Positions 1-64,000 of a DNA stretch of 64,000 nucleotides are shown here, in pieces; position 1 is the stretch's first letter, and each line of letters opens with the position of its first letter. The position numbers and the translations under genes were made by a program. The stretch covers positions 9,586 to 73,585 of the forward strand of contig CAZNOF010000001.1 of NCBI GenBank assembly GCA_964574595.1, given 5' to 3'. Source of the stretch: an uncultured Pseudomonadales bacterium (GTDB lineage Bacteria > Patescibacteriota > Microgenomatia > UBA1400 > PJMF01). The notes under the pieces are model-generated. The model saw only the letters and a program-made list of their open reading frames with translations. It was not told where the DNA came from and did not search any database.

Positions 1-122
1 ATGCTTTTTTAATTTGCTCTCGAGTGGTTAGATACTTTTTCATAGGTACGCACAAACAGCTCGGATAATAGTGGGTGATCGATCAGAGTTAATGTTGATA
101 TTTGTGTTTGCAATCTTTTTCA

Positions 123-196
123 TGGATGCCCGATCAGGATTCGAACCTGAATAAACAGCTTCAAAGGCTGCTGTCCTACCATTAGACCATCGGGCA
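123..196 (-). tRNA. tRNA-Gln (anticodon TTG), CCA encoded
   Basis: Reverse complement folds as a cloverleaf. Acceptor TGCCCGA/TCGGGCA, T-loop TTCGAAT, anticodon loop CTTTGAA gives TTG. Ends ...GCA-T-CCA. Confidence 0.7.
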
Positions 197-270
197 TAGG
201 GCGTGTTTCCACACGTCAAGGAACGATATTGTAACAAAGTTTTGTCTGTCTTGCACCTAGATCTCAAGAT

Positions 271-702
271 ATGCGTGTTAAAATGACTAATATGGCAAAC
301 GCAGCCGGCTACTCCAACACTCCACTCATCAAAAAATTGGGTCTGACTTTTCAAGATGTGGTTTTATTAATCAATCCGCTTATTAACTATGATGAGATGC
401 TGGATATTGATTTTGCGCAAGTCAATTTTGCTGGCGAAGAAGAACAAGCCACCTTTATTCATTGGTTTGTCCAGACACAAGCTGAATTCGTTGAGAAGTT
501 TCCAGAAGTCAAAAAAAGACTAGCTAAAGATGGCATGCTTTGGGTTTCTTGGCCGAAACAAGCCAGTGCTTTGAAAAGTGATCTGACTGAAAATATGATT
601 CGCGAGCTAGCTTTAGAAAATGAACTCGTTGATGTCAAAGTCTGTGCTGTTGATGAAAATTGGTCAGGACTCAAGCTTGTTTATCGCTTAGCCAATCGTT
701 AA
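271..702 (+). CDS. DUF3052-like hypothetical protein
   Basis: 143-aa ORF. Motifs GYSNTPLIKKLGL, LWVSWPK, VDVKVCAVDENWSGLK resemble the DUF3052 family from memory. Start uncertain among three early Met codons. Confidence 0.45.
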   Translation: MRVKMTNMANAAGYSNTPLIKKLGLTFQDVVLLINPLINYDEMLDIDFAQVNFAGEEEQATFIHWFVQTQAEFVEKFPEVKKRLAKDGMLWVSWPKQASALKSDLTENMIRELALENELVDVKVCAVDENWSGLKLVYRLANR

Positions 703-1877
703 TACCTACGACGAGAATCTCTTCTTCGATCTCCGCGATCAAATCTATTTCTGCCAAACCGAACTGGTTCTGGGGCTGGCATATTTGATTTTACTTTTCG
801 AAGTTTTGCGACGAAGAAACCTTCCATGGTGCCACTTGGGAGAATTCGTAAACTATTTTTCACTTCTGGATCGTACTCTTGTCCCTGCCAACTCCCAATT
901 CCCGGCATGCCCTGAATTCCTGGAATACTGATGGTTTCTACCTGGACGGTGCCTTTTTCGCGCTCTAATAACCAGTTCAAGACGCCTTCATTTTCCTCAG
1001 GTGCTAAGGTACAGGTTGAATAGACAATGGTGCCACCCACTTTACAGGAAGTGACCGCTGAGCGAAGTAAGTGTTGCTGACGAACAGACAGATCTCTGAT
1101 TTTTTGCTCCGACCAATCTTGATAGGTTTTTGGATCGCCGCAATAAATCCGGCCTTCCATGGTGCATGGTACGTCAACCAGAACTCGGTCGTAGAACTCT
1201 GGATTTTTCTTCCAAAAATACTCACCAGGACCCCTGCGAGTAAAAGCGTTGTTCACACCTTGCATTCGTAAGTTGGCGGTTAATTTGAATAAGCGAATTG
1301 GACTAACGTCATTGGCAATAATTTCACCTTTATTCTGCATCATGGCTGCCATTTGGGTGGTTTTACTCCCTGGGGCTGCAGTTAAGTCGAGGACTTTCTC
1401 GCCTGGTTGTGGGTCTAAAACAATGGGTGGCAACATGCTCGATAAACTTTGAACGTAAAATGAACCATTGAGGTAAAGTGGATTTTCTGTCAGCTCTCGG
1501 AGTGGCATATTTTTGACCACATAGGCTAACGGATTCCAGGCGACAGGTTGCAACTCTACGCCAGCGGCGGTTAACTCTTTATATAAATCTTCAGAAGAAA
1601 TTTTCAAGGTATTAGCGCGTAAAGTGGTGGGTCGTTTTAAACTAAAGAAGGTCAGTAAGTTTTGATAAATTTCTTCACCAAATTGATCTTTTAGTCTACT
1701 CAAGAAAACAGCTGGCAATTGATCACAATTTGTATCCATAGTCGTATTGTACCAAAAAAAATGAAGATTAATTTCGGGTATTTTTCTTGATAGAATCAAC
1801 GAATGTCCTTTCTCCCCACCCCCATTCATGAGCACTTTGCCAAAAATGATCCGACTCTCTTCAAATGGATCGCCCAA
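699..1877 (-). CDS. RsmB/NOP2/Sun-family RNA m5C methyltransferase with Arg-rich C-terminal tail
   Basis: SAM motif DLTAAPGSKTTQMA, catalytic-Cys motifs VLVDVPCTMEG and GGTIVYSTCTLAPEENEGV. C-terminus RNRFDRGDRRRDSRRRY. Confidence 0.85.
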   Translation of the reverse strand: MGDPFEESRIIFGKVLMNGGGEKGHSLILSRKIPEINLHFFWYNTTMDTNCDQLPAVFLSRLKDQFGEEIYQNLLTFFSLKRPTTLRANTLKISSEDLYKELTAAGVELQPVAWNPLAYVVKNMPLRELTENPLYLNGSFYVQSLSSMLPPIVLDPQPGEKVLDLTAAPGSKTTQMAAMMQNKGEIIANDVSPIRLFKLTANLRMQGVNNAFTRRGPGEYFWKKNPEFYDRVLVDVPCTMEGRIYCGDPKTYQDWSEQKIRDLSVRQQHLLRSAVTSCKVGGTIVYSTCTLAPEENEGVLNWLLEREKGTVQVETISIPGIQGMPGIGSWQGQEYDPEVKNSLRILPSGTMEGFFVAKLRKVKSNMPAPEPVRFGRNRFDRGDRRRDSRRRY

Positions 1878-2423
1878 ATTGAGGCGTTTGAGTTAGTTGA
1901 ACATCAAAACTATTTTGAAGAGTTGTCTAGCTCAATTGTTTCTCAACAATTATCAACCAAAGTGGCAGACGTGATCTGGGGCAGATTAATCAAACTTTTT
2001 CCAGAAGAGAAAGTAACGCCTGAGATCATACTTCAATTAAGTGAAGCGGATTTGCGAGCTGTTGGTCTGTCATTTGCCAAGATTAAATATATTAAGGATT
2101 TGGCAACTAGAGTTTTAAATGGTGATGTTCACCTGGAGAAAATCTCAAAGTTGAGTGATGAAGAAATCATTGTTGAACTCACGAAAGTCAAAGGCATCGG
2201 CAAGTGGACGGCAGAAATGTTTTTAATGTTCACGTTAGCCAGACCAAATGTTTTTTCACATGGTGACCTGGGACTTAAAAAAGGGATTCAAAAAGTCTAT
2301 GAGTTAGCTGAGATGCCAACAGAAGAAGAAATGCTGGAACTTGAGAAGAACTGGCAACCATACAAGACCTATGCCAGCCGAATTTTGTGGAAGAGCCTAG
2401 AAAGCGGTATACTAAAAAAATGA
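1803..2423 (+). CDS. HhH-GPD DNA glycosylase (AlkA-like DNA-3-methyladenine glycosylase II)
   Basis: Helix-hairpin-helix followed by GIGKWTAEMFLMF and a catalytic Asp region. 5' end overlaps the convergent upstream gene on the opposite strand, so the true start may be internal. Confidence 0.7.
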   Translation: MSFLPTPIHEHFAKNDPTLFKWIAQIEAFELVEHQNYFEELSSSIVSQQLSTKVADVIWGRLIKLFPEEKVTPEIILQLSEADLRAVGLSFAKIKYIKDLATRVLNGDVHLEKISKLSDEEIIVELTKVKGIGKWTAEMFLMFTLARPNVFSHGDLGLKKGIQKVYELAEMPTEEEMLELEKNWQPYKTYASRILWKSLESGILKK

Positions 2424-2698
2424 AAAAATTAAACCAGAAAAAGTATTGGTTTAAGCGAAAATATTATGGATGGGGTTGGTACCCAGCAAGTTGGGAAGGA
2501 TGGACAGTTTTGGCGTTTTACGTTTCCATTCTGGTTATGAATGCGTTTCGTCTAGAATCTCCTAGCTTGCCACCTCAACGTGTCATCTCAGAAATCTTGC
2601 CAGAGACGTCTTTCTTGACAGTGTTGCTGATTGCCTTGTGTTACTGCAAAGGAGAAACTCCGCGTTGGCAATGGGGCGAAAAGAAGAAGAAAAAGTAG
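2387..2698 (+). CDS. small membrane protein, Lys-rich C-terminus
   Basis: 103-aa ORF with two hydrophobic helices and a KKKKK tail. No family recognised. Confidence 0.35.
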   Translation: MEEPRKRYTKKMKKLNQKKYWFKRKYYGWGWYPASWEGWTVLAFYVSILVMNAFRLESPSLPPQRVISEILPETSFLTVLLIALCYCKGETPRWQWGEKKKKK

Positions 2699-2923
2699 CT
2701 ACTTTACGTTTTGAATTTGGTTGGAAATGATGTCGATGATGCTACTCAAGAATGGAACTGACTTGCTTTGAGTGATGATAAAACCAATCGCCGCGACCGT
2801 CAGTGCTGCGCCAACCACACTCCCTACCCCCCAGCCAATTCCCCCAATTGTGTTATCGATAAAAATCGCGAGTCGTGACTTGTAAATCTTATTGACTGGT
2901 TCTGACTGAACTGAAGAAGACAT
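2699..2923 (-). CDS. small membrane protein
   Basis: 74-aa ORF with Gly-rich hydrophobic helices. No family recognised. Confidence 0.3.
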   Translation of the reverse strand: MSSSVQSEPVNKIYKSRLAIFIDNTIGGIGWGVGSVVGAALTVAAIGFIITQSKSVPFLSSIIDIISNQIQNVK

Positions 2924-2985
2924 GCAGCTATTCTATGCAGATACGTGATGAGAGTGAAGGGTGAAAAAATGGTACAATACAACTT

Positions 2986-3819
2986 GTGCCTCACGCCTTT
3001 AACCCTGCCAAAGCTCATTCTCAACGCCGACCCATCTCTCGCCCCGGAAATCGTGGTCCCAAAAAGTCAGCTGATACATCGTGGGAACCAGTCAGTGATT
3101 GGTATAACTCCAGTGTTGGCGACAGTGGTCATTATTATCACCAACGCGTCGTTTTACCTGAGACTTTGAAGATTCTGAATTTAACAGCTGAAAGTAGTGT
3201 TTTAGATCTAGGTTGTGGGCAAGGTGTGCTTGCCAGACATATGCCGCCTTCAGTGTACTACCAGGGTTTAGATATTGCTCCAAACCTAGTCGCATTTGCT
3301 AAAGAACATGATCTGAAAAACAATCATCACTTTGTGGTGGCAGATGTGTGTCGATCTAGTATTCCTATTCAAAAACAAGATTTCACTCACGCCACGATTA
3401 TTCTTGCCATTCAAAATATGAAGGAATCACAGATGGCAATGAAGAATGCCTCGACCCATTTGGCTAAGGGTGGCAAGTTAGTTATTGTCATGAACCATCC
3501 CTGCTTCCGAATTCCTCGGCAATCAAGTTGGGGTATCGATCCAGATAAAAAAACACAATATAGACGAATTGATCGATATTATTCTGATTTGGAAATTCCA
3601 ATTACCGCCCATCCGGGTGAAAAACAATCAGCGATTACCTGGTCCTTTCACCATCCTCTGAGTTACTATACCAATCAGTTAAAGCAAACCGGATTTCTGA
3701 TTGAAGAAATTGCGGAATGGAATTCAGATAAAGTTAGCGTTGGAAAAGCAGCCAAGATGGAAAATCGTGGCCGGCAAGAGTTCCCACTCTTTTTGACCCT
3801 CGTAGCCGTTAAAAAATAG
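2986..3819 (+). CDS. class I SAM-dependent methyltransferase
   Basis: Motif I VLDLGCGQGVLA, acidic motif II (LDIAP), post-I hydrophobic strand. Basic N-terminal extension. Confidence 0.7.
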   Translation: MPHAFNPAKAHSQRRPISRPGNRGPKKSADTSWEPVSDWYNSSVGDSGHYYHQRVVLPETLKILNLTAESSVLDLGCGQGVLARHMPPSVYYQGLDIAPNLVAFAKEHDLKNNHHFVVADVCRSSIPIQKQDFTHATIILAIQNMKESQMAMKNASTHLAKGGKLVIVMNHPCFRIPRQSSWGIDPDKKTQYRRIDRYYSDLEIPITAHPGEKQSAITWSFHHPLSYYTNQLKQTGFLIEEIAEWNSDKVSVGKAAKMENRGRQEFPLFLTLVAVKK

Positions 3820-3923
3820 CTCTCCCTCTCATTTTTCTTACTTTTTTCTTACATCAATCGTGGTTGCTTCTTATGTGTTTGGCCTATTCTTAATGCAAGT
3901 TAAAAGAGCTTAAGGAGGACTAT

Positions 3924-4028
3924 ATGAAAGGTCGACAAGGTTTCGCCTCAATGGATCCTGAAAAACGCAGGCAAATAGCTCGCTTGGGTGGTAAAGCATC
4001 CGGCAAAAAAAGAGCTAAGCCGAATTAA
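3924..4028 (+). CDS. KGG-repeat general stress protein (YciG-like), 34 aa; absent from the ORF track
   Basis: AAGGAGG SD at 3912, ATG at 3924. Translation MKGRQGFASMDPEKRRQIARLGGKASGKKRAKPN carries the KGG/GGKAS stress-protein repeat. Paralogous to the next gene. Confidence 0.6.
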   Translation: MKGRQGFASMDPEKRRQIARLGGKASGKKRAKPN

Positions 4029-4049
4029 CTTAGAAAAGTAAGGAGTTTT

Positions 4050-4265
4050 ATGTCAACAAAAACTCGTGGTTTTGCACAAATGAGTAAAGAAAGACAAAAA
4101 GAAATTGCTAGTCGTGGTGGGAAGGCTGCCCATGCAAAGGGCACCGCTCACACATTCAGTTCTGATGAAGCACGACAAGCTGGTAAAAAAGGTGGCCAAG
4201 CGCCTCGTAAAAAAGCTGTTCGCACTTCCAAAGTGACTGAATCTACAACGCAAGCCGGATCATAA
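4050..4265 (+). CDS. KGG-repeat general stress protein (YciG/Con-10-like)
   Basis: RGGKAAHAKG and KKGGQAPRKK repeats. SD AAGGAG upstream. Confidence 0.65.
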   Translation: MSTKTRGFAQMSKERQKEIASRGGKAAHAKGTAHTFSSDEARQAGKKGGQAPRKKAVRTSKVTESTTQAGS

Positions 4266-5000
4266 CGTTTTTTCCAGAATGACGTATTGATTTGTTTGTT
4301 GCTGCTTCCCATCAGCCAAGAATTGTTCGCTAACTGTTAAGTTGGTATCTGCAACCAGACGTGAAAGCTCATCCTTGTCAATTAAATGACAATACCGAAC
4401 AGCTTGTGTTCCTCTATCCCAAGTAAGTAGGTAGTCATTTCGCTCAACATCTTGTGAGTCGAGGCCGATCTCCGCAAACGATTTTTGTCGACTCAACATG
4501 TTGGGAATTTGATCAAATTGCCAGGTTGTAAAGATGAGTAATCCCCCTGGGTTTAGTTGTTTTGCAAGCTGGACTAGTAACTTGGCTCTTTGAGCATACC
4601 CAGGAATGTGATGCAGTACGCCAAACAGGCCAATGAGATCTGCCTGAGTGGCTGGTGGGTTCTTCAAAAGATCTGCCTGAAGAAGATGTAATTTATCTGG
4701 GGGCAAAACTTGAGAAAGTGACTCTTCAGCATCATCGAGTAATTTGCGATTACTATCAGTCCCAAAATACTCAATTGAAAGATCAGTTTCAGTTTCTAGA
4801 AAAGCGCCAAAGCGGCCATTCCCACATCCCACATCCAGCACAGTTATTTCCTTGTTCAATGTGAAGTGAGATTCAAGTAATGGGACAATCCGTTGCCATC
4901 CAGCCCAAGGTTGTTGTCTCGTTTCAGAGAACTCCGCCGCAATTTTGAGATAAAAATCTTGATTTAGCTGGTTTAATTTTTGAATTGTTTGTTCGTCCAT
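4260..5000 (-). CDS. class I SAM-dependent methyltransferase
   Basis: Motif I VLDVGCGNGRFG, motif II LLQADL, post-II GGLLIFTTW. Confidence 0.7.
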   Translation of the reverse strand: MDEQTIQKLNQLNQDFYLKIAAEFSETRQQPWAGWQRIVPLLESHFTLNKEITVLDVGCGNGRFGAFLETETDLSIEYFGTDSNRKLLDDAEESLSQVLPPDKLHLLQADLLKNPPATQADLIGLFGVLHHIPGYAQRAKLLVQLAKQLNPGGLLIFTTWQFDQIPNMLSRQKSFAEIGLDSQDVERNDYLLTWDRGTQAVRYCHLIDKDELSRLVADTNLTVSEQFLADGKQQQTNQYVILEKTL

Positions 5001-5031
5001 ATAATTCAGTTCGATTTATAGGCTATAATGC

Positions 5032-6894
5032 GTGGTTATGCATCTGCCTAGTGATTATAACCTCTATCTGGAGCAACTGGTACCAGTTCTGACTGAAGTT
5101 GCGGCCGCTGAAAGTTGGTCCGCCAAAGATTTAGCGCGAATCTTAAACAAATATCCAAAGCCAGATTCAGGCATTTTCTCTAAAGAGATATTAGTTCAAG
5201 CCTATCGAAAGCTAGCCGGAACCCATGGGTTACCTCCTTATAAAGATGAAGTCATGCAACGCCTCCAAATGAAGCCAACCAGAACCGGCTCTGGAGTGAC
5301 GCCAGTGACAGTTCTGACGAAGCCGTTCCCCTGTCCTGGCAAATGCATCTTTTGTCCAAATGACATCCGCATGCCAAAAAGTTACTTGTCAGATGAGCCA
5401 GGAGCTCAGCGAGCAGAACGGAACTCTTTTGACCCATACCTGCAAACCTATAACCGACTTCAAGCCTTTCAAAATATTGGTCACCAAATTGATAAAGTCG
5501 AGCTGATTATTTTGGGTGGCACTTGGTCATATTACCCAGAGGCTTATCAAATTTGGTTCATCAAAGAATGCTTCCGGGCGCTCAATGACTATGGTGAAAA
5601 AATTGACGACCGGGAACGGATTGAAAACTACTACCATGAAATGCGTGAAAGACTGAAAGAGGTTGAGACTGCCATTAAACATCGACCAGTGCCTGGAAAT
5701 AATCCCGTCATAAATAAGCAGGCAATGCAAGCTTACCAAGTGCATGGTGAAGAGCTTTCCAAGAGCTACAACCAGACTGTTTCTGAAATGTATGTGGCTC
5801 CAGAGAAAATTGGTGGATTTGATCAATATCAAACTGCTGATTGGAGCTCTCTTGAAGCAGAGCAACATCGAAATGAAACTGCCATCTCTCGAAATGTGGG
5901 TTTAGTCATCGAGACTCGCCCAGATAATATTTCAGAAGCTGAGGTCTTGAGAATTCGCCGACTGGGATGCACCAAAACGCAAATCGGATTTCAAAGTTTG
6001 AACGATGCGGTGCTGGACTTGAATAAACGTGGTCACGATGTGGCTGCTACCAGAAGAGCCGTCAAGTTGCTCAGGCAAGCCGGTTTCAAGATTCATGCTC
6101 ATTGGATGCCGAATCTATATGGTTCAAGTGTGGAAATTGATAAGGGTGATTACGATATTCTGTTCAACGATCTTGATTTCAAGCCAGATGAATTGAAGAT
6201 TTATCCTTGCTCACTGATTGAAAGTGCTGAGCTGATGCAGTATTACCAACGTGGTGAGTGGAAGCCTTACTCTGAGCCAGAGCTGCTAGATATCTTGACA
6301 TACTGTTTGACGCATACCCCGCCATTTTGTCGACTGACCCGTGTCATCCGTGATATTCCATCTACGGACATTGTGGTGGGAAACAAAAAAACCAACTTCC
6401 GAGAGATCGCTGAGAAGAAACTGACTGAATTGGGTGAAAAGAGCTCGGATATTCGAGCAAGAGAAATTCGTAAGCAAGAGGTCTCTGCTGAAGATCTGGA
6501 ACTAAACTTGGTGAAGTATGAGACAAGTGTCAGTCATGAAATTTTCCTCCAGTACATTGTCAAAGAATCAGGTAAGCCACCTGAACAGTCAAAAATCGCT
6601 GCCTTTTTACGATTAAGTATTCCCACAGTTCCCAACTTTATTGATGAACTAAAAGATGGCGCGATTATTCGAGAGATTCACGTTTACGGACAAACAGTCG
6701 GAATTGGCAAGAAGACTGAAGGCAAAGCCCAACACCTGGGTTTAGGACAGAAACTGATAGATGAAGCAGTTAAATTAACAAAAGAAGCCGGCCTGCGGAA
6801 GTTAGCTGTGATTTCAGCCATTGGTACTCGCGAGTATTATCGCAAACGGGGCTTCACTAAAGGTTCTCTTTATCAATTTCTGGACTGGGAATAA
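5032..6894 (+). CDS. Elp3-family radical SAM/GNAT protein (tRNA U34 cm5 modification enzyme homolog)
   Basis: Radical-SAM cluster motif CPGKCIFCPN; 620 aa; C-terminal GNAT-like fold (QHLGLGQKLIDEA...YYRKRGF). GTG at 5032 or ATG at 5038 as start. Confidence 0.85.
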   Translation: MVMHLPSDYNLYLEQLVPVLTEVAAAESWSAKDLARILNKYPKPDSGIFSKEILVQAYRKLAGTHGLPPYKDEVMQRLQMKPTRTGSGVTPVTVLTKPFPCPGKCIFCPNDIRMPKSYLSDEPGAQRAERNSFDPYLQTYNRLQAFQNIGHQIDKVELIILGGTWSYYPEAYQIWFIKECFRALNDYGEKIDDRERIENYYHEMRERLKEVETAIKHRPVPGNNPVINKQAMQAYQVHGEELSKSYNQTVSEMYVAPEKIGGFDQYQTADWSSLEAEQHRNETAISRNVGLVIETRPDNISEAEVLRIRRLGCTKTQIGFQSLNDAVLDLNKRGHDVAATRRAVKLLRQAGFKIHAHWMPNLYGSSVEIDKGDYDILFNDLDFKPDELKIYPCSLIESAELMQYYQRGEWKPYSEPELLDILTYCLTHTPPFCRLTRVIRDIPSTDIVVGNKKTNFREIAEKKLTELGEKSSDIRAREIRKQEVSAEDLELNLVKYETSVSHEIFLQYIVKESGKPPEQSKIAAFLRLSIPTVPNFIDELKDGAIIREIHVYGQTVGIGKKTEGKAQHLGLGQKLIDEAVKLTKEAGLRKLAVISAIGTREYYRKRGFTKGSLYQFLDWE

Positions 6895-8342
6895 CCTGCC
6901 CAAGCCTGTAAAAATCCAGCTCCCACCCCAGGAATTTTTGAGACATCATTGACGCTCAAGGTTGGGAGTAGTGCGGCATACTTGACTACTGAATATGAGA
7001 TACATCCTGGGAAGTACCTAGTAAAGTGAGGTCTTTGGAGCGTTACTTTTTTGAGTATGGTTTGTCTTCTTACATTTTCTGACTTACTGAGCATAAAGAC
7101 CTCTGGTATACAAATATCACAAGCCTGACAGTTCTGAGTTGCTCGTTCACCAAAATACTTCAATATTTGGTTACTTCTGCACGCGTTTCTTTCTAAATAG
7201 TTTCGTACAGCATTGAGTTTGGCCTGCGTATTCTTTCTGAGTTTTCTTTGCTGGGAGCTTTCAATTTGATCTTTCGTTTGAGGAAACCGTCTTAGAAAAA
7301 GTTCACGCTGAATTTGTTGATCATGCTTCGTGTAGAACAGAAAGCAGTGTGACTCGAGACCGTCTCTTCCCGCTCTTCCTACTTCCTGGTAGTACCCCTC
7401 TAGATCTTGAGGAACCTGGGTGTGAATGACCACTCGGATGTCTGGAATATCGATGCCCATCCCAAAGGCATTGGTGGCGGCAATCATCTTCACTTGGCTG
7501 CTGGTAAATTGTTGTTGAATGAGGACTCTCTCCTCAGCCGCAAGTCCCCCATGGTAATACAAACAGTCGTACCCATAATGTCGTGCAATTTGTGAAATCT
7601 CAACTGTTTGGGCACGTGTTGCACAATAAATGATCACCTTTTCTTCAGAAAACCTGCGCCATAATTTGAAAAGCCAAAGTTGTTTTTCTGCTTCTGAATG
7701 ACAAAACCGACAGTTGAGTTTGAGATTCTTTCTAGAAAAGCTGCTTTGAAAAATCACTGATGAATCCATCTCTAAGTGTTTTAAAATATCTTTTTGAACA
7801 GCTTGTGTAGCCGTGGCTGTTAAAGCGATCAGCCGAGGAGCACTACTGAGCGAGTGAATAAACTTGGGAATTTGCGTATACGCTGGCCGGAAGTCATGGC
7901 CCCATTGACTGACGCAATGTGCTTCATCAATAGCAATGAACTGAATGCTGACTTTTGTACACGCATTGAGAAAATTTTTGTTCAGCAGGCGTTCTGGCGA
8001 AACGTAGACAAATTGATATAGGCCATTTGTGAAGGTTGTGAAAAATGTCTGTTGTTCTGTTTCACTTAAACTACTATTCAAGAAGGCGGCAGAGATTCCC
8101 CGCCCTAGGAGCTGGTCAACTTGGTCTTTCATCAAAGAAATAAGTGGTGAGATAACAATGGTTGTGCCACCCATCATCAAACCGGGAATTTGGTAGCAAA
8201 CGGATTTGCCACCACCTGTAGGCAAGATGGCCAGGACATTCTGACCAGCTAACACCGATTGAATAATTTGCGATTGCTTTAGTCTAAAGGAATTATAGCC
8301 AAAGTACTTTTTCAAAACCTCTTCGGGAGTTTCAGTTGTCAT
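6873..8342 (-). CDS. recQ: RecQ-family ATP-dependent DNA helicase (no HRDC)
   Basis: Walker A PTGGGKSVCYQIP, DEAH box IDEAHCVSQWGHDFRPAY, arginine finger QEVGRAGRDG, RQC Zn cluster CQACDIC. Confidence 0.85.
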   Translation of the reverse strand: MTTETPEEVLKKYFGYNSFRLKQSQIIQSVLAGQNVLAILPTGGGKSVCYQIPGLMMGGTTIVISPLISLMKDQVDQLLGRGISAAFLNSSLSETEQQTFFTTFTNGLYQFVYVSPERLLNKNFLNACTKVSIQFIAIDEAHCVSQWGHDFRPAYTQIPKFIHSLSSAPRLIALTATATQAVQKDILKHLEMDSSVIFQSSFSRKNLKLNCRFCHSEAEKQLWLFKLWRRFSEEKVIIYCATRAQTVEISQIARHYGYDCLYYHGGLAAEERVLIQQQFTSSQVKMIAATNAFGMGIDIPDIRVVIHTQVPQDLEGYYQEVGRAGRDGLESHCFLFYTKHDQQIQRELFLRRFPQTKDQIESSQQRKLRKNTQAKLNAVRNYLERNACRSNQILKYFGERATQNCQACDICIPEVFMLSKSENVRRQTILKKVTLQRPHFTRYFPGCISYSVVKYAALLPTLSVNDVSKIPGVGAGFLQAWAGYSQSRN

Positions 8343-8377
8343 GAGAGCAGCGTATCAAGAGCAGTTGTCATCAACCG

Positions 8378-9556
8378 TTATTTTTTGAGGTATTTTTTAC
8401 CACTCAACTTTTCGGGCAACAGGCTCTTTTGAGCACCTGGATACATTTCGTAGCCCTTGCCATATCCTAGTTCTTTCATTAGTTTTGTCGGAGCATTTCG
8501 AATCTCCAACGGGATTGGCAAGTTGCCAAACTTCTGCACGTCTGCCAATGCTTCAAAATAAGCGTCATACGCGGTTCGATCTTTTTTTGCTTGAGCTAAA
8601 TAAGTTACCCCGTGGGCTAAATTAATTTGGGCTTCAGGGTAGCCAATTTTGGTAACAGCCTCAAAGACAGCATTTGCGACAACTAACGCCGTTGGCTGTG
8701 CTACACCAATATCCTCACTCGCAAAGATGACCATTCGTCGCGCAATAAATTTCGGGTCTTCGCCAGCATTGACCATTCTGGCTAAATAGTAGAGCGCGGC
8801 ATCCACATTGCTGGCACGCATAGATTTAATAAAGGCACTAATTGTGTCGTAATGTTCTTCACCTTGTTTGTCGTAACGAAGGTATTGGCTCTGGAGAGCA
8901 GCTTTCAAGGAGTCCAAAGAAAGGTTTTGATAAAGTGCAAAGGCTTGTTCAATAACGGTTAATAATTGGCGTGCATCACCATTTGCATAGGTGGCTAACC
9001 ACTCCCTTGCCTCAGGGCTGATCTCAATATGTTTGTACTTTTTATCTTGTTTAATTAATTGAAGTGCGCGGTCAATGATTTGATCTAGTTCTGCCGCGTT
9101 TAATGACTTCAAGACAAAGACTCTGGATCTGGAGAGCAGAGCTGGAATTACTTCAAAGCTGGGATTCTCGGTAGTGGCACCGATTAAGACAATGACACCT
9201 TTTTCAACGTATGGCAGAAGAAAATCTTGTTGAGCTTTATTAAATCGATGAATTTCGTCCAGGAAAAAAACTGGAGCGACAGGCAGTTTTGCTGCCTCTT
9301 CCACAATGGTTCTGACCTCTGCCTTATTAGCTGACACGGCAGACAGTTCAAAGTACTCTCGGCCGGTTTCTCTAGCAACAATGTGGGCCAGTGTTGTTTT
9401 CCCCACGCCTGGAGGACCCCAAAAAATCATTGAGAAAGCGTGGTGTTGTTCAATTGCTTTTCTGAGTGGTTTTTCCGGACCAACCAAGTGTGCCTGGCCT
9501 ATATACTCATCCAAATTCTGGGGTCTTAAAATAGCAGCCAGCGGTTCGGTTTTCAT
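8378..9556 (-). CDS. rarA: replication-associated recombination protein A (RarA/MgsA AAA+ ATPase)
   Basis: Walker [10 protein letters not shown], Walker [17 protein letters not shown]-terminal MgsA helical domain. Confidence 0.85.
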
Positions 9557-9611
9557 ATGGGTTTAGTGTAGCACTGTCATATTTAGCCAGTCGAGAGGTA
9601 CAATACGGTCT

Positions 9612-10370
9612 ATGCTATCTATAAAAGAACTCACCAAATTAGAAAAGAAAAGTTTTCGCGATGAAACAGGTGTCTTCCTAATTGAAGGAAAAAAAGTCTT
9701 TGAAGAGGCGCGAAAAGCAAAACTGGTAATGGATCAGGTTCTCGTCACGGAAAAGTTTTTATTCGAAAATCGCAACTTTCTGTATGAACATCAGCTTACT
9801 TTTAGAGATGTGATTAGTATTAGTCAACACAATGCTGAACGATTAGCCGGCACTGTGACCACAACAGGTCTATTTGCTGTTGTTCAAAAACCCAAAGTTA
9901 CTTTGGCAGAAGTACAGAAAACATCATTTGTAGCAGTACTTGAAGATATTCGTGATCCAGGTAATCTCGGTACCATGATTCGAACTGCGGACTGGTTTGG
10001 CGTCAACTCAATTATTTTAAGTAGTTCTGGTGTGGATTTGTACAACAGTAAAGTAATCAGAGCTACCATGGGTTCACTTTTTCACTTAACTATTTATACC
10101 TCGGATGATCTAGTAAATGACTTGAAGACGCTTAAACAAGATGGCTTTCGAATGGTAGTGACAAGACCGGAAGGTACAACACCACTTCAGTCAATTAAAC
10201 TGGATAAAAGTTGTATCATTTTTGGAAATGAATCCTTAGGCACATCCGCAGAAGTTGATGAGTTGGCTGATGATGTTTTTACTATTCCAAAATACGGAGA
10301 TGCTGAATCACTGAATGTAGGTGTGGCGTTTGGAATTACCCTAAACCAACTCCTCCAGGCAAAGGTTTAA
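9612..10370 (+). CDS. TrmH/SpoU-family RNA 2'-O-methyltransferase
   Basis: SPOUT motifs DPGNLGTMIRTADWFG, IFGNESLG, ESLNVGVAFGI. Confidence 0.8.
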   Translation: MLSIKELTKLEKKSFRDETGVFLIEGKKVFEEARKAKLVMDQVLVTEKFLFENRNFLYEHQLTFRDVISISQHNAERLAGTVTTTGLFAVVQKPKVTLAEVQKTSFVAVLEDIRDPGNLGTMIRTADWFGVNSIILSSSGVDLYNSKVIRATMGSLFHLTIYTSDDLVNDLKTLKQDGFRMVVTRPEGTTPLQSIKLDKSCIIFGNESLGTSAEVDELADDVFTIPKYGDAESLNVGVAFGITLNQLLQAKV

Positions 10371-11379
10371 GACTTTCTGGATTTGGTGATTCAGGTGGCT
10401 GAATCACTATGTTAGTGCACAGAATCGAATAGAACTGTTCTTTTAATTCTTCCGTAACAATCATCTCTATAATTCCCTCGTTTGGTTGACCGTAGTAGAT
10501 AACTGCACCCAGTGGAGCGACCAGCGCTAAAATAACGGCTCCTAAGTCCTCCTCACCATGAACTCTGACATGGAACGGTGCTGTAAAAATTGTTTCTCGG
10601 CTTTTAAATAAACTCTCTTGTGTTTCCATTAAATGCTGAACAAATTCTCGACTAATTTGGCCCGCTGGATTTGCGACGCCTTTGTCTTCCTTCACTTGGG
10701 CCAAATTTGGTGACTGAAACATTTGTCGTTGATTGAATCCGTCGTAGACACCGATTTGATACGGCCAATTATTTTGAATGAAAGTCTCTAAGACCATATC
10801 GCCAACAACGTACGTGTAAAGGTAGTGATTGGTGGGTTGAAGCACAACTTGGCCGCGCTTTTCCCTAAAGAATGCTTTCTGCTGATCATTTAACATGACG
10901 CCTTGTTCCAAACACAGTGAATACACTTGACCTTGGCGGTTCACCAGACCCTGGCGAATTCTAGTTGATGAAAGATACTCATTTTTTTGATCACGGAGGA
11001 GTTCACAGACTTCGATTGGCAAGGCGAGCAACTGCAGGTTTACCCGACATTGATTAATAAAGTCGCCGCCAGCCTTGGTCAACTCGGTCACAATAATGGC
11101 TTCTACTGGTGAGCCTTGGAGGGTAGGGCCGCAAGGATCTGCTAAGGGAAAAACTTTTGAGGGAATTTGTTCTTGAGCTAAAAATTGAGTGACATTGGCA
11201 GAGCGCGTTTCAAAAGGTTCGATCATTTGAAAAAACTTTTTGGTTCGTGTCAACTCATTTGTGGTCACTCCGACCCAAATTTCGTCAGCAAGACTGGCCG
11301 CAAACTTCAGAAAAGCCTGATGTCCAGCATGCATGTGGTCAAACGTGCCACCCATTCCAACGATTTTATATTTTTTCAT
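10336..11379 (-). CDS. cytidylyltransferase-like protein (archaeal-type PPAT-like N-domain) fused to a ~190-aa C-terminal domain, possibly DUF359/GTP-dependent dephospho-CoA kinase-like
   Basis: N-terminal GGTFDHMHAGH (HxGH) and ISSTRIR nucleotidyltransferase motifs. C-terminal half has GDMV...VYDG..R and HGEEDL motifs that I recall from DUF359 (unverified). Start overlaps the upstream gene's stop (TAATG). Confidence 0.5.
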   Translation of the reverse strand: MKKYKIVGMGGTFDHMHAGHQAFLKFAASLADEIWVGVTTNELTRTKKFFQMIEPFETRSANVTQFLAQEQIPSKVFPLADPCGPTLQGSPVEAIIVTELTKAGGDFINQCRVNLQLLALPIEVCELLRDQKNEYLSSTRIRQGLVNRQGQVYSLCLEQGVMLNDQQKAFFREKRGQVVLQPTNHYLYTYVVGDMVLETFIQNNWPYQIGVYDGFNQRQMFQSPNLAQVKEDKGVANPAGQISREFVQHLMETQESLFKSRETIFTAPFHVRVHGEEDLGAVILALVAPLGAVIYYGQPNEGIIEMIVTEELKEQFYSILCTNIVIQPPESPNPESLKPLPGGVGLG

Positions 11380-13316
11380 TAGCCTGCTCCTCCGCCACCG
11401 CCGCCACCACCACCTCCTCCGCCTCCAGATGATCCACCTGAAGACCCAACCCCAGCGGCGCCGTAGCTAGAGGTTACAGCAGTTGAAAGAGAATTTAAAG
11501 CGGTACCTACAGATTCAAAGCTACTGCCAAATGACTGTGCCCCGTTTCCAGAACTGGAGAAGCCGCCCCAATACCCAACGAGCATTGCTTGATCGGCGGC
11601 AGAAAATTGCACGGGTAGCTGAGACAGTGCCTTCATCGAAATGCCCAGCACAGTGCCATACACTAAATATTTTTCCCAGAGAATAATCGAGTCGATCGGG
11701 TAATTTTTTGTTGATTGATAATCGTCCATGTGCTTTTTAAATGCGTTCCACTCAGCAGCTTGTTGATTGCCACTGTCAGTTCGTTTTTCACCGTTCAGAT
11801 AGATGAGGATTGCTAATATAAAAGCAACCACACCTAATCCCACTCCCAAAAATCCAGCTAGTACTAATACTCCATTGCCATATTCTCCACCCAATCCTAC
11901 AAAGACGAAATTGACCCAGCCGATCAGCATTCCGACTACGCCTAAAAGCAACCGAGCTTTCGTTTCGTGAGCTGTTTTGTCTAAGAGGTGAGTCTCTAGG
12001 TTTGTTTGCAGAGTAAGCTCACTGAGATCTTTGAAGAATTGATTGGAAGAGACAGTATTACTTTTGCAGTAGCTGACAATGTCTTTTAAGGCCACTACCG
12101 TCTTCTCTTTTCCTTCGAGAGAGTGTTGAGTTGCGCCAACATTGTCAAACAAGAAACTGAGCACTTCACTTTCAAAGGCATTTGGTTTGTACTTGGGCTT
12201 GGGTTGGGCTTCTAAGTAATAGGCATATTCTTTAAAGATAAGTCCTTCTGGTTGATCAGAACGCAAGATTTTCAGTACACGATGTTGAACGAGCGAAAGC
12301 ACCAGGGCGGTGAATGATTTGGGGGTTAACTCACTACTAAGGGAGAGTAGTTGCTCGACCTGTGGAGGAGGTAGTTCACTAGGTGGATCCCACAATGTTC
12401 CAGAGAAATTTACGGCTGGTGGAGTGGGTTCTTTGTGAATAGCAAAGAAGCGCCGCACTTCTTTGATGATAAGCCAGAACAATCCAATTGAGGCAATGAC
12501 CGACACAGTAGTCAGGAACCAGCTAGTGAGTCTTCTTTGTGCTTTGAGAGCCTTGGTGTCATTAATAAAGCCTTGTTCTTGCTGATTAATTTGGGTTTCA
12601 GTTAAACTACCGGCACTTCCTTCAGGGAAAAGTGATTTGGGCAACAAGATTCTACCCTCAAAGTAGGTCTTTGAAGGGAGATTTGGGACGGAAAAAGTGA
12701 CCAGAGTGGCAGTTGGAATCGAGACGGTGCCATCAAGTGGGCCATGCAGCCAGGCTTTTATTTGATCATTAGGAATGCCTGCTGGCAAATTGACAGAAAC
12801 AGAGACCCTCCCCTGACTGTGATCCCAATCATTTCCTATGAATTGCCAATAGAGTTCTGAGTTGTCTGGATCAACCGTAACTGCATTTTGAACTGTGTAA
12901 CTCGTGGTAAAGGTTTTCACTTCCGAGTGAGCGCTGTAAAACCATTTGAGATAATACTGACTGCCTTGATCTTCCACATAGAAAGCGTTTGTCTCTTCTT
13001 GTCCGGGTCTCACTTGGGTATAGCAGACGGTTTCATCACAAACTTTGAAGTTTTTGACAATGTACGGCTCTGTCCGGCCGGGGTTTTTGGTGGTGTCAGG
13101 GTCCTTGAGAATCGTTTGGTAGGCAAAGGTGAAGCTGCCGGAGAAATCGTACGTTCGCTTCTCCTCCACTGTCATGCTGCCATCAGTGTGCAAGGTGGCG
13201 TTGGTGGTTACAGATGTGATTTCATAAGACTTGGAGGCGGCGGACACAGAGTTGGGAAAAATCAGTCCCAGGCTAAGAGTCAATAAAAAAGCGCTCAAAA
13301 TCAGAACTTTCTTCAT
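11379..13316 (-). CDS. DUF2207-like membrane protein with C-terminal poly-Gly tail
   Basis: Signal peptide, large extracytoplasmic N-domain, several TM helices, Ser/Gly tail ending GGGGGGGGGGGGGAG. Architecture typical of DUF2207. Confidence 0.65.
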   Translation of the reverse strand: MKKVLILSAFLLTLSLGLIFPNSVSAASKSYEITSVTTNATLHTDGSMTVEEKRTYDFSGSFTFAYQTILKDPDTTKNPGRTEPYIVKNFKVCDETVCYTQVRPGQEETNAFYVEDQGSQYYLKWFYSAHSEVKTFTTSYTVQNAVTVDPDNSELYWQFIGNDWDHSQGRVSVSVNLPAGIPNDQIKAWLHGPLDGTVSIPTATLVTFSVPNLPSKTYFEGRILLPKSLFPEGSAGSLTETQINQQEQGFINDTKALKAQRRLTSWFLTTVSVIASIGLFWLIIKEVRRFFAIHKEPTPPAVNFSGTLWDPPSELPPPQVEQLLSLSSELTPKSFTALVLSLVQHRVLKILRSDQPEGLIFKEYAYYLEAQPKPKYKPNAFESEVLSFLFDNVGATQHSLEGKEKTVVALKDIVSYCKSNTVSSNQFFKDLSELTLQTNLETHLLDKTAHETKARLLLGVVGMLIGWVNFVFVGLGGEYGNGVLVLAGFLGVGLGVVAFILAILIYLNGEKRTDSGNQQAAEWNAFKKHMDDYQSTKNYPIDSIILWEKYLVYGTVLGISMKALSQLPVQFSAADQAMLVGYWGGFSSSGNGAQSFGSSFESVGTALNSLSTAVTSSYGAAGVGSSGGSSGGGGGGGGGGGGGAG

Positions 13317-13379
13317 TAATCATATCTTTGCAGACCAGAGGTGAATTGTCAAAGTGGAAGTGATATAATTTCAAACATT

Positions 13380-13461
13380 GCCGAAGTGGTGAAATGGTAG
13401 ACACGTCAGACTTAAAATCTGATGCCTTAACAGCGTGAGGGTTCGAGTCCCTCCTTCGGCA
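13380..13461 (+). tRNA. tRNA-Leu (anticodon TAA), long variable arm
   Basis: Acceptor GCCGAAG/CTTCGGC+A, anticodon loop CTTAAAA, long variable arm, T-loop TTCGAGT. Extended -10 TGATATAAT about 20 nt upstream. Confidence 0.8.
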
Positions 13462-13477
13462 CAAGAATATATAGAAA

Positions 13478-13508
13478 CGGACAGGAGTTAATACCCCTGT
13501 CCGTTTTT
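13478..13508. terminator. bidirectional intrinsic terminator
   Basis: CGGACAGG...CCTGTCCG stem followed by TTTTT, preceded by an A-run. Confidence 0.5.
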
Positions 13509-13515
13509 GGAACTG

Positions 13516-13899
13516 CTACTGTTTTTTGTACTCATCGAGGTCCGCCATCCGGAAGAAAAAATCCGGGTTATCGGCAGTTGAATCGATAAGACTTTGGTCC
13601 AGCTTTTCCCCATCAAAATCCATACTGGCACCCTTCTTGAGGACGACAGTGATCACACCTCTCGGGAAAACAGAAAGCGAATCAACCGAGTCATTCGAGA
13701 GCAGTGCGAGTACTGCTGTGCGAATCATCGTGAAGTTGTCTCCGTATCCTGCGAGCATGTAGTCGTAGATCAGGATGTCCCCACGAAAGTGGGTGTTGTT
13801 GTAAGTAGCGGCCGCTTCACCATCGCACAAAATGTCATAAACTCTTGTCCGACCGTTTGCGAATCGCTTTACTACAAATTCTCTTCTCTCAGAAGCCAT
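13516..13899 (-). CDS. hypothetical protein
   Basis: 127-aa ORF between two tRNA genes. No family recognised. Confidence 0.4.
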   Translation of the reverse strand: MASERREFVVKRFANGRTRVYDILCDGEAAATYNNTHFRGDILIYDYMLAGYGDNFTMIRTAVLALLSNDSVDSLSVFPRGVITVVLKKGASMDFDGEKLDQSLIDSTADNPDFFFRMADLDEYKKQ

Positions 13900-14075
13900 T
13901 GTAATTACTCCATGATAAGGATTAAACAGTTCTATCAGTTTGAGACGTGTTAAGGTGCAAAAAAGATTGTCTCAAACGTACTTATTATATCATTTTGCCA
14001 GATTTACGTCAGGATTTTCATTTTCTCAACGAAGAAAATCAAAAGTACGCTATAATATGAAGTCTTGTGTGAAGT

Positions 14076-14149
14076 CGGGGAATAGCTCAGATGGCTAGAG
14101 CGCGCGGTTTGGGACCGCGAGGCCGCAGGTTCGAGTCCTGTTTCCCCGA
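14076..14149 (+). tRNA. tRNA-Pro (anticodon TGG)
   Basis: Acceptor CGGGGAA/TTCCCCG+A, D-arm GCTCAGATGGCTAGAGC, anticodon loop TTTGGGA, T-loop TTCGAGT. TATAATATGA -10 box at 14051. Confidence 0.85.
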
Positions 14150-14312
14150 CAATTTGAACTAATTGGCTAATACGAATTATCATTCTTAGTTCATTGAACT
14201 AGGAGTTTCTGAGTTTAGAGAGGTTTCAGTTCAGTTGAGTAGGACTCTTTTAACTCAAATCTCAAATAGTTCAGATTAATTGAGTTACCATTGAACTAAT
14301 GACTCAACGTCA

Positions 14313-15059
14313 TTAATTATGTAGTTTAGGTTCAATTTCCTTTATTGACCTGACAAAACTTGAAAGTCTAGAAAGCCTTTTCTGGGATAATTCTAGATCC
14401 GAAAAACTGGTTATTGTACTCACAATGTTTTTGATACTGCCATGGGTTTTATCATACTTTAATCCTACATTTCCAAATAATCTTGCCAAAGATTCATATG
14501 GGTGAAAAATTGAACTTAGATCGTCTACTGTTATATCCATCTTCAGCTCATCCGAAATATATTTCTCATTGAGCTTATCGCTGAGTATTGGAAATAGGTG
14601 ATAAAAAGCTAAAAACCACGCTTCAATCTCCATCATGGCAAAATGAAAATCAATCTTTTCTTGTTTTATTTTTGCAATTTCAGAGAGAATACTATTTTCT
14701 ATTAGAGACGTAACTGTTGGGTTGACTACGCCAGGTGGAAAGCGTCTTTTTTTTAATTCATTTTTATATGTTTCGCAATAAATGTCCCTAAGGCAGATGA
14801 CCTTTTCATATCGTTCAAAGAAAGATGAGGAGCTATTCTTAAGCATGCTTACTAGCTTGTTATCACCATCTGCTATGAATATTCGAAAAGTTATGAGTGG
14901 TTCGGCTCCTTCATATTTGTGAACATAAAAATCTGATTTGAAATTTTGAAATTTGAGAGGGTCGATAATTATATTAATATTTTTATATAAGATGAGAATG
15001 ATATGGTGAATAAAAATAGCTTCAGCATAGCCTTCTACACAAATAGCAATGGTGCGCAT
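14313..15059 (-). CDS. Toprim-like protein (DUF4276/OLD-family-like), second gene of a candidate ATPase-nuclease defense pair
   Basis: N-terminal ICVEGYAE (VEGxxE Toprim Glu motif), FIADGDN (DxD motif), later MEIEAWFLA. 16-nt gap to the upstream ATPase gene. ~30% GC. Confidence 0.5.
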   Translation of the reverse strand: MRTIAICVEGYAEAIFIHHIILILYKNINIIIDPLKFQNFKSDFYVHKYEGAEPLITFRIFIADGDNKLVSMLKNSSSSFFERYEKVICLRDIYCETYKNELKKRRFPPGVVNPTVTSLIENSILSEIAKIKQEKIDFHFAMMEIEAWFLAFYHLFPILSDKLNEKYISDELKMDITVDDLSSIFHPYESLARLFGNVGLKYDKTHGSIKNIVSTITSFSDLELSQKRLSRLSSFVRSIKEIEPKLHN

Positions 15060-15075
15060 AGAGATTTAATCCAGT

Positions 15076-16182
15076 TTATTTTAGGAAATCGGAACTAAAG
15101 AGATCAAAGTTATTTAATCCCGTGAGCTCGAACTCTTCGAAAATTTTTGGTTTATTTTCATTACTAAAACTCGAGACCGTATCACCATGTCTCGCCAAGA
15201 TTACAATCTCATCTAATGAAACGGCATTTGCTAGGAATTGATCATTTGTAGTAGCTACAATCTGTATGTCTGCAGTTTCTGTTTTTACTTTTAAGAGCTT
15301 GGCTAATCTGTTTGCTCTTTCGAAATCTAAATCGGAGCCCAGATCGTCTATGAAAATAGATATTGTTCCTTTTTCAATTCTTGCCTTCAATAAATATTGA
15401 ATAGCCATTAGCAGTGATAAGACACCATACATACCTGAAGACATCTCCGGCTGAGGTATAGGATATTTAACGTCTTTTTCCTTGATGAATAATACCTTCG
15501 GTGAAAAGGCGGCATGTACTATACTTTGCAATAGGTTCTTACTTATTTTTTCAATATTAAAACCCACAAAGTTTAAATCATCTATTATTTTATTTATATC
15601 TTCGCTTTCTAATTTATCCCAGTATTCAGAAATGAGTTGTAACGAAGGCAAATCTGGTAATTTTGCTGTATTCATAAATAAGGAAATGCTACTGGGATTA
15701 AGGCCTGAAGAAAAACTATAGGACACTGAGTTTTCAGCCCATTCATACAAATTCTCAAAAAAAGGATATTCCTTTTCATCTCTTCTAATATGGAGAACTA
15801 ATTTATCTTTTGGGGGGTTGATAATAATGAAATCTTTAATAATTTCTGAAAAAAGCTTTGCTTCAGATACATTTCTAACTAATTTTGTTTTCCCATTAAC
15901 AACTATTTTCTCTTCCTCGATAATTCCATCTTTAATGGAACAACAATATTTATATATGTCATCTCCATTGGAAAAATCTGCGTCCCATTCTCCATTTGAG
16001 AATTTAGTTTGATTTGTTATTAACTGAGTTAATCCTGTGATTAGGCGATGGAATTTGCTTTTCCCAGTAGAATTTTTACCCATGATCAAAGAAAGATTTT
16101 TAAGGAAAGTATCTTCTAATTTCCACGCATTCTGTTTTGGCGTGTTAATATTTTCTTGGTACCTGATTCGCTTTAATTTCAT
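15076..16182 (-). CDS. ABC-type (AAA_21/AAA_15-like) ATPase, first gene of the candidate defense pair
   Basis: Walker A GKNSTGKS, signature-like PQPEMSSGM, Walker B ISIFIDDLGSDLD, H-loop IVATTND. Very AT-rich. Confidence 0.7.
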   Translation of the reverse strand: MKLKRIRYQENINTPKQNAWKLEDTFLKNLSLIMGKNSTGKSKFHRLITGLTQLITNQTKFSNGEWDADFSNGDDIYKYCCSIKDGIIEEEKIVVNGKTKLVRNVSEAKLFSEIIKDFIIINPPKDKLVLHIRRDEKEYPFFENLYEWAENSVSYSFSSGLNPSSISLFMNTAKLPDLPSLQLISEYWDKLESEDINKIIDDLNFVGFNIEKISKNLLQSIVHAAFSPKVLFIKEKDVKYPIPQPEMSSGMYGVLSLLMAIQYLLKARIEKGTISIFIDDLGSDLDFERANRLAKLLKVKTETADIQIVATTNDQFLANAVSLDEIVILARHGDTVSSFSNENKPKIFEEFELTGLNNFDLFSSDFLK

Positions 16183-16350
16183 ACTACATATTCTATTCTA
16201 TTTCTTTCAAAAAACATTATGTGTTCTTAAGCATACTTTCTATATAAATTTCTCTTATTACTTCCTAGATTTTGCTTGTGAATTTCTCAGGAGAGCTGAT
16301 CTAGTCTGGTGAACTACTAATTCGAAAACCGTTTCTTCTAGACAAAAGTG

Positions 16351-16376
16351 AAAAAGCCAGCGAAAGCTGGTTTTTC
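16351..16376. terminator. bidirectional intrinsic terminator
   Basis: AAAAA-GCCAGC-GAAA-GCTGG-TTTTT. Confidence 0.5.
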
Positions 16377-16380
16377 TCTA

Positions 16381-17055
16381 CTACAAATAACACTCCACAT
16401 CGAAAAATCTGATGGATCCATAGTCAGTAACTCGTGAGAGAGTGATGCCATCTAAAGAAACTTGTTTGATACTTAAAGAATTGTGTAAGTTGTGTAGGAG
16501 CTGAGTAGCTCTTTCTTCCAAACCTCTGGCTAATTGATTGAGTTCTGCCCCGCGCGAAAAGCCTCGCTCTTTCATCAAAACTTGTTCAATCGACTCTCGC
16601 AATGGCGCAAGTTCATAGCTGCGGATGAATTCTTGTCCGGTGAGTGCTCGCATTTCAATATCCGCCACGACGGCATCTACATAGAGTTTGACATCAATTG
16701 TCCGACCTTTTCCCTCAGCTCTGAAACCGTACTTGGTATAGAAATTATGGTCTGGCAAACCGAGATTAATGACTTTACCGGAGCTTGGGAATTCGACGTA
16801 TGAACCGCCATGAACTATGACTCCTGCAGATTTAAGAACATCACTCGACAGGAGCTTTTTCTTCATGTATTCAGAGAGATCATGAGCAGTATCGACAGAC
16901 TCTTCAGCTGCCTCATTTGCGGCATGTTCAATTTGTTCTGGAACTCCTTCCTCTCCTTCTGTTCCCTTTTTAATTCCATTTTTTAAGAAATTAAGCCACT
17001 TCTTGAGCTCATTTTCATCTTTTTTTGGTTCTTCTGAGTGTTCACTTTCGTGCAT
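16381..17055 (-). CDS. hypothetical protein (acidic N-terminus)
   Basis: 224-aa ORF. No recognisable family. Confidence 0.45.
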   Translation of the reverse strand: MHESEHSEEPKKDENELKKWLNFLKNGIKKGTEGEEGVPEQIEHAANEAAEESVDTAHDLSEYMKKKLLSSDVLKSAGVIVHGGSYVEFPSSGKVINLGLPDHNFYTKYGFRAEGKGRTIDVKLYVDAVVADIEMRALTGQEFIRSYELAPLRESIEQVLMKERGFSRGAELNQLARGLEERATQLLHNLHNSLSIKQVSLDGITLSRVTDYGSIRFFDVECYL

Positions 17056-17090
17056 GTTTTTCAGTATAGCGAGTATAATTCGTCATATCT

Positions 17091-17630
17091 ATGTCATCAT
17101 TTAACTACATCACAGAAATCCAGAAAATAATTGATAGTAAGGAACTTGTTGAAGTTCGTGTCTACAGCAATCCCGGAATGTTTAACGTGGCCTACGTACT
17201 GGGAGCGAACCAGGAATTCTTAGTGCTGGCTGAAATCGATCCTAAGGCACACCTCGACGGAGTCTGTGTGTATCAAATGGACAATGTCATTTCAATAAAA
17301 CAAAACACGCCCTATCTCGCCAAGTTTTCGCAAAAAATTTCTGGTACTGCCCAGTATGACCAGGCTTACAAGGACTTTGAGGCATTAAGTGATCTAACTT
17401 TTGAAGGGTTCATTTCTGCTTTTGAAGGTAAAGATACACTGGTAGAAGTGCTTTGCGATGGTGGTGAGACTGTGGCTGGCAAGATTTTCGCTCATGATGA
17501 GCATATCTTGGTGCTTTCCGAGCTTGATAGCAAAAAAGGCACGACAGACGGAACAACCTACCTTAATAAGGATTCGATCATCAGACTTTCTACAGATGTG
17601 CCTTGGGTGAACAAACTGATCAAGAAATAA
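17091..17630 (+). CDS. hypothetical protein with internal tandem duplication
   Basis: 179-aa ORF. Two ~80-aa halves share VEV.....FLVL.E.D-type segments. Confidence 0.45.
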   Translation: MSSFNYITEIQKIIDSKELVEVRVYSNPGMFNVAYVLGANQEFLVLAEIDPKAHLDGVCVYQMDNVISIKQNTPYLAKFSQKISGTAQYDQAYKDFEALSDLTFEGFISAFEGKDTLVEVLCDGGETVAGKIFAHDEHILVLSELDSKKGTTDGTTYLNKDSIIRLSTDVPWVNKLIKK

Positions 17631-17664
17631 AATAGGCTGAGTCCTGCGACCCAGCCTATGACCA

Positions 17665-17919
17665 TCAGTTGAAGAAAATCGGCCATAGAAACACCGAGAA
17701 AAAGATCCAGCCTAAAAGACTGAACGTTGCCCCGGAAACATAACTAAACCAATCTTCTTTCTTCTCTCTTAAAACGTAGGTGACAATAAGACCACCCAGA
17801 ATCGAAATAATCGGCCAAAGGATGGGCGGTATTTCTATCAGGGCTGTTGTCACACCGAGGCCAGCTCCAAAGGAAATGGCCAACAGCGTTCTGAGTATCA
17901 TTTGTTCACTCCTCAGCAA
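17665..17919 (-). CDS. small membrane protein
   Basis: 84 aa, three hydrophobic helices. Confidence 0.35.
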   Translation of the reverse strand: MLRSEQMILRTLLAISFGAGLGVTTALIEIPPILWPIISILGGLIVTYVLREKKEDWFSYVSGATFSLLGWIFFSVFLWPIFFN

Positions 17920-18038
17920 ACTAATCCAATTGATACATCAATATTATATCACTGTTACAGCTGCTTGGTCATTTATTGGATTTCCATTCACTTGTGAAGA
18001 GTATATATTGGAGATATTAGTTGCGATAAAAGGATCAT

Positions 18039-18851
18039 ATGTTCGATTTTGGGCGTGAAATCTTGAAGAAAGTAACGGGTAAAGAAAACGACAAGGCGCT
18101 TGTCACTCAAGTTGACTCAGGTATTGCTTCCGGAATGAAGGTTGATGTTAAAAGGTACGACGATCAGAAGCATGTTTCTCTTGATGAGAAGAATCCCAAA
18201 TACATCGAAGTGAAAAAAGTGCTTGAAGAAAAACTGAAAATCCATAATGGTGACCCAATTATTTTATCCTTGATTACTGCTCTTTCTTTGTATGATAACG
18301 GTGGAATCGGAATCCAGCATATGAACGAAGATGGCCTGACGTTCCTAACTGCAGAAGAAGTGCAGAATGTGGTGGATCCTGTGCATGACCTCGCGATTGG
18401 GACAGGTGTATTAATTAGGTTAGATGAGAAAAAAGCAATCTCCTCAGTGGCTGAAATTGACACATTCTCTATGGTTGATTTGTCTCAAGCTCTGACTGGA
18501 ATTGAACCAGTTGACTTGCCTGCATTAGCAACAAGAACAGACATTAATTTTAGTTTAACGAATAAAAATACACCCGCTTTGCAATCCGATTCAACTCCCA
18601 TTGTCGAGATCGAAGAAGTGAAAGGAGATGCTGAACACGTAAAAGTGCGAATAGGCATCTATGAATTTACGTTTAAAGCGACTCAAGAAGGGACGTTAAA
18701 GGTACATGACAAATTGGTAATACATGTAAAGGATCCGGATATAAGCTTTTTGCAAGATCCGAAAAACATTGACGGGATTTATAAAGTAGGCTCAACCATC
18801 GTAAAGCGAGATGGAACTGATCCAAAGCCAACTCAGCCGCAACTCCTCTAA
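18039..18851 (+). CDS. hypothetical protein
   Basis: 270-aa ORF. No family recognised. Confidence 0.45.
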   Translation: MFDFGREILKKVTGKENDKALVTQVDSGIASGMKVDVKRYDDQKHVSLDEKNPKYIEVKKVLEEKLKIHNGDPIILSLITALSLYDNGGIGIQHMNEDGLTFLTAEEVQNVVDPVHDLAIGTGVLIRLDEKKAISSVAEIDTFSMVDLSQALTGIEPVDLPALATRTDINFSLTNKNTPALQSDSTPIVEIEEVKGDAEHVKVRIGIYEFTFKATQEGTLKVHDKLVIHVKDPDISFLQDPKNIDGIYKVGSTIVKRDGTDPKPTQPQLL

Positions 18852-18917
18852 ATTGAACCATATCCCCCCTTCTTTCGAACAATTGGTAAGGTTATACTTG
18901 GTCGAGGAGGAAGACAT

Positions 18918-19181
18918 ATGACAAACCCACTAGACAACCGGATTCCCGGTGATATCACTGAGTTAGAAGATTTAGTCAATGGCGTCACTCCAGAAGATGA
19001 CGACTTAGAAAAAGATGGTGAAGCCGGCATTGGCTCTTCCGAAACAGATTTAGAAGCAGATGACGATGTCAGTGAATTTGCTCAACAAGTTGGCATCGGC
19101 TCAGATGACGATGATGAAGCCCGACCGCTGAACATTGCGCGTGATGTTGAAATTGCCGAAAAAATTCACCGAAATAAATAG
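18918..19181 (+). CDS. small highly acidic protein
   Basis: 87 aa rich in Asp/Glu. GGAGGAAG SD upstream. Confidence 0.4.
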   Translation: MTNPLDNRIPGDITELEDLVNGVTPEDDDLEKDGEAGIGSSETDLEADDDVSEFAQQVGIGSDDDDEARPLNIARDVEIAEKIHRNK

Positions 19182-19199
19182 GTATATAATAGTAGCTCA

Positions 19200-19435
19200 T
19201 TCATAATTGAAAATTATCCGCCTGAGGAAGAGTCGCGTCTTCCAATTCTTCTCACAAGAAGCGGATCTTTGCAAAATCAAAGACGGGTCAGCCCGAGACA
19301 GCTGAGACCTCTACTCCATTAACTAGAGCGCAGGTTGCAAAGTCTACTTTGGTAACAAGGTAGAAAATAAGGGTGGTACCGCATTAACACTAATGCCCCT
19401 TTTGTTTCTTTATTAGAAGCAGAAGGGGTTTTTTT
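19200..19435 (+). promoter_or_regulatory. structured 5' leader ending in a terminator/SD-sequestering hairpin that abuts the start codon (candidate riboswitch or attenuator)
   Basis: TATATAAT -10 at ~19185. ~235-nt untranslated leader with several local hairpins. 9-bp stem CCCCTTTTG/CAGAAGGGG (19396-19428) followed by TTTTTTT running directly into ATG 19436. The only SD-like GAAGG lies in the 3' arm of the stem. Confidence 0.4.
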
Positions 19436-20404
19436 ATGCAAAATAACGTAATCTTGGATTGTGACACAGGAGAAGATGATGCGCTGGCAATCTTGATTGC
19501 TTTAGCAAATCATCTGCCGCTGAAGTTGCTCGTGACAAGTTATGGGAATACAAGTCTGGAAAACGCGACTCGGAATTCCTCACAGCTGCTGAGTCTAGCT
19601 GAGGCAAAAGACGTTCTGGTTTTGCCAGGATCAATTCAACCGCTTATGCCTCACTTAATTGAAAAAGAAGTTAGCGCAGGGAGTTTTGTGGGTAAGAATG
19701 GGTTATGTAACACCCAACTTTCCCCAAGTAAGTTTGATAATATTTTGAGCTCAACACCTGAGAGTTTTGTAGCGATTTTGAGTGAGTATGTTAGAAGACA
19801 CGGTAAGATCGATTACATTATTACTGGGCCATGTACAAATTTTGCAAAGCTCTGCACTGCTCTTGGCGATGATATTCATTACTACATCAATCAAGTATTT
19901 ATCATGGGGGGAGCCCTTTACGCACCAGGTAATTCCGGTCCGAAAGATTCGGTGACGAATCAGCAAGTGGCTGAGTTCAATTTCTACTGTGATCCACTGG
20001 CAGCGGGAAAAGTATTGAATTCAGGTCTACCAATTAAGCTGGTCAGCTGGGATGTAACTTCGACAGTTACTCTCAGCTTTGCCGAAATTCAGCATTTTCA
20101 GAGCCAGTCTGCCTCTGGTCAATTCGCCATTACCTTAATGCAAAATTTCTTTAAGTACTACGGTTTGGGTCACGATCGAAATTTTGAGTTAAATGATCCG
20201 TTGACTGTTCTGGCTTGTTTAGGCTGGGGAAACTACCGAGAAGAGAAAGTAAAAGTAGTCACAGAAAAAATGAACTATGGACAGTCGAATATTTGTGCTA
20301 ATGGTGCTCTTATAAGCTACTTCAATTTAACTGATAAAGGAAGAGAACAAGCTACTCAGAAGATGCTAACAGATTTGAAAATTGGTAAAAAAAGAGCTCG
20401 TTAG
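19436..20404 (+). CDS. nucleoside hydrolase (IU-NH family)
   Basis: N-terminal DCDTGEDDALAI Ca-binding aspartate cluster. ~320 aa typical of RihA/IunH. Confidence 0.85.
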   Translation: MQNNVILDCDTGEDDALAILIALANHLPLKLLVTSYGNTSLENATRNSSQLLSLAEAKDVLVLPGSIQPLMPHLIEKEVSAGSFVGKNGLCNTQLSPSKFDNILSSTPESFVAILSEYVRRHGKIDYIITGPCTNFAKLCTALGDDIHYYINQVFIMGGALYAPGNSGPKDSVTNQQVAEFNFYCDPLAAGKVLNSGLPIKLVSWDVTSTVTLSFAEIQHFQSQSASGQFAITLMQNFFKYYGLGHDRNFELNDPLTVLACLGWGNYREEKVKVVTEKMNYGQSNICANGALISYFNLTDKGREQATQKMLTDLKIGKKRAR

Positions 20405-20454
20405 CAGGCTGACGAGCTCTTTCAACGGTGATGGGTTACCATTCTGGACATATG

Positions 20455-21057
20455 TTATTTGCCCAGCTTAGCAAGCCCATGTTTACCTTTTGACACCCAG
20501 TGCAGGATGTCAGCAACGGTCCTCAACAGCCAGACGATGATGTCTATGCCGTTCCAGCAGCCAACAATCGCTGCCATAATCAGTCCGGCATCAACATTGA
20601 AAATGGCGTAGGCACCACCAATTCCAGCAATGCAGATGGCTTCTATGGTGAGCTTCCATTTAGGATCGTCCTCGCGAATGAGGAGGAAAATTAATGGACC
20701 CATTCCAGCCAACCACAATGGTTGTTTCCCATAATCATTCATGCCGATTAGGATCATTGCTAAACAGATAACTGCTTGCAATGTATCGATCCATTGCTGG
20801 ATCGTAAAATCGGGTAAGAACGGCAAGACAATTACCTGATTCTTATCCAGCTTGGCCGGCGCAGCTGGCATGTGGGCGGGTGTAGCAGGACCAGCCGGAT
20901 GACCTTCATTTTCTTTGGGATGACCAGAGTTGTCAGTTTTCCCATTCGCTGCTGGTCCACCGTGGACTGCTGCAGCCCCACCCTTACTAAAGCCTTGTCC
21001 TCCACTTTGTGCGGAGGTGTCTTTGGCATGATCTGCTGTATGAGTTGAATCACTCAA
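20455..21057 (-). CDS. membrane protein with disordered Gly/Pro/Ala-rich cytoplasmic N-terminus
   Basis: 200-aa ORF. About 75-aa low-complexity N-region, then 4 predicted TM helices. Confidence 0.5.
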   Translation of the reverse strand: MSDSTHTADHAKDTSAQSGGQGFSKGGAAAVHGGPAANGKTDNSGHPKENEGHPAGPATPAHMPAAPAKLDKNQVIVLPFLPDFTIQQWIDTLQAVICLAMILIGMNDYGKQPLWLAGMGPLIFLLIREDDPKWKLTIEAICIAGIGGAYAIFNVDAGLIMAAIVGCWNGIDIIVWLLRTVADILHWVSKGKHGLAKLGK

Positions 21058-21192
21058 TTTGTTTGCCTCCTTAAATTAGACATTCTGATACAGATCTATT
21101 ATGTATTATACTCCTTTTATCTAGATAGAAAGGGATTTATCGGTCTAATCGCCAGATTGCCCATCTGTTTCGTATTGTGTTAAACTACACGA

Positions 21193-21624
21193 ATGAATAT
21201 CCTCGTTGTCTTCGAGACGCAAAATGGAACGACTCAGTACGTCGCTGAGGTCATCCAGAAACAATTTCAAGACCTCGGACACCAGGTTACATTACATGGT
21301 GTTAAAGCCCAGGGTATGACTCCTCCTATGATGGACTACGACGTCATTCTCTTTGGAGCTCCTACCTATGAAGACGGTAAGCTTGAGAACTCAATGAGAG
21401 TGTTTATAGCGAGAAATAATCCAGATTTCAGTCAGAAAAAAGTGGCTGTTTTTGGCTTAGGCAATCGTTTTTACCCTCAATTTTGTATCTCAGCACAAAT
21501 TTTGGCTGATTGGGTTACCAAGAATAAAGGTACATTGTTGGTTGAGCCATTAAAAATTGACGGTTTCCCTGACAATTTAGCTCCTCTACAGTCTTGGATT
21601 GCGCAACTCTCAGCAAAGTTATGA
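21193..21624 (+). CDS. flavodoxin-like protein
   Basis: MNILVVFETQNGTTQYVAE flavodoxin N-terminal FMN-binding signature. 143 aa. Confidence 0.7.
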   Translation: MNILVVFETQNGTTQYVAEVIQKQFQDLGHQVTLHGVKAQGMTPPMMDYDVILFGAPTYEDGKLENSMRVFIARNNPDFSQKKVAVFGLGNRFYPQFCISAQILADWVTKNKGTLLVEPLKIDGFPDNLAPLQSWIAQLSAKL

Positions 21625-22808
21625 AACCAAAAGATCCTGCCCTTCTCGTTCTCGCGTTTATTATTTTCGTCAACTCCTTGGCCTATGGAACAATTATTCC
21701 ATTGCTATACCCATATGCGGTTCGATTTGGTATTACCCCACCTAGTTTGGCGCTGCTCTTTGCTTCTTACTCAGTCACTCAGTTTATTGCTACGCCTATT
21801 CTTGGCAGACTATCAGATCGCTTTGGCAGAAAGCCGATTTTATTGCTCTGTCTCCTGGGTACAAGTTTGTCTTTAGCCATGTTTGCAGTGGCTACAAATA
21901 TTCTGCTGCTTTTTATTGCTCGACTTTTTGATGGTATTACCGGTGGAAATATTTCTGTGGCTCAAGCCATGATTGCTGATAAGACGAGTGGTGAGCACCG
22001 TTCTAAATCCTTTGGGTTCCTGCTTGCAGCTTTTGGAGCTGGCTTTGTAGCTGGACCAGCGGTCGGCGGATTATTAAGTCAATTTGGTTTGACTGCTCCA
22101 TTCTGGTTTGCCGCGATTTTAGCGCTGTTGGGAACTATTTTAGGTCAGATTATCTTGAAAGAAACCTTGCCTAAAGAAGACAGGCAACCTTCGCATGAAC
22201 CACTTTTTAGAGTCAAAACCCTCTATGAGGCATTTTTCAAGCCGCTCACCGGTGAGATTTTAGCGATTAGTTTTTTACTGGCGATAGCCCAAAACGCCAT
22301 CATCATCGGCGTGCAATCCTACACCGTGGACAACCTGCAAATGTCAGCTGCCCAGACAGGTGTCATGTTTACCGCAGTCGGAATTATTAATATTTTGACG
22401 CAGGTAGTGGGTTTGCGATATTTGCTGCATAAGTTTAAAAACACGGTTCAAGTCATTTCGGTTCTGCTGTTCCTTTCCACAATTTCGCTTTTAGCCCTTT
22501 TCTTTGTGCACACTATCAACTCGTTCCTAATCGTATTATTTGCGTTTGCCGTGTTTAGTTCGCCGATTGGCGCGATTATTACTGGCCTATTATCAGAACG
22601 AACCAAAGATGAAGACCAAGGTGGAATTTTAGGCTTAAATCAGTCGTATAACTCGCTGGGTCAAATCATTGGACCACTTTTAGCTGGGGCGATTGCGGCT
22701 CGAATTGCCACGAACAATATTTTTCTGGCATCAGCCGGTGTTTTTGTGGCAACACTTCTAGTGAGTGTGATGTCTCAGAAAAAAGCGACTCACAAACTTG
22801 ATTTGTAA
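21621..22808 (+). CDS. MFS transporter
   Basis: MFS motif A GRLSDRFGRKP, 12 predicted TM helices. Start set at ATG 21621, overlapping the upstream stop as ATGA. Confidence 0.8.
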   Translation: MKPKDPALLVLAFIIFVNSLAYGTIIPLLYPYAVRFGITPPSLALLFASYSVTQFIATPILGRLSDRFGRKPILLLCLLGTSLSLAMFAVATNILLLFIARLFDGITGGNISVAQAMIADKTSGEHRSKSFGFLLAAFGAGFVAGPAVGGLLSQFGLTAPFWFAAILALLGTILGQIILKETLPKEDRQPSHEPLFRVKTLYEAFFKPLTGEILAISFLLAIAQNAIIIGVQSYTVDNLQMSAAQTGVMFTAVGIINILTQVVGLRYLLHKFKNTVQVISVLLFLSTISLLALFFVHTINSFLIVLFAFAVFSSPIGAIITGLLSERTKDEDQGGILGLNQSYNSLGQIIGPLLAGAIAARIATNNIFLASAGVFVATLLVSVMSQKKATHKLDL

Positions 22809-22842
22809 AAATGCACCTTCCTTCGTATAATCAAACAGCTTC

Positions 22843-22915
22843 GCGGGTATAGTTCACCGGTAGAATGACTCCCTTCCAAGGAGTAGAAGCGGGTTCGATT
22901 CCCGCTACCCGCTCA
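22843..22915 (+). tRNA. tRNA-Gly (anticodon TCC)
   Basis: Acceptor GCGGGTA/TACCCGC, anticodon loop CTTCCAA, T-loop TTCGATT. -10 box CGTATAAT at ~22824. Exact ends +/-2 nt. Confidence 0.75.
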
Positions 22916-22962
22916 CCAGATTTCCCTTTACACATTCTCCAATACCTTCTATTATCATTTTA

Positions 22963-23685
22963 ATGAACGAACACACTCAAAAATCCGAACCTCAGCCTCA
23001 AGAAGTGAAGTCTTCGCTTCGAGAAGATTTGCAGCTGACTGAGTATAGAAACGCTGAATATGTAGTTCCTTTTTACGATCCAGAAGTCGCTGATCAACTG
23101 AATGCAATTGTGAGTGAGATTGAGTCCATTTCCCCTGGAGAAAACATGGACAGATTCCTGGAGTTGCAGGACATGATTGATGCGTTGCCAGTTCGTCAAA
23201 AAATAAAATTGAAGTTTGATATCCTGGATGGAACGGGCCAAATTCGTCCTGACAGCCGAGAACAATTTACAGAAGATGTCATTTTTAAGATGCATGCCTT
23301 ATTTGGGCACGAACAAAATTTTAAAGAGCTTGAGAAGCTAGCGCTCTTTAAAAAAGCTCACCCAGACGTACGAATTAAGATGGTGATAGCTCATGGCGGA
23401 GCGGAAGCGGAGTGGGATCCGGTTCTACCAGTGATTGCGAAACAAACTTGGATGTACTGGGATGTAAACAAACAAGCGCACCCATTAAAAGAGTTAATTG
23501 AGACCATGAACAAAGAAGCAGACGTTCTTCTCTTGATTTGCTGCAATGAAGCAAATATTACCATGAAGCAGTCTCCTCTCACGGTTTTTTACAGTCACGG
23601 AAAAGTTTCAACTACTGGTTCTCAAGAAATGAAAATAATCGCCGGTTCAGATGGCGAATATCAAGAGTCAGTCGACATTGAGTAA
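22963..23685 (+). CDS. hypothetical protein
   Basis: 240-aa ORF. No family recognised. Confidence 0.45.
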   Translation: MNEHTQKSEPQPQEVKSSLREDLQLTEYRNAEYVVPFYDPEVADQLNAIVSEIESISPGENMDRFLELQDMIDALPVRQKIKLKFDILDGTGQIRPDSREQFTEDVIFKMHALFGHEQNFKELEKLALFKKAHPDVRIKMVIAHGGAEAEWDPVLPVIAKQTWMYWDVNKQAHPLKELIETMNKEADVLLLICCNEANITMKQSPLTVFYSHGKVSTTGSQEMKIIAGSDGEYQESVDIE

Positions 23686-23772
23686 ATTTGTCACTAAAAA
23701 ATCTCCCCATAGATCGAAAAAAATCTGGCTAATTGACATTATAGGGTGTTCTCATAGTATCCTTAATGTCAT

Positions 23773-26244
23773 ATGAAAAAGAAGAGCTCTATACATGCAG
23801 GTAGTCTAGTCGCACTATTTGGTGTTGTTATCATGACTTTGGTAACTGTGCTTTTCTCCACGGGTTTCTTCCCTGCTCCGGCTAAGATTTTGTCAATGTT
23901 ATTGCCTCATGCTGCTGCTCCAGTTAAAACAATTAATGTTCTCGAATTACGTTACCTGCCTTTGGATTATTCAGTTCAAGATGCCAAAACGACTGCTGTT
24001 TCAAGTTTGTTAGTGACAGACATCGTTGACGCTTCTCGTGCTAAAGGATACAAAAATACGGCAGCTACACCAGCAGTTCAACCAGTTATTAAGTATGTTT
24101 TAAAACGTGCTTCAGCGCCACCATACACCCAGGGCAACTTTGAAGTCTGGTATGACTCTCTCAATACTATTTTGACTCAAGATCATGATTTACCTGGTGG
24201 CATGAACCTCTGTGACTACATCGTGGCAAATAATATCGATCAAGTCTGGGGGTGGTTTGACGTTCGTGCTGCAGGGAATGGTCCGATTGGCGGGTACAAT
24301 CAAGAATTTACTCGATTCTGGTCATATAACGTTTTACCAGTTCAACAAGGATACCAACCACTGTGCGGTGGCAAACGGTCATTTATTTTCTTAGGGTTAG
24401 ATCAGAACGCTGGTGTCGATAATGCCTTACACAGCTTTGGTCACTCCATGGAATCCATGTTAACTTTAGTACAGGGTCACGACTTATTCTGGACGAAATG
24501 GGCTGGAATAACTGGTGCTGAAGGTGGAACCGCTACCACCTGTGGTGACGTGCACTTTCCTCCTAACGGTGCGGCAGACTATGACTATGTGAATACACGT
24601 AATGTAACTACAAGTTGTGAGGATTGGAAGCCAGATGGAACTGGCACACAAAAACGTTTCACTTGTGCCGAATGGGGTTGTTCTCAAGAAGGTTACATGA
24701 AGTGGTGGTTACAAAACATGCCTAATGCAAACAATGGCTTAACCTATGCTGGCCGAGCTATTCCAAATTGGTGGGATTTGCTTGGCGATACGGATAATGC
24801 CATCGGCCAAGCTGCTTACAGAGGTGAGTACCTGACATCAGATTTCCTAGACTCCGCTCGTCCGTCCTACCTAGATTCTACCTCCAAGGCCACTCAAGCC
24901 AGTGGTGCTTCATTGACTATGACGCAAACCATTAGTGGTACGAATAGATTATTAATGGTGGCGGCTTCTTATCGATCTCCTGCCAAAGCCCAAACCGATG
25001 GTGGTAGTTCTGGAACGGGTACCAAAGAACAGATTACCGGAGTGAAATGGGGTACGACTGCTTTAACTCGAGTCAACCGTACCATTACAGATGAGTACAC
25101 GACTGAGCTCTGGTACTTAGTCGCTCCAGCCACTGGTTCCAATACCATTACCGTTAGCTTTGTTGGTAATGTTCAAGACCAAAACCTGTCTGGTGCCTCA
25201 TTCACCGGAGTAAACCAAACGACTCCATTTGCGAATGCAGCTGGATCATCTCTTACTGGTGGATCGGCAACTCCGACCATTACCGTGCCAACAACAGCTT
25301 CACAAGTGCTATTTGGAGTCACTTCAATGTACACGGGTTCAAATACCTTAACAGTCTCTGGAGCAACCAGGGGTGTGTTTGGATTAAAGACAATGAATGT
25401 GATTGGAAAAGGTGCTGTGGCCGCTGGTGGGGCAACTGCTACTCTCTCTTGGAGTGGTACATCTGCCTGGCCATGGTCAATTAGTGCTGTGGCGATCAAT
25501 TTAACTAGTGCTCCAGCAGTCACGCCAACTCCGAGCCCAAGTTTGGTGCCAACACCAAGCCCAACTCCAACCCCTGTGGCGACTCCGATTCCAACGCCTG
25601 TGCCAAGTCCAGTTCCAACTCCTACACCGACATCCGGGCTGCCAACTACACCAACTGTCGATTTAAAGATAAATGGACAAGATAGAGTGTATACACAAGC
25701 TGGTTTGAGAGGTTCAACGATTGGAAATATAACTCTCACTTGGAAAACTGTAGGTGCAACTAGTTGTAAAGCTCTTGGCTCATGGACAGGTGCCAAACCT
25801 GTGAATGGATCGGCAACTGTGGCATTTGTGACAGGGACTGAAAAACCTAATACCAAATACTACGCACTCCAATGTGTCGGGGCTGGTGGAGCAACATGGT
25901 ACGATGTTGCCTTCGTGGTAGTTCCACAAATCAATACATTACTTCCAGTCATGGAAGCAAAAATGTTTGTCAATGGCTTTGATGACACGATGATGCCTGC
26001 TGGCAGCGGTATTGTAGGCGCCGGAACTCAACAGAAGCTATACATCAAGAGCGGATCAGCTCCAGTCTTGTCCTATATATCATATGGACAGACATGCACA
26101 TCTCCTTGGATTGCCTCTAATCCAAAAGGCGCTATGACTACTGGCGTAACTCAGCCAGCTATCACCAAGACCACAACATACAGTATGACTTGTGATCAAA
26201 TTAAGAAGACTGTCACGTACTCAGTGTCTGCGAATATTAGATAG
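23773..26244 (+). CDS. large secreted/membrane-anchored protein with Pro/Thr-rich linker
   Basis: N-terminal signal/anchor helix, 823 aa. PT linker TPTPSPSLVPTPSPTPTPVATPIPTPVPSPVPTPTPT separates a ~600-aa N-domain from a C-terminal beta-rich domain. Confidence 0.6.
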   Translation: MKKKSSIHAGSLVALFGVVIMTLVTVLFSTGFFPAPAKILSMLLPHAAAPVKTINVLELRYLPLDYSVQDAKTTAVSSLLVTDIVDASRAKGYKNTAATPAVQPVIKYVLKRASAPPYTQGNFEVWYDSLNTILTQDHDLPGGMNLCDYIVANNIDQVWGWFDVRAAGNGPIGGYNQEFTRFWSYNVLPVQQGYQPLCGGKRSFIFLGLDQNAGVDNALHSFGHSMESMLTLVQGHDLFWTKWAGITGAEGGTATTCGDVHFPPNGAADYDYVNTRNVTTSCEDWKPDGTGTQKRFTCAEWGCSQEGYMKWWLQNMPNANNGLTYAGRAIPNWWDLLGDTDNAIGQAAYRGEYLTSDFLDSARPSYLDSTSKATQASGASLTMTQTISGTNRLLMVAASYRSPAKAQTDGGSSGTGTKEQITGVKWGTTALTRVNRTITDEYTTELWYLVAPATGSNTITVSFVGNVQDQNLSGASFTGVNQTTPFANAAGSSLTGGSATPTITVPTTASQVLFGVTSMYTGSNTLTVSGATRGVFGLKTMNVIGKGAVAAGGATATLSWSGTSAWPWSISAVAINLTSAPAVTPTPSPSLVPTPSPTPTPVATPIPTPVPSPVPTPTPTSGLPTTPTVDLKINGQDRVYTQAGLRGSTIGNITLTWKTVGATSCKALGSWTGAKPVNGSATVAFVTGTEKPNTKYYALQCVGAGGATWYDVAFVVVPQINTLLPVMEAKMFVNGFDDTMMPAGSGIVGAGTQQKLYIKSGSAPVLSYISYGQTCTSPWIASNPKGAMTTGVTQPAITKTTTYSMTCDQIKKTVTYSVSANIR

Positions 26245-26275
26245 TTTGATTGGTTAAAATAAAACAGATAGATAC

Positions 26276-26310
26276 AAAAAAGCTCACGGGTAAACTCGTG
26301 AGCTTTTTTT
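26276..26310. terminator. bidirectional intrinsic terminator
   Basis: AAAAA-AGCTCACG-GGTAAACT-CGTGAGCT-TTTTTT between convergent genes. Confidence 0.6.
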
Positions 26311-26325
26311 CAGTAATTTACTTTT

Positions 26326-27114
26326 CTATTTTAATGAGGCGTTAATCTTCACTAAGTCTTGAAACGCAGTTTTCAAATCTTCTCGGACCGTTTTCAAGCT
26401 ATCTCGGCCAGCGAGCAAAGTTGGTTTATTGGCTGGATAGCCTTCAGGTGTTAGTCCAGATACAGAATTAATCACACTTTGAGCCTTGGCCTGAGCATCT
26501 GTAACTTTGGCAGTGCGATCAGCCAGCAGCTTATTTGCTTCCGTCACGTCCTTGCCAGCTGATTGTGCGGTAGCGATTTTGGCTTGAATAGTGGCATTAT
26601 CGGCCATCATTTGATTAGACACCTGCAAGGAAATATCTGCATGAGCCAAGATTTCTACTTTTGGAATCAGGAGTAAAAACACTCGATACGACGTGACGAT
26701 CGATTGCTTATCAGCTTTCAAAGTAGCTGGGTCCGTGTCAGCATCGATTTTTACTTTCAGGGAATTTAAGTCTGAAATAGCCGTTTGAATTTGAGCCAGC
26801 AAAGCTGATTTCTGATCAGCAGAAATTCTGGTCATGGCGTTTACTCTGGTAGTGACGCGGTTCAGGGCAGCAATACGGCGATCGATTTCTTTATCTGCAT
26901 TTGAACCAGCTACTTCCATGCGAGCATTTTGACGCAGCTCCATCTTGTCTTCAGATTTGGCTGATGGCGTGGCAATTCTCATCATGGCTGGTTGAATGCT
27001 CAATCGTTTGTCATCTGCTTCCATCATTCTTGCGTTAGCAACTTGTGGCAGAAAAGCCGAGACCAGCATGACTGCTGGCAAAATGGTGAGAAAAAGTGGG
27101 GTTTTAGTGTTCAT
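26326..27114 (-). CDS. secreted coiled-coil protein
   Basis: Signal peptide then Ala/Gln/Lys-rich predicted coiled coil. 262 aa. Confidence 0.5.
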   Translation of the reverse strand: MNTKTPLFLTILPAVMLVSAFLPQVANARMMEADDKRLSIQPAMMRIATPSAKSEDKMELRQNARMEVAGSNADKEIDRRIAALNRVTTRVNAMTRISADQKSALLAQIQTAISDLNSLKVKIDADTDPATLKADKQSIVTSYRVFLLLIPKVEILAHADISLQVSNQMMADNATIQAKIATAQSAGKDVTEANKLLADRTAKVTDAQAKAQSVINSVSGLTPEGYPANKPTLLAGRDSLKTVREDLKTAFQDLVKINASLK

Positions 27115-27125
27115 AGATTTCCTGA

Positions 27126-27440
27126 TTAATTAACTGTTATGGCTTGATCATTAAGACCCTGATCAACTGAGCTGGCATCCTTATTTAAGGTATCAAGCTG
27201 AGCGCTCTCTTTGGTTTCCGCTTCTGTGGTGTTCTGGGCCTTGACCACAGGTGAAGTGGCTGGCTCATACATCATAGCTGTATCTGGAGAAGCAGTTGCC
27301 TCCTGGTTGGTCGGGGCTGTATTTTCCGGAGCTACTGCAGTTTGCTTACTACACCCAGCGAACAAAAAACTGACCAATGTCAGTCCTGTTATGCCTAGCA
27401 AAACCTTCGTTTTAGGAGAGGAAAATGATGAATTTAACAT
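27126..27440 (-). CDS. putative lipoprotein
   Basis: Signal peptide with lipobox LFAGC. 104 aa. Confidence 0.45.
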   Translation of the reverse strand: MLNSSFSSPKTKVLLGITGLTLVSFLFAGCSKQTAVAPENTAPTNQEATASPDTAMMYEPATSPVVKAQNTTEAETKESAQLDTLNKDASSVDQGLNDQAITVN

Positions 27441-27550
27441 AGTAAATTCCTTATCTAATTTGAAGTATAGACTACTCCAAAGTGACTCAAATTACAACTG
27501 AATAAACGGCTGAAAAAGACCTGAACTCGTGTTTTTTCTCGAGTAAATAA

Positions 27551-27581
27551 AAAATAGCCCGGTGTTGCCGGGCTATTTTTA
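27551..27581. terminator. bidirectional intrinsic terminator
   Basis: AAAAAAT-AGCCCGG-TGTTG-CCGGGCT-ATTTTT, immediately 3' of hsp20. Confidence 0.6.
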
Positions 27582-27598
27582 GAGAGTGACCTCCATTT

Positions 27599-28018
27599 CT
27601 ATTTGGCTGCTTTTACAGACAGCTTTTTGGGTTTGGATGCTTCTGCTTTTTTAAAGGTAATAGTCAGTACACCATTCTTGACGACAGCGTCAGGTTCTTG
27701 ATTTGGATCAATCAGACCTGGGATAGCTACTTTGTAGGAATAATTCCAAGATGACTTACTGTAATGTTTCTTTTTTTCGTCAGTCTCGGTTTCTTCTCTT
27801 TGAGCTTTGATCCAGACAACGCCTTTTTCAAAGGTAATGTCGATGTCTTTCTCTTCCACTCCGGCCACACTGGCTCTCAAGACGACTTCGTTGTCTGTCT
27901 CGTAGAGATCCAAGTTATTGGCTCCAACAGTAGTGATGCTTCCTAATGCATCTTCATCCCAAATATCTGGCCAGCGAAGCATACTGCCAAAAGCAGGATT
28001 CCAAGGAACAATTGCCAT
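27599..28018 (-). CDS. Hsp20/alpha-crystallin small heat-shock protein
   Basis: alpha-crystallin domain (DIWDE..., GVLTITFKK). 139 aa. GGAGGAG SD. Confidence 0.85.
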   Translation of the reverse strand: MAIVPWNPAFGSMLRWPDIWDEDALGSITTVGANNLDLYETDNEVVLRASVAGVEEKDIDITFEKGVVWIKAQREETETDEKKKHYSKSSWNYSYKVAIPGLIDPNQEPDAVVKNGVLTITFKKAEASKPKKLSVKAAK

Positions 28019-28058
28019 ATCTCCTCCATTTCTGCGCTCTCACATCTGGTGAGAGGCG

Positions 28059-28085
28059 TTAGCACTTGATTATGTTTATTGCTAA
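28059..28085. promoter_or_regulatory. CIRCE-like inverted repeat (HrcA operator-like) in the hsp20 leader
   Basis: TTAGCACTT-N9-TATTGCTAA versus CIRCE consensus TTAGCACTC-N9-GAGTGCTAA (8/9 and 7/9). About 40 nt upstream of the hsp20 start. An additional hairpin CTCTCAC/GTGAGAG at 28037-28055 sits next to the SD. Confidence 0.45.
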
Positions 28086-28173
28086 TTTATGCCACAATTA
28101 GCAGTCTTTGTCAATAACTGATAATGAATCTGGTGACCGGCTAGTGACAATGACACTAGATTGAGCTACGCTT

Positions 28174-28992
28174 TTGAGAGCTATTACAATGGGAGTTGTT
28201 ATGAACCTTATTCATGCGTTGGTGCTGGGAATTGTTGAAGGATTTACCGAGTTTTTACCCATTTCATCCACTTTTCATCTCCTTGCTGCCACCAAATTAC
28301 TCTCTATCCCTACAACTGAGTTTAGTAAGTTCTTTGACGTGTTCATTCAGGCTTTTGCTATCTTGCCAGTGATTCTGTTGTTTGGAAAAGATTGGTTAAA
28401 GGATAAAACCATGCTCCTAAAAGTAATGGCATCGTTTGTTCCTACTGCCATTGTTGGGTTACTTCTAAACAAAGTAATTAAAGAAGTGTTCTTCGCTTCA
28501 CCCTGGTTAATGTTGGGCTCGTTTTTCTTCGTGGGTGTGATTTTTTTCGTGATTGAGTTTCTGATCAAAAAGGAAAAGATGACCTTGGCGAAATCTACAG
28601 CAGACATGACCTGGACCCAAGCTATTTTGATTGGTGTTTTTCAAGCCTTTGCGGTTGTGCCGGGAGTCTCCAGAGCTGGCGCGGTGATTGTCGGTATGAT
28701 GGTGTTTGGTTTCAAACGTGATGAAGCTGCCAAGTACTCCTTCACCTTGGCCGTACCTACGATTTTAGCTGCTGCTGCTCTAGACTTGATTAAATCACGC
28801 TCTGCTTTGACCGGTGTAGCCATGTCCCAAAACTTAATGCTGTTGGGAGTGGGATCAATTGCGGCTTTTGTGAGTTCCTTACTAATCGTCGCTTGGTTTA
28901 TCAAGTATTTAAAGACCCACTCACTAAATGTTTTTGGGAGTTATAGAATGATTGTTGCAGCAATTTTATTATTACTTGGATTTACCAAATGA
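28174..28992 (+). CDS. uppP: undecaprenyl-diphosphatase
   Basis: BacA motifs GFTEFLPISSTFHL and GVSRAGAVIVG. 8 TM helices. Confidence 0.85.
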   Translation: MRAITMGVVMNLIHALVLGIVEGFTEFLPISSTFHLLAATKLLSIPTTEFSKFFDVFIQAFAILPVILLFGKDWLKDKTMLLKVMASFVPTAIVGLLLNKVIKEVFFASPWLMLGSFFFVGVIFFVIEFLIKKEKMTLAKSTADMTWTQAILIGVFQAFAVVPGVSRAGAVIVGMMVFGFKRDEAAKYSFTLAVPTILAAAALDLIKSRSALTGVAMSQNLMLLGVGSIAAFVSSLLIVAWFIKYLKTHSLNVFGSYRMIVAAILLLLGFTK

Positions 28993-29840
28993 AGACTGTC
29001 TATACGACTGAACAACTTCAACACAAAGCAACGCTGATTCGCCAAGATATTATTGAGATGCTTTTAAAAGCTGGCTCTGGTCACGTAGCTGGGCCACTGG
29101 GCATGGCCGACATTTTTGCTGTCCTCTACTTCTCCGTTTTGCGGCATGATCCACAAAAACCACATTGGGCAGATCGGGATCGATTAGTCGTTTCAAATGG
29201 TCATATATGTCCGGTGATGTATGCGGCATTAGCAGAAGCTGGGTACTTCCCTAAGCACTGGCTGAGTACCTTGCGCCAAATTGACAGCAAGTTGCAGGGT
29301 CATCCAAACCATTTGGATACTCCTGGAGTGGAAACGAGTAGCGGACCACTGGGTCAGGGAATTTCTCAAGCCGTGGGTATGGCTCTGGCTGGGAAACTTG
29401 ATCAGAAAAATTATCAAGTGTACTGTGTGATGAGTGATGGTGAGCACAATGAGGGACAAGTTTGGGAAGCATTGATGTCAGCTAGTAAATATAAACTTCA
29501 CAACTTAGCCGTCATCATCGATCGAAATAACATTCAAATCGATGGGTATACAGAAAATATCATGCCGCTTGAGTCATTAAAAGCGAAATACGAAGCCTTT
29601 AACTGGCATGTCCTAGAGATTGATGGGCATAATATTGAAGCCATAATCAACGCCTGTGACGAGGCAAAAGCCATTTTTGAAAAACCAGTGGCAATCATCG
29701 CCCATACCATCCCAGGTAAAGGGGTGGACTTCATGCAGTGGAAGCCTGAATGGCATGGAAAAGCGCCAAACAAGGTGGAGGCTGAAGTTGCACTGAAAGA
29801 GTTACGAAGTATGGCAGGTAAAATTAGCCGGCCTGACTAG
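28989..29840 (+). CDS. transketolase, N-terminal (TPP-binding) subunit of a split enzyme
   Basis: GHVAGPLGMADIFAVLY, DRDRLVVSNGH, GPLGQGISQAVGMA TPP motifs. 283 aa. No C-terminal subunit adjacent. Confidence 0.8.
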   Translation: MKTVYTTEQLQHKATLIRQDIIEMLLKAGSGHVAGPLGMADIFAVLYFSVLRHDPQKPHWADRDRLVVSNGHICPVMYAALAEAGYFPKHWLSTLRQIDSKLQGHPNHLDTPGVETSSGPLGQGISQAVGMALAGKLDQKNYQVYCVMSDGEHNEGQVWEALMSASKYKLHNLAVIIDRNNIQIDGYTENIMPLESLKAKYEAFNWHVLEIDGHNIEAIINACDEAKAIFEKPVAIIAHTIPGKGVDFMQWKPEWHGKAPNKVEAEVALKELRSMAGKISRPD

Positions 29841-30909
29841 TCAAATACTTGTGCAGTCGCTCTGGGTACAAAATTCTGTCAGGTAATTCGATATATTTTA
29901 AGTCATCTAGACCCACCTTGGCGGTGTAAAGTTTCTCGACTTCCCCACCCTCATCAAGAAATTTTTTCACTTGGAGCATCCCTTCGTAGTAGAGCGCTTC
30001 CTTGCCAAAACAGCCTGGCATTTCTGTGTCTGCGAAGCCTCGTTTGAGACGGAACGTTCTTTGAAAAGCCAATTCAGGAGTAAAGCCATTGGACAGTAAA
30101 TACTCATAGACTGTCTTAAACGCGCCAGTTCTGGCGATATTACCAGCCAGATACTTTAGAGCATGATGTTTCAAATTAATCTCACCAGCAGTTGAGCAGT
30201 AGTCGCCTAAAAAAGAGGCCAGTCCTTCTTCCGTTTTAATGTAGAACGGTAGCGGTTTTTTGAGAAGCGGATTGGGTTGTTGTTCCGCATTTACCCCGCG
30301 GATAACATGGCCATCAATTTCATGAGCCAGCATGGCGTCAAAGTTCGTGAAGTCCCAATTAAATATCTTGCCAATTAATAACTTTTTCTGAGCGGCTTTG
30401 ACGCGAAAGTAAAAATCAGTTTGTTCAGAGAGTTCTACCGTCCAATCGGAGATTCCGTACGAATGAAGATACTCGGTGATGCCAGTCACAATTTCAGCCG
30501 AGGTTTTCGTCTCGGAAGATTCAAAAGGTAATGGGGATGCAGCGTCAATTTTTGCTTGATCAATATACGTTTGGTCAAATGTGCATTGATAGAGCTGACA
30601 ACTATTCATGCCAAAATCTTCATTGCCACGATTGAGCAGCATTAAAATGGTGAGTTCTTGTTCCTGTTTCTTTCGATATAAAATCCATGACTCAAGATCT
30701 GTGTGGGTTGTGGCCTCTTTTGATTTCAAAAATGCATGCAGTTTTTCTTCGAGGAGTTTTACCGGAATTTCCGGATACTCAATTTGGGGATTTTGGTTGG
30801 GATTGGCTAAAAATTTCTCGCGTGCTTCCACTAAATTCAAAGGTGTTAGCCAATGGTTTGTTTTTAAAAGCGCATCGACTTCGTGTATCAGCTCTTGAAT
30901 TTGGGACAT
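29824..30909 (-). CDS. DUF1704-like protein (QEGLA-motif family)
   Basis: HEIDGH (HExxH-like) and EEGLASF resembling the QEGLA signature. 361 aa. Confidence 0.6.
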   Translation of the reverse strand: MSQIQELIHEVDALLKTNHWLTPLNLVEAREKFLANPNQNPQIEYPEIPVKLLEEKLHAFLKSKEATTHTDLESWILYRKKQEQELTILMLLNRGNEDFGMNSCQLYQCTFDQTYIDQAKIDAASPLPFESSETKTSAEIVTGITEYLHSYGISDWTVELSEQTDFYFRVKAAQKKLLIGKIFNWDFTNFDAMLAHEIDGHVIRGVNAEQQPNPLLKKPLPFYIKTEEGLASFLGDYCSTAGEINLKHHALKYLAGNIARTGAFKTVYEYLLSNGFTPELAFQRTFRLKRGFADTEMPGCFGKEALYYEGMLQVKKFLDEGGEVEKLYTAKVGLDDLKYIELPDRILYPERLHKYLTSQAG

Positions 30910-30923
30910 AGCCAGATTGTAAC

Positions 30924-31442
30924 ATGAATCAAAAAGTGTTACTCTATCTCCCTATGACAGACGCACAAGACATTTGCCCAAAATGTGGCTCCCAATTAAA
31001 AGATCCTGAAGAGACCAAAACAGGAAAAAAATTACAACGTTGTTCCCGTGGTGTATGGAATCCACAAACCCATGAAACCGAGGGTTGTGATTATGTGAAG
31101 TGGTTAACTGCTGAGGCAAAACCTCTTGATGAAAACTGTCCAAAATGTGGTGCTCCACTGGTTATGCAGATCACTCGCTCCGGTAAAAAAATGAAGAAGT
31201 GCAGTACGAGTGGTTGGGATAAAGATAATCGTGTTGCCACAGGTTGCGATTATGTGGAATGGATCAATGGCTCTACTAAAGAATTAGATGAAGCTTGTCC
31301 TTTGTGTGATGCCAAATTAGTCCTCTTTACGACCAGTTCCGGGAAGCGCATGAAAAAATGCTCAACTGCAGGTTGGGATCGTGAATTCAAACAACCAACT
31401 GGCTGTACCTACGTTCAGTGGCTTAAAGAAGGTGAAGGATAG
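30924..31442 (+). CDS. standalone protein of three tandem topoisomerase-type C4 zinc ribbons
   Basis: Three ~50-aa repeats, each CP.CG...(K)....GK(K/R)..KCS..GW....TGCDYV.W. Confidence 0.6.
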   Translation: MNQKVLLYLPMTDAQDICPKCGSQLKDPEETKTGKKLQRCSRGVWNPQTHETEGCDYVKWLTAEAKPLDENCPKCGAPLVMQITRSGKKMKKCSTSGWDKDNRVATGCDYVEWINGSTKELDEACPLCDAKLVLFTTSSGKRMKKCSTAGWDREFKQPTGCTYVQWLKEGEG

Positions 31443-31513
31443 TTTTCAGCTCATCCTCAGTTAGTCATTTTATTATCAGAGCTGCCCAACCGCTGTGATG
31501 AACAGCTCCGACA

Positions 31514-32437
31514 ATGACACATACCAAAATCGTTGCTACTCTCACATTCGCTTATATAGCATCTATTTCCGTGTTCATGATTTTACATAGAATCTGGTTT
31601 TCGCCTGATCAATTTTTTGTATTTGCTTTAATTGGCTGCATTTTTTTGGGTCGAGCAAATATATTCATCATGGATTGGGGACCGTTTTTAGTCGGTTTCT
31701 TTAGTTACGAATTTCTACGCGGTTTAGTACCTTTTGTTTCTACTCGCGTCCACATTTTTTCGATGATCAATTTTGACAAGATGTTATTTGGCGAAGTGCC
31801 CATCATGACCCTCCAACGACTCTTCTACCGGCCTGATAACTTGCAGTGGTACGACTACGTGCTCGTTACACTGTACATCTGCCATTTTGTGACACCAATG
31901 GTAATTGGATTTTTATTTTGGTTAAAGGATCGAGCATTTTTTAGAAACTATGCCTTGGGAATTTTGGTGTTATCTTCCTCTGGATTTTTCACCTTTGCCC
32001 TCTACCCGGCCATGCCACCTTGGATGGCTTCGGAGCAGGGCTACTTGCCGCCCATCAAAGAAGTAACCGGCCATGTGATGAGTCATTTTTTACCGGACAG
32101 TATTTCCGTGCCCACAATTTATTCAGTGATGCGAGCCAACCCAGTTGCAGCAATGCCTTCACTTCACGCGGCATTTCCGCTTCTAATTTATCTATTTGTA
32201 GTGAAAAAGTTTGGTAAATGGGGATACCTCTTCTTGCCATATGTGATTGGTGTTTGGATTGCGGTGATGTACCTTGGAGAACACTATTTTGTCGATGTGC
32301 TAGCAGGCGCCATCTACGCTGTAGGAGCCTTCATGGTGGTTGAGAAAAAAGGCTATTTATTTAGCCTGGTGAAGCCTGCATTTGATAAACTACCTAAGTT
32401 ACCAAGTTTCAATTGGAAAAGAGCATTCAAAATATGA
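31514..32437 (+). CDS. PAP2-superfamily-like integral membrane protein
   Basis: ~8 TM helices. PSLH (PSGH-like) and GEHYFVDVLAG (HxxxD) motifs. Confidence 0.5.
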   Translation: MTHTKIVATLTFAYIASISVFMILHRIWFSPDQFFVFALIGCIFLGRANIFIMDWGPFLVGFFSYEFLRGLVPFVSTRVHIFSMINFDKMLFGEVPIMTLQRLFYRPDNLQWYDYVLVTLYICHFVTPMVIGFLFWLKDRAFFRNYALGILVLSSSGFFTFALYPAMPPWMASEQGYLPPIKEVTGHVMSHFLPDSISVPTIYSVMRANPVAAMPSLHAAFPLLIYLFVVKKFGKWGYLFLPYVIGVWIAVMYLGEHYFVDVLAGAIYAVGAFMVVEKKGYLFSLVKPAFDKLPKLPSFNWKRAFKI

Positions 32438-33315
32438 AGGTCGGTGTAACGGGTGGATATGGATTCATTGGTGGACACCTTGTGAAGAGATTACTTCATG
32501 ATGGGCATGAGGTGGTAGTTTTAGACAACATGCGTCGGCCGCAGCACCGACTTCGCCGACACCCAGCGCTTTCACTGCACCGTGGTGATATCCGCAATTT
32601 CCAAGATTTACACGTTTTTGCAGACTGCCAAGTAATCATTAACTTGGCGGCAGAAAGTTCTGTGTTACAGGCAGAAGCAAATGCCGATTATGCACGAGAG
32701 ACGAATATTCATGGAGTGGCAAATTTGGCCAAGTTCTGCTCTGAACTGCAAATTCGCCTCGTGCAGGCTTCCAGCCGAGAAGTGTATGGAGAAGTGTCTG
32801 AACTGCCAGTCAAAGAATCAACACCATTGGCAGCAAAAAACCTCTATGGAAAGTCCAAAGTAGTAGCTGAGGATCTGCTTTTAACGAGCAGGAAGAACTC
32901 CCAGCTCGTTGTAACGATCTTCCGTTTTTCAAATGTAATTGGCACCCATGATGCTGGGAGGTTACTACCACTCTGGCTGCGAGCAGCCAGTCAAGGCAAA
33001 CCGCTGACGATTTTTGGTGGTGAGCAGGTGATTGATTTTATCCCAGTTGAAGTTGCCGTGGATGCACTGATGTTTTCATTAGATCATGACCTTCCTTTAC
33101 CGGTGAATATTGGCAGCGGTCAGTCAATTTCTGTTCTGGCGCTCGCCCAGCATATCCAAAGCCTTTTTCCTCACATTAGCCTAGATGTTCAACCAGCTCG
33201 ATCAATTGAAGTGACTGGGTATCAGGCTGATATTACTCAGATGATTCAGCTAGGTCTCTATCGACCTATCTCATTTAAGAAATACCTCAAAAAATTGAGT
33301 CATTACTATCGATAG
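32434..33315 (+). CDS. NAD-dependent epimerase/dehydratase (extended SDR)
   Basis: Rossmann motif GVTGGYGFIGGHL, YGKSK catalytic YxxxK. ATGA overlap with the upstream gene. Confidence 0.75.
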   Translation: MKVGVTGGYGFIGGHLVKRLLHDGHEVVVLDNMRRPQHRLRRHPALSLHRGDIRNFQDLHVFADCQVIINLAAESSVLQAEANADYARETNIHGVANLAKFCSELQIRLVQASSREVYGEVSELPVKESTPLAAKNLYGKSKVVAEDLLLTSRKNSQLVVTIFRFSNVIGTHDAGRLLPLWLRAASQGKPLTIFGGEQVIDFIPVEVAVDALMFSLDHDLPLPVNIGSGQSISVLALAQHIQSLFPHISLDVQPARSIEVTGYQADITQMIQLGLYRPISFKKYLKKLSHYYR

Positions 33316-33320
33316 TTAAA

Positions 33321-34808
33321 TTATTGAACTAATTTTTGCTTGGCTGAATCAATCATTCTTGCTGCTTGCTCATAGTTTACTACCCAACCCGTTTGGCAGA
33401 CACTCTTGTAAAAAAAGTTTTTAAGCATCCTCCCTTGAGCGTCATAAACTTCAGGGTAGCATCGGTACTTGATGATGTTATTTGAATAAGACTGTAGCTG
33501 GCTCTCTGCTAAAGCAAGATACTCGGCTTTTCCAGTTTGTTGATAAAGCAGGACCAGCAGCTTTATATACTCCATGCCCCAGTGACTCCAGATGGCTGTG
33601 CCCCCATACTCAGGAACGAAGAACCTGACCAAAGAGTACTCTCTTTCTGGACGGTCTTCTGTTTGATATTTTAAGCCAAATGGTTGGTCAATTTTGTTCT
33701 GCCGAATATACGATACACTTCTTTCAAAGTAAGGTAACTCAACAGGGTCTTGTGGATTGAGAAATCCCGTTTGTAAAACGATGAGCCAGTCTGAGGAGTA
33801 ATAGCTATTTTTAATGGCTGCAGGAGAAACATCTTCCAAAAAATAGCCCTTATCATCAATCCAATACTGATTAAGAATGTTTTGTCTTAGTTCTTCTAGA
33901 GCGGCGGCATTTTTGGGCACAATTCCCTCTTCTTGGGCAAGTTGTTGTGTCTTCCAAAGAATTACATTGTCATAAAAGGCGCTCTGTCTTTTGGCAATGT
34001 CCTTTGTTCCAGAAAGTAAAATATCAGATTTAATGAGGCCAGTCTTCGAATCTACAACTGATTGAATATACGCATTGTAGTGCCTGAGTAATGTTGTCTT
34101 GTAATCTTGAAGCAACTGTTGTGCGGCTTGTTGTGTTTGTAAAGAAGTTGTCTGGGTGTGGGGGAACGGATATCTAGTCAGAAGCTCATCACTGCTTTGC
34201 ATTGTCCGAATGGCGTAGAGCAGGCTAAAAAGTGAATCAGACGGAGGTTGGTAAATATTTAATAGCGTGACGGAGTGTTGGCCGACAGGCACAATTGTGG
34301 TGGAAAGTGCTGATGACTGAGAGAATACCTCAAGAGCATAGGCTGTGGTCTGTAAATAAATTTTTTGTCTGTTGAGCCAATCTTCTTGATCTATTGCCGT
34401 TCGAGGATCTAAGAGTGTGGCGTAAAAAATACCTAGTGATCGAATATAGAGTGTGCTGAAGTGGTCACCTGAAATCAGGTAGAGATGATCCGGGTTAAAT
34501 CGAATCTGATGTATTTCGCGAATGATATCAGGAAGAGTTGTGCTCTGTGTTTTTTTGTTTCGTTCGTAGACATTGCCAAGTATGTGATAAGCAGATTTCA
34601 CTTTACTAAAGGATCTGTAAATGATGTTTGATCTGACAAATAGATCTACGTCTTTCACTAAGACGAGCTGCCCGCTGGAGTCTGTTCTTGTGGTAAAGGC
34701 AGTTTGGACAGCAGAGTATCTGGTGAAGGGGTTGGTTAAGTACGAAGCTATTGCTACTAAAATGCAGACGACCGTAGTGGTGAGAAAACCTTTCCAGCGT
34801 TTTTTCAT
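33321..34808 (-). CDS. membrane-anchored hypothetical protein (~495 aa)
   Basis: N-terminal TM anchor (MKKRWKGFLTTTVVCILVAIASYL) then a large extracytoplasmic domain. Start chosen at an internal Met. Confidence 0.45.
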   Translation of the reverse strand: MKKRWKGFLTTTVVCILVAIASYLTNPFTRYSAVQTAFTTRTDSSGQLVLVKDVDLFVRSNIIYRSFSKVKSAYHILGNVYERNKKTQSTTLPDIIREIHQIRFNPDHLYLISGDHFSTLYIRSLGIFYATLLDPRTAIDQEDWLNRQKIYLQTTAYALEVFSQSSALSTTIVPVGQHSVTLLNIYQPPSDSLFSLLYAIRTMQSSDELLTRYPFPHTQTTSLQTQQAAQQLLQDYKTTLLRHYNAYIQSVVDSKTGLIKSDILLSGTKDIAKRQSAFYDNVILWKTQQLAQEEGIVPKNAAALEELRQNILNQYWIDDKGYFLEDVSPAAIKNSYYSSDWLIVLQTGFLNPQDPVELPYFERSVSYIRQNKIDQPFGLKYQTEDRPEREYSLVRFFVPEYGGTAIWSHWGMEYIKLLVLLYQQTGKAEYLALAESQLQSYSNNIIKYRCYPEVYDAQGRMLKNFFYKSVCQTGWVVNYEQAARMIDSAKQKLVQ

Positions 34809-34948
34809 TCTTTTCTCACGAAAGAACGTAGCGTGGACCCGGGCACGATGAGAGTGAGATGGCGGTAACATACAGGTAATTGTAACCGTTTTTTGGTTAG
34901 GTACAGAAGAGAATGTTTCCGTGTTAGAATGCCTGAGCCAGGTGGATT

Positions 34949-35944
34949 ATGAGCACGAAATTACCTACAAAACTCCTCTTCTACATAAACATCCTGTCGC
35001 TTGGTTTTATCATCACTTTTTTCAGTACTTTGGGCTTCTACGTGCTAGCAGAAAAGGTATTTTTTGATCGGATGTTTTATCAGAAAAGCGCGGTCCATGG
35101 ATATAGAACAGATGGTGGGAATGCAGTTCAGCGATACATTGAGAACTTTTTGATTGCCGACAGACTTGATGACTTGCTGCAACTTGTCTATCAAAAAGAC
35201 AGTTCAAATCATCAAAGTGATTCATTGGGAACGGTTCGAATTGCGGTGATTGGTGACTCAGTCGCGTATGGCCTAGGCGTAAGAAAAGAAGATGCATTTC
35301 CCCTGCAACTTCAAGCCAAATTAAACGCCTATCGACCCACAAAAGTTTATAACTACAGTTATCCTGGAGATAGTATTATTGATAACTTTCTCAAATACCA
35401 ACTTTCTATGAAGAAAGACAACATTGATCTCTATATTTTTACGATGATTGACAACGATCTGCTCTTCCAAAAACGAAACAAGTATCCAGGTTATACAGCA
35501 CTCATGGATCAATTGAAAAGTGATTGTAAGCAGTCAATATTCACCTATGAATTTACGGGGAGAACTTGGGAAGACTTAGTGAATCAGGGTTTTTATCCAT
35601 CCTACTCAGATCGATTTGCAAATGTCTGTTTTTTAAAACAGATAGCCACCAAAATTGCTCCTGAAAAAAGTCTCTTTATCTCGTTTGATTCGACCAAGTC
35701 ATACCATCAGGGTGTAAATGAGCAAAGTGATTTTACGTTGAAGGTAGATAACCTTTATGCCACTTATGCCTCTGTGCTCCGTGATCAAGGGTTGCGAGTG
35801 ATAGATCCAGACGACTCAACCAAAAAATTTATTTACCACCAAGTCTCTGCGATGGAAGGTCATCCTTCTAAGGAAACTCAAGGTGCCTACGCTGATATTC
35901 TGTTAGAAAAGTTGTTAACTACTCCACTGTATACTCAAAAGTAA
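34949..35944 (+). CDS. membrane-anchored SGNH/GDSL hydrolase
   Basis: TM anchor then GDSL block IAVIGDSVAYGLG. Confidence 0.65.
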   Translation: MSTKLPTKLLFYINILSLGFIITFFSTLGFYVLAEKVFFDRMFYQKSAVHGYRTDGGNAVQRYIENFLIADRLDDLLQLVYQKDSSNHQSDSLGTVRIAVIGDSVAYGLGVRKEDAFPLQLQAKLNAYRPTKVYNYSYPGDSIIDNFLKYQLSMKKDNIDLYIFTMIDNDLLFQKRNKYPGYTALMDQLKSDCKQSIFTYEFTGRTWEDLVNQGFYPSYSDRFANVCFLKQIATKIAPEKSLFISFDSTKSYHQGVNEQSDFTLKVDNLYATYASVLRDQGLRVIDPDDSTKKFIYHQVSAMEGHPSKETQGAYADILLEKLLTTPLYTQK

Positions 35945-36650
35945 TGTTGTTGTTTCCGTAGTCTGACTCAGTGATCTTTTTGTCAGGGTTTAACTGGATC
36001 TGGATAGTGTGATGTCCAACGCTATTTGGCAACGTTTTGTTTGTGGCAAAATGGTTGGTGGTGTTAGGATCAACTTTTTCATCCAGGGTAAGGGTCGGCT
36101 GATTTGATCCGTCGAAAACAAATCGTACTTCAATTTTTTCTGTCTGTGCTTTTCCTTTATTTTGTACTTCCACCGTATTTACCGTAAACGTCTCCGAGCT
36201 GGCTCGTTTGATATTGTGATCATTTAGGACATTGGTACTCCAGCTAGCACTAGAGGTGAAATAGAGCGGGTCAGCAATCGTTAGATCAGCCGCGGGTGCT
36301 GGAGTTGGACTAGGACTTGGGCTGGGCGATGGGCTTGGACTAGGTTTTGGAGTTGGCTTTGTTGAGGCTGAAGCTGTTGGTGAAGCGCTAGGTTTGGCGG
36401 TTGGCAATTTAGTTGCTGCAACAGCAGAAGGAGAAGGTGAGGCGGCAAAGATGGCAACGGGTGTTGGGCTAGGAACGAGTTTTACTGCCTCTGGAGTTGG
36501 GCTGGCGTGTATCTGAGTCTCTTTGGATGTAGAGAACGGAAAAAAGGCTTTGACGACGACGACCAGCGTGATTAGAAGCATGCCACCAAGAACTGCTACT
36601 GCTAAAAGCTTGTCTTTATCGATGTTTTTCATAAACACATTATACTTCAT
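35919..36650 (-). CDS. secreted CARDB-like domain protein with Pro/Ser-rich linker (paralog A)
   Basis: TM anchor, KPTPKPSPSPSPSPSPSPTPAPA linker. C-terminal GHH...INPD.K.TESDYGNNN..FEY.VE shared with 37912-38583. Confidence 0.5.
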   Translation of the reverse strand: MKYNVFMKNIDKDKLLAVAVLGGMLLITLVVVVKAFFPFSTSKETQIHASPTPEAVKLVPSPTPVAIFAASPSPSAVAATKLPTAKPSASPTASASTKPTPKPSPSPSPSPSPSPTPAPAADLTIADPLYFTSSASWSTNVLNDHNIKRASSETFTVNTVEVQNKGKAQTEKIEVRFVFDGSNQPTLTLDEKVDPNTTNHFATNKTLPNSVGHHTIQIQLNPDKKITESDYGNNNITFEYTVE

Positions 36651-36651
36651 C

Positions 36652-36882
36652 TCATTCTGTACCAGAACTGTATTGAATACCGGTGTTCTGCTTTGTCATC
36701 ATTTCGATCAGGGAAACTCCAACCGGTTGGATTTCATAGTAATAGCTTGGAGAACCATCAAGTGTCATGGGCGGTACGGCACAACTATTTCCAGGAACTC
36801 CACACGTTACTTTGGCAGGAATTAAAAAAACTCCTGTAAGTACAATGACGATAACTAATCTGATCAATCGATTTTTTTGCAT
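36652..36882 (-). CDS. small secreted protein
   Basis: 76 aa with signal peptide. Start is 2 nt from the upstream stop. Confidence 0.35.
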   Translation of the reverse strand: MQKNRLIRLVIVIVLTGVFLIPAKVTCGVPGNSCAVPPMTLDGSPSYYYEIQPVGVSLIEMMTKQNTGIQYSSGTE

Positions 36883-36943
36883 AGTTATAAACTATTCTAT
36901 CTCATTTGGTTTGAATTGAGTAAGCATATATAATCCAGCCAAC

Positions 36944-37888
36944 ATGGCAAAGAAGACCAAGGTGGCACTCATCATCTGTACGAGAAACAATCAAGACAAG
37001 TTGAAGGTATCGCTTCATCATCTGTTCAAACATTTACCGGAGTCCATAGAGCTATTGTTGATTGATCAGTCGACGCGAAATTTTTTGCCCAGTCACTTTC
37101 TTTTTCCTAGAAAGCTTGCGAGTATTCTCAGAACACCTTCTCAGCGGGGGTTGAGCCGAGCTAGAAATACTGCAATTCAGGTTTCTGATGCCGATGTTCT
37201 GGCCTGGACAGATGACGACTGCATTCTAAGCAATTCATACGGAGCTCGTTTGCAGGAAATTGCCAAACTAGCACCCAAAGCAAAAAAACTCAAAATAGCT
37301 GGCGTGTGCGGTAGAACTTTGCCCTACATTGCTACTCAACCATCGGTTGATCACTTTTGTCCTTGCACATTCACTCAGTCCTCTTCTCCATCAAACCCAG
37401 ATGAATTCAGTCACTGGAAAACTGTTGGTCTGGGAAATAACATGGTCCTTTTTAAAGACGTCATCAATGAAATGGGTGAGTTTAAAGAATGGCTTGGAGT
37501 GGGTTCATTTGGCGAGAGTGGTGAAGATGGTGAGTTTATGATGCGTTGTATCTCTGCTGGTTATACATTTCTGTATGACTCAGAGCTCCTGGTCTACCAT
37601 AATAAGTGGCTTGAGAAAAAAAGTTTTCAGTCTGAAATTCAAATGCGAAAATACATGTGTGGCGGTTTAGCGTTGTATGGGTACTATTGGTTTCAAGGTA
37701 TTAATAGCTGTAAAGCTCAGTTTATGGAAGACGTGTTAAACTCACAAAGTAGGGTCGTCTATCTTTTGAAATCTGCAATCAAGAAGCCGCAAAAAGCTCC
37801 TCTTTTACTGCGCTCCTGCTTCTTTGATCTGTACTATCTCTTCAAAGGAATCTCGCTAGCCATATTCCATACCTATGTAGGCAGCTAA
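36944..37888 (+). CDS. family 2 glycosyltransferase
   Basis: ALIICTRNN N-terminal GT-A strand, DxD (TDDD), QRG-like region. Confidence 0.75.
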   Translation: MAKKTKVALIICTRNNQDKLKVSLHHLFKHLPESIELLLIDQSTRNFLPSHFLFPRKLASILRTPSQRGLSRARNTAIQVSDADVLAWTDDDCILSNSYGARLQEIAKLAPKAKKLKIAGVCGRTLPYIATQPSVDHFCPCTFTQSSSPSNPDEFSHWKTVGLGNNMVLFKDVINEMGEFKEWLGVGSFGESGEDGEFMMRCISAGYTFLYDSELLVYHNKWLEKKSFQSEIQMRKYMCGGLALYGYYWFQGINSCKAQFMEDVLNSQSRVVYLLKSAIKKPQKAPLLLRSCFFDLYYLFKGISLAIFHTYVGS

Positions 37889-37911
37889 TCTGTTGCTTTA
37901 TCAAGCAGTGA

Positions 37912-38583
37912 TTACTCTACTTCGTAATTAAACGCCACTTCATTATTTGAGTAATCTGACTCAGTGACTTTTCTGTCAGGATTAATTTTTATGTGAACAA
38001 TATGGTGACCTTTGCCACTGTCTAAGTCAAAACCCCAACCCATTTCGTTCGTTCTTCCTGGGTCGATATTGTCATCAAGTAATCGGGTTGTTTCTTTCCC
38101 ATCAACTATTATGGTGACATTTAATTTGCCTCCGGCTACTGGGCCTGCATTCTTCACTTTCACCGAATTGATTCTTGGCTGTGTGGCAGTGGGAGATAAT
38201 TTTATTTCGTCATTCCATCTGTAGTTATAGTAGTTCCCCCCAGCAAACATATTTTCCTCATCAGTAAATACGAAGTCAGGCGCTGCAATTGGTGATGGTG
38301 ACACCGAGGGTGAGGGACTTACTTTTGGCGTAGGCTTAATAGTGGGTCGTGGCGTTGGTTTTGGTGAAGGAGTTGGCGATGGTATTGGGCTTGGGGTTGG
38401 AATGGGTGAGCCAACAGCTACCGGTGAGGGATTTGCCTGAGTGATTTCAGTTTCAGCGAGTTGTTCCCTTTGACTGGAATTTCTTCTGGTCTGAACTAAA
38501 ATCGTTCCGACTCCAATAAGTAGAAGTAGTGAAATTGCTGCGATAATTGCAGCTTTTTTTGTTTGAATGGATTTCATAGGCAC
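37912..38583 (-). CDS. secreted CARDB-like domain protein with Pro/Ser-rich linker (paralog B)
   Basis: TM anchor, SPIPTPSPIPSPTPSPKPTPRPTIKPTPK linker. C-terminal ...GHHIVHIKINPDRKVTESDYSNNEVAFNYEVE. Confidence 0.5.
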   Translation of the reverse strand: MPMKSIQTKKAAIIAAISLLLLIGVGTILVQTRRNSSQREQLAETEITQANPSPVAVGSPIPTPSPIPSPTPSPKPTPRPTIKPTPKVSPSPSVSPSPIAAPDFVFTDEENMFAGGNYYNYRWNDEIKLSPTATQPRINSVKVKNAGPVAGGKLNVTIIVDGKETTRLLDDNIDPGRTNEMGWGFDLDSGKGHHIVHIKINPDRKVTESDYSNNEVAFNYEVE

Positions 38584-38630
38584 CTATTCTACTCCAAACT
38601 TTGTAAATTGGATGTGATAAATGCTACTTC

Positions 38631-39491
38631 TTACAGGAATAAGAGTACTAATCCAGCCGTTACACCTAAAATACCAATCATCTTTTTGAGTGTTAACTCA
38701 TCTTTAAAGAGGAAAGCTGACATCAGAGTCAACAAAGAAATTGAAGCCGCATTTGTAGCATTTATAAATCCAACATTTGGAGCCAAGTTAAATCCAAGTT
38801 GCATAAAGTAGTTGAAACTTGCCCCAAAGATTCCGATCAGGAAAAGTGTGATGAGTTGCTGTTTTGAGACTGTTCTCCACTCAATTTTCTTGTGATGCAT
38901 TTCTCCCATGATGATCACTGAGACGATTGCCATCGACAGGGTTAATCTTGTCAAAATTGGTACTCCCATATTGAGAAGATACTTCGAGCTAAGGGCAAGT
39001 AACCCCCAACAAAAAAAAGCTGCCACTGTATATGGCAACCACAACTTATTTGAAGTTTCTCTGTCCATCTTTTTGTCGATCGTAATCAAGGCTGAGAACA
39101 GGACAATCAGAACTATGGAGATGACTGTTTTGAACGTTAATGGTGCTGAAAAAAGAAATACAGAAGCAATCGCCGTAAATACCACATAACTCTTGGAAAT
39201 AATCAGGCTGTATCCGGGATTTGGTGAGTACTCGATTCCTTTTAAAGAGAAGGCATTTCCTAAATAACTAAAGAAAATACTTTGAATAATTATGATGACG
39301 TAGGCAATTGGAGAAAGTACAAAATTTGTGGGGGTTTGGGCGGTCAAAACTAAGTAGACAACGAGTGGAATTAAGAACATTGCTAGATTATTCAGTTGCC
39401 TAGGCGTTTTGAGGGCATTGCTCTGCCGTACACACAGATATAAGGCAACCGAACTTACGAACATCAGTAGGCTGGCAATAATCCAATTCAT
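38631..39491 (-). CDS. DMT-superfamily (EamA-like) transporter
   Basis: 10 predicted TM helices in two repeated halves. Start moved to the internal Met MNWIIASLL because the 32 upstream ORF codons overlap tRNA-His. Confidence 0.6.
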   Translation of the reverse strand: MNWIIASLLMFVSSVALYLCVRQSNALKTPRQLNNLAMFLIPLVVYLVLTAQTPTNFVLSPIAYVIIIIQSIFFSYLGNAFSLKGIEYSPNPGYSLIISKSYVVFTAIASVFLFSAPLTFKTVISIVLIVLFSALITIDKKMDRETSNKLWLPYTVAAFFCWGLLALSSKYLLNMGVPILTRLTLSMAIVSVIIMGEMHHKKIEWRTVSKQQLITLFLIGIFGASFNYFMQLGFNLAPNVGFINATNAASISLLTLMSAFLFKDELTLKKMIGILGVTAGLVLLFL

Positions 39492-39509
39492 AGATATCAA
39501 ATCATTCCT

Positions 39510-39586
39510 GGGTGGATGACGGGACTCGAACCCGCGACCTCTGCTTTCACAGAGCAGCGCTCTAACCAACTGAGCTACAACCACCA
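39510..39586 (-). tRNA. tRNA-His (anticodon GTG) with encoded G-1
   Basis: Reverse complement GGTGGTTGTAGCTCAGTTGGTTAGAGC...CTGTGAA...GGTTCGAGTCC...CATCCACC. Extra 5' G pairs with discriminator C. Confidence 0.8.
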
Positions 39587-39629
39587 TTTTTGGCCAATGT
39601 ATTTGACCAGAAGGCTATTTTACTACACA

Positions 39630-39662
39630 AAACCCCTCTAGCCCAGCGGCCAGAGGGGTTTT
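39630..39662. terminator. intrinsic terminator (bidirectional)
   Basis: AAAA-CCCCTCT-AGCCCAGCGGCC-AGAGGGG-TTTT. Confidence 0.5.
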
Positions 39663-39675
39663 ACTCATTTTGCCG

Positions 39676-39885
39676 TTATTTTGTTGAACAGACTTTACAG
39701 TCCTTCATGTGTGTGGCTGCCACGTAAACAGCAGATACACCCACCAGAATATAGACCACCTTCTCAAGAGCTGGCATAAAGCCAACCAATGCAGTTACCA
39801 GGTTGAAGTTGAGCAAACCAACGAGGCCCCAATTCAAACCGCCAACTACCAAAAGCAAGAAAGCTACCATATGAAGTAATTTCAT
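39676..39885 (-). CDS. DUF378-like small membrane protein
   Basis: 69 aa, two TM helices, GGLNWGLVG signature. Confidence 0.55.
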   Translation of the reverse strand: MKLLHMVAFLLLVVGGLNWGLVGLLNFNLVTALVGFMPALEKVVYILVGVSAVYVAATHMKDCKVCSTK

Positions 39886-39974
39886 TCACCCTCCTTAAAC
39901 TAAACTGTTAATAACCTTACATATAACTGTAGAAGTTATTCAAAAGAGGTGCAATGTGCGATAGAAGCGTATTT

Positions 39975-40406
39975 TTACTCTTGTGGAGTCTCAGCTTTGT
40001 GAGCTAAGGAATGTAAAATGAGATCTAATTTATCATTTAATTCGTCAAATTTTTGATTCAACTCAGTCAAATCAAGCTTTGGGGCTGCCTGAGGCATCTC
40101 TCGTCTTGGGGTATATGCTGGTCTATCAAATCTTGGTCGATCAGATTGTGGTCTGTCGTAACTATTTCTGCGTGGTGCTCGACTAAAGTCACCATTGTCT
40201 CGATCTTTTTCGACACTTTCAAAACAGTCACTACAGTAAATTGGTTTACCACTGGTTGGTTTAAAAGGAACTCGGCAGTTCTTGCCACAGTTCACACAAA
40301 CGGCGTCAAACATTTCTCTGTCACCGCCACCGTTACCACCGCGACCACTTGAGGATCTGTGTCCTCTACTACCACCAAAGTTGTTACTTCTCTGAAAATC
40401 TTGCAT
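39975..40406 (-). CDS. RG/RGG-rich protein with CxxC-x17-CxxC zinc ribbon
   Basis: GGSRGHRSSSGRGGNGGGDRE, then CVNCGKNCRVPFKPTSGKPIYCSDC, then Arg/Asp/Pro-rich repeats. Confidence 0.5.
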   Translation of the reverse strand: MQDFQRSNNFGGSRGHRSSSGRGGNGGGDREMFDAVCVNCGKNCRVPFKPTSGKPIYCSDCFESVEKDRDNGDFSRAPRRNSYDRPQSDRPRFDRPAYTPRREMPQAAPKLDLTELNQKFDELNDKLDLILHSLAHKAETPQE

Positions 40407-40591
40407 GTATTACCATTCTTGCGCTATTTTACGCCTGGTGAATTATAACAGGTTCTCAAGAAAAATGCGGATGAGACAATATTTCTGATGATATAATCTT
40501 TGGCGTCTTGTGATTTCGCAGCTTTACTCGACAACAGTCTGGTTTGCGTTTCGTTTTGACAGATCTTTAATAGTTCAAAGGAGTTTAGAAA

Positions 40592-41995
40592 TTGCCTCAC
40601 AGAATTATCATTGTAGGCGGAGGAATATCGGCGCTGCTGTGTGCAGTTAAGCTAGTTGAGAACTCACCCACACTCAAAGTCACACTCATCAACCGTGCCA
40701 GATTTGGCACCGCGGATGACGACGGCTATGAACCAGAACAGTGGAATCACACGCATGTGCTATCGGCCAAGGGGCTTGAAATGCTCTATGGCTGGATTCC
40801 GGGTAGTTACGAGTATCTAAACGACTGGAATGCACCGATTCTGGCTTGGGGCACGCCGGATGTAGATATCTCGTTTCCGAAAGGAAAGCTGACCAAGAAA
40901 CATCCACTAGGCGTCGTCACCCGGAGCATGACACGCAACTTACTTGAGCGAATCATTCGGAACCATGTGATTCGAGTTGGCATCGACACTGGCCAAATTG
41001 AATTTGTGGAACGTGTAGACGTGACAGGCCTGCTGCGTGAAGGGGATTCGGTGGTAGGTGTAAAAGTAACACCACGGTCTGGCGCCAAAATTCCTAATTG
41101 GTTTGAAGGATCTTCTACAGAAGGCTGGCATGCTTCGGCTCATGAAGTCATCCTCGCTGCCGGGTCAGGTACTCGGTGGTATGACTGGCTAAGAGAAGTT
41201 AACGCCGAAGTTCCACCCGCGCTTGAAGTTGATGCCCGCATGTCATACATGAGTGCGGATTTTGAAGATGTGCCGTTACCCGTTGAAGACGACCAAGAAG
41301 CCAAGATGTTTGCTACCGGCGATAAATTTGATCGGGCGATGGTCATCGCTAAAGTTGAAGGCCATGGTATCTATCGAGTCACCATGTTCGTCTACAACCT
41401 TGATGAGCTGCCAAGCACAGAAACCGAGTTCATCAACTTGGCTACCACAATTAGTCCAGAGGGTGCTAGCTACTTAGCTAGGGGCAGGATGATTAGCAAA
41501 GTACATAAGTATCAAAAGTGCGAAAGCCGGATGCACCAAGTTTGGCTGGTGAAAAATTGGTTAAAGCATCTTTACCTGCTCGGTGACTCGCTAGCTAAGT
41601 TCAATCCGAAGTTTGGGCAAGGTATTACCCTGTCAATGTTAGAAATTGAACTGCTGGCTAGAGAGCTGATGTACGGCTCTTCTCATACCTACAACAAGAA
41701 AGTTCAGAAGCTACTCTCTTTCCCGTGGACGATGGTTTCATCTGCGGATTATGAGATGAAACGTAGTTACGGTGACACTGACGTGCCGCCTGAGACCGCC
41801 TTCAGCAAGCTGATGGGCAGATATTCTGGACACTTACTGAGTATTGCCGGCAGAGACGAAAATTGGCCAGTGGCAAGAGCCTTCTTTCAGGTCTCGAATT
41901 TCATGTCTGGTCCTGAAGCCATGCTAGACCCACGAGTCCTGTACATTGCCGCTCGAGAAAAGTTGGCGCCGAAGGAGCAGTACGTTCAATTCTAA
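40592..41995 (+). CDS. FAD-dependent oxidoreductase/monooxygenase-like
   Basis: N-terminal Rossmann IIIVGGGISALLCA. TTG start with AAAGGAG SD. GC content looks ~50% versus ~41% in flanks. Confidence 0.6.
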   Translation: MPHRIIIVGGGISALLCAVKLVENSPTLKVTLINRARFGTADDDGYEPEQWNHTHVLSAKGLEMLYGWIPGSYEYLNDWNAPILAWGTPDVDISFPKGKLTKKHPLGVVTRSMTRNLLERIIRNHVIRVGIDTGQIEFVERVDVTGLLREGDSVVGVKVTPRSGAKIPNWFEGSSTEGWHASAHEVILAAGSGTRWYDWLREVNAEVPPALEVDARMSYMSADFEDVPLPVEDDQEAKMFATGDKFDRAMVIAKVEGHGIYRVTMFVYNLDELPSTETEFINLATTISPEGASYLARGRMISKVHKYQKCESRMHQVWLVKNWLKHLYLLGDSLAKFNPKFGQGITLSMLEIELLARELMYGSSHTYNKKVQKLLSFPWTMVSSADYEMKRSYGDTDVPPETAFSKLMGRYSGHLLSIAGRDENWPVARAFFQVSNFMSGPEAMLDPRVLYIAAREKLAPKEQYVQF

Positions 41996-42024
41996 ATTCT
42001 GACCTACATTGAACATTAAACCAA

Positions 42025-42056
42025 ACACCCCGATTGAGACCGGGGTGTTTTTATTT
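42025..42056 (+). terminator. intrinsic terminator
   Basis: ACACCCCG-ATTGAGAC-CGGGGTGT-TTTTATTT. Confidence 0.6.
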
Positions 42057-42088
42057 GGAATACTTCTAATAATGATACAATTTCGGCT

Positions 42089-42805
42089 ATGAAGAGTATT
42101 TATAGTATTGGAACATTGCAACGAATCCTCGATCACTGGGGCGTGGGAAAAATCTTTGATGCTACGTACTTCAGTTTTGAAGGACGAGCAATTTGGCGCC
42201 AGTGGATTGAAACAAACCAAGGCGAATTTGAACTGTACTCATATCCAGATGCTTCTGACCCGTATTATGAAAAGAGGTTGACTGAATATTTTGAAACGCA
42301 TCGAGGTCAAATTAACCCAAAATTAGTTCACAGTTTTGACCGATATCACAAGCTTGTGAGGATGAGTACCAAACAGCAAATTTCAGCTAAGCAAGCAATG
42401 ACCGAATTTGAAGCCTTAAAAACACTGTCGATCGTCAAGGCGTTTAGAGTGTATGGATCAATTATTCAAATTCAATTTTCTAAAGATGCTGTCATTTCAT
42501 CTTACGCACATTGGGTTTTGCAAAAAAATACTGACGCAAAAACAGAAATTCTTGTTGACTCTTGGACTGCTTCAATAGAGGAAATGGATGCAGCGATGAC
42601 CGAATTTGAGAATAGCCAAGCACCATTTGAGAAGGCAGTAATTAGCGCTGACCAAGTAGAACTTTTTTTCTCTAAAAAGTATTTGCTTGTTCTTCAAAAA
42701 GAATCAACATTCCCTGCCATGACTCTTCATATTGATGGGCGTCAAAATTGGATGAATATTTTTGACGAGCGAAAAATCTTTTATAAAAAAGATCTTATCT
42801 CCTGA
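42089..42805 (+). CDS. hypothetical protein
   Basis: 238-aa ORF. No family recognised. Confidence 0.45.
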   Translation: MKSIYSIGTLQRILDHWGVGKIFDATYFSFEGRAIWRQWIETNQGEFELYSYPDASDPYYEKRLTEYFETHRGQINPKLVHSFDRYHKLVRMSTKQQISAKQAMTEFEALKTLSIVKAFRVYGSIIQIQFSKDAVISSYAHWVLQKNTDAKTEILVDSWTASIEEMDAAMTEFENSQAPFEKAVISADQVELFFSKKYLLVLQKESTFPAMTLHIDGRQNWMNIFDERKIFYKKDLIS

Positions 42806-44045
42806 ATAAATTTCTGAATGAGTCGATCAATCTTTGGAAGAAATTACCGTTACTCCCAGGTGTTGGGTTTGGCAATGAATTACTGCCCGGAACTGTACTG
42901 GCTTTAGGAGTAGCTTGAATACAAGCTGCTGAATTGGATTCAACCACATAACCACGGTCAGTATCTGATTGACCACAGCCGATATTTAAACTCCAGCGAG
43001 AGCAAATGTTTCCTAGTCCAAGCGTAATTGATTGTTGTGGTGCTAACACCTTACTTCCACTTTGATTCAAGTTGGTCTTGCTGAAGGTGTTCAGTGACCA
43101 ATTAAATTGTTGTGCAGAACTGCCAGTGTTTTGAACTTGGAACATACCAGTTGTTGTCCATTTTGTAGAGTCTGGATAAGGCACAACTTTAAAGTTTTTC
43201 ATAGCACATTGAATTTGTGTAGACGGAATGGTTGGACTTGGTTTCACTACAACTGGACTTGGTGTTGGTCTCATACTTACTACGGGTGTTGGACTAGCAA
43301 CTGGTCGGGTTGATGGACTTACAGATGGAGTGACCACCACAATTGGGCTAGCAACTGGAGAGACTCTTGGTGAGGCTATTGGCGAAGCAATTGGTGAAGC
43401 CACTGGTGTTGGCGTTGGAACTACAACCACTGGGCTGGCGATTGGAGAAGCTACGGTCGTGGGAGACGGTGATGGAGATGCTGGATTTGCAAAAGTGAAA
43501 ACAGCCGTAGGTGTAACTCCCAGCAAATTCTGACCAGTCACACTCTGCAAAATCTTAGAATAGTTCTCATCAACAGCAATGCTCATGGTTCCGGAAGCAG
43601 GCACCGTGAATCGCAATGTAGCGAGTGGGACGACTGCATTGTTAGGGTTAAAGGGTGTTTGTGGATCTTTTGTAATAAAGGCTAAAGTGAGTTTTTTGCC
43701 GCCATTGGCATCGACAATTGTTGAAGCCACAGAATTCAATGCAGAAAAAGTTTGAGGTTCAACTGTGATCGCCGGTACATTGCCAGAAATGTTGGCAATT
43801 AATTGAAAGCCATCCACGTTGGAGGCTCCGGTGCCACTTGCACTAATAGTGATAGCTTCAACAGTCCCAGGTTTCAATGTAGTTCCAGATTGACTCTGAA
43901 AAGTGAACTGAGCTGTCCCTGTTAACGTTGAAGCTTGCTGCCTCAGATCAAAATTATTTTTTAAAAAGTAAGCGCCCAGCATGGTGGCGGCAACCATGAC
44001 AATCAACGAAAGTGCTGTGAGTTTTTGACGATATGTTGTGTTCAT
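42795..44045 (-). CDS. secreted protein with Pro/Ser/Val-rich linker
   Basis: Signal/anchor helix. ~60-aa SP(I/V)ASP repeat linker. Cys-containing C-terminal domain. Confidence 0.55.
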   Translation of the reverse strand: MNTTYRQKLTALSLIVMVAATMLGAYFLKNNFDLRQQASTLTGTAQFTFQSQSGTTLKPGTVEAITISASGTGASNVDGFQLIANISGNVPAITVEPQTFSALNSVASTIVDANGGKKLTLAFITKDPQTPFNPNNAVVPLATLRFTVPASGTMSIAVDENYSKILQSVTGQNLLGVTPTAVFTFANPASPSPSPTTVASPIASPVVVVPTPTPVASPIASPIASPRVSPVASPIVVVTPSVSPSTRPVASPTPVVSMRPTPSPVVVKPSPTIPSTQIQCAMKNFKVVPYPDSTKWTTTGMFQVQNTGSSAQQFNWSLNTFSKTNLNQSGSKVLAPQQSITLGLGNICSRWSLNIGCGQSDTDRGYVVESNSAACIQATPKASTVPGSNSLPNPTPGSNGNFFQRLIDSFRNLFRR

Positions 44046-44092
44046 GGTCGTTTCTTCTTTCTCTACTTCTTGTACCTACTGTATCTCGGACT

Positions 44093-47000
44093 TTAATACT
44101 CAATTTGAGATGGATCAGTGACAATGATTTCTGGATCTTTGCCTTCTGGCCAATACAAACTGACTTTACCCGTGACAGAAATTTTCTTGCCTTTTAATGA
44201 TAGCGGATCATATAAGAATTTAGAGCTGTCTTTAGCAAATACACGGATCAAAAGATGACCATCATGTGGATCTGTAAATGCTAAGTAAATACCCTTTGGC
44301 ATATGGTTTACAGCTGATTTGATCACTCCAGTAACTTTTACGGTTTTACCAATATGTTTTAATGCCTCGGTATGAGAAATGACTTTTGGTGCCTCCGTGG
44401 TCACGCCTAAAACCTTTGCTGATTGAGTCTCCGGAGTAACTGCTTGACTCGTTGCTCCAGGGTTGCCGTTTTCTAAGACTACCAGTCCCCCATCGTTAGC
44501 TTTGACGAGTACCATGCCATCACTGACGACTGCAAATGGTCTTGATCCGTCATTGTGATCATTGTGATATTCGTAGAATCCGGCTGGATAACCTCTCTGG
44601 TCTCCATATGAGTACAAGCCTGCACTGCAATATCTTGTTGTACTGTTAAATTGACAGTTTGATGGACCATATGAGTTTGAATTTCCGCCTGGGAAAAGTT
44701 GTGGGTTACAACCACTGTCACTTGCTGGACAATAGACCTGTCTCCAAATCACGAATGGAGCGTCCACTGTTTTAATTGGATTGGCAATCGTGGCACCTAA
44801 TCCTGCACTGCGATCGACGATTTGTTCAGCTGTATTCACAAGCCAATGGCTATGGAAAATAATGTCATTAGACATACTCAGATCAACCATTTCATCAGTT
44901 TGAATATCTGGATTTCTGACGAATCGCACATCTCCGGCTTGGTATCCACTCACAGTTGTATTATCTAGAACCATCTCACCCATGTTAGCGTCTTCTCTTC
45001 CATCACACCACCCAGTGCCACAAGCTTGTTTATTTCTCCAAATGATATATGCCACTTCTTTGCCGTCAGGGGTGACTCGAATCACAGGTTGTGGACCCAT
45101 TGGTAAGAAGCCGCCATCACCTTCTGCACCATTTCCGACTAAAGGTGTAAATGCACTCTTTCCATCATCTAACTTAAGGGCAAATAAGGCTTGTTGATCG
45201 GGTTTACCAGTTAGATTGGCACGAATATCGGCCAAGTTGTCTGGGAATGGATTCCATGTCCAGATGGTATCCCAATCTAATCTGTAACGAATGAAGACAA
45301 TTCCATGACCCTCGGCAATTACTGGCCAGCCATCCTCGGCTTGAGCACCAGTGCTGTTTGGGTCTCCAGGTTGATAGTTGCGGGACGTTGGTTTCGTCTT
45401 CCATTTTTCGATACCAGTGTTGGCATCTAAAGCGTGAACATTCAAATCCCGTGTGACAACAATGAGTGAGTTCTTGCTGGTAGAGTAAGAAAGCGGCGTT
45501 GCTCCAGGAGAATTAGTAGCATACTCCCAAGTTTTGGTCATACTGCCTGTATCAATTGCGTCAATCACACCAGTCGCTCCAATTACATACAGTTTGGAGT
45601 TCACCAGTGTTGGAGCTAAGTTAAGAGCCGCTGGTGCTTTAAATGTACCCGCAACTGCTCCAGTGGCGGCATTTAATTTATAGACATTACTATCGCCTGA
45701 CGTGACATAGAGGAACTCACCCGAGTACGCCGGTGTTGAAGACAACGTTCCGATTGAACCTTTTTGCCAGAGCACATTGCCATTTGCTTTGTTTAGAGCA
45801 AAGACCTGATCTCCAGCAACCATATAGACTCTGCCTCCGCCGGTAATTGGTTGTACGTATTCAGGAACAGTGATGTGGTTTGCTTGTTTCTTGCCATTCG
45901 CATCTGCACCATTCCACTCCCATTTAAACTTCCATGGTGTTGGAACTGACTGAACAGTGTAGTTCGTGTGTTGTGGATTTTGACCAAATTGTGTCCACTC
46001 CCCTGCCTGCGCTGCTGGAATGGTTGTAGCAACTGGTGATGGTGATGTTACGACCACAGGAGTAGGTGTAGGTGAAGCTACTGGAGATGGAGATGCTTTT
46101 GGTGTTGGCGTTGGTGACAGTTTAATAACTGGACACGTCTTGAACATAGATCTTGTCAGAATAAAGTAGTCACTGAGATCAGCAATGTTCTTTGGATCTT
46201 TGTCGATGTTGGATCGAGGATTGGAAAGAGTATCTTTCAAATAGTCTTTGACTAGTGCCTGGTAGTCAGATATATCCACCAAACCATTTCCGTCAATATC
46301 AGCATCACATGTGCCCGCTGCCGCGGTAGGAGACGGAGACACTGCTGGTGATGGCGAAGGACTTGGTGAAGGGATTGGAGAGACGCTTGGTGTTGGATTT
46401 GGTGCAGTATATGAAGAGTTGCGAATCTTTAAGGCCACATCCTTCGTTAAATTTGAAACTGTTGCTGTTAAGTTGCCATCAGCACCAACCGTGACATTGG
46501 CTTGGGAGGTTGCACCAGTGGTGGTGTTCCAAGTTTCAACTGTGTATGCCCCTGCTGCCATGCCAGGAATCGTAAAAGTTCCGTTAATTGCTGTCGGTGT
46601 TCCACTGTTTTGCCACCTTGAATCTTTGTGCTGAACCCATGCATAAGCATGCTGGTTATTTGCTGCCTTCATTAAGAGGACGCGCATTTTGGCATTGCTA
46701 GCTGAGATAGTTTGATTTGAGAAAAGGTTTATGTCTGCCGTAGATAAGAAGGTAAATTGAGCAGCGTCATAATCGATGTCTTTAAAGAAATTGCTTGCCA
46801 CTTTGCGATCCGCATATTTCTGTGCCAAGTAGTTTTGTTGTTGGAAGAACCAGTCAATTGGTGATGATCCAGCAACTGAGAATAAGCCTGCCCAAAGCCC
46901 ATTGTGTGCAACGAGTGGGTTTGGTGTACCAGGGTCATTCCAATCTGGTCCACTTGAATCAAACTCACCCCAATAGATAGGCTTTTGTGCGCCTGTCCAT

Positions 47001-48361
47001 CTTGATCCATCGCCAAAGAAACAGTTAGTGGTACCTGGGAATCGTAGACATTGAGCTGCCCTGTACAAGAAGTTTGTTTCGTCACCAAACAAGTCTGCTG
47101 GGTAACGTGAGGACATTAAGTAGTCGTGATAACTTGTTATATCCATCATTGAGTTAGAGAAGAAGGCTGGACTGTACGCTTGTGATCCTTGAGAAGTGTT
47201 AAAAAGATGATGATACGGGTCGATGGATTTAACGTAAGATGAAAGCGTTTGATACCAGTTCCATTGATCTGTTCCTGCAGGGATATGACCTTCCTCATTC
47301 CAGTGCTCTATGACACCAACGGATGTTGAGTACCCCCAACGGGCTATTCGGTAGCGGTAGTTTCTTTGCCAATATTTCAGGTACTGTGGGTTTTTGTAAT
47401 CTGTTCTATCAACATCCCAAATCCAGTAAGGATCTTCATGACTGTTCCAGACAATATAGACACCGTTCCGCTCAGCTGCTTCAGCGATCTTGTCAAATTC
47501 ATAACCACCGCGTTGGTTCATTTGTGATCCCTTTGGGATACTGTTAAATCCTGCAGTACCTTCAGGATTAAAATCATCGGGCCATTTGTAATGGTCATAA
47601 TGACCCTCAACAGTCAAGTTATATCCATCGTTCTGTGTCCAAATTCTAAGAAAGTTAATGCCGTTTTGTCCGTAAGTATTAAAGAGATCTTCATACTCAT
47701 AACTTCGACCATTAGTTGCTGGCCATTGATGACCACTGGCAATTGGTACGAACGCCTCGCCGGATGATAAAGATAAAAAGCGACTGTCTTTTGGTGAGAC
47801 ACGTAGGAAACCTTTGTTGTTAGAGTTTGCAACTTGGAGTGTTTGTGTTCCTGTCGTGGGATATCTTGTCGTCCCATCTTTATCAGCAACAGAAATATAG
47901 TATGTATAGTTGCCTACTTCTTCTGGTGTAAAACGGACGCGCCAATCATAATTGTTGGTCGGTGTCATTATTTCATCACCATTGCCTGACTTTGTTCTCG
48001 TGTAGTCTTGATAGTAAAAAGCTGGAACTGTCAGATTTTTACCTGATGGAGACGTAAAGATGGCGTTGACGGTAATACCATCTACTCCGTATGGAGATAA
48101 TCTACCTGGATTGGCAGCTGGAGTATCGGCAGCATCGTAAAAGTAGTAAGGCAAGAAGGAGCCTTCAGCGAATGGTCGGGACAAAGTGAAAGCCATTTCG
48201 AATTTTGAGAGTTTTGCTACTGTGGTCGGTGCCGATTTAATCGCTGTAACAGTTGTAGCGGCGAAAATCTGTGAGGTGGCGAATGAAAAGAAAGCGAGGG
48301 CTAAAAATAAAACGCTGACGGCGCGTTTAGATAACACAGAAAGTTGGCTCTTGAACCTCAT
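44093..48361 (-). CDS. giant (1422 aa) secreted multidomain protein: glycoside-hydrolase-like region, dockerin-like Ca-binding repeat, PQQ-like beta-propeller
   Basis: Signal peptide. (beta/alpha)8-like stretch (FLRIWTQNDGYNL, WNEEGH). DIDGNGLVDISDY dockerin/EF-hand-like loop. 4+ repeats of the ...G.VYALDA.TG..LW.. PQQ/BamB type. PT/PS linkers. Confidence 0.65.
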   Translation of the reverse strand: MRFKSQLSVLSKRAVSVLFLALAFFSFATSQIFAATTVTAIKSAPTTVAKLSKFEMAFTLSRPFAEGSFLPYYFYDAADTPAANPGRLSPYGVDGITVNAIFTSPSGKNLTVPAFYYQDYTRTKSGNGDEIMTPTNNYDWRVRFTPEEVGNYTYYISVADKDGTTRYPTTGTQTLQVANSNNKGFLRVSPKDSRFLSLSSGEAFVPIASGHQWPATNGRSYEYEDLFNTYGQNGINFLRIWTQNDGYNLTVEGHYDHYKWPDDFNPEGTAGFNSIPKGSQMNQRGGYEFDKIAEAAERNGVYIVWNSHEDPYWIWDVDRTDYKNPQYLKYWQRNYRYRIARWGYSTSVGVIEHWNEEGHIPAGTDQWNWYQTLSSYVKSIDPYHHLFNTSQGSQAYSPAFFSNSMMDITSYHDYLMSSRYPADLFGDETNFLYRAAQCLRFPGTTNCFFGDGSRWTGAQKPIYWGEFDSSGPDWNDPGTPNPLVAHNGLWAGLFSVAGSSPIDWFFQQQNYLAQKYADRKVASNFFKDIDYDAAQFTFLSTADINLFSNQTISASNAKMRVLLMKAANNQHAYAWVQHKDSRWQNSGTPTAINGTFTIPGMAAGAYTVETWNTTTGATSQANVTVGADGNLTATVSNLTKDVALKIRNSSYTAPNPTPSVSPIPSPSPSPSPAVSPSPTAAAGTCDADIDGNGLVDISDYQALVKDYLKDTLSNPRSNIDKDPKNIADLSDYFILTRSMFKTCPVIKLSPTPTPKASPSPVASPTPTPVVVTSPSPVATTIPAAQAGEWTQFGQNPQHTNYTVQSVPTPWKFKWEWNGADANGKKQANHITVPEYVQPITGGGRVYMVAGDQVFALNKANGNVLWQKGSIGTLSSTPAYSGEFLYVTSGDSNVYKLNAATGAVAGTFKAPAALNLAPTLVNSKLYVIGATGVIDAIDTGSMTKTWEYATNSPGATPLSYSTSKNSLIVVTRDLNVHALDANTGIEKWKTKPTSRNYQPGDPNSTGAQAEDGWPVIAEGHGIVFIRYRLDWDTIWTWNPFPDNLADIRANLTGKPDQQALFALKLDDGKSAFTPLVGNGAEGDGGFLPMGPQPVIRVTPDGKEVAYIIWRNKQACGTGWCDGREDANMGEMVLDNTTVSGYQAGDVRFVRNPDIQTDEMVDLSMSNDIIFHSHWLVNTAEQIVDRSAGLGATIANPIKTVDAPFVIWRQVYCPASDSGCNPQLFPGGNSNSYGPSNCQFNSTTRYCSAGLYSYGDQRGYPAGFYEYHNDHNDGSRPFAVVSDGMVLVKANDGGLVVLENGNPGATSQAVTPETQSAKVLGVTTEAPKVISHTEALKHIGKTVKVTGVIKSAVNHMPKGIYLAFTDPHDGHLLIRVFAKDSSKFLYDPLSLKGKKISVTGKVSLYWPEGKDPEIIVTDPSQIEY

Positions 48362-48434
48362 CCATTAACGATAATTCAAAGCAGAAAGTTTTGCAAGAAG
48401 GATCTTGTGACTGAGGAAAGCAAAAGTGTATTTG

Positions 48435-48508
48435 TGTGCCAGGCGGGACTCGAACCCACGACCTGCGGCTTAGAAGGCAGCTGCTCTATCCAGCTGAGCT
48501 ACTGGCAC
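48435..48508 (-). tRNA. tRNA-Arg (anticodon TCT)
   Basis: Reverse complement GTGCCAGTAGCTCAGCTGGATAGAGCAGCTGCCTTCTAAGCCGCAGGTCGTGGGTTCGAGTCCCGCCTGGCACA. Anticodon loop CTTCTAA. Confidence 0.8.
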
Positions 48509-48525
48509 ATACAGGCTATTATACC

Positions 48526-48559
48526 AAAACCCCCTCAGCTAAGCTGAAGGGGTTTTTTT
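48526..48559. terminator. bidirectional intrinsic terminator
   Basis: AAAA-CCCCCTCAGC-TAA-GCTGAAGGGG-TTTTTTT. Confidence 0.6.
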
Positions 48560-48574
48560 GAATCAATTTAATGC

Positions 48575-48937
48575 CTATTTCTTTTTGGCAACTTTTTTGC
48601 CAACAGCCTTTAATGCTGGAGAACTACTTACTTTTTTAACAAGTTTCTTCTCTGCTTTAACTGCTTTTTTGGTGTCTTTTTTGACTTCTTTTGAAACTTT
48701 TGAAGCCAGTTTTCTACTGTTCGCTTGGACTTTTTTGGCAAACTTTTTAGGGTTCTTCTTTGCTTCCTTAGTGATTTTGACTGCTTCCTTCTCTACCTTC
48801 ATCACTTCCTTTTTTACCATGGTGCGATTTTCCTTGCTAGAAAAGAAAACTGCTGCTGCTCCAGCTACTACGCCGGTGACTAAAGCAAATATGCCCGTAC
48901 CTGATGATTTTTTTGCCATGTTACTCCTTAAGAACAA
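48575..48937 (-). CDS. YtxH-like protein with Lys-rich (histone-H1-like) tail
   Basis: N-terminal GTGIFALVTGVVAGAAAVFFSSKE (YtxH-like GxxAGAAAG helix) then KKxxKK repeats. The overlapping + strand ORF 48558-49142 is judged a mirror artefact. Confidence 0.5.
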   Translation of the reverse strand: MFLRSNMAKKSSGTGIFALVTGVVAGAAAVFFSSKENRTMVKKEVMKVEKEAVKITKEAKKNPKKFAKKVQANSRKLASKVSKEVKKDTKKAVKAEKKLVKKVSSSPALKAVGKKVAKKK

Positions 48938-48962
48938 TGTATATTTTTATGACAATTTAATA

Positions 48963-49982
48963 TTACACAAATTGTTCGTGATAAGCTACTATCGCAGCTT
49001 GAGTTTGTACGGCTTTAACGGCAAATTTACCGATGGTTGTTTCTTCGGAAAGCATCACAGCGTTTGTTCCATCGTAAACAGCATTAGCAATATCGTTCAC
49101 TTCTGCTCTAGTAGGTCGTGGGTTTTCCACCATAGAGAGTAACATTTGGGTAGCAGTGATCACAAATTTGTTTGCTTCATTACACTTTTTGATAATCACT
49201 TTTTGCCAGTGAGGAACTTCGTAGAATGGCAACTCTACACCTAAATCACCACGTGCCACCATGACAGCATCAGCACTTGCGATAATTTCATCCAAGTTAT
49301 CAATGGCCTTTTGGTTTTCAATTTTGGCTACGATTTGTGCAGTAATGTTGTTCTCTTGTAGTTTCTTTCTGAGTAACTCAATGTCAGCGGCACTTCTCAC
49401 AAAGGAAAGAGCCACATAATCGATTTCTGTACCAGCTAAAGATGTTAAGTAAGTCTCATCTTTTTCTGTGAGTGATGGCATATTTAGTACCACACCCGGT
49501 GTGTTCATGGTTTTACTTTGTTTCACTGTACAATCGTAGACAGAAGTACAAACTAATTTACCTGCCTCTTTTGAGGTTATGGTGAACTCGCATGCTCCAT
49601 CTGCTAATAAAATTTGATTGCCTACATTTAAACTATCAATGACATCTGCTGGAACGATGACGACTCGTTGGTTGTCACCAGCATCGACCACAAATGAAAC
49701 TTCTTCACCTTTTTTTACTTCAAATGGTGTGCCGTTTGGGATAGCGATACGAACTTCAGGTCCTTGGAGGTCCATCAGGACTTTAGTATTCATGCCTAAA
49801 TCTTTTGCTACTTTTTTCACACGGAGCATTCGTTCTTGATGCCAGTCTGGCAAGTTATGCTTGGTGTTGAAGCGGGCGACATTCATACCAGCCTTCATCA
49901 ACTCTGCTAATGCATTTTCACTTTCAGATACTGGTCCAATAGTGGCGACAATTTGTGTTTTGCGCTTTGATAGATCGATCAT
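48963..49982 (-). CDS. pyk: pyruvate kinase (short form lacking the C-terminal regulatory domain)
   Basis: TKIVATIGP-like N-terminus ([11 protein letters not shown]), [10 protein letters not shown] active site. 339 aa. Confidence 0.85.
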
Positions 49983-50145
49983 ACACGTCCTTATCTACTT
50001 AAAGATTGAATATAGTGAAAGTGATTATCTTCCTCCAATCTGGTTTCTTCAAGTAGTGACTCTGTAATTTAGATTCACTCTGCTTGTCAGGGAGCCGAAA
50101 ATAGGATATGTTGAACAACGCTTTACACATTTTGTAGGAGGATTT

Positions 50146-50667
50146 ATGACAGACGATAACAACACATTACAATCTGGTGACGATTTGGCCGCCGCCGCTC
50201 TTTCAGAGTCAGATGACACGACGAGTGCAGCTCCTGTAGCAAGTACACCTTCACCTATGAACTCGGCAGCATTAGCCGACACGCTGCAATCTTTGCAAAA
50301 TGTAATTGAAAGAAATGCTGACGAACTCGATAGAATTAAAGAGGAAATGCAGATTCAACGAGAGGCATTGAAAAATGTTTTCGAGAATGATTCTCAATTA
50401 AGTGAAGTAACTGCAGAGGCCGCTACCGTCACAAACAAAGTCAAAGAGCGAAAATCTCAAATTCAAAACAGTCCAGAAATTTTGCAGTACAAAACCAAAA
50501 TTGGTGAGTTAACCGAGCAGAAAAAAGAGATTGAAGAGGCTTTGAATAACCACTTGCTTAATTTGTTCCAAATTACCGGTACTAAAACCTTTGACACGAT
50601 GAGTGGTCGACAACGAGAGTTTTCTGTCCGCGCCAGTCTCAAGGGAAATAAGAAAACTGCAGAATAA
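50146..50667 (+). CDS. hypothetical acidic coiled-coil protein
   Basis: 173-aa ORF, GGAGG SD. No family recognised. Confidence 0.45.
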   Translation: MTDDNNTLQSGDDLAAAALSESDDTTSAAPVASTPSPMNSAALADTLQSLQNVIERNADELDRIKEEMQIQREALKNVFENDSQLSEVTAEAATVTNKVKERKSQIQNSPEILQYKTKIGELTEQKKEIEEALNNHLLNLFQITGTKTFDTMSGRQREFSVRASLKGNKKTAE

Positions 50668-50673
50668 GACAGT

Positions 50674-51978
50674 TTAGATAACACTCACTGCGTGTTCTTG
50701 AATCAGCTCCTCTTCAATTCTGAGGAGTTGATTGTATTTGGAGAGTCTCTCACTTCGTGACAAGGCGCCTGCTTTAATTTGACCGGCACCCGTTCCCACC
50801 ACAATGTCTGCAATGGAGGTATCTTCTGTTTCGCCACTTCTGTGAGAAACGATCACTCCCCAATTGGCTGACTGAGCCAGACATATTGCCCGAAGAGATT
50901 CGGTGAGTGTCCCGATTTGGTTGACTTTCATTAGCAATGTATTACACGCTTTTTTATCGATGGCTTTTTGAATTCGTTCGGTATTGGTGACGAGCAGGTC
51001 ATCGCCCACAATTTGAATTTTATGTCCAATCCGCTTGTTTAATTCAGCCCAGCCTTCCCAATCATCCTCAGCTAAGCCATCTTCAATTGAGATAATGGGA
51101 AATTGGCGAATCAGATCTTCCCACATGTCAATGACCTGTGCGGTATCCTTCGTTTCTTTTTGAACTCGGAAATTGTAATGATCTTTCTCCCAGAGTTCTG
51201 ACATAGCTGGATCCAAACCAATTCCCACATCTGTGCCTGTTTTATATCCGGCTTGCTCAATTGCTTCTAATAGAATTTCAATTGCTTCCTCGTTACAACT
51301 CAAGGCAGGGGCGAACCCACCCTCATCACCTACGGTGGTAATGTAATTCTTTTTGTTCAAAACAGCGGCTAAATGATGGTAAATTTCGGTACATTGTCTG
51401 AGTTGTTCGGAAAACGATACTTTTTGTAATGGAATAAGCATGAACTCTTGAAAATCAGTAGTCTGCCAATGCGTGTGTGCTCCACCATTGAGGACGTTAA
51501 ACATTGGTCTTGGCAATGACATCGGTTTGCAATCTAAGGTTGGAAATTCAGTACAAGTTTGACTATAGAGCTGTGAAATATATTGATAATAAGGGACTTT
51601 TAATGAGCTAGCAGCAGCTCTTGAGATGGCAAGTGATACGCCAAGAATGGCATTTGCCCCTAAACGACCATCATTCTGGGTGCCGTCTCTGAGGACCATC
51701 TCATTATCGAGACTGGCTTGTTGAAATGGGTCGTTATTTGCCAAAAAGGTCGCAATTTCATCGTTAATATGGCTTACTGCTTCTTCTACTCCTTTGCCAA
51801 GATATGCATTCTGATCTCCGTCACGAAGTTCCAGCACTTCATGGACGCCGGTACTGGCACCACTAGGTACGGAAGCACGGCCAAAAGCACCATCAGCGAG
51901 CAGAACGTCTACCTCCACGGTCGGATTGCCCCGTGAGTCAAGAATTTGGCGGGCGTGAATCTCAGAAATTGTTGGCAT
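50674..51978 (-). CDS. eno: enolase
   Basis: N-terminus EIHARQILDSRGNPTVEV, full-length 434 aa, metal-binding Asp/Glu pattern. Confidence 0.9.
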   Translation of the reverse strand: MPTISEIHARQILDSRGNPTVEVDVLLADGAFGRASVPSGASTGVHEVLELRDGDQNAYLGKGVEEAVSHINDEIATFLANNDPFQQASLDNEMVLRDGTQNDGRLGANAILGVSLAISRAAASSLKVPYYQYISQLYSQTCTEFPTLDCKPMSLPRPMFNVLNGGAHTHWQTTDFQEFMLIPLQKVSFSEQLRQCTEIYHHLAAVLNKKNYITTVGDEGGFAPALSCNEEAIEILLEAIEQAGYKTGTDVGIGLDPAMSELWEKDHYNFRVQKETKDTAQVIDMWEDLIRQFPIISIEDGLAEDDWEGWAELNKRIGHKIQIVGDDLLVTNTERIQKAIDKKACNTLLMKVNQIGTLTESLRAICLAQSANWGVIVSHRSGETEDTSIADIVVGTGAGQIKAGALSRSERLSKYNQLLRIEEELIQEHAVSVI

Positions 51979-52057
51979 GCTTTTAACTATATCTGATTTC
52001 CAACAAAAAAACGACCTAAAGAGTTTCCTCTCTAGGCCGTCTTTCTTATTTCAAAAA

Positions 52058-52348
52058 TTATTCATTAAACGGTCTTCGTTCACCTGTCCGTTCAGGACGG
52101 TCTCCACCTCGAGTAAATTTCTTTGGTGGCTTGGGTGTAGGAGCGTTTTTCAAGCGTTTAATAGACTTTAGTCTTTTACGCATCCGTCGTAACTCATTCA
52201 TTTTCTGAGTTCGGATTTCAGATGGTTTCATATAGTACTTACGGTCTTTAACGACTTGAATAATATTTGTGGCAGCAACGACTTTTTTGAATTTCTTAAT
52301 TAGATCTCCAGTATGGTCATCACCTTTCGCACGAATAATAATAGGCAC
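52058..52348 (-). CDS. rpsU: 30S ribosomal protein S21 (extended basic C-terminus)
   Basis: MPIIIRAKGDD...FKK...YYMKPSEIR..K S21 pattern. Confidence 0.7.
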   Translation of the reverse strand: MPIIIRAKGDDHTGDLIKKFKKVVAATNIIQVVKDRKYYMKPSEIRTQKMNELRRMRKRLKSIKRLKNAPTPKPPKKFTRGGDRPERTGERRPFNE

Positions 52349-52451
52349 AAAACAACACCTCCTTCCCCAATTTGGCTGTATTAAATAGAAAAAGCATCAG
52401 CAACAAAACAAGATATTATACCTTAATCACCTACCAAGAAGCAATTCCGAA

Positions 52452-52805
52452 CTAAATATTGTTTAACTTGATTTGCTGGAGCTGGGCTTCAGACCAACCA
52501 CCCATGACATGAATGTGAATATGCTTGACCATTTGCATCTCATTTCCTACGTTCATGACAAGTCGGTAATTTTCAGAAATTCCAGCTGCTTCTACCACTT
52601 TTCTGACAGTGATGAGAAGTCCCGCAAAGATCTCTTCGTCGGCAATTGGCACGTCCTGCAGGCTAGGAAACTCGCGTTTGGTAGCTACTACAATGTCCAC
52701 AGGAGCACTGGGCTTGATATCATCAAAAGCAATAAAATGATCATCTTCATATCGAATATTTGCAGGTACTTCCCGGTTGATGATTTGTGTAAAGACGCTT
52801 GGCAT
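52452..52805 (-). CDS. HIT-family (histidine triad) protein
   Basis: HIHIHVMGG histidine triad motif. Confidence 0.8.
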   Translation of the reverse strand: MPSVFTQIINREVPANIRYEDDHFIAFDDIKPSAPVDIVVATKREFPSLQDVPIADEEIFAGLLITVRKVVEAAGISENYRLVMNVGNEMQMVKHIHIHVMGGWSEAQLQQIKLNNI

Positions 52806-52806
52806 A

Positions 52807-53721
52807 TTAAGAGTAACTCTCCTTTAATAGCTCAATCACTTGTTTCAAACTCAATGAAGTGGGTCGTTGGTTTCGATGTTTTTTTGAGCCGTTGAGTAAC
52901 ATCTTACCACTTGGGTGATAGTACCAAGTCCCAGCAGGATCGAGCTTGAGAATTTTTTCATGAACCACTTTCAAATCTAGGTCAGCGTCTGGTCTGGCTT
53001 TAATTCGAACTTCTCCACCCGTGGGATCTTTTCTAACTACGACCATGTATCCAGATTTTTGAGCGAACTTAATGACCTGGTCATTTTTACTTTCAATTCC
53101 TAGAGCTTTGCCAACTTTCAAAGTGAATTCAGTACCAGCCGAAATGGAGTCACGAGCTTGGAAAGTTTCTTTGAGTGCTGCATATGCTGATTCAAAACAG
53201 TGTATGCCAAATTGTAATTGAGAATCATCGTCATGTAGACCAAGGGACTCAAATCCACCAATTAATTCATGAATCATAAAACAGTATTTTGGTGAACCTG
53301 AATCGTCCCAATATATTTCCTCAAAGTGATCAATCTGTGTAACAAACTCCACAATATATTTGAGCGCTTCATCGTTTTTTAATTCTGGATGCAATCGGCA
53401 AGCGTAGTCGTAAGTAAGTGAGGTGGCACAGATACGTTCTCTACCCCGCTCTGGTTGATGATGGTCAAATTGGCCAAGACCAGTGTCAACATGGGTCACC
53501 TGGTGCATCTGGAAGCCTAGACGTTCTGCTTCGCTGGGGTTGATTTGGCTACCTGGGTCAACAAAAGATTCTTGGGAGTCGGCGTAGTGTTGGGAATCAA
53601 ATTGTTTTAATACCCATACCGAGCCGATGGCATCGAGGTCTGGGGCATGATGGGTCACGATGAGTCTTTTTTCCATGTCTTGATTATAGCAGTTTAGAAA
53701 GAATAGTTTTCTACGGTTCAT
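52807..53721 (-). CDS. DHH-family phosphoesterase (NrnA-like)
   Basis: Motif I HHAPDLDAIGS, motif III GQFDHHQ. 2-nt gap to the HIT gene. Confidence 0.65.
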   Translation of the reverse strand: MNRRKLFFLNCYNQDMEKRLIVTHHAPDLDAIGSVWVLKQFDSQHYADSQESFVDPGSQINPSEAERLGFQMHQVTHVDTGLGQFDHHQPERGRERICATSLTYDYACRLHPELKNDEALKYIVEFVTQIDHFEEIYWDDSGSPKYCFMIHELIGGFESLGLHDDDSQLQFGIHCFESAYAALKETFQARDSISAGTEFTLKVGKALGIESKNDQVIKFAQKSGYMVVVRKDPTGGEVRIKARPDADLDLKVVHEKILKLDPAGTWYYHPSGKMLLNGSKKHRNQRPTSLSLKQVIELLKESYS

Positions 53722-53968
53722 GTCAGATTGAACGGTATACTATTTGTAGGAAGAACGAGTTTTTGTGAAAAGTGAACCCAAACAAAGTACCCACCGCAAC
53801 AGCCATATTGGGAGTGATCCTAATAGAAGAGTTGCCGTGGGTATCCTCACTGGGATAGTCAGTACTATACGAAATGATGCAGAAAAAACCCATAGACAAA
53901 ATGGATGGATTAGTTAGTGTATAACAATATCTTCAGATCACGAGAAATTAAACTATAGGCCCGAATAT

Positions 53969-54313
53969 TTACCGCAACTTTTTCGTTGAATGAGTTGCCT
54001 TTTTGAAAACAAAGCGCAGTAACCACCAAACAGCTTTGAATGGGAGAGTGAGGATTTGCCACATCAGAGGCACTTTATCGTCTTCTCCCCTCACCCATGC
54101 TGACACAATTAACCATTTTTTTTGATCTTCGAGGTATGTTGCAATCAGTTGGACATTACGGCTGTTCACATTTCTGACAAATTTAATCGTGCCAGCTTTT
54201 TTTCCAGGTTCGGTTCTATCGGGATGCCTGAGCACAAGTTCAGCAGCATCTTGAGAAATAGAACGCTGTTTGAGTCGTTCGAGAGAATGTTTAGTAAAAA
54301 TATAATCTGACAT
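53969..54313 (-). CDS. DUF4258-like (toxin-like) small protein
   Basis: MSDYIFTKHSLERLKQRSIS...VRNVNSRNVQLIATY resembles the DUF4258 H..R..R pattern. Hydrophobic C-terminal tail. 4 nt downstream of proS. Confidence 0.4.
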   Translation of the reverse strand: MSDYIFTKHSLERLKQRSISQDAAELVLRHPDRTEPGKKAGTIKFVRNVNSRNVQLIATYLEDQKKWLIVSAWVRGEDDKVPLMWQILTLPFKAVWWLLRFVFKKATHSTKKLR

Positions 54314-54316
54314 GAG

Positions 54317-55765
54317 TTAGTAGGACTGAGCAAATAACCATTGGTGCGTCGCAGGTTTGCCACATTTGATACAAGTACCTTGTTCTTCTTTCACATTTCC
54401 TTCTTCGTCAATAAATGGCAGACAGCGAGTACTGGCTTTGGTCTCGTCTTTAATTTGTTTCTCGCAACTACTTTCTTCACACCAAAAAGCTCTGATGAAT
54501 CCTTTTGTAGTATTCATAATATTTTTAAATGATGCGTAGTCTTTCACTTCAAATGTTAGTTTTGCACGACTCTCTACGGCAGTTTGATACATCTTCTTTT
54601 GGATCTCGTTTAAGGCTGATTTAATTGATTCGGCGGCTTTGTCAGTAGAAATAACTTGACTCTGATGGGAGTAACGAACTTTGAGTTGCAATTCTTTGGC
54701 TGCTAATTCTCGCTCGCCTACTACCACTGTTAACGGCACGCCTTGTAATTCAGCATCATTTAATTTCCAGCCCATACTGTAGTTTTGTCGTTTATCAAAC
54801 ACGCAGCGGACATCAATGTCTCTGAGATTTTTTTGAAGTGATTCGCAGTAAGACAAAACTTCTGCATTTTCACCTTTTGCAGGCACGATCACGATCTGGG
54901 TTGGAGCAATTCTTGGCGGTAAGACTAAGCCATCATCATCACCATGCGTCATGACTAATCCGCCAATTACTCTGGTAGAAAAACCAAAACTGGTTTGCCA
55001 AGCATAATCAGTTTTACCTTCCTCATCTTGGAACGCAATGTTAAAAGCATCTTTTTTTGAGAAGTGTTGTGCCAGATCGTGACTAGTTCCGGCTTGCAAG
55101 GCTTTGCCATCAGGCATTAGGGCTTCCACAGTCGTCGTCATTTCTGCGCCAGCGAACTTTTCGGCATTACTTTTACGGCCTTTGATGACAGGAATGGCTA
55201 AGTCTTCTTCTAACACTTTTCGATATGCTTCAAGACCGTCAAGCACCATGGCTATGGCTTCTTCATGTTTTGCATGAGCTGTATGCGCTTCTTGCCACAG
55301 AAATTCAGTTGTTCTTAAGAAGAAATAGGTCCGTTTTTCCCAACGCACCACGTTATTCCATTGATTAAGACTGAGTGGTAAATCTCGATATGACTGAACC
55401 CATTTACTGTACATTTCGTACATGATGGTTTCAGAAGTTGGTCGAACGACGAGTTTTTCGGTCAGTTCCTCACCACCGGCATGCGTCACAACTGCTAATT
55501 CAGGGGCAAAACCTTCCACGTGCTCTGCTTCACGACTCAAAAAGGACAGAGGGATAAATAATGGAAAGTAGGCATTTTTGACACCTAGATCTTTTAATAA
55601 TGGATCAAGTTTCTTTTGAATGTTTTCCCAAATTTCGAAGCCATTTGGTCGGATGACCATGCAGCCCTTGACGGGTGAATAATCAGCTAATTGGGCAAGT
55701 TGAATAACTTGGGTGTACCACTTGCTCATGTCTTCAGATTTTGGGGTCAGTTGTTTTTTTGCCAT
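54317..55765 (-). CDS. proS: proline--tRNA ligase, archaeal/eukaryote-type
   Basis: Class II motifs, no bacterial INS editing domain, C-terminal Zn domain CIKCGK...HQWLFAQSY. Confidence 0.9.
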   Translation of the reverse strand: MAKKQLTPKSEDMSKWYTQVIQLAQLADYSPVKGCMVIRPNGFEIWENIQKKLDPLLKDLGVKNAYFPLFIPLSFLSREAEHVEGFAPELAVVTHAGGEELTEKLVVRPTSETIMYEMYSKWVQSYRDLPLSLNQWNNVVRWEKRTYFFLRTTEFLWQEAHTAHAKHEEAIAMVLDGLEAYRKVLEEDLAIPVIKGRKSNAEKFAGAEMTTTVEALMPDGKALQAGTSHDLAQHFSKKDAFNIAFQDEEGKTDYAWQTSFGFSTRVIGGLVMTHGDDDGLVLPPRIAPTQIVIVPAKGENAEVLSYCESLQKNLRDIDVRCVFDKRQNYSMGWKLNDAELQGVPLTVVVGERELAAKELQLKVRYSHQSQVISTDKAAESIKSALNEIQKKMYQTAVESRAKLTFEVKDYASFKNIMNTTKGFIRAFWCEESSCEKQIKDETKASTRCLPFIDEEGNVKEEQGTCIKCGKPATHQWLFAQSY

Positions 55766-55792
55766 AGATTCCTATGCGGATTATACATGCAG

Positions 55793-56692
55793 TTACGATT
55801 TTGCCCAAATCTGCAATGCGTCAGCGAAAATACCGCTAGCATCGAGGACTTTAATCTTAGGATGATTAATATTCTGGTGAATTGAGTTGGTGATGACCAC
55901 TGAGTCGATATCTGAGTCAATGATTGCCTCAAAACCCTTGGCAAAAATGCCGTGTGTAGAGAAGAAATGGACTTCTTTTGCGCCATTTTCTTTTAAGAAC
56001 TTGGCTCCGGAAATTACGGTACTGCCTGAGTTAATAATATCGTCAAAAATAAGGACTGATTTACCAGCAACTTCGCCATTGATGCCAACAGCTTCAACTT
56101 CACCAGTGTGTAAATCGCGGTGCTTATCAATATTTACTAAGTCGATGCCCAAGGCTTCAGAAAAGGTATGAGCGCGTTTCAATCCGCCAAAGTCGGGACT
56201 GGCAGCGACATGGTTCTTCAAATCAAAGTTGGACTTAATGTGATTTACAAAGAGATCCATTGCTGATAAATGCTGCGTGCTAATAGAGAAAAACCCAGGA
56301 GTGCTGCTATTATGTAAATCGAGCAGAAAAACTCTTTTGACATAGGTATTTGAGACTAGGTTCGCAATTACTTTAGCAGCAATTGGTTCACCCTCACGAA
56401 AAATTTTATCTTGCAGTGAATAGCCGAGCCATGGAATGACCACATTAATGTGTCTGGCGCCCGCTCTTTCCAGAGCATCTGATAGGAGTAGGAACTCAAT
56501 GATATGTTCGTCTGCTGGATTGGAAAAAGACTGAACCAAGATAATGTTTTCACCCTTCACTGATTCGTTGACCCAAATTCTTTTTTCACCATTGGCAAAG
56601 GTACCAATTTCCACTTTACCCATGGGAATACCCAGTTTGTCAGCCATTTTTTTGGCGAGATCTTGATTTGAAGAACCAGAGAAAATTTTCAT
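55793..56692 (-). CDS. prs: ribose-phosphate pyrophosphokinase
   Basis: MKIFSGSSNQDLA N-terminus, PRPP-binding DDIINSGST. Start trimmed to ATG 56692, which overlaps the upstream stop. Confidence 0.9.
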   Translation of the reverse strand: MKIFSGSSNQDLAKKMADKLGIPMGKVEIGTFANGEKRIWVNESVKGENIILVQSFSNPADEHIIEFLLLSDALERAGARHINVVIPWLGYSLQDKIFREGEPIAAKVIANLVSNTYVKRVFLLDLHNSSTPGFFSISTQHLSAMDLFVNHIKSNFDLKNHVAASPDFGGLKRAHTFSEALGIDLVNIDKHRDLHTGEVEAVGINGEVAGKSVLIFDDIINSGSTVISGAKFLKENGAKEVHFFSTHGIFAKGFEAIIDSDIDSVVITNSIHQNINHPKIKVLDASGIFADALQIWAKS

Positions 56693-56693
56693 A

Positions 56694-57446
56694 TTATTTT
56701 TTCTGCACTGCGATGAGTGCGACTCCAAATAGTGGTGATTTGGGTAGCTCGCGTTCTGATACTTCCATCCAAGTTGTCTTTTGTGGGTTCGGACTAAAAT
56801 ATCTGAACTCCGTAATTGTAGCGCCTTTTAGCATATTTTTCAGTCTTTCGGCGGTATAACAACGCATAAAGTTGTTCTGAAAATAGGCTTTTCCAATAGG
56901 CGTAGTGATGAGGAGTTTGCCTTTGGGTTTAAGAACTCTCAAGCACTCATCAATGGCTTTCTGATCAGATGTGTCTTTGCCGGCTTTTCCGTAAAGGGTG
57001 TCTAGACCAATGTGTTCCATAGTTGAGAGCATAATGACGGTATCAAATTTGTTGTTTGGCAAACCAGAATTACAGATGTCAGCTTGGAGTGGCGTCAAAT
57101 TGGGATGGGAGATTTCCCCTTTTCGAATGTCAATTCCAGTCACTGCAAAGCCAGCAGTTGCTAAAGACAAAGGTACAGAGCTTTCTAACCAACCGACGTC
57201 AAGCACTTTGCCACCTTTTAGAAAATTCAAATGACTAAATACCCAGGGAATTTCGATGATTCGTTCATTTACTTCAAGGAAAGTGTGTTTTTGACGAAGG
57301 TTTTTACTCGCATACAGGAAGGTGGCCAAAGGTTTCCAACCCCATAGATTTTTGTGACTGTCTTTTTTGAGATGAAAATGAACTGGAGCGGTGAAAGGAT
57401 ACTCGCGTGAGGGGGCAAACAAAAAGTGCTGAAGCTTGGCCAACAT
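56694..57446 (-). CDS. class I SAM-dependent methyltransferase-like
   Basis: GGKVLDVGW...GFAVTGIDI motif I, LKPKGKLLITT post-II. Confidence 0.55.
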   Translation of the reverse strand: MLAKLQHFLFAPSREYPFTAPVHFHLKKDSHKNLWGWKPLATFLYASKNLRQKHTFLEVNERIIEIPWVFSHLNFLKGGKVLDVGWLESSVPLSLATAGFAVTGIDIRKGEISHPNLTPLQADICNSGLPNNKFDTVIMLSTMEHIGLDTLYGKAGKDTSDQKAIDECLRVLKPKGKLLITTPIGKAYFQNNFMRCYTAERLKNMLKGATITEFRYFSPNPQKTTWMEVSERELPKSPLFGVALIAVQKK

Positions 57447-57479
57447 GGAGGTTAGTATAATGGCCTACTCGAGAGCTGG

Positions 57480-58232
57480 CTAGAAGGAGATTTTTTCGGC
57501 TAACTCTTGCTCAGTTAACTTACGGGCGTTTTGTCCATGCAGATCCGCTAAAGAAAAAGGACCCATTTGGACCCGGACTAATTTAACCACTTCATACCCT
57601 ACACGAAGCATCATTCTTTTTACCTGATGGTAACGACCCTCGTGGATGGTGATATCTAAAATCGTGTCATCTCCATCTTGATCAACAATCTCAACTTGGG
57701 CTGGTGAAGTCATACCTTCTTGCAATCTGACTCCTCGTTCTAAATGAGCCAAGGCTTTACCTGTTGGTTGGCCTTCAATGGTGATGCGGTAGGTTTTAGC
57801 AATTTCAAAAGATGGATGAGTTAGTTTATTCGCCAGATCACCATCATTAGTTAGGAGCATGAGACCTTCACTGTCTAAATCTAATCGACCAACTGGATAG
57901 AGCCGCGGTAGCTTTTCATCTCTCACTTGAGCTTGAAGATAATCAACAACTGTTTGGCGACTCAACTCATCCTGTGTAGTGGATAGCACGCCAACTGGTT
58001 TATAGATTAAGTAGGTGACTGGATCGGCAATGCGCGTCACAGCCTTGCCGTCGAAAGTAATTTTATCCTTAGACGGGTCAACTCGTTGACCAATCGTAGC
58101 TGGCGCGTCATTCACCATGACTCTGCCTTCCGCCACGAGCTCTTCAGCTTTGCGACGAGAGGCTATGCCGGAATGGGCTAAGAAGACGTGAATTTTTGGC
58201 AGTGGTGAAGACATATGGCAGTTTGGTTCCAA
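57480..58232 (-). CDS. RsuA/RluB-family pseudouridine synthase
   Basis: S4 domain (RRKAEELVAEGRVMVN), catalytic VGRLDLDSEGLMLLTNDG. Confidence 0.8.
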   Translation of the reverse strand: MEPNCHMSSPLPKIHVFLAHSGIASRRKAEELVAEGRVMVNDAPATIGQRVDPSKDKITFDGKAVTRIADPVTYLIYKPVGVLSTTQDELSRQTVVDYLQAQVRDEKLPRLYPVGRLDLDSEGLMLLTNDGDLANKLTHPSFEIAKTYRITIEGQPTGKALAHLERGVRLQEGMTSPAQVEIVDQDGDDTILDITIHEGRYHQVKRMMLRVGYEVVKLVRVQMGPFSLADLHGQNARKLTEQELAEKISF

Positions 58233-58241
58233 CTAGCAGTA

Positions 58242-58640
58242 TTATAGCCTATTTGCTAGGTGAAGTGACTCAGACAATTGGAGACCACTTTTCTTATCGT
58301 TTTCCAAGAGCGCTTTAAGTTCTTCAAGTGATTGGACTTGGACTGGTGGGCGTTGAAACTTTCGCAAGGTGACTATCAGCTGCTGGTCATAAATTTCTGA
58401 ATCAAGGTCAAAAATATAGACTTCAAAAACGTTTTTTGTTTCTCCAAAGATGAGTCGAGGTCCGAAGTATGGTAAGCAGTCATATGACTTACCTTCAATG
58501 ACACAATCTCCAAAATAGACCCCTGCATCAAGATCTTTAGTAGAAAGTTGCACGTCTAGGTTCGCGGTGGGAAAGCCAATGGTACGGCCAACCTGTTCAC
58601 CATGGATGACGCGACCGGTAATGACCTGAGGCAGTTGCAT
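58242..58640 (-). CDS. riboflavin kinase (RibF C-terminal domain only)
   Basis: VITGRVIHGEQVGRTIGFPTANL flavokinase motif. ORF-track N-terminal extension overlaps secA and was trimmed to Met MQLPQV. Confidence 0.7.
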   Translation of the reverse strand: MQLPQVITGRVIHGEQVGRTIGFPTANLDVQLSTKDLDAGVYFGDCVIEGKSYDCLPYFGPRLIFGETKNVFEVYIFDLDSEIYDQQLIVTLRKFQRPPVQVQSLEELKALLENDKKSGLQLSESLHLANRL

Positions 58641-58650
58641 GAGTTCTCTC

Positions 58651-61632
58651 TTAGCCTCGGTGCCAAGGTGCGTTGACCAAGCCACATAGCTTATACTTGA
58701 ACACTTTGCCGGTTTTGGGATTGATGGCTCCGCATGGACACGGATCATTTCGGCCAATTTTAATCGTGGCAGCTCCAGGTTGTGGTTTCTTAGTGGCTTT
58801 AGCATTGGCAAATGCTGCTGCAAAGTCAGCTGTCGAACCTTTTTGGGTGGCTGGTTTGGCGGTCTTTTGATCTGCAGCAGCTTGATTAACTTGCTGCGCC
58901 AAATCACCAAAGACGCCTTGTTTCTGTTCACGAATTTGACTTGGTTGAATGACAATATTCGGTTGGTCATGAATGTGGACACGGAAGATTCTATTGGCAA
59001 TGGTTGATTCAATACTCTGAATCAGTTGCTCAAACATGTTGAAACCTTCTTTTTTGTACTCACTCAAAACAGTAGACTTATCGCCGCGCATCCAAATACC
59101 GTCGCGCAAATTATCCATTTCGTCCAAATGATCCATCCATTTTTCATCAATGGTTGAGAGCATGACGAATCGCTCCAAGTCACGCATCACCACTGGGTTC
59201 AAGACCTCTTCTCTACTATCGTAGGTGGTTCTGACAATTTCCTTGAGTCGATCGATGATTGCTTCGGCTGATGTATCGGAACTAATTGTTGTTCTTAACT
59301 CTTGTTGTGATCGGTCATCAAAAGGAATAATTTTGGTGAATTCTTTGATGATGGCGTCAAATTCATCTTCTGTGAAGTCATGTGGTGCTCGCGCGCGAAC
59401 CATGTTTTCTACTTCGCTGTCGATGTACTCAATGATTTCCTGTTTTAATGGATCACGTTTCGTGGCTTTATCTTCAGTGGTTGGTTGGGCTTGTTCCAGA
59501 ATTCGGCGGCGACGTTTATAAATAATCTCTCGCTGTTTGTTCATGACGTCGTCAAACTCAACCAGTCGTTTACGTTGATCAAAGAAGAAGCCTTCTACTT
59601 TAATTTGAGCGGACTGAATTGCTGAACCTACCATGCCGTGTTCAATTGGTTGGTCTTCTTCAATTTTTAAGAAGTCCATCATTTTGGAAATTTGAGCTCC
59701 GCCAAAGAGACGCATAATTTCATCTTCTAGAGCAATGAAAAATTGAGAGGAACCAGGGTCACCTTGTCGACCGGCTCGGCCTCGTAACTGGTTATCAATA
59801 CGACGAGATTCGTGACGTTCTGAACCAATGATGTGTAAACCACCGAGCTCAACAACTTCTTGGTGTGATTTGCGCCATTTTTCAACTGCCTCTGCAAACC
59901 CTTCCAAATCATAATTCTCTGGTTTCACAGAAGGTGGCAAGTTTAATTTTTTGATGAGCGCTGGATCTTGTTTCTTTGGTTCTTTCTTTGATTTTGATTT
60001 GTCATCAACTTTCTTGAGTCTGAACTCCTTCAGTTCTGGTTTAGCTCCACCCAAGACGATGTCGACACCACGACCCGCAATGTTGGTGGCCACGGTAATA
60101 CTGCCCTTTTTACCGGCATCAGCGATGATAAAGGCTTCACGTTCGTTGTTTTTGGCGTTCAAAACTTGATGTGGAATGCGTTTTCTTTCCAACATGTCCC
60201 CGATAATTTGGTTGTGCTCAATCGATCTGGTACCAATTAAAAGTGGTTGACCAGTGGAATGATACTTCTCAACTTCTTGGACGATGGCATTGTACTTAGC
60301 GGTCGTTGTCTTATATACCACGTCTGCCATGTCATTTCTGACGGCAGGTACGTTTGTTGGAATTGGCAGCACATCCATCTCATAAATCTTGCGGAACTCT
60401 TCTGCTTCAGTCACGGCAGTTCCAGACATACCGGCTAGTTTGTCATACAGACGGAAATAGTTCTGCAAAGAAATGGTGGCAAGTGTTCTTGATTCTTGCT
60501 GAATTGGCACGTTCTCTTTGGCTTCAATTGCTTGATGGAGGCCATCAGAGTAACGACGACCATACATTAAACGACCAGTATGTTCATCAACGATAATGAC
60601 TTGTTTGTCTCGGACGATGTACTCTTTGTCCCGGCGATATAACGTCTTGGCTTTTAAGGCTGCTTCAACGTGATGAATCACATCAAAACTTTCCTCATAT
60701 AAATTATCCACACCTAATTTCTGTTCCGTTCGTTTGACACCTAAGTCAGTTAGGGTGACTGTTTTTTGTTTCTCGTCTAACTTGTAGTCCACATCATGGA
60801 CGAGAGGTTCTACCATCTTGGCGTAGTCATAGTATTTTTTGGTTGGTTCTGTATCTGGAGCAGAAATAATCAATGGTGTTCTGGCCTCATCAATTAAGAT
60901 AGAGTCGGCTTCGTCAACAATGGCAAAGAAGTGACCATTCTCGTCAGTTCGCTGAACCATTTCAGGTAATTGTTGAACCATGTTGTCGCGAAGATAGTCA
61001 AAACCAAACTCATTATTTGTTCCGTAGGTAATGTCTGCTGCATACGCCTCTTGTCGAGTAATCTCTTGAAAGTGCTCAAGACGTTCGTCGCCGCGATCTT
61101 CACTATCAAAATCAGGATTGAAGAGTCTGGCTTTATCATGAACAATGACGGACACACGCATGCCTAAGAAGTGATAGATCGGACCCATCCAACCCACACC
61201 CACTTCCGCAAGGTAATCATTGGCAGTCACTAAGTGGACACCACGACCCAATAGGGCATTTAAATACAGAGGAGCAGTTACAGTTAAAGTTTTACCTTCA
61301 CCAGTTTTTTGCTCTGTTACAGTGTTTTTATGAAGGGCGATGCCTGCCAATAACTGAACATCGAAATGTCTCATTGCCAAAACGCGGCGGGAAGTCTCTC
61401 TGACAGTCGCAAATGCTTCTGGCAGTAAGGCGTCTAAAATTGTTTCATCAGTTTGACCGTCAGCTCTTTTCTCAATGATTCGTTCTCTAAATTCTTTGGT
61501 TTTACTGGCAAGCTGTTTATCTGTCAGTTTTTTGTAATCAGGTTCTAAAGCATTAATTTGCTCGACTATTTTTTGATATTGGTTCAACTTTCGAGCATTT
61601 TCGTCGAAAATCTTGGAAAAGAAATTTAGCAT
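58651..61632 (-). CDS. secA: preprotein translocase ATPase SecA
   Basis: 993 aa. DEAD-like motor, preprotein cross-linking and helical scaffold regions, C-terminal Zn finger CPCG...KLCG. Confidence 0.95.
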   Translation of the reverse strand: MLNFFSKIFDENARKLNQYQKIVEQINALEPDYKKLTDKQLASKTKEFRERIIEKRADGQTDETILDALLPEAFATVRETSRRVLAMRHFDVQLLAGIALHKNTVTEQKTGEGKTLTVTAPLYLNALLGRGVHLVTANDYLAEVGVGWMGPIYHFLGMRVSVIVHDKARLFNPDFDSEDRGDERLEHFQEITRQEAYAADITYGTNNEFGFDYLRDNMVQQLPEMVQRTDENGHFFAIVDEADSILIDEARTPLIISAPDTEPTKKYYDYAKMVEPLVHDVDYKLDEKQKTVTLTDLGVKRTEQKLGVDNLYEESFDVIHHVEAALKAKTLYRRDKEYIVRDKQVIIVDEHTGRLMYGRRYSDGLHQAIEAKENVPIQQESRTLATISLQNYFRLYDKLAGMSGTAVTEAEEFRKIYEMDVLPIPTNVPAVRNDMADVVYKTTTAKYNAIVQEVEKYHSTGQPLLIGTRSIEHNQIIGDMLERKRIPHQVLNAKNNEREAFIIADAGKKGSITVATNIAGRGVDIVLGGAKPELKEFRLKKVDDKSKSKKEPKKQDPALIKKLNLPPSVKPENYDLEGFAEAVEKWRKSHQEVVELGGLHIIGSERHESRRIDNQLRGRAGRQGDPGSSQFFIALEDEIMRLFGGAQISKMMDFLKIEEDQPIEHGMVGSAIQSAQIKVEGFFFDQRKRLVEFDDVMNKQREIIYKRRRRILEQAQPTTEDKATKRDPLKQEIIEYIDSEVENMVRARAPHDFTEDEFDAIIKEFTKIIPFDDRSQQELRTTISSDTSAEAIIDRLKEIVRTTYDSREEVLNPVVMRDLERFVMLSTIDEKWMDHLDEMDNLRDGIWMRGDKSTVLSEYKKEGFNMFEQLIQSIESTIANRIFRVHIHDQPNIVIQPSQIREQKQGVFGDLAQQVNQAAADQKTAKPATQKGSTADFAAAFANAKATKKPQPGAATIKIGRNDPCPCGAINPKTGKVFKYKLCGLVNAPWHRG

Positions 61633-61653
61633 ATGAGTTCCTAAGCTTACCAG

Positions 61654-62925
61654 TTAAAAATTGTTTATCAAGGACTTGCCCATGAATGGTTGGAGGACTT
61701 TGGGAATTCGAATCGAACCATCTTCATTCTGATAGTTTTCAATGACTGCTGCAAGTAAGCGTGGTGAAGCAGCCATGGTGTTATTCAGTGTGTAAACGTA
61801 TTTGGTAGAGCCGTCTTTTGCACGGTACTTAATATTTAAACGACGAGCTTGGAAATCGTTAAAGTAACTGGCAGAATGAGTCTCTCGGTATTTTTCTTGA
61901 CTTGGGAACCAGGTTTCCACATCGTATTTTTTGCGTTGACCAGCACCCATATCACCTGAACACATCAATAAAACTTGGTATGGCAGTTCGAGATCTTTTA
62001 AGAGCTGTTCAGCGTACCCCACCATTTTTTGATGCCAATCTCGAGTCACTTCTTCATCTGCGACGGTGTAAATGACTTGTTCAACTTTGGTGAATTGGTG
62101 GACGCGAATAATGCCCTGAACGTCTTTGCCATAGGTCCCAACTTCTCGGCGGAAACATGGTGAAATACCAACCATTTTAAATGGCAGATCTTTCTCATTT
62201 AATACTTCGTCTTGTCTATAAGCGGTTAAAGAAACTTCAGCGGTGCCAATTAAACATTGATCATCTTGAGTTGTGTAATGATCTTCCATTCCCCAAGGGA
62301 AGTATCCGGTGCCCCACATGGCTTCCTTGTTCACCATCCAAGGGACTGTCATTGGGGTAAAGCCCTCTTTGTAGAGCATACTTAAGGCATAATTCAAAAG
62401 TGCTTGCTCGAGTATGACGGCATCATTTTTCAAGAAATATGATCTAAAACCACCGATTCGAACAGCTCTTTTGGTATCGAGCAAATCGTTTTTGAGCATC
62501 AACTCATCATGTGCTAGTGGCTTAAAACTCAGTTTTGGAATTGTGCCAACTTGCCTGACCACTTGATTATCATCTTCATTTTTGCCAACCGGCACATCAC
62601 TCGCAGGAGGGTTTGCCACTTGATACATCAAGTCTTTAAAGGTCTCTTCCACCTGCTTCAATTGAGGTTCGATATCTTGCAGTTTCGCTTTCAAGTCTCG
62701 ACCAGTTTGAATTTGCTCTTCAGTTGGTCGTTTGGTGGCTGATTTTTTGATCTCATCAGTGTTTTGGTTAATCTGTTGGCGGATTTCCTCTACCTGAGCA
62801 ATCAAGGTTCTGCGCTCTTCATCCTTTTCGAGAACGGATTTAACAATAGACGGATTCATCTGCTTATTTTTGATAGCAGTCTCCAACTCTTGTTGATTTT
62901 GGCGGATGTAGGTAATGTCTAACAT
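61654..62925 (-). CDS. serS: serine--tRNA ligase
   Basis: N-terminal coiled coil, class II motif 2 FRREVGTYG, motif 3 region. Confidence 0.9.
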   Translation of the reverse strand: MLDITYIRQNQQELETAIKNKQMNPSIVKSVLEKDEERRTLIAQVEEIRQQINQNTDEIKKSATKRPTEEQIQTGRDLKAKLQDIEPQLKQVEETFKDLMYQVANPPASDVPVGKNEDDNQVVRQVGTIPKLSFKPLAHDELMLKNDLLDTKRAVRIGGFRSYFLKNDAVILEQALLNYALSMLYKEGFTPMTVPWMVNKEAMWGTGYFPWGMEDHYTTQDDQCLIGTAEVSLTAYRQDEVLNEKDLPFKMVGISPCFRREVGTYGKDVQGIIRVHQFTKVEQVIYTVADEEVTRDWHQKMVGYAEQLLKDLELPYQVLLMCSGDMGAGQRKKYDVETWFPSQEKYRETHSASYFNDFQARRLNIKYRAKDGSTKYVYTLNNTMAASPRLLAAVIENYQNEDGSIRIPKVLQPFMGKSLINNF

Positions 62926-62964
62926 GCCTTGATTATAGCAGAGAAAACTGAGTCTAAGCTGTGA

Positions 62965-64000
62965 TTACTTCCTGAAGACTTCAATGAGGAATGCAATGTG
63001 CTCATCAGGGTCTTTGCCAATCAGCTCAAAGCCTTTTTGGATGTCTTCCCGACTCACATTTGCTGCAAAACTTTTATCCTTGAGTTTCTTTTTGACTGAC
63101 TTCGTTTCCATATCAGAAAACCCAGTTGGTCTCATCAATGAAGCCGCGTGCATCAAACCTGACAACTCATCGTTCGCAAATAGGTACTTCTCAATCAGGG
63201 TTTCAGGTTGTGTGCCGGTTCTGTCTGGAGCATGTGCCAAGATGGCGTTCTTCAAAGCTGCTGGGTAGTGAGCAATCAGCTCGCTGACGGCTCGATTTGG
63301 GTGTTCATCTGGGAACATCTCCCAATCCAGGTCATGAAGGAGTCCTGCCTGATACCAGAGCTCTGGATCCTCACCTAAGGCAACTGCAGAAGCTTCCATG
63401 GCGGCAGCTACCATCTCCATATGATGAATTAAGGCTTGGTTTTTGACGTACTGCTCAACAAGCTTTTTCGCTTCTTCTCGAGGAGGTAATGGTTTGTCTT
63501 CGCCAGCAGTAAAGCGGGTTTCTCGAAATGATTCTGAGGCTACTGGTTTGGTTCCAACTGGGTGTGACTCGGCTGTTGCAGCGAGCTTCTCGTTGACTAC
63601 AACTGGATCTGGCATGTTGTAAATCTCTTTGGTGCTTTCGTCTAATTTGTGCTTGAGTTGTGGGAAGAGTGTTCCTTCTCGAGCGGTGACGTTCTCTAAG
63701 AACCAGAAGACGCGTTCACTATGACCGTAACCAGAGGTTGGTGGCATGCCGTATTCCAGCATCTCGACAAAGTCGATGTCCATCATTTGAGCTTCATCAT
63801 CGCCTTCATTTCTGGCGGCTTGTTGTGCTTGGAATCGTTCGAGCTGATCAATCGGATCATTCAGCTCTGAATAGCCGTTTCCTAACTCACTACCAGCAAT
63901 AATGACATGGAAGCGTTGTGTTAAAGAAGGATCATCAATCTTTGATTTGGCCAATGGTGACATAAACTTTGGCTCATTTACTAGGAAAGCTGGACCAGCT
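62965..64000 (-). CDS. lysS: lysine--tRNA ligase (class II), 5' end beyond window; C-terminal HD-domain extension
   Basis: Frame is open to the window edge (...AGPAFLVNEPKFMSPLAK). LysRS C-terminal motifs GSELGNGYSELNDP and GYGHSER...LFP. An extra ~200 aa follows with an HD motif LIHHMEMVAAAME...AGLLHDLDWE. Confidence 0.8.
   Translation of the reverse strand, partial: AGPAFLVNEPKFMSPLAKSKIDDPSLTQRFHVIIAGSELGNGYSELNDPIDQLERFQAQQAARNEGDDEAQMMDIDFVEMLEYGMPPTSGYGHSERVFWFLENVTAREGTLFPQLKHKLDESTKEIYNMPDPVVVNEKLAATAESHPVGTKPVASESFRETRFTAGEDKPLPPREEAKKLVEQYVKNQALIHHMEMVAAAMEASAVALGEDPELWYQAGLLHDLDWEMFPDEHPNRAVSELIAHYPAALKNAILAHAPDRTGTQPETLIEKYLFANDELSGLMHAASLMRPTGFSDMETKSVKKKLKDKSFAANVSREDIQKGFELIGKDPDEHIAFLIEVFRK

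Follow-up and report, generated by a model that had tools for sequence, protein, structure and literature searches.

A candidate bifunctional coenzyme A synthase of two archaeal-type enzymes in a Patescibacteria bacterium

Known enzymes of the two final steps in CoA synthesis

Fusions of phosphopantetheine adenylyltransferase (PPAT) with arCOG04076 (DUF359) in uncultured archaea provided the clue to the archaeal dephospho-CoA kinase (DPCK), and the Thermococcus kodakarensis protein TK1697 has GTP-dependent DPCK activity (Shimosaka 2019, mBio, PMC6650551). The family, which is distantly related to thiamine pyrophosphokinases, completed the archaeal coenzyme A (CoA) pathway in 2019 and was described as restricted to archaea, PSI-BLAST having retrieved nothing else (PMC6650551). 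Mutants of TK1697 showed that Asp48, Asp67 and Asp125 are all needed in vivo; D48A and D67A were strongly defective and D125A led to reduced growth (PMC6650551). Other organisms carry out the same two reactions with a different kinase. Bacterial CoaD and CoaE are encoded by separate genes; CoaD and the PPAT discussed here are members of one nucleotidyltransferase superfamily, whereas CoaE is a P-loop kinase unrelated to DUF359. Mycoplasmas that keep just PPAT and DPCK are host-dependent organisms with reduced genomes, for which scavenging of 4'-phosphopantetheine has been proposed (PMC8721197), and their enzymes are separate bacterial-type CoaD and CoaE proteins, unlike the fused archaeal-type protein of this study. 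Eukaryotic COASY combines PPAT and DPCK in a single chain that performs the final two steps of CoA synthesis, and it contains the same archaeal/eukaryotic type of PPAT. However, its kinase is of the P-loop CoaE type and that of the fusion described here is an unrelated DUF359 domain with a thiamine-pyrophosphokinase-like fold; in their kinase halves the two proteins are analogous and not homologous.

A PPAT-DPCK fusion was identified in a 64-kb stretch of DNA from a Patescibacteria (CPR) bacterium, referred to below as the window. Its closest described counterparts are the fusions of marine group II/III archaea (Poseidoniales), e.g. AIF21550.1, which have the same order of an N-terminal PPAT and a C-terminal DPCK (PMC6650551). 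Poseidoniales and CPR fusions are of similar size (medians of 334 aa and 322 aa) and collinear through the domain junction, with 27 positions invariant in both groups, including all catalytic motifs. Nevertheless, identity is only about 24-30%, the archaeal proteins reside in archaeal hosts and form a separate clade, while the fusion studied here has a bacterial host and about 13 residues fewer early in the DPCK domain. The stand-alone TK1697 (PDB 8jvc, 8jvf, 8jvg) has the same fold, the PF04019 domain and the acidic residues of the GD, D and GEEDL positions in common with the fused kinase at an identity of about 25%; GTP dependence is known for TK1697. Archaeal PPATs (3do8; TK2128; NF001985) and the PPAT of COASY are of the same domain type as the N-terminal half and share its HxGH and ISSTRIR motifs, but the PPAT of the window differs from the archaeal enzymes in carrying a DUF359 kinase at its C-terminus and in occurring in a bacterium.

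Two archaeal-type domains in one reading frame

In the list of open reading frames of the window, the fusion appears as an intact and uninterrupted frame of 347 aa on the minus strand (Table 1), and its start codon is consistent with aligned homologues that open with MKKYKI.GMGGTFDH. A Pfam scan placed both of its domains above their respective cutoffs. The hexamer GGAGGA, 9 nt 5' of the ATG, represents a Shine-Dalgarno-like element. At the 3' end, 35 nt of the gene are shared with a convergent SpoU/RlmB-type methyltransferase gene on the plus strand (9612-10370), and the coding sequence of the C-terminal tail (aa 327-347) is the part that overlaps the SpoU 3' end. This tail is confined to the closest relatives in the alignment (P0002, P0003 and P0006).

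Table 1. Positions of the fusion gene, its domains and motifs, and the adjoining DUF2207 gene within the window.
Feature	Position	Strand	Basis
PPAT-DPCK fusion gene, complete	10336..11379	-	ATG 11379-11377, stop 10338-10336; ORF list
N-terminal PPAT domain, aa 1-153, nucleotidyltransferase Rossmann fold	10921..11379	-	NF001985, 3do8 match, pLDDT ~96-98
HxGH nucleotide-binding motif (H17-A-G-H20) in GGTFDHMHAGH (aa 10-20)	11320..11331	-	alignments
SSTRIR motif, aa 137-142, second cytidylyl/adenylyltransferase family signature	10954..10971	-	aligns with ISSTRIK of 3do8
C-terminal DUF359/arCOG04076 DPCK domain, aa 154-326	10402..10920	-	PF04019, 8jvc; almost no linker; pLDDT mostly >88
G193-D194; D194 = Asp48 of TK1697	10798..10803	-	8jvc alignment, VTVGD vs YVVGD
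D213 = Asp67 of TK1697	10741..10743	-	8jvc alignment, LYD vs VYD
GEEDL motif, aa 275-279; D278 = Asp125 of TK1697	10543..10557	-	reverse complement GGT GAG GAG GAC TTA
Pro/Gly-rich disordered C-terminal tail, aa 327-347	10339..10401	-	pLDDT <50 for residues 331-347
Translation-initiation context	11377..11393	-	GGAGGA 11393-11388, 9-nt spacer, TAATG; minus strand = GGAGGAGCAGGCTAATG
DUF2207 membrane-protein gene, upstream of the fusion	11379..13316	-	DUF2207 N- and C-terminal domains detected (Pfam)

The initial annotation had read the protein as an archaeal-type PPAT joined to a DUF359-like kinase, and both halves of this reading agree with the domain and structure searches. The N-terminal half reached 120.4 bits over aa 2-153 with the NCBIfam model NF001985 'pantetheine-phosphate adenylyltransferase' (cutoff 104) and 44.6 bits over aa 10-143 with Pfam CTP_transf_like (PF01467; cutoff 21), whereas the CoaD model TIGR01510 gave only 25.4 bits (cutoff 103.3). 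In a sequence search of the PDB it matched 3do8, deposited as phosphopantetheine adenylyltransferase of Archaeoglobus fulgidus, with an E-value of 1.8e-11. Foldseek superimposed the modelled half on the same structure with a TM score of 0.80-0.86 (E 2e-8), while bacterial PPATs ranked after the archaeal enzyme with TM scores of about 0.63. Sequence models and predicted structure thus support the assignment of this half to the archaeal/eukaryotic type of PPAT and not to bacterial CoaD. The GGTFDHMHAGH and SSTRIR motifs named at the outset were located in the protein, and the residues H17, G19 and H20 are invariant in alignments A1 and A2, the latter comprising 18 CPR and 15 archaeal fusions. 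In a larger set of 120 CPR and 120 archaeal relatives (n=240), these three residues were kept in 119/120 CPR and 116-117/120 archaeal sequences, the remainder being gaps; R142 was present in all 240 and S138 in 229 of them.

The C-terminal half matched Pfam DUF359 (PF04019) over aa 199-320 with 64.9 bits (cutoff 25, E 7e-18) and the GTP-dependent DPCK structure 8jvc over aa 190-326 (E 3.9e-13). Foldseek aligned 181 columns with the 172-residue chain of 8jvc at a TM score of 0.77 (E 1e-11). The equivalog model for the Thermococcales DPCK, NF041125, yielded 59.1 bits, well short of its cutoff of 300, and by sequence the orthology with TK1697 is best described at the family level, the kinase half being a family member and no equivalog. 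The CoaE model PF01121 gave no match on the fusion protein, whose kinase half is of the DUF359 and not of the CoaE type. All three motifs that had been associated with DUF359 were found in this half, namely GDMV (193-196), YDG..R (212-218) and GEEDL (275-279), and the three aspartates examined by mutagenesis in TK1697 are kept. D194 and D213 occurred in 240/240 relatives, and D278 was found in 118 of the 120 CPR relatives (the other two being gaps) and in 120/120 archaeal ones. Compared with the archaeal fusions, the clade of the window's protein is without about 13 residues between the ELKxPxGxL segment and VGD.

An AlphaFold model of the entire fusion was obtained with a pLDDT of 91.1 and a pTM of 0.85, and its best fold matches were 8jvc, for which the whole chain was covered, and 3do8, i.e. 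one archaeal DPCK and one archaeal PPAT; these two entries also led the sequence search of the PDB. As the catalytic motifs of both domains (HxGH, R142, D194, D213 and D278) are near-invariant across the 240 relatives, both active sites are under purifying selection in CPR bacteria and archaea.

Distribution, ancestry and gene neighbourhood

The PPAT-DUF359 fusion was found in at least 509 species-representative genomes, mostly of Patescibacteria, and a search with the DPCK half alone returned 1,017 representatives of 50%-identity clusters. The collinear fusion is also abundant in Poseidoniales archaea, and one of the loci compared, L079, is truly archaeal, its contig also carrying Cdc6/Orc1. 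These counts confirm that the fusion is real and not rare, and it has already been published for marine archaea. The expectation that such a protein would be unusual in a bacterium therefore holds against textbook bacteria only and fails within the Patescibacteria. The bacterial nature of the host itself was borne out, as SecA and BacA are encoded in the window and both the homologues and the gene order, with RarA and RecQ conserved around the fusion, agree with named Patescibacteria metagenome-assembled genomes. Look-ups of the exact sequences of the fusion (P0001) and the adjacent RarA gene returned no record, and the host assignment is based on homologues and gene order. In a tree of fused proteins only, the CPR and archaeal sequences formed reciprocally exclusive clades with bootstrap values of 100/100, the CPR clade being the more diverse. 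The GC content of the fusion gene (0.437; GC3 0.405) is similar to that of its neighbours. Base composition and clade structure led us to reject a recent horizontal transfer and argue for an old, native gene.

The translational coupling noted in the initial annotation is visible in the sequence, where the stop codon of the upstream DUF2207 gene (11381-11379) and the ATG of the fusion share one nucleotide in TAATG. Stop and start codons also overlap or abut in four other loci (L081 and L083-L085). This arrangement is genuine yet lineage-specific, because DUF2207 precedes the fusion only in relatives that are 72% or more identical (L081-L085), whereas it does so in 0/80 more distant loci. DUF2207 was accordingly rejected as a functional partner in CoA metabolism. 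Clustering of neighbouring genes from 82 loci yielded only recurrent housekeeping genes (RarA, RecQ, Elp3, SBP_bac_1, VanW, TsaD, GreA and MFS), and among these loci no CoA-pathway gene or transporter was consistently linked to the fusion. SBP_bac_1, located directly upstream in 17 loci, and MFS, found nearby in 8 loci, were considered as precursor transporters and judged too generic. Elp3 is an acetyl-CoA-dependent enzyme, and the presence of an Elp3-family protein in the conserved neighbourhood was counted as a sign of CoA demand.

Pfam scans of the large open reading frames of the window detected no PanK, CoaBC, CoaD or CoaE domains. Likewise, tblastn with CoaE, CoaD, CoaBC and PanK gave no match in 1.32 Mb of DNA comprising the window and related loci, a weak negative given that the E. 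coli queries were approximate. A bacterial-type coaE, looked for as the initial annotation had suggested, thus turned up neither in the 64-kb window nor in 1.3 Mb of related loci, which is to be read with the same caution.

Proposed function and alternative readings

We consider it highly probable that the protein is a bifunctional CoA synthase assembled from two archaeal-type enzymes and encoded by a native, ancient gene of a Patescibacteria bacterium. The N-terminal PPAT domain would convert 4'-phosphopantetheine and ATP into dephospho-CoA and pyrophosphate, and the attached DUF359 domain would phosphorylate the 3'-OH of dephospho-CoA to give CoA, probably with GTP as the phosphate donor by analogy with TK1697. 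In this way the fusion would most likely stand in for bacterial CoaD and CoaE. CPR genomes are generally reported to be without the upstream CoA pathway; since the searches made here revealed no further CoA gene either, the 4'-phosphopantetheine used as substrate is most likely taken up from a host or from the surroundings, for which the mycoplasmas with just PPAT and DPCK offer a precedent.

The fusion could instead be a redundant or accessory copy with a back-up or specialised role in a genome that encodes ordinary CoaD and CoaE elsewhere. The 64 kb inspected belong to a contig that is 229,805 bp or longer, which leaves room for such genes and weakens the negative results for CoaD and CoaE. 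This reading is nevertheless unlikely, given that the fusion is common and strongly conserved in a radiation of minimal genomes, where redundancy is not expected, that KEGG-type surveys reported the CoA and pantothenate modules as missing in Saccharibacteria, and that tblastn found neither CoaD nor CoaE in the related DNA. It is also conceivable that only the PPAT half acts as annotated and that the DUF359 half has drifted to become a kinase for another substrate, an ATP-dependent kinase, or a regulatory or oligomerisation module. The missed Thermococcales equivalog cutoff and the deletion of about 13 residues in the N-terminal part of the domain relative to archaeal fusions point in this direction, the distant kinship with thiamine pyrophosphokinases makes other substrates imaginable, and PGAP, like IMG, names these proteins only 'pantetheine-phosphate adenylyltransferase'. 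However, the three aspartates with a tested function do not vary, nor does the GEEDL/YGQP core, the structure prediction shows a complete DPCK fold at high confidence, and fusion with the enzyme that supplies dephospho-CoA follows the reasoning from which the function of TK1697 was correctly predicted. Taken together, these features render a drifted kinase half quite unlikely.

Doubts about the identity of the N-terminal domain carry even less weight. An FMN/NMN adenylyltransferase or a glycerol-3-phosphate cytidylyltransferase serving another cofactor pathway would account for the weak FAD_syn, NadR/NadD and TagD-type matches over the HxGH region, but these stay below their cutoffs and extend over only about 20-50 residues around HxGH, whereas the PPAT subfamily model was passed at 120 bits across the whole domain and the structural matches were headed by an archaeal PPAT, with bacterial PPATs next; such an enzyme is very improbable. 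The archaeal type of both domains might further raise the suspicion of an artefact, either an archaeal gene that mis-assembly or contamination had put into a bacterial bin, or a pair of genes run together through a sequencing error. This explanation is already effectively refuted and its probability is close to nil, as the same single reading frame and gene order (DUF2207, fusion, SpoU, RarA, RecQ, Elp3) recur in independent NCBI, ENA, JGI and Logan assemblies, hundreds of CPR genomes contain the fusion, its composition equals that of the neighbouring genes, and the CPR sequences form a clade of their own apart from the archaeal ones.

With a native bifunctional CoA synthase as the favoured reading, the novelty lies in the bacterial member, and neither the kind of enzyme nor its mechanism is new. 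Our literature search found no paper that relates the CPR/Patescibacteria to either DUF359 or the archaeal DPCK. The known range of the DPCK family is extended from archaea to a major bacterial radiation, in which it is also standard, in fused form. A broader proposal, which we put forward tentatively as possible but somewhat short of probable, is that the DPCK family is not archaea-specific and that much of the Patescibacteria, including at least the Paceibacteria and the Microgenomatia, is without CoaD and CoaE and makes CoA solely from scavenged 4'-phosphopantetheine via this anciently acquired or shared archaeal-type fusion. Because the PGAP and IMG name hides the kinase half behind the PPAT, CPR genomes can appear to be without the last CoA step, and if the fusion is indeed the sole CoA route, metabolic reconstructions would wrongly score these Patescibacteria as unable to complete CoA synthesis. 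The deep split between the CPR and archaeal fusions would then add to the ancient connections between archaea and the CPR bacteria. For the physiology of these organisms, the finding suggests that the episymbionts may need 4'-phosphopantetheine or a precursor from outside, and indicates which steps of CoA synthesis they would retain.

Domain identity and catalytic residues

Two enzyme domains were identified in the 347-aa fusion protein, an N-terminal phosphopantetheine adenylyltransferase (PPAT) and a C-terminal dephospho-CoA kinase (DPCK) of the DUF359 family. The initial annotation had proposed an archaeal-type PPAT and DUF359 from short motifs. All of these were recovered in the translation (GGTFDHMHAGH, which contains HxGH, at aa 10-20, SSTRIR at 137-142, GDMV at 193-196, YDG..R at 212-218 and GEEDL at 275-279), and both assignments held in profile and structure searches. 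In Pfam, CTP_transf_like matched aa 10-143 (44.6 bits, cutoff 21) and DUF359 matched aa 199-320 (64.9 bits, cutoff 25). The two best PDB sequence matches were TK1697, the GTP-dependent DPCK of Thermococcus kodakarensis (8jvc, the top match; E 3.9e-13, query 190-326), and an archaeal PPAT (3do8; E 1.8e-11, query 7-152). The same two proteins led the Foldseek search with an AlphaFold2 model built from 29 homologues (pLDDT 91.1, pTM 0.85; disorder only in residues 331-347). 8jvc was aligned over 181 columns, which cover the whole DPCK chain beyond the Pfam core (TM 0.77), and 3do8 (TM 0.80-0.86) was followed by bacterial PPATs (TM about 0.63). Alignment with the 8jvc sequence placed D48, D67 and D125 of TK1697 at D194, D213 and D278 of the fusion; in vivo, D48A and D67A impair TK1697 and D125A is milder (Shimosaka et al. 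2019, PMC6650551).

Distribution in Bacteria and Archaea

The window is bacterial DNA that encodes SecA, BacA, bacterial tRNA synthetases and glycolytic genes, and the fusion gene matches neighbouring housekeeping genes in composition (GC 0.437, GC3 0.405). Named homologues belong to the Patescibacteria group, Microgenomates, Beckwithbacteria and Yanofskybacteria. A scan with one genome per GTDB species detected relatives in at least 509 genomes, the best 80 of which are nearly all Patescibacteria (Paceibacteria, Levy-, Woese-, Roizman- and Beckwithbacteria). The earlier view of the fusion as unusual in a bacterium holds against textbook bacteria, but in Patescibacteria it is common, and the architecture was already published for archaea. 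Searched exhaustively with HMMER, the DPCK half by itself yielded 1,017 representatives of 50%-identity clusters; among the best 150, the majority are 300-360 aa long and match through their C-terminal half, and are thus fused proteins. Some relatives (L005, L006, L008, L009, L013 and other retrieved loci of the CAZ and CAY series) are titled 'uncultured Pseudomonadales/Gammaproteobacteria bacterium' and belong to a single submission series. Since their contigs agree with patescibacterial (CPR) loci in fusion sequence and in the order fusion-RarA-RecQ, these labels look unreliable.

The discovery of the archaeal DPCK began with a PPAT-arCOG04076 (DUF359) fusion in uncultured group II/III euryarchaeota, which prompted the testing of TK1697; PSI-BLAST of the DPCK family gave archaeal sequences only (Shimosaka, Makarova, Koonin and Atomi 2019, PMC6650551). 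A full-text literature search found no paper on bacterial members of the DPCK family or the fusion, which database pipelines label 'pantetheine-phosphate adenylyltransferase' or 'DUF359 domain-containing protein'. The retrieved locus L079 was confirmed as archaeal by Cdc6/Orc1 on its contig; at 90% clustering, at least 920 relatives of its fusion were found, under the names Poseidoniales, Thalassarchaeaceae or Thermoplasmatota. In an alignment of 18 CPR and 15 archaeal fusions, both sets are collinear through the junction and have 27 invariant positions in common, but identity is only about 24-30%. They form two clades with 100/100 bootstrap, at full length and for each domain alone, in trees of the fused proteins. 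This split and the greater diversity of the bacterial clade fit an old, vertically inherited bacterial family. At columns ~201-220 of the alignment (between aa 176 and 190 of the window protein), about 13 residues present in archaeal fusions are missing from the window's clade; this stretch, between the ELKxPxGxL segment and the catalytic VGD of the DPCK domain, is partly kept in some Microgenomatia fusions.

Gene neighbourhood and other genes

The proposed translational coupling to the upstream DUF2207 gene was borne out, as its stop and the fusion start codon share TAATG. This start is preceded at 9 nt by a GGAGGA element, in which the GGA GGA codons of the DUF2207 poly-glycine tail also serve as Shine-Dalgarno sequence. 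Among 82 loci, DUF2207 adjoins the fusion only in the closest relatives, so that the coupling is real but lineage-specific and uninformative on function. The final 35 nt of the fusion gene are shared with the 3' end of a SpoU/RlmB-type methyltransferase gene that runs convergently. Fusion-RarA-RecQ is kept in about 28 of the 82 loci. Unbiased clustering of all neighbours revealed no CoA-pathway gene. In 18 related loci, an Elp3 homologue (E 2e-97 to ELP3-family structures) is conserved at a distance of 4-5 kb from the fusion. As an enzyme of archaeal/eukaryotic type, Elp3 uses acetyl-CoA in modifying tRNA U34; a cellular need for CoA is therefore plausible.

Features of the window discussed in the text
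Feature	Position	Strand	Description
Elp3-family protein	5032-6894	plus	620 aa; radical SAM, Radical_SAM_C, weak GNAT C-terminus
Fusion ORF	10336-11379	minus	347 codons, no interruption
DUF2207 membrane protein	11379-13316	minus	C-terminal run of ~13 glycines
tRNA-Leu	13380-13462		beside AAA_21 ATPase pair
tRNA-Pro	14076-14150		beside AAA_21 ATPase pair
AAA_21 ATPase and adjoining protein	14313-16182	minus	AbiEii/OLD-like, 368 aa; 248 aa, DUF4276 sub-threshold (21.8 bits, cutoff 30.2)
ORF	23773-26244	plus	no Pfam match, E <= 1e-4
MATCAP protein	29824-30909	minus	361 aa; 105.9 bits (Pfam)
ORF	33321-34871	minus	no Pfam match, E <= 1e-4
ORF	42795-44045	minus	no Pfam match, E <= 1e-4
Giant protein	44093-48361	minus	1,422 aa; PQQ_2/BamB-like beta-propeller, DUF5060; no other annotation
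ORF	52807-53721	minus	no Pfam match, E <= 1e-4
Synthetase/HD ORF	62965-63963	minus	332 aa; C-terminal part of class II (D/K/N) tRNA-synthetase core, HD phosphohydrolase

Elsewhere in the window, the AAA_21 and DUF4276-like pair resembles a small module of defence type, inserted next to tRNA genes. MATCAP (microtubule-associated tyrosine carboxypeptidase) is an unexpected family name in a bacterium. The giant protein may be a surface or adhesion protein of the kind typical of episymbiotic CPR. For the synthetase/HD ORF, either an unusual fusion or an artefact of the ORF boundaries is conceivable, and the Pfam-less ORFs (304-823 aa) are typical CPR 'dark matter'.

Predicted role in CoA synthesis

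As regards its enzymology, the fusion is best explained as, and probably is, a bifunctional CoA synthase. Its PPAT domain would convert 4'-phosphopantetheine and ATP to dephospho-CoA, which the abutting DPCK domain would phosphorylate to CoA, likely with GTP as donor by analogy with TK1697.

A diverged kinase half is unlikely. The C-terminal half scored 59 bits against NF041125 (Thermococcales GTP-dependent DPCK; equivalog cutoff 300), a likeness at family rather than equivalog level. However, an alignment of 240 relatives (120 bacterial, 120 archaeal) shows no variation, save for gaps in fragments, at D194, D213, D278, the HxGH histidines, R142 and the GEEDL/YGQP core. Both active sites are therefore under purifying selection, which is evidence against a domain that has decayed or is purely structural. 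It is also improbable that the N-terminal half is a different nucleotidyltransferase; in NCBIfam it exceeded the cutoff of the PPAT subfamily NF001985 (120.4 bits, cutoff 104). Against the bacterial CoaD model TIGR01510 it scored only 25 bits (cutoff 103). Nor is an assembly artefact likely: the order DUF2207, fusion, SpoU (convergent, overlapping), RarA, RecQ, Elp3 is kept in relatives at 72-78% identity from four independent data sources. A redundant copy beside other CoA enzymes also appears unlikely. No PanK, CoaBC, CoaD or CoaE domain was detected in the large ORFs of the 64-kb window, and E. coli CoaE, CoaD and CoaBC had no tblastn match in 1.32 Mb of window and loci, both being weak negatives.

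Chances are about even that the predicted CoA synthase stands in for CoaD and CoaE and works on scavenged 4'-phosphopantetheine. This role fits reports that CoA and pantothenate modules are absent from Saccharibacteria, as well as the precedent of mycoplasmas in which only PPAT and DPCK are left (PMC8721197).

The fusion architecture has been described, both enzyme families are characterised and the bacterial member is common in its own lineage. An 'archaeal' enzyme family is seen to reach into a major bacterial radiation, and an annotation gap comes to light; the mechanism is not new.

Follow-up and report, generated by a model that had tools for sequence, protein, structure and literature searches.

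What is encoded by the AT-rich islet of two genes that adjoins tRNA-Pro, and could it serve as a defence against phages? A first-pass annotation of the window (the whole stretch of DNA that was analysed, 64,000 nucleotides in length) had described a candidate PARIS/OLD/Gabija-like module in which an ABC ATPase is paired with a Toprim-like protein. The features of the locus are as follows.

14076..14150, plus strand: tRNA-Pro (anticodon tgg), intact, the left boundary of the islet (ARAGORN; Rfam tRNA, 66 bits)
14151..14312, minus strand: AT-rich spacer of 162 nt, presumed 3' UTR of the operon (sequence, motif scan and RNA fold)
14313..15059, minus strand: Toprim-fold effector gene, 248 aa, a divergent member of the DUF4276 family and putative metal-dependent nuclease
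15060..15075, minus strand: intergenic spacer of 16 nt between the ATPase and partner genes, which fits operonic coupling
15076..16182, minus strand: ABC-type ATPase gene of the AAA_21 family, 368 aa, a putative sensor or regulator
16183..16356, minus strand: AT-rich region 5' of the ATPase gene, the expected promoter site (sequence)
16357..16370, minus strand: hairpin resembling an intrinsic terminator of the adjoining 224-aa gene (16381..17055) and bounding the islet on the right; the GC fraction is ~0.44 from ~16400

Both open reading frames lie on the minus strand, bounded by tRNA-Pro on one side and by the next gene's terminator on the other, exactly as the co-directional pair of 368 and 248 aa with a 16-nt gap had been described. 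The tRNA is encoded on the plus strand, and the 3' end of the operon therefore faces the 3' end of the tRNA across the 162-nt spacer. A motif scan of this spacer found four copies of [A/T]TTGAACTA, and three hairpins are predicted. The minimum free energy of its RNA fold is -36.8 kcal/mol (z = -3.35), and none of 200 shuffled sequences folded equally well. A terminator, a stabiliser or the relic of an element end are candidate roles for the spacer. An Rfam scan of positions 13200-17200 detected two tRNAs and nothing else.

The islet (14151-16356) has a GC fraction of 0.322 (z = -7.7), compared with 0.429 ± 0.014 (minimum 0.398) for the other 574 windows of 2.2 kb. The sharp departure of a block of about 30% GC from its flanks is thus borne out, and the composition is strongly deviant rather than normal, the latter having been named as a ground for doubting a foreign origin. 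GC3 is 0.29 in both islet genes versus 0.40 ± 0.04, and the tetranucleotide distance of 0.464 exceeds that of every other window (0.205 ± 0.03, maximum 0.319). The same AT shift of the pair relative to its flanks was found in 70 of 71 homologous loci; low GC is therefore a property of the cassette throughout the family, and by itself does not date the acquisition. The foreign composition that was initially taken as a sign of horizontal transfer consequently stands as a deviation, but not as a clock.

The position next to a tRNA gene was examined in the same manner. The islet contains only the two open reading frames and no integrase or recombinase gene, as had been noted at the outset. The last 22 nt of tRNA-Pro have no second match in the whole window with up to three mismatches, and the repeat search of the window gave no repeat family that involves the tRNA-Pro gene and no att-type repeat. 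Adjacency to a tRNA was found in 1 of 60 loci and was rejected as a trait of the family. For the neighbouring 224-aa gene, no relatives were detected in the metagenome scan. The flanking DUF2207 gene has its best homologue, at 42% identity, in Candidatus Woesebacteria; the best relatives of this gene, at 42-44% identity, share no gene order with this locus. The cassette was probably acquired horizontally in this genome.

The 368-aa product matches Pfam AAA_21 (PF13304) with 41.3 bits and an E-value of 2.7e-10, over residues 33-312 and profile positions 4-297 of 304. The gathering cutoff for this family is 27 bits, and the proposed AAA_21-style ATPase therefore has the significant ABC ATPase profile match whose absence would have spoken against it. 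All four motifs read from the translation are present: Walker A (G35-KNSTGK-S42, GKNSTGKS), the signature (S248-S-G-M251), the Walker B segment IFIDDLGSDLD and IVATTND. The register of these motifs was set by alignment to Rad50. D279 is the Walker B aspartate, D280 falls at the expected catalytic glutamate and D286 is the D-loop residue. The segment IVATTND had been labelled an H-loop; the motif is there, but N313 occupies the position of the histidine. Residues G40, K41, S248, G250 and D279 are found in all 83 homologues, and so are D280 and N313, which align with the Walker B glutamate and H-loop histidine of Rad50. Weak matches to Rad50, SMC and RecF were also obtained. A total of 71 homologues were recovered for the ATPase, and its 368 residues compare with 363-372 in homologues.

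In canonical ABC ATPases, efficient hydrolysis of ATP requires the catalytic glutamate after the Walker B aspartate and the histidine of the H-loop. Both are absent here, and the protein may therefore not hydrolyse ATP at all. The universal replacement of glutamate by aspartate and of histidine by asparagine suggests that nucleotide binding and dimerisation, and not fast hydrolysis, would be the regulatory step.

The 248-aa partner (median of 239 in homologues) was predicted by AlphaFold2 from an alignment of 131 sequences with a pLDDT of 93.8 and a pTM of 0.90; the single-sequence model has a pLDDT of 38. The predicted structure is a three-layer alpha/beta fold with a central parallel sheet that resembles known Toprim domains, and the sole confident Foldseek match among viral structures is an RloB-like protein. 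DUF4276 and RloB are both placed in the Toprim superfamily (PMC12065111). The window protein itself scores 21.8 bits against Pfam DUF4276 (PF14103), with an E-value of 2.6e-4, which is below the gathering cutoff of 30.2; for two close homologues the scores are 21.4 and 25.1 bits. At the level of the family, DUF4276 is matched by 118 of 131 members at E <= 0.01 (best 9.4e-14), and OLD-like_TOPRIM by 16 of 131. The profile of the partner aligns to a Stenotrophomonas partner, which itself matches DUF4276 at E <= 1e-5, with an hhalign probability of 99.95% (E = 2e-37). Assignment of the partner to the Toprim type is thus upheld by family-level homology and by fold.

The candidate active-site residues of the partner are E9, E13, D66, D92, E144, E146 and K204. 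The motif VEGyaE (residues 8-13) includes E9, which follows a strand at 2-8 and is kept in 73 of 74 homologues, and E13, kept in 70 of 74. The motif DGD (residues 64-66) follows a strand at 56-62; D66 is retained in 64 of 74 sequences, and position 64 is glycine in 47 of 74. Both motifs named in the first-pass annotation are therefore present, but DGD does not represent a conserved DxD. The aspartate D92, located after beta-4, is found in 74 of 74 homologues and, from its conservation in the alignment, may substitute for the non-conserved first aspartate of DxD. Position 144 is threonine in three homologues. Since the first Toprim DxD aspartate is not conserved, nuclease activity is plausible and not assured.

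The partner appeared to be an orphan in a word-indexed homologue search, which returned only the protein itself. This was refuted by an exhaustive HMMER scan, in which the homologues of the partner numbered at least 522 (representatives of clusters); a relative of the ATPase is encoded in at least 450 species-genome stretches. The proteins had been thought highly divergent, which holds for the partner relative to the DUF4276 cutoff but does not make either protein an orphan. Hosts include Patescibacteria, Chlamydiae, Bacteroidota, Planctomycetota, Chloroflexota and Proteobacteria, with copies in Stenotrophomonas, Aquipseudomonas, Bacteroides and Chitinophaga among others. In 80 of 83 loci drawn from many phyla, the gene that immediately follows the ATPase in the same orientation encodes the partner. 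The gap between the two genes in homologous loci has a median of -4 nt, and an overlap of 4 nt is the commonest arrangement (36 of 77). In several loci the partner is seemingly split (for example L024, L034, L057, L068 and L086).

The neighbours of the pair vary. An MmeI-type restriction-modification (RM) system, Mrr, an OLD nuclease and a toxin-antitoxin pair surround it in L085, a Zot prophage and MksBEF in L002, a serine recombinase in L001 and a SymE toxin in L084. A type IIG RM gene adjoins the pair in L032 and priA in L087, and several homologous loci are surrounded by ordinary genes or polysaccharide loci and have no defence genes nearby. Inspection of the called genes in six neighbourhoods showed no recurrent third gene. 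The 50,697 phage records searched contained no homologue, so that carriage by phages was rejected within this collection, and carriage by plasmids is rare (2 of 72,556 records). The distribution of the pair is patchy, compositionally foreign and partly within defence islands or mobile elements.

These results point to a self-contained, two-gene conflict module of a split OLD-like type as the probable identity of the islet, in which an AAA_21 ABC-fold ATPase is co-translated with a putative nuclease of the DUF4276 Toprim lineage. From comparison with related systems, we infer an anti-phage activity for the cassette. By analogy with PARIS, AbiL and the AAA/TOPRIM_OLD pairs of NetFlax, an oligomer of the ATPase would keep the nuclease inactive and serve as the sensor of infection, and a trigger derived from the phage would free or activate the nuclease. 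The freed nuclease could then cut nucleic acid of the host, the phage or both (DNA, or tRNA/rRNA), and the infection would be aborted. The ATPase would be regulated through nucleotide binding and dimerisation instead of rapid turnover.

A more specific version of this proposal is possible, and we offer it tentatively. The pair may form a distinct and widespread split OLD-like clade below curated thresholds, whose degenerate Asp/Asn ATPase would sense infection by ATP binding and dimerisation or through nucleotide levels. This ATPase would control a Toprim nuclease whose metal site has been rewired, in which xxD, an extra invariant aspartate and ExE take the place of DxD. The cassette would then be among the few abortive-infection-type defences in CPR/Patescibacteria.

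The cassette could instead be a toxin-antitoxin or addiction module, with a Toprim toxin and an ATPase antitoxin, that is selfish or stabilises mobile DNA and has no dedicated role against phages. Pairs of an AAA antitoxin and a TOPRIM_OLD toxin have been validated by NetFlax, and AbiLii is a toxic effector (PMC10440598). The tight overlap of the genes, the patchy and AT-shifted distribution with a partner that is sometimes decayed, the toxin-antitoxin and SymE neighbours in L085 and L084, and the failure of a tested HEC-01 representative to defend are all consistent with such a module. A toxin-antitoxin role and one in abortive infection are compatible, however, and the related AAA/Toprim pairs AbiL and PARIS do defend. 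Moreover, addiction modules are expected on plasmids and phages, where the pair is rare and absent, respectively, in the collections searched. We consider an addiction role with no dedicated anti-phage function unlikely.

A second alternative is that the pair is a stranded accessory sub-module with little or no function of its own, comparable to Mad3/Mad4 in MADS or RloA/RloB in type I RM loci. Mad4, a DUF4276 protein, and the Mad3 ATPase work inside an eight-gene system, HEC-01 was discovered within Hma systems, a few members of the families match the mad3 or mad4 models, and RM genes adjoin the pair in two loci. Against this stand the absence of a recurrent third gene in the inspected neighbourhoods and the persistence of the pair across many phyla. 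Many loci have neither an RM nor a defence neighbour, and every invariant residue is kept in both genes of the window. A stranded sub-module is thus quite unlikely.

It is also conceivable, but very unlikely, that the islet is an inert relic of a single acquisition whose expression or function has since been lost. Neither a promoter nor a Shine-Dalgarno sequence could be convincingly made out upstream; the promoter scan of 16183..16356 returned 14 sites versus 10.3 ± 3.4 in shuffled sequences, which is not an enrichment, and none of the sites was convincing. No mobility gene is present, and the unameliorated composition fits a recent arrival and silence alike. Both reading frames are nevertheless of full length when compared with their homologues and retain all of the invariant catalytic residues, and decay elsewhere in the family is visible as a split partner. 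A housekeeping role in DNA transactions (repair, recombination or the cell cycle) is the least probable reading of all. In its favour are the weak matches of the ATPase to Rad50, SMC and RecF, the presence of priA beside the pair in one locus and the precedent of the archaeal OLD-family ATPase Cran1 for a non-defence role (PMC12796447). Against it, the phyletic distribution is sporadic, the AT shift is nearly universal, some partners are pseudogenised, the neighbourhoods are variable and often contain defence or mobile genes, and gene order is not shared with the closest relatives of the host's flanking DUF2207 gene.

A conflict module with a split OLD-like architecture is therefore retained as the preferred reading. 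Split ABC-ATPase/Toprim modules such as PARIS, AbiL, HEC-01 and Mad3/4 are a growing theme in prokaryotic immunity, and the DUF4276 branch is not known to be active on its own. The locus points to a large and tightly linked clade within this branch. Since the window clade scores beneath the DUF4276 cutoff and the HEC-01 models of PADLOC match it only weakly, current defence catalogues probably under-count it. The invariant loss of the hydrolytic glutamate and histidine in the ATPase provides a handle on sensing that is driven by binding as opposed to turnover. A candidate abortive-infection system is also added to a CPR-like, Woesebacteria-related genome, from a group regarded as having few of the known defence systems.

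The cassette is a divergent clade, and HEC-01 is the nearest of the named systems. HEC-01 likewise consists of two genes, with a small TOPRIM protein (HEC-01B) encoded separately after an ABC ATPase (HEC-01A). Nearly all PADLOC matches of the partner family are to the HEC-01B models (92 of 131 members), and these are weak, with a best E-value of 2.3e-10; the HEC-01A models match 17 of 30 ATPases, also weakly. The ATPase of the window scores 27.6 bits against HEC-01A (E = 3.4e-7) over the C-terminal third. Its partner scores 14.7 bits against HEC-01B (E = 0.004) and has no PADLOC match at E <= 1e-3. HEC-01 is a PADLOC candidate found embedded in Hma systems (Payne et al., bioRxiv 10.1101/2024.01.29.577857), as its name "Hma-embedded candidate 01" indicates, whereas the cassette of the window is not within an Hma system. 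The one representative of HEC-01 that was tested gave no protection against any phage tried (bioRxiv 10.1101/2024.01.29.577857).

AbiL shares the bicistronic arrangement of an ATPase and a Toprim-like effector (Lactococcus AbiLi and AbiLii) and is cited in PMC10440598 as an abortive-infection system shown by experiment. Of the PADLOC models, AbiLi scores highest against the window ATPase (62.9 bits, followed by a generic AriA model at 48.9 and HEC-01A) and is matched by 30 of 30 family members, but the match is partial (model positions 76-254 of 326). Membership in AbiL was rejected because the window partner matches neither AbiLii nor RloB, which are matched by 1 and 2 of the 131 family members, respectively. 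The profile searches suggested earlier for the partner thus succeeded with DUF4276 at the family level and gave no match for the window protein with DUF4435 or RloB.

PARIS, the mechanism of which is described in PMC11464382, combines the ABC ATPase AriA with AriB, a DUF4435 Toprim nuclease. The window partner is of the DUF4276 type, and DUF4435 (PF14491) was found neither in it nor in any of the 131 family members; membership in PARIS was therefore rejected. AriA is 464 aa long in the solved chains and carries the insertions IS1 and IS2, whereas the window ATPase has 368 aa and differs in the Asp/Asn at the catalytic Glu/His positions. The AriA model PDLC02980 matches the window ATPase and PDLC02979 does not; at 304 positions, PDLC02980 is as long as Pfam AAA_21 and hence looks generic. 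AriA from the PDB matches the ATPase around Walker A only (E = 0.02-0.03). PDB sequence searches with both family profiles gave nothing significant, with weak motif-level matches to Rad50 and AriA at E-values up to 10. PH0156 of Pyrococcus horikoshii (PDB 2p62), an uncharacterised structural-genomics protein, is 16-19% identical and has no assigned function.

The OLD proteins of classes 1-3 (P2 Old, Ts OLD, and Bp OLD / GajA) each consist of one polypeptide chain, with the UvrD-like helicase GajB as an adjacent extra component in class 2. The islet contains two separate open reading frames and no helicase, so that membership in OLD/Gabija was rejected; GajA models align over 45-70 residues only, with 13-21 bits. 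Resemblances to Bp OLD are found at the active site of the partner. Residues E9 and E13 are spaced i, i+4 like E400 and E404, E144-x-E146, where the helical part begins, resembles T506-x-E508, and K204 is the candidate equivalent of K562. In Bp OLD, however, the first DxD aspartate ligates metal A; the window family lacks this residue as a conserved position and has the extra invariant D92. Sequence similarity is negligible, with an hhalign probability of 3.5% against a full OLD nuclease and an alignment at the VEGxTE motif only ("VEGdTE" in OLD).

For the MADS system of Pseudomonas aeruginosa, PMC12065111 names Mad4 as a homologue of DUF4276, and deletion of mad3 or mad4 weakens defence (bioRxiv 10.1101/2023.03.30.534895). 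The mad3 and mad4 models match a few members of the two families (mad4, 4 of 131 partners), and MADS is an eight-gene, methylation-associated system, whereas the window pair stands alone. With a DUF4276-type partner that is neither DUF4435 nor fused, the module is neither PARIS nor OLD/Gabija. Of the original PARIS/OLD/Gabija-like proposal, the split ATPase/Toprim pair survives; the DUF4435 domain and the fused polypeptide are absent. The cassette belongs with the OLD/PARIS/AbiL/HEC-01 anti-phage systems as a widespread, horizontally scattered relative of putative function. It does not overturn the current understanding of these systems, which it matches in architecture and in likely logic.

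The AT-rich islet beside tRNA-Pro carries an ATPase gene and a partner gene, with the features arranged as follows.

14076..14150, plus strand, tRNA-Pro(tgg) (Rfam, 66 bits)
14313..15059, minus strand, partner ORF, 248 aa
15076..16182, minus strand, ATPase ORF, 368 aa
16357-16370, terminator-like hairpin at the end of the neighbouring 224-aa gene

The first-pass annotation described two co-directional ORFs next to tRNA-Pro; both were found on the minus strand, with a 16-nt gap from the ATPase ORF to the partner ORF, and every motif quoted for the two proteins is present. Because the ORFs lie on the minus strand and the tRNA on the plus strand, the operon 3′ end faces the tRNA-Pro 3′ end, across a spacer of 162 nt. 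The hairpin on one side and tRNA-Pro on the other delimit a foreign block of approximately 14151-16356. As had been claimed, its composition departs from that of the flanks: islet GC is 0.322 versus 0.429 ± 0.014 (minimum 0.398) in the rest of the window (2.2-kb windows; z = -7.7). GC3 is 0.29 in the two genes versus 0.40 ± 0.04 in 35 other long ORFs, and the tetranucleotide distance is 0.464 versus 0.205 ± 0.03 (maximum 0.319) in the rest of the window. The islet is a strong compositional outlier, and by composition its DNA is foreign.

The spacer between the partner stop codon and tRNA-Pro (14151-14312) contains four copies of [A/T]TTGAACTA inside 150 nt, and two of the three exact copies of ATTGAACTA in the window. 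As minus-strand RNA it is predicted to form three hairpins (MFE -36.8 kcal/mol, z = -3.35), and none of 200 shuffles folds as well. The spacer may act as a terminator or as a 3′ UTR element, or it may be what is left of the end of a mobile element.

The ATPase was matched to Pfam AAA_21 at 41.3 bits (gathering score 27), in agreement with the AAA_21-style ABC ATPase first proposed, and more weakly to SMC_N and ABC_tran. The top PADLOC model is AbiLi (62.9 bits, part of the model covered). The AriA model PDLC02980 gives 48.9 bits and looks generic, since its length of 304 positions is that of Pfam AAA_21; the HEC-01A and GajA models match the C-terminal third only. By word-indexed search, 71 homologues were retrieved, 250-440 aa long and mostly 350-395 aa; scanning a single genome from each species gave at least 450 stretches that code for a relative. 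Among the hosts are Patescibacteria, Saccharibacteria, Parachlamydiales, Cloacimonadota, Bacteroidota, Nitrospirota, Planctomycetota, Chloroflexota, and Proteobacteria.

The motif register was set by profile alignment of the ATPase family to the Pyrococcus Rad50 head domain. The Rad50 signature LSGGE, Walker B LLILDE, and H-loop VSHD appear in the family profile as lSqGm, iliDD, and tsNd, respectively. This register places Asp (D280) at the catalytic-Glu site and Asn (N313) at the H-loop-His site. The IVATTND motif proposed as an H-loop is therefore present, but with Asn at the His position. D280 and N313 are found in 83/83 sequences from independent loci, as are Walker A G40/K41, signature S248/G250, and D-loop D286. 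Replacement of Glu by Asp with loss of His is the pattern of "degenerate" ABC sites, such as those of TAP1 and CFTR NBD1, which bind ATP and hydrolyze it poorly. By analogy, the ATPase site is probably likewise degenerate, binding ATP with poor hydrolysis, and turnover may be absent.

The partner alone scores 21.8 bits against Pfam DUF4276 (cutoff 30.2) and marginally, at 14.7 bits, against the PADLOC HEC-01B models. The word-indexed search returned no protein besides the partner itself. Exhaustive scanning of 1.84 billion representatives with HMMER provided 522 homologues at E ≤ 1e-3, of which 166 reach E ≤ 1e-10; the homologues are almost all full-length, at 235-255 aa. Among 131 aligned members, matches to DUF4276 (best E 9.4e-14), OLD-like_TOPRIM, and RloB appear in 118, 16, and 2, respectively. 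The family profile aligns with a Stenotrophomonas partner, for which a DUF4276 match is recorded at E ≤ 1e-5, with a probability of 99.95%. The DUF4276 matches and this alignment identify the family as a divergent DUF4276 branch. DUF4276 and RloB were assigned independently to the Toprim superfamily in a 2025 analysis (PMC12065111).

The AlphaFold model of the partner, built from the 131-sequence alignment, is confident (pLDDT 93.8, pTM 0.90), and the Toprim-like assignment of the first-pass annotation is upheld. Five strands alternate with helices and are followed by a helical C-terminal half. Structural comparison gave scores of 10.8 for PH0156 (uncharacterised, 2p62), 10.0 for the Bp OLD C-terminal region (6nk8; 165 residues aligned), 9.0 for GajA (8u7i), 8.9 for Ts OLD (6p74), and 8.2 for AriB (8v46_D). 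An RloB-like protein is the sole confident match in the viral structure library.

Catalytic-type residues are conserved among 74 independent partners: E9 (73), E13 (70; Asp in 3 more), D66 (64), D92 (74), E144 (69; Thr in 3 more), E146 (72), and K204 (70). The two-metal site of Bp OLD comprises E400, E404, D455-x-D457, T506-x-E508, and K562, with T506-x-E508 contributed by the helical domain's first helix (PMC6755086). The partner resembles Bp OLD in the identical i, i+4 spacing of two Glu after β1, in an E/T-x-E motif directly after the last strand, and in a conserved Lys within the helical half; residue order and secondary structure suggest a mapping of one site onto the other. In 47/74 partners, however, Gly stands in place of the first Asp of DxD, which in Bp OLD binds metal A directly. 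The DGD motif first noted occurs in the window protein but is consequently not characteristic of the family. After β4, the invariant D92 may compensate for the missing Asp.

Linkage was examined in 83 fetched loci, whose six-frame ORFs were searched with the two family profiles. In 80 loci the partner lies immediately downstream of the ATPase and is read from the same strand; two of the three misses, L003 and L072, are at contig ends. In the third, L032 (1211-7308), no Toprim partner accompanies the ATPase, which has a type IIG RM-like gene beside it; the effector has perhaps been lost or replaced. Downstream of this ATPase come ~330 nt without coding sequence, then an ORF of 381 aa and one of 1042 aa, the latter with a type IIG RM-like methyltransferase motif. 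The commonest spacing is a 4-nt overlap (36/77 loci; median -4). The partner is apparently split in several loci, including L086. L027 has ATPase-Toprim modules in tandem: immediately upstream of the main pair is a second, very distant pair of an ATPase and a partner-like protein (4176-5902), which score 29 and 17 bits against the family profiles.

Neighbourhoods vary between genomes. Around the pair in L085 are an MmeI-type RM system and Mrr, together with an OLD nuclease and a TA pair. In L002 the neighbours are MksBEF and a prophage of Zot type, in L001 an HTH gene and a large gene for a serine recombinase with Resolvase and Recombinase domains, and in L084 a SymE toxin. Neighbours elsewhere are ordinary or for polysaccharide synthesis. 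The pair lies within or next to capsular/exopolysaccharide loci in several hosts (L091 5983-7774, L086 8001-9795, L001 1-2000). In Bacteroides finegoldii (L091, NZ_OY725969.1) a tyrosine kinase and a sugar transporter flank the pair, which lies downstream of a UpxY antiterminator and runs co-directionally with the polysaccharide locus. Such placement may reflect either hitch-hiking at a hotspot or a link in function. The distribution is patchy and foreign-looking: GC of the pair is below that of the flanks in 70/71 loci (mean difference 0.099), no copy appears in 50,697 phage records, and two plasmid records only carry one.

A tRNA adjoins the pair in only 1/60 related loci. The tRNA-Pro gene belongs to no repeat family, and the relatives found are all too distant to supply an empty site for comparison. 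The proposal of a horizontally acquired islet at a tRNA holds for the foreign composition, but a second copy of the tRNA 3′ end was not found; no integrase was found in the islet either, as originally remarked. That the cassette is of horizontal origin is well supported; how and when it reached this genome is not.

The flanking DUF2207 membrane protein (11379-13316) terminates in ~25 residues that are Gly almost throughout. The best homologue of this protein, at 42% identity, comes from Candidatus Woesebacteria, a relationship that puts the host with CPR/Microgenomates-like bacteria. Right of the islet (16381-19200), small ORFs of 224, 179, 84, 270, and 87 aa have host-like GC. The 224-, 179-, and 270-aa ORFs gave no Pfam match above threshold, and the 224-aa protein had no relative in the metagenome scan. 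Between tRNA-Leu and tRNA-Pro, a 127-aa orphan ORF (13516-13899) has an unusually high GC3 (0.547 versus 0.40 ± 0.04), deviating oppositely to the islet.

By analogy with characterized systems, an ATPase oligomer would restrain the nuclease and sense infection, a trigger would free or activate the nuclease, and nucleic acid cleavage would lead to abortive infection. In PARIS, AriB is released from the AriA scaffold and cleaves tRNA-Lys (PMC11464382). Further precedents are AbiL and the NetFlax AAA / TOPRIM_OLD toxin-antitoxin pairs (PMC10440598). Another is MADS, in which deletion of mad3 or mad4 weakens defence (bioRxiv 10.1101/2023.03.30.534895). HEC-01 calls for caution: its sole tested representative protected against 0 phages tried (bioRxiv 10.1101/2024.01.29.577857).

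Membership in AbiL was rejected because the partner is not RloB/AbiLii, in OLD or Gabija because the genes are unfused and a GajB helicase is absent, and in PARIS because DUF4435 is absent and the ATPase has 368 aa versus 464 aa for AriA. Of the PARIS/OLD/Gabija-like candidate initially put forward, the split ATPase-Toprim module is retained, but not membership in any of the three. The nearest named system is HEC-01, an ABC ATPase + Toprim candidate whose model matches to the cassette are too weak for a membership call. The clade is large, poorly caught by current models, and found here in a CPR-like genome. Its sequences point to two family-wide peculiarities, an apparently degenerate ATPase site and a putatively rewired Toprim acidic cluster. 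The cassette is a split OLD-like ATPase-Toprim module of the DUF4276 branch, of which the architecture and probable logic are already familiar.

Follow-up and report, generated by a model that had tools for sequence, protein, structure and literature searches.

Within the window (the whole 64,000-nucleotide stretch of DNA that was analysed), an 87-aa open reading frame (ORF) stops at position 19181 and the ATG of the next gene lies at 19436, leaving a gap of 254 nt on the ORF map. The downstream gene was assigned by Pfam to the IU family of nucleoside hydrolases (IU_nuc_hydro, PF01156, E = 1.6e-52), in agreement with the first-pass annotation of this stretch; its product scores below every NCBIfam equivalog cut-off but retains the DCDTGEDD and DP motifs, with Asn253 in place of the catalytic His239 of RihA. 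The gene is monocistronic on the ORF map: the gene that follows it lies on the opposite strand, and the transcription unit holds nothing else. An MFS transporter adjoins the hydrolase gene, and the orthologue of this transporter in the sister genome (GCA_040384245.1) has a weak nucleoside-symporter match. The gap itself had been described as unusually long for this genome; when compared with the intervals between ORFs of at least 120 aa in the window, its length is unusual only in a relative sense, as several other gaps exceed 250 nt. The features of the leader and its gene are as follows:

19183..19190, + strand: -10-like box TATATAAT, a possible promoter (read from the sequence)
19217..19265, + strand: three-way junction in the Stem I position, base helix UCCGC/GCGGA (MFE -14.7 kcal/mol)
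19226-19243, + strand: hairpin b′, GGAAGA-GUCGCG-UCUUCC (MFE folds)
19232..19237, + strand: hexaloop GUCGCG of b′, candidate specifier CGC (Arg), with U before and the purine G after (analogy with the sister loop; low confidence)
19246-19260, + strand: hairpin c′, UUCUU-CUCAC-AAGAA (MFE folds)
19266..19283, + strand: hairpin UCUUUG-CAAAAU-CAAAGA in the Stem II position (Rfam T-box alignment of the leader alone; MFE folds)
19284..19305, + strand: Stem IIA/B-like pseudoknot, IIA CGG(G)/(C)CCG at 19284-19295 (Rfam alignment; duplex -6.4 kcal/mol)
19309..19328, + strand: extra hairpin CUCUA-CUCCAUUAAC-UAGAG, 3′ of the pseudoknot and 5′ of Stem III (folds; an insertion in the Rfam model)
19338..19366, + strand: first part of the discriminator, with the CAAAG purine string, Stem III (19343-19351 / 19356-19364, GUAA loop), and AA (MFE of the isolated discriminator; Rfam posterior 0.9-1.0)
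19369..19401, + strand: antiterminator, with A1 AAGGG/CCCUU, bulge UGGUACC at 19374-19380, and A2 GCAUUA/UAAUGC with loop ACAC (MFE; Rfam)
19395..19435, + strand: intrinsic terminator, a 15-bp hairpin (19395-19429) and a U-tract to 19435 (terminator scan; -23.1 kcal/mol)
19421..19428, + strand: SD-like AGAAGGGG, 7 nt 5′ of the AUG, within the 3′ arm of the terminator (read from the sequence)
19436..20404, + strand: IU-family nucleoside hydrolase, 322 aa, monocistronic (Pfam)

The gap had been read in the first-pass annotation as a riboswitch-type leader whose last hairpin both ends transcription and hides the Shine-Dalgarno (SD) site, and the sequence statements behind this reading (the -10 box, the stem, T7, the ATG, the SD site, and further upstream hairpins, including the one at 19226-19243) were all borne out by re-reading. 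The 9-bp stem CCCCUUUUG/CAGAAGGGG (19396-19404 / 19420-19428) forms the core of the longer 15-bp hairpin, which has a 5-nt loop and is followed by T7 (19429-19435) and then, with no spacer, by the ATG. The SD-like AGAAGGGG, the only such run in the leader, is paired in the predicted terminator fold and free in the predicted antiterminator fold, while the terminator dominates the predicted fold once its 3′ arm is transcribed; the dual OFF function is thereby supported, with relief requiring an alternative fold. Relative to shuffled sequences, the whole leader folds with a z-score of -4.0, a signal that originates in its 3′ part (z -5.3), the 5′ 148 nt folding no better than shuffles (z -1.0). 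Upstream, no promoter was called by the promoter scan on the + strand at 19183-19190, because the -35 element is poor. Homology with the sister genome ends at the stop codon just 5′ of the leader, and any dedicated promoter must therefore be located in the new segment. A leader peptide was considered and rejected, as the sole ORF (19207-19305, TTG start, 32 aa) is without an SD site.

The alternative fold in question is that of a T-box. Bases 19338-19401 constitute a textbook T-box discriminator, composed of a purine string, Stem III, helices A1 and A2, and a UGGUACC bulge. Of the flanks that the published rule prescribes for Stem III (5′-RRRxG ... AA-3′; PMC7583486), four of the five 5′ positions and the AA are present around a 9-bp helix (CAAAG-Stem III-AA, 19338-19366), and the 7-nt bulge 5′-UGGNACC-3′ is placed between A1 and A2 by both the MFE of the isolated domain and the Rfam alignment. 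The exact T-box core AGGGUGGUACCGC occurs at 19370-19382 (alignment posterior about 1.0), and its 11-mer GGTGGTACCGC has a single exact copy in the 64-kb window. When folded in isolation, the discriminator adopts Stem III, A1, the 7-nt bulge, and A2 as its MFE (z -2.6); upon addition of the downstream arm, the predicted fold switches from the antiterminator (-8.7 kcal/mol) to the terminator (-23.1 kcal/mol). Positions 19395-19401 are common to both, the 3′ strands of A2 and A1 doubling as the 5′ arm of the terminator, and the two structures are mutually exclusive. Every pair is intact in Stem III (9/9), A1 (5/5), A2 (6/6), and the terminator (15/15). Both the sequence and structural match of the 3′ domain and its mutual exclusivity with the terminator are established by computation. 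The G·U wobble at the base of A2, the steric sensor of the aminoacyl group, is absent and a Watson-Crick pair (G19381-C19396) occupies its place; G-C at this position is a rarer natural variant that has been reported to work in S. pneumoniae / S. pyogenes glyQS (PMC11404447). The UGGU of the bulge suits a discriminator A, which is carried by the tRNA-Arg(UCU), Leu, and Pro tRNAs of the window alike.

Rfam was run at gathering and permissive thresholds on the window, on a 1.5-kb stretch, and on the leader alone, and T-box (RF00230) was the only significant family at the leader (29.2 bits, with E values of 3e-4 for the 1.5-kb stretch and 0.013 for the window; 28.5 bits and E = 7.7e-5 when the leader was searched by itself), although these 28.5-29.2 bits do not reach the gathering score of 93. 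The nucleobase- or nucleoside-sensing aptamer that had been proposed at first found no counterpart: no family of this kind (purine, 2′-dG, preQ1, ZTP, ykkC/guanidine, PRPP, xanthine, etc.) was retrieved at E<=1 in the window or E<=10 in the leader, the sole significant match being unrelated to nucleobase aptamers and the competitor of the terminator being a T-box antiterminator with its UGGUACC bulge. As the antiterminator carries a bulge of the kind that binds the tRNA 3′ end, the expected ligand is uncharged tRNA rather than a nucleobase or nucleoside. The leader does share with purine, 2′-dG, and other nucleobase riboswitches its length and structure and a terminator-type platform before a nucleoside-metabolism gene, but differs from them in having no detected aptamer and an antiterminator built for the tRNA 3′ end. 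That a new aptamer within the 5′ 150 nt drives the terminator choice, with the T-box likeness being incidental, would accord with a nucleoside hydrolase beside that MFS transporter (given its sister orthologue’s match) and with a 5′ domain that has no assigned role; nevertheless, this is highly improbable in view of the empty aptamer search even at E<=10, a 5′ half no more structured than shuffles, the lack of conservation in any orthologous leader, and a complete tRNA-end-binding apparatus that would be superfluous for a metabolite switch and is unlikely to arise by chance (E 7.7e-5). Attenuation at the same terminator by a protein, PyrR-like or otherwise RNA-binding, is more remote still. 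A weak PyrR-site match (RF00515) covers 19343-19434, and such control would suit a pyrimidine-salvage gene; the match, however, is under threshold (21.4 bits vs a gathering score of 54, E 0.64), includes numerous non-canonical pairs, and stems from the terminator and A/U runs, and no pyrR was present among those window ORFs that were scanned.

The 5′ domain, where Stems I and II would be expected, departs considerably from the T-box consensus. No canonical Stem I, in which a K-turn lies at the foot of the stem and the specifier occupies an internal loop containing an S-turn, was found in the Rfam alignment or by hand search of the leader; the model either places Stem I at 19175-19220, skipping 49 positions and accepting 6 non-canonical pairs, or, on the leader alone, skips 95 positions. 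Sequence reading and the Rfam model likewise gave no AGAGA plus helix plus UGxRA loop (the elbow-docking T-loops) in 19195-19342. The only AGUA of the leader (19191-19194) adjoins the -10-like box, and an AGUA...GAA-AUU-A arrangement (19191-19216, Ile codon) was set aside as a Stem I because of this adjacency and because supporting helices are absent. In the Stem I position there is instead a predicted three-way junction, the fold of which (19217-19265) is ambiguous, with alternatives within 2 kcal; where Stem II would lie, the hairpin at 19266-19283 has no GAA/AGUA S-turn. In the pseudoknot-like element that follows, pairing is possible between UCAG of the IIA loop (19288-91) and CUGA (19302-05), or alternatively between GUC (19287-89) and GAC (19297-99), and the Rfam model aligns ACGGGUCAGCCCGAGA to aCGguuauuucCGUUA (IIA/F-box) with a posterior of about 0.8, the F-box-like sequence being CCCGAGA, compared with CCGUUA in T-boxes.

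With respect to the specifier, the rule from TBDB is that the codon, with a purine after it, closes the 3′ side of the loop (PMC7778990), and the hexaloop GUCGCG would, by analogy with the sister loop described below, display CGC, such that tRNA-Arg is the best, if weak, guess. Alternative folds offer other apparent codons, AGA in a different hairpin and CAC within the loop at 19251-55, which could be ranked only by the same analogy. A sensor devoid of any specifier, which would bind any uncharged tRNA with discriminator A and hence report on bulk uncharged tRNA, would be consistent with a complete discriminator and with the missing canonical specifier loop. It is nonetheless improbable, given that the sister element has a cognate codon loop, that the IIA/B-like pseudoknot retained here is sensible only if an anticodon is read, and that tRNA capture during transcription would be slow without Stem I contacts (PMC7583486).

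In the sister genome, a T-box precedes the proS gene (L154 5547-5790) and is also sub-threshold (Rfam 32.7 bits); the Pro codon CCU is displayed in a 7-nt hairpin loop (C-U-CCU-A-A, L154 5582-5588), and a pseudoknot (CGG-AUUAAAA-CCG-UAAUC) lies in the place equivalent to that in the hydrolase leader. T-boxes of this lineage thus score low in Rfam as a general trait, which need not signal decay of the hydrolase leader. Across the 18 pairs of the three discriminator helices, the two elements are related by 9 identical, 2 one-sided, and 7 compensatory pairs, with none broken. Common to both are GCAAAG before Stem III, a GNRA loop on that stem, the UGGUACC bulge, G-C at the base of A2, an IIA/B-like pseudoknot, a further hairpin ahead of Stem III, and a terminator with a U-tract. 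The order and spacing of the 5′ hairpins also match, with b′ corresponding to the Pro-codon hairpin; the 5′ halves have no sequence similarity (z -0.6), and the proposal of a shared architecture thus draws on how the hairpins are ordered and spaced in a pair of sequences. The elements differ in the loop (7 nt with a cognate codon in the sister; 6 nt with a codon assigned by analogy here), in the terminator (45 nt from the AUG with the SD left uncovered in the sister; abutting the AUG and covering the SD here), and in the target (an aaRS in the sister; a nucleoside hydrolase here). Within the loop of the extra hairpin at 19309-19328, CUCCA is similar to the CUCCU of the sister specifier loop. 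No T-box was found at proS in two relatives that are farther removed (L157 and L158).

Conservation of the leader across orthologous hydrolase loci, which the first-pass annotation had named as a check, proved to be absent; this absence and the match to an unrelated Rfam element are both outcomes that the annotation had listed as refuting its proposal, and they count against the nucleobase sensor. The leader is carried by 0 of 85 orthologous loci, and 0 of the 84 with enough upstream sequence show a T-box-type UGGNACC context. The comparison took in 80 genome loci, 4 metagenome contigs that encode the closest proteins, and the sister locus in synteny, with neither leader nor T-box in any of them. 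One match (L010) fell within a coding region, and heptamer matches in four further loci (L007, L013, L019, and L072) in coding sequence or tRNA. Among the closest orthologues (53-64% aa identity), the upstream gap varies between an overlap of 20 nt and a spacing of about 60 nt, or the gene lies in an operon; close relatives carry the hydrolase at the end of a PRTase/HAD operon. A metagenome scan for a T-box core 58-88 nt 5′ of a DxDxxGxDD motif returned 68 stretches, of which only L090 and L113 contain a hydrolase, and with an Rfam T-box in neither these were dismissed as chance matches. The pairing of T-box and hydrolase is unique to this genome at this gene, and the absence of the leader from the 85 orthologous loci, the sister locus, and the metagenome matches points to lineage-specific recruitment. 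Compared with the sister locus, homology is lost precisely at the stop codon before the leader and the start codon after it, and tblastn detected no remnant of the missing 619-aa gene within the leader; the T-box element has probably taken the place of the PRTase/HAD gene found ahead of the hydrolase in relatives.

A rival account is that of a relic or misplaced T-box: loss of the PRTase/HAD gene in a rearrangement would have brought the hydrolase next to the remains of a leader without a decoding domain, leaving a constitutive, leaky, tRNA-blind attenuator or a terminator for the upstream genes. The lack of a recognizable Stem I, a 5′ half not structured beyond chance, a hydrolase without an amino-acid link, the absence of the leader from the sister and orthologous loci, and the precise breaks in homology would all be expected of a relic, and leftovers of this kind can be tolerated in small genomes under drift. 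We consider this account unlikely: Stem III, A1, A2, and the terminator retain 35 of 35 pairs and the core is perfect, where damage would be expected at approximately 65% aa identity to the sister; a terminator of -23 kcal/mol with U7 at the AUG and over the SD would nearly silence the gene unless relieved; and the sister T-box, which serves an aaRS gene, looks equally “degenerate” to Rfam.

On balance, the leader is probably a stripped-down, tRNA-sensing T-box transcription attenuator that was recruited before a nucleoside hydrolase. Weighing against this interpretation are a score of 29 bits, far under the gathering score of 93; the want of a canonical Stem I, double T-loop, S-turn, or clean K-turn; the 5′ half, which is unstructured beyond shuffles (z -1.0) and ambiguous in its fold; a hydrolase without a known amino-acid link; and the singleton status of the leader, given its absence from the sister locus, the 85 loci, and the metagenome scan. 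As a working model, the transcript would begin near 19197 or arise by read-through from upstream genes. By default, the 15-bp hairpin and U7 would form, such that the transcript ends before the AUG with the SD buried. When an uncharged tRNA is bound, its 3′ ACCA would pair with the UGGU of the bulge (19374-19377) and stack on helix A1, and the weaker antiterminator (19369-19401) would then persist until the polymerase has passed, leaving the SD free; a charged tRNA would not fit, and the terminator would prevail. The identity of the tRNA is probably read by the short 5′ domain (19217-19305), the long Stem I having been lost and the codon perhaps residing in a hairpin loop. In this scheme, tRNA binding, the tRNA’s identity, and the physiological logic, whereby amino-acid starvation would switch on nucleoside breakdown, are inferred.

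Like class I T-boxes (RF00230; e.g., Bacillus tyrS and glyQS), the leader has an identical core, the UGGNACC bulge, A1/A2, Stem III with flanking purines, an antiterminator 3′ strand that serves as the terminator 5′ arm, a U-tract, and an IIA/B-like pseudoknot upstream. Unlike them, it lacks the long Stem I (K-turn, S-turn specifier loop, AGAGA/UGxRA) that transcriptional T-boxes generally require (PMC7583486), has a Stem II without an S-turn and G-C rather than G·U at the base of A2, and ends in a terminator that also hides the SD and abuts the AUG. Its target, moreover, is not an aaRS, amino-acid biosynthesis, or transport gene matching the specifier, as in class I, but a nucleoside hydrolase. 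The class II (translational) ileS T-boxes of Actinobacteria, whose Stem I is of intermediate length or “ultrashort” (Sherwood et al., 2015, via PMC7583486), share with it the lack of an elbow-binding double T-loop, a short codon-presenting element (putative in the hydrolase leader) with Stem II/IIA-B, and SD sequestration in the OFF state; they nevertheless act on translation only, have no terminator U-tract, and keep the Stem II S-turn, whereas the hydrolase leader has a strong terminator and no S-turn.

To our knowledge, T-boxes are thought to be restricted to a few phyla and to amino-acid-supply genes, and no paper in the literature searched links T-boxes to Saccharibacteria/Patescibacteria or to nucleoside hydrolases. 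It is conceivable, albeit doubtful, that this uncultured small-genome lineage (relatives of Saccharibacteria/Patescibacteria) uses a distinct, minimal transcriptional T-box with no K-turn, S-turn, or elbow T-loops, in which the codon in an anticodon-loop-like hairpin loop kisses the tRNA anticodon loop next to an IIA/B pseudoknot and a standard discriminator, and that one such element was recruited outside amino-acid metabolism, with tRNA charging (perhaps of tRNA-Arg) directly controlling nucleoside breakdown. If the hydrolase leader works, the T-box regulon would extend to nucleoside catabolism, a link would be suggested between amino-acid starvation and the consumption of scavenged nucleosides in organisms that synthesize neither amino acids nor nucleosides, and the leader would offer a natural minimal T-box for studying the requirements of co-transcriptional tRNA sensing; if it does not work, it would stand as a dated case in which gene loss left a regulatory element stranded. 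No further copies of the leader were found in the window or in the compared loci; its terminator tail alone resembles another site, a similar intrinsic terminator (GAAGGGG-U7) at 48527-48559.

The inosine-uridine-type nucleoside hydrolase encoded in the window (Pfam PF01156, E 1.6e-52) is preceded by a 254-nt gap, here called the leader, whose best-supported reading, from its sequence and one comparator, is that of a T-box attenuator, probably a functional one. The features of the leader and its flanks are as follows.

Ending at 19181: upstream ORF of 87 aa
19183-19190, + strand: -10-like box TATATAAT, at the start of the 254-nt gap
19217-19265, + strand: small three-way junction with two hairpins (by folding; several alternatives within 2 kcal/mol)
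19266-83, + strand: hairpin at the Stem II position, placed by the Rfam T-box model
+ strand: ACGGGUCAGCCCGAGA, aligned as Stem IIA plus F-box by the Rfam T-box model (posterior about 0.8)
19343-51/19356-64, + strand: 9-bp Stem III, with CAAAG before and AA after it, a close-to-perfect T-box match
+ strand: helix A1 (AAGGG/CCCUU), a close-to-perfect T-box match
19374-80, + strand: 7-nt bulge UGGUACC, a close-to-perfect T-box match
+ strand: helix A2 (GCAUUA/UAAUGC), a close-to-perfect T-box match
19395-19429, + strand: terminator hairpin of 15 pairs, loop of 5 (terminator scan)
19421-19428, + strand: AGAAGGGG, in the terminator 3' arm, the only SD-like run in the leader
19436-20404, + strand: hydrolase ORF, with ATG at 19436 (ORF map)

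Reading of the sequence and the terminator scan bore out the first-pass annotation's description of this region (TATATAAT, hairpin, seven T, ATG and SD-like run), the hairpin being followed by seven T and then, with no spacer, the ATG. No + strand promoter was called at the leader by the promoter scan because a good -35 is missing. The full leader folds better than its shuffles (z -4.0), a signal that originates in the 3' 100 nt (z -5.3); the 5' 148 nt do not fold beyond shuffles (z -1.0). A very similar GAAGGGG-U7 terminator lies at window 48527-48559, between tRNA-Arg(UCU) and the next ORF; it is bidirectional (CCCCCUCAGC-UAA-GCUGAAGGGG, flanked by an A-run and U7), and its tail is nearly the same as that of the T-box terminator.

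The T-box leader is the sole significant Rfam family in the leader, matched with 29.2 bits (E 3e-4 when 1.5 kb was searched, 0.013 across the whole 64-kb window) or, on the leader alone, with 28.5 bits (E 7.7e-5); these scores lie far under the Rfam gathering score of 93, and all bits come from the 3' half. The earlier proposal of a nucleobase- or nucleoside-sensing riboswitch survives as to platform (a terminator that competes with an antiterminator and covers the SD) but not as to ligand class. No metabolite aptamer was matched even at E<=10 on the leader alone, and a nucleobase aptamer, for which no positive evidence emerged, is highly improbable; PyrR-like control, with an Rfam match at chance level, is a fainter prospect still.

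The 3' half carries the structural apparatus of a T-box in competition with the terminator, and its matched parts are those listed as the "discriminator" in a review (PMC7583486). In isolation, segment 19338-19402 adopts exactly the T-box discriminator fold by free-energy minimisation alone; on addition of the next 34 nt the terminator fold wins (antiterminator -8.7 versus terminator -23.1 kcal/mol, with 19395-19401 common to both). All discriminator features of the family are present, save that the A2 pair adjoining the bulge is G-C instead of the usual G.U, a tolerated variant. Streptococcal glyQS T-boxes have the same G-C at A2, with evidence cited for a working steric filter (PMC11404447). 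The heptamer CAUUAAC occurs twice, in the loop of an extra hairpin that precedes Stem III (19317-19323) and in the A2 5' strand (19382-19388); the first copy could pair with the A2 3' strand in competition with the second, and such a repeat is expected by chance within 250 nt.

The 5' half is a different matter. No Stem I could be placed in the leader by the Rfam T-box model: one alignment puts it at 19175-19220, where it would overlap the -10-like box, has six non-canonical pairs and skips 49 positions, and the leader-alone alignment skips 95 Stem I positions with the score unchanged. Neither a K-turn with proper G.A pairs nor an AGAGA bulge plus UGxRA loop (the double T-loop by which T-boxes dock on the tRNA elbow) was found in the leader sequence, nor an AGUA/GAA S-turn inside the likely transcript. 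The loop of ACGGGUCAGCCCGAGA can pair with CUGA at 19302-05, a predicted IIA/B-type pseudoknot. For a transcriptional T-box to capture tRNA fast, a long Stem I is normally needed (PMC7583486), and either this lineage copes without one or the window element is impaired.

A comparator is provided by a syntenic sister genome (GCA_040384245.1), which was found via the upstream 270-aa protein of the window and was returned again by a search with the window enolase (91% identity). About 4 kb from the sister enolase, a bacterial-type proS is preceded by a gap of 333 nt that holds a T-box with these features.

GCAAAG, 9-bp Stem III with GNRA loop, bulge UGGUACC, G-C at the A2 base
Long terminator with U6; extra hairpin before Stem III
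IIA/B pseudoknot CGG-AUUAAAA-CCG-UAAUC, with a near-canonical F-box

When the three helices of the discriminator are compared between the window and sister T-boxes, 9 pairs are identical, 2 differ on one side, 7 differ in a compensatory way and 0 are broken; judged from these sequences, the lineage does use T-boxes. The sister element scores only 32.7 bits (E 0.001), far under 93, and since a T-box of an aaRS gene is thus as poor to Rfam as the window's, the low score is not evidence of decay. This weighs, along with the flawless helices and the severity that an unrelieved terminator and SD block would have, against a stranded, non-responsive T-box, a rather unlikely reading to which the odd target gene, the singleton status of the leader and its unstructured 5' half nonetheless lend some weight.

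Only one Pro codon is loop-borne in the sister leader, namely CCU; its 7-nt loop, C-U-CCU-A-A, caps a plain hairpin (5575-5595 of the proS locus L154), the second of the leader, about 42 nt before the pseudoknot, which suggests codon display in a plain hairpin loop. The window leader has the same hairpin order (hairpin, hairpin b', small hairpin, hairpin, IIA/B, hairpin, Stem III), with spacing that differs little, and the loop of hairpin b' (19226-19243) reads G-U-CGC-G, that is, U, CGC (Arg) and a purine, the pattern used for specifier calling in TBDB (PMC7778990). The UGGU of the bulge calls for discriminator A, present in the window's tRNA-Arg(UCU), Leu and Pro (U in Gly, C in His); no CGC-reading tRNA lies within the 64-kb window. 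By analogy, CGC (Arg) is a tentative candidate specifier, held weakly because the two 5' halves lack sequence similarity (z -0.6), because the analogy involves two sequences only and because rival codons occupy other loops (CAC at 19253-55, CCA in loop 19314-23). The discriminator has been stated to suffice for sensing charging, so that the leader might respond to bulk uncharged tRNA through it alone; the retained pseudoknot and the cognate codon in the sister T-box fit this poorly, and it is distinctly improbable.

If the leader acts as a T-box attenuator, the established family mechanism (PMC7583486) would have it bind tRNA and sense its charge. By default, the terminator would form and release the transcript within the U-tract, directly ahead of the AUG, and in any full-length RNA the hairpin would cover the SD. 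Uncharged tRNA, when held by the 5' domain, would pair its ACCA end with UGGU and stabilise the antiterminator, allowing polymerase read-through and leaving the SD open. Both the tRNA identity and the reason for hydrolase control are speculative; possibly, amino acid depletion would lead to ribose release from nucleosides in an organism that lives by scavenging amino acids and nucleosides. Some Saccharibacteria are known to use arginine for energy (PMC8764695). Of the six window tRNA genes (123-196, 13380-13462, 14076-14150, 22843-22914, 39510-39584, 48434-48508), only tRNA-Gln encodes CCA; the other five lack 3' CCA, which must therefore be added post-transcriptionally, and every T-box of the organism depends on that.

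The leader, which the first-pass annotation had proposed to align across orthologous genes, is not conserved at them. The closest orthologues among 185,000 species genomes (Saccharibacteria/Patescibacteria MAGs, 53-58% identity) either follow the preceding gene after a short gap or overlap it, as do the four closest metagenome hydrolases (55-59%). In the sister genome, genes for proteins of 269 aa and 90 aa precede a 619-aa PRTase+HAD fusion and the hydrolase (64% identical to the window's), which overlaps the fusion gene and is followed, as in the window, by a minus-strand gene, a flavodoxin, an MFS transporter and tRNA-Gly. Window/sister DNA homology extends to the stop codon of the 87-aa gene, breaks off there and restarts within the hydrolase; the sister genome has no match to the leader, nor the window to the 619-aa gene. 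In a third relative (GCA_964746005.1), the hydrolase lies behind a HAD-type gene. A T-box-type UGGNACC context within 450 nt upstream was found at none of 84 orthologous loci with enough upstream sequence, and a metagenome scan for a T-box core 58-88 nt ahead of the hydrolase DxDxxGxDD motif returned 68 stretches, two with a hydrolase and neither of these with an Rfam T-box. The pairing thus appears confined, as far as can be seen, to the window genome, where the leader evidently replaced the first gene of a salvage operon. UGUGGUGGNACCGC stands about 60 nt ahead of the start codon in two metagenome stretches (L090 about 2336; L113 about 2047, minus strand); these are unrelated GC-rich hydrolase loci with no Rfam T-box, and the shared UGUGGUGGNACCGC is probably chance, given the scan's selection.

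The window element would work as T-boxes do and is evidently derived from them; it is filed as a variant and not as a standard member because, discriminator features aside, it lacks the Stem I and elbow-docking features of the tRNA-decoding half, scores below the Rfam threshold and has an unusual kind of target gene. A T-box of reduced form here precedes a nucleoside hydrolase, a placement unique as far as can be seen. T-boxes have been placed in Firmicutes, Actinobacteria, Chloroflexi, Deinococcus-Thermus and a few delta-proteobacteria (PMC3766115; PMC2494555), and one published survey assigned 62% of targets to aaRS, 18% to biosynthesis and 12% to transport genes. Nucleoside hydrolase is absent from the supplements of that survey, and no published link between T-boxes and Saccharibacteria or Patescibacteria was found; within the known family, the architecture, host lineage and target are what is unusual.

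In relatives, the hydrolase is the last operon gene (11251-14042 of the sister locus L085; 15638-19660 of the third relative's locus L156; upstream genes at orthologous loci L002 and L084), and the first is either the 619-aa PRTase+HAD fusion or a hydrolase of HAD type, a gene that the window wholly lacks; such an operon fits nucleotide-to-nucleoside-to-base salvage. In the 573-nt gap ahead of the third relative's operon (L156 15066-15637), Rfam matches nothing at E<=1 and a T-box motif is absent. The window hydrolase (19436-20404) retains the DxDxxxDD and DP calcium/ribose motifs; its residue 253 is Asn, as in the sister orthologue, versus the catalytic His239 of E. coli RihA (ELNDPLTV versus PLHDPCTI), and its substrate range may be unusual. 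An MFS transporter two genes 3' of the hydrolase (window 21594-22808; sister L085 15277-16464), whose sister orthologue weakly matches the nucleoside:H+ symporter PF03825, may be its uptake partner.

In the sister genome, the T-box (L154 5547-5790) is followed by the bacterial-type proS (569 aa, with editing domain); in exactly the same syntenic place, the window (54317-55792) and two more distant relatives (L157, L158) have an archaeal-type ProRS of about 482 aa without a leader, the preceding gap being 27-28 nt in the window and L158 and 370 nt, with no T-box motif, in L157. It looks as if proS was replaced in place along with its T-box. The taxonomic placement of the window is inferred: its nearest hydrolase relatives are Saccharibacteria/Patescibacteria MAGs, and the first enolase relatives that bear a name are from Chloroflexi (57-59%). 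The window also encodes an Elp3-type radical-SAM/GNAT tRNA-modification enzyme (5032-6894; TIGR01211, E 1e-141), a type that is uncommon in bacteria.
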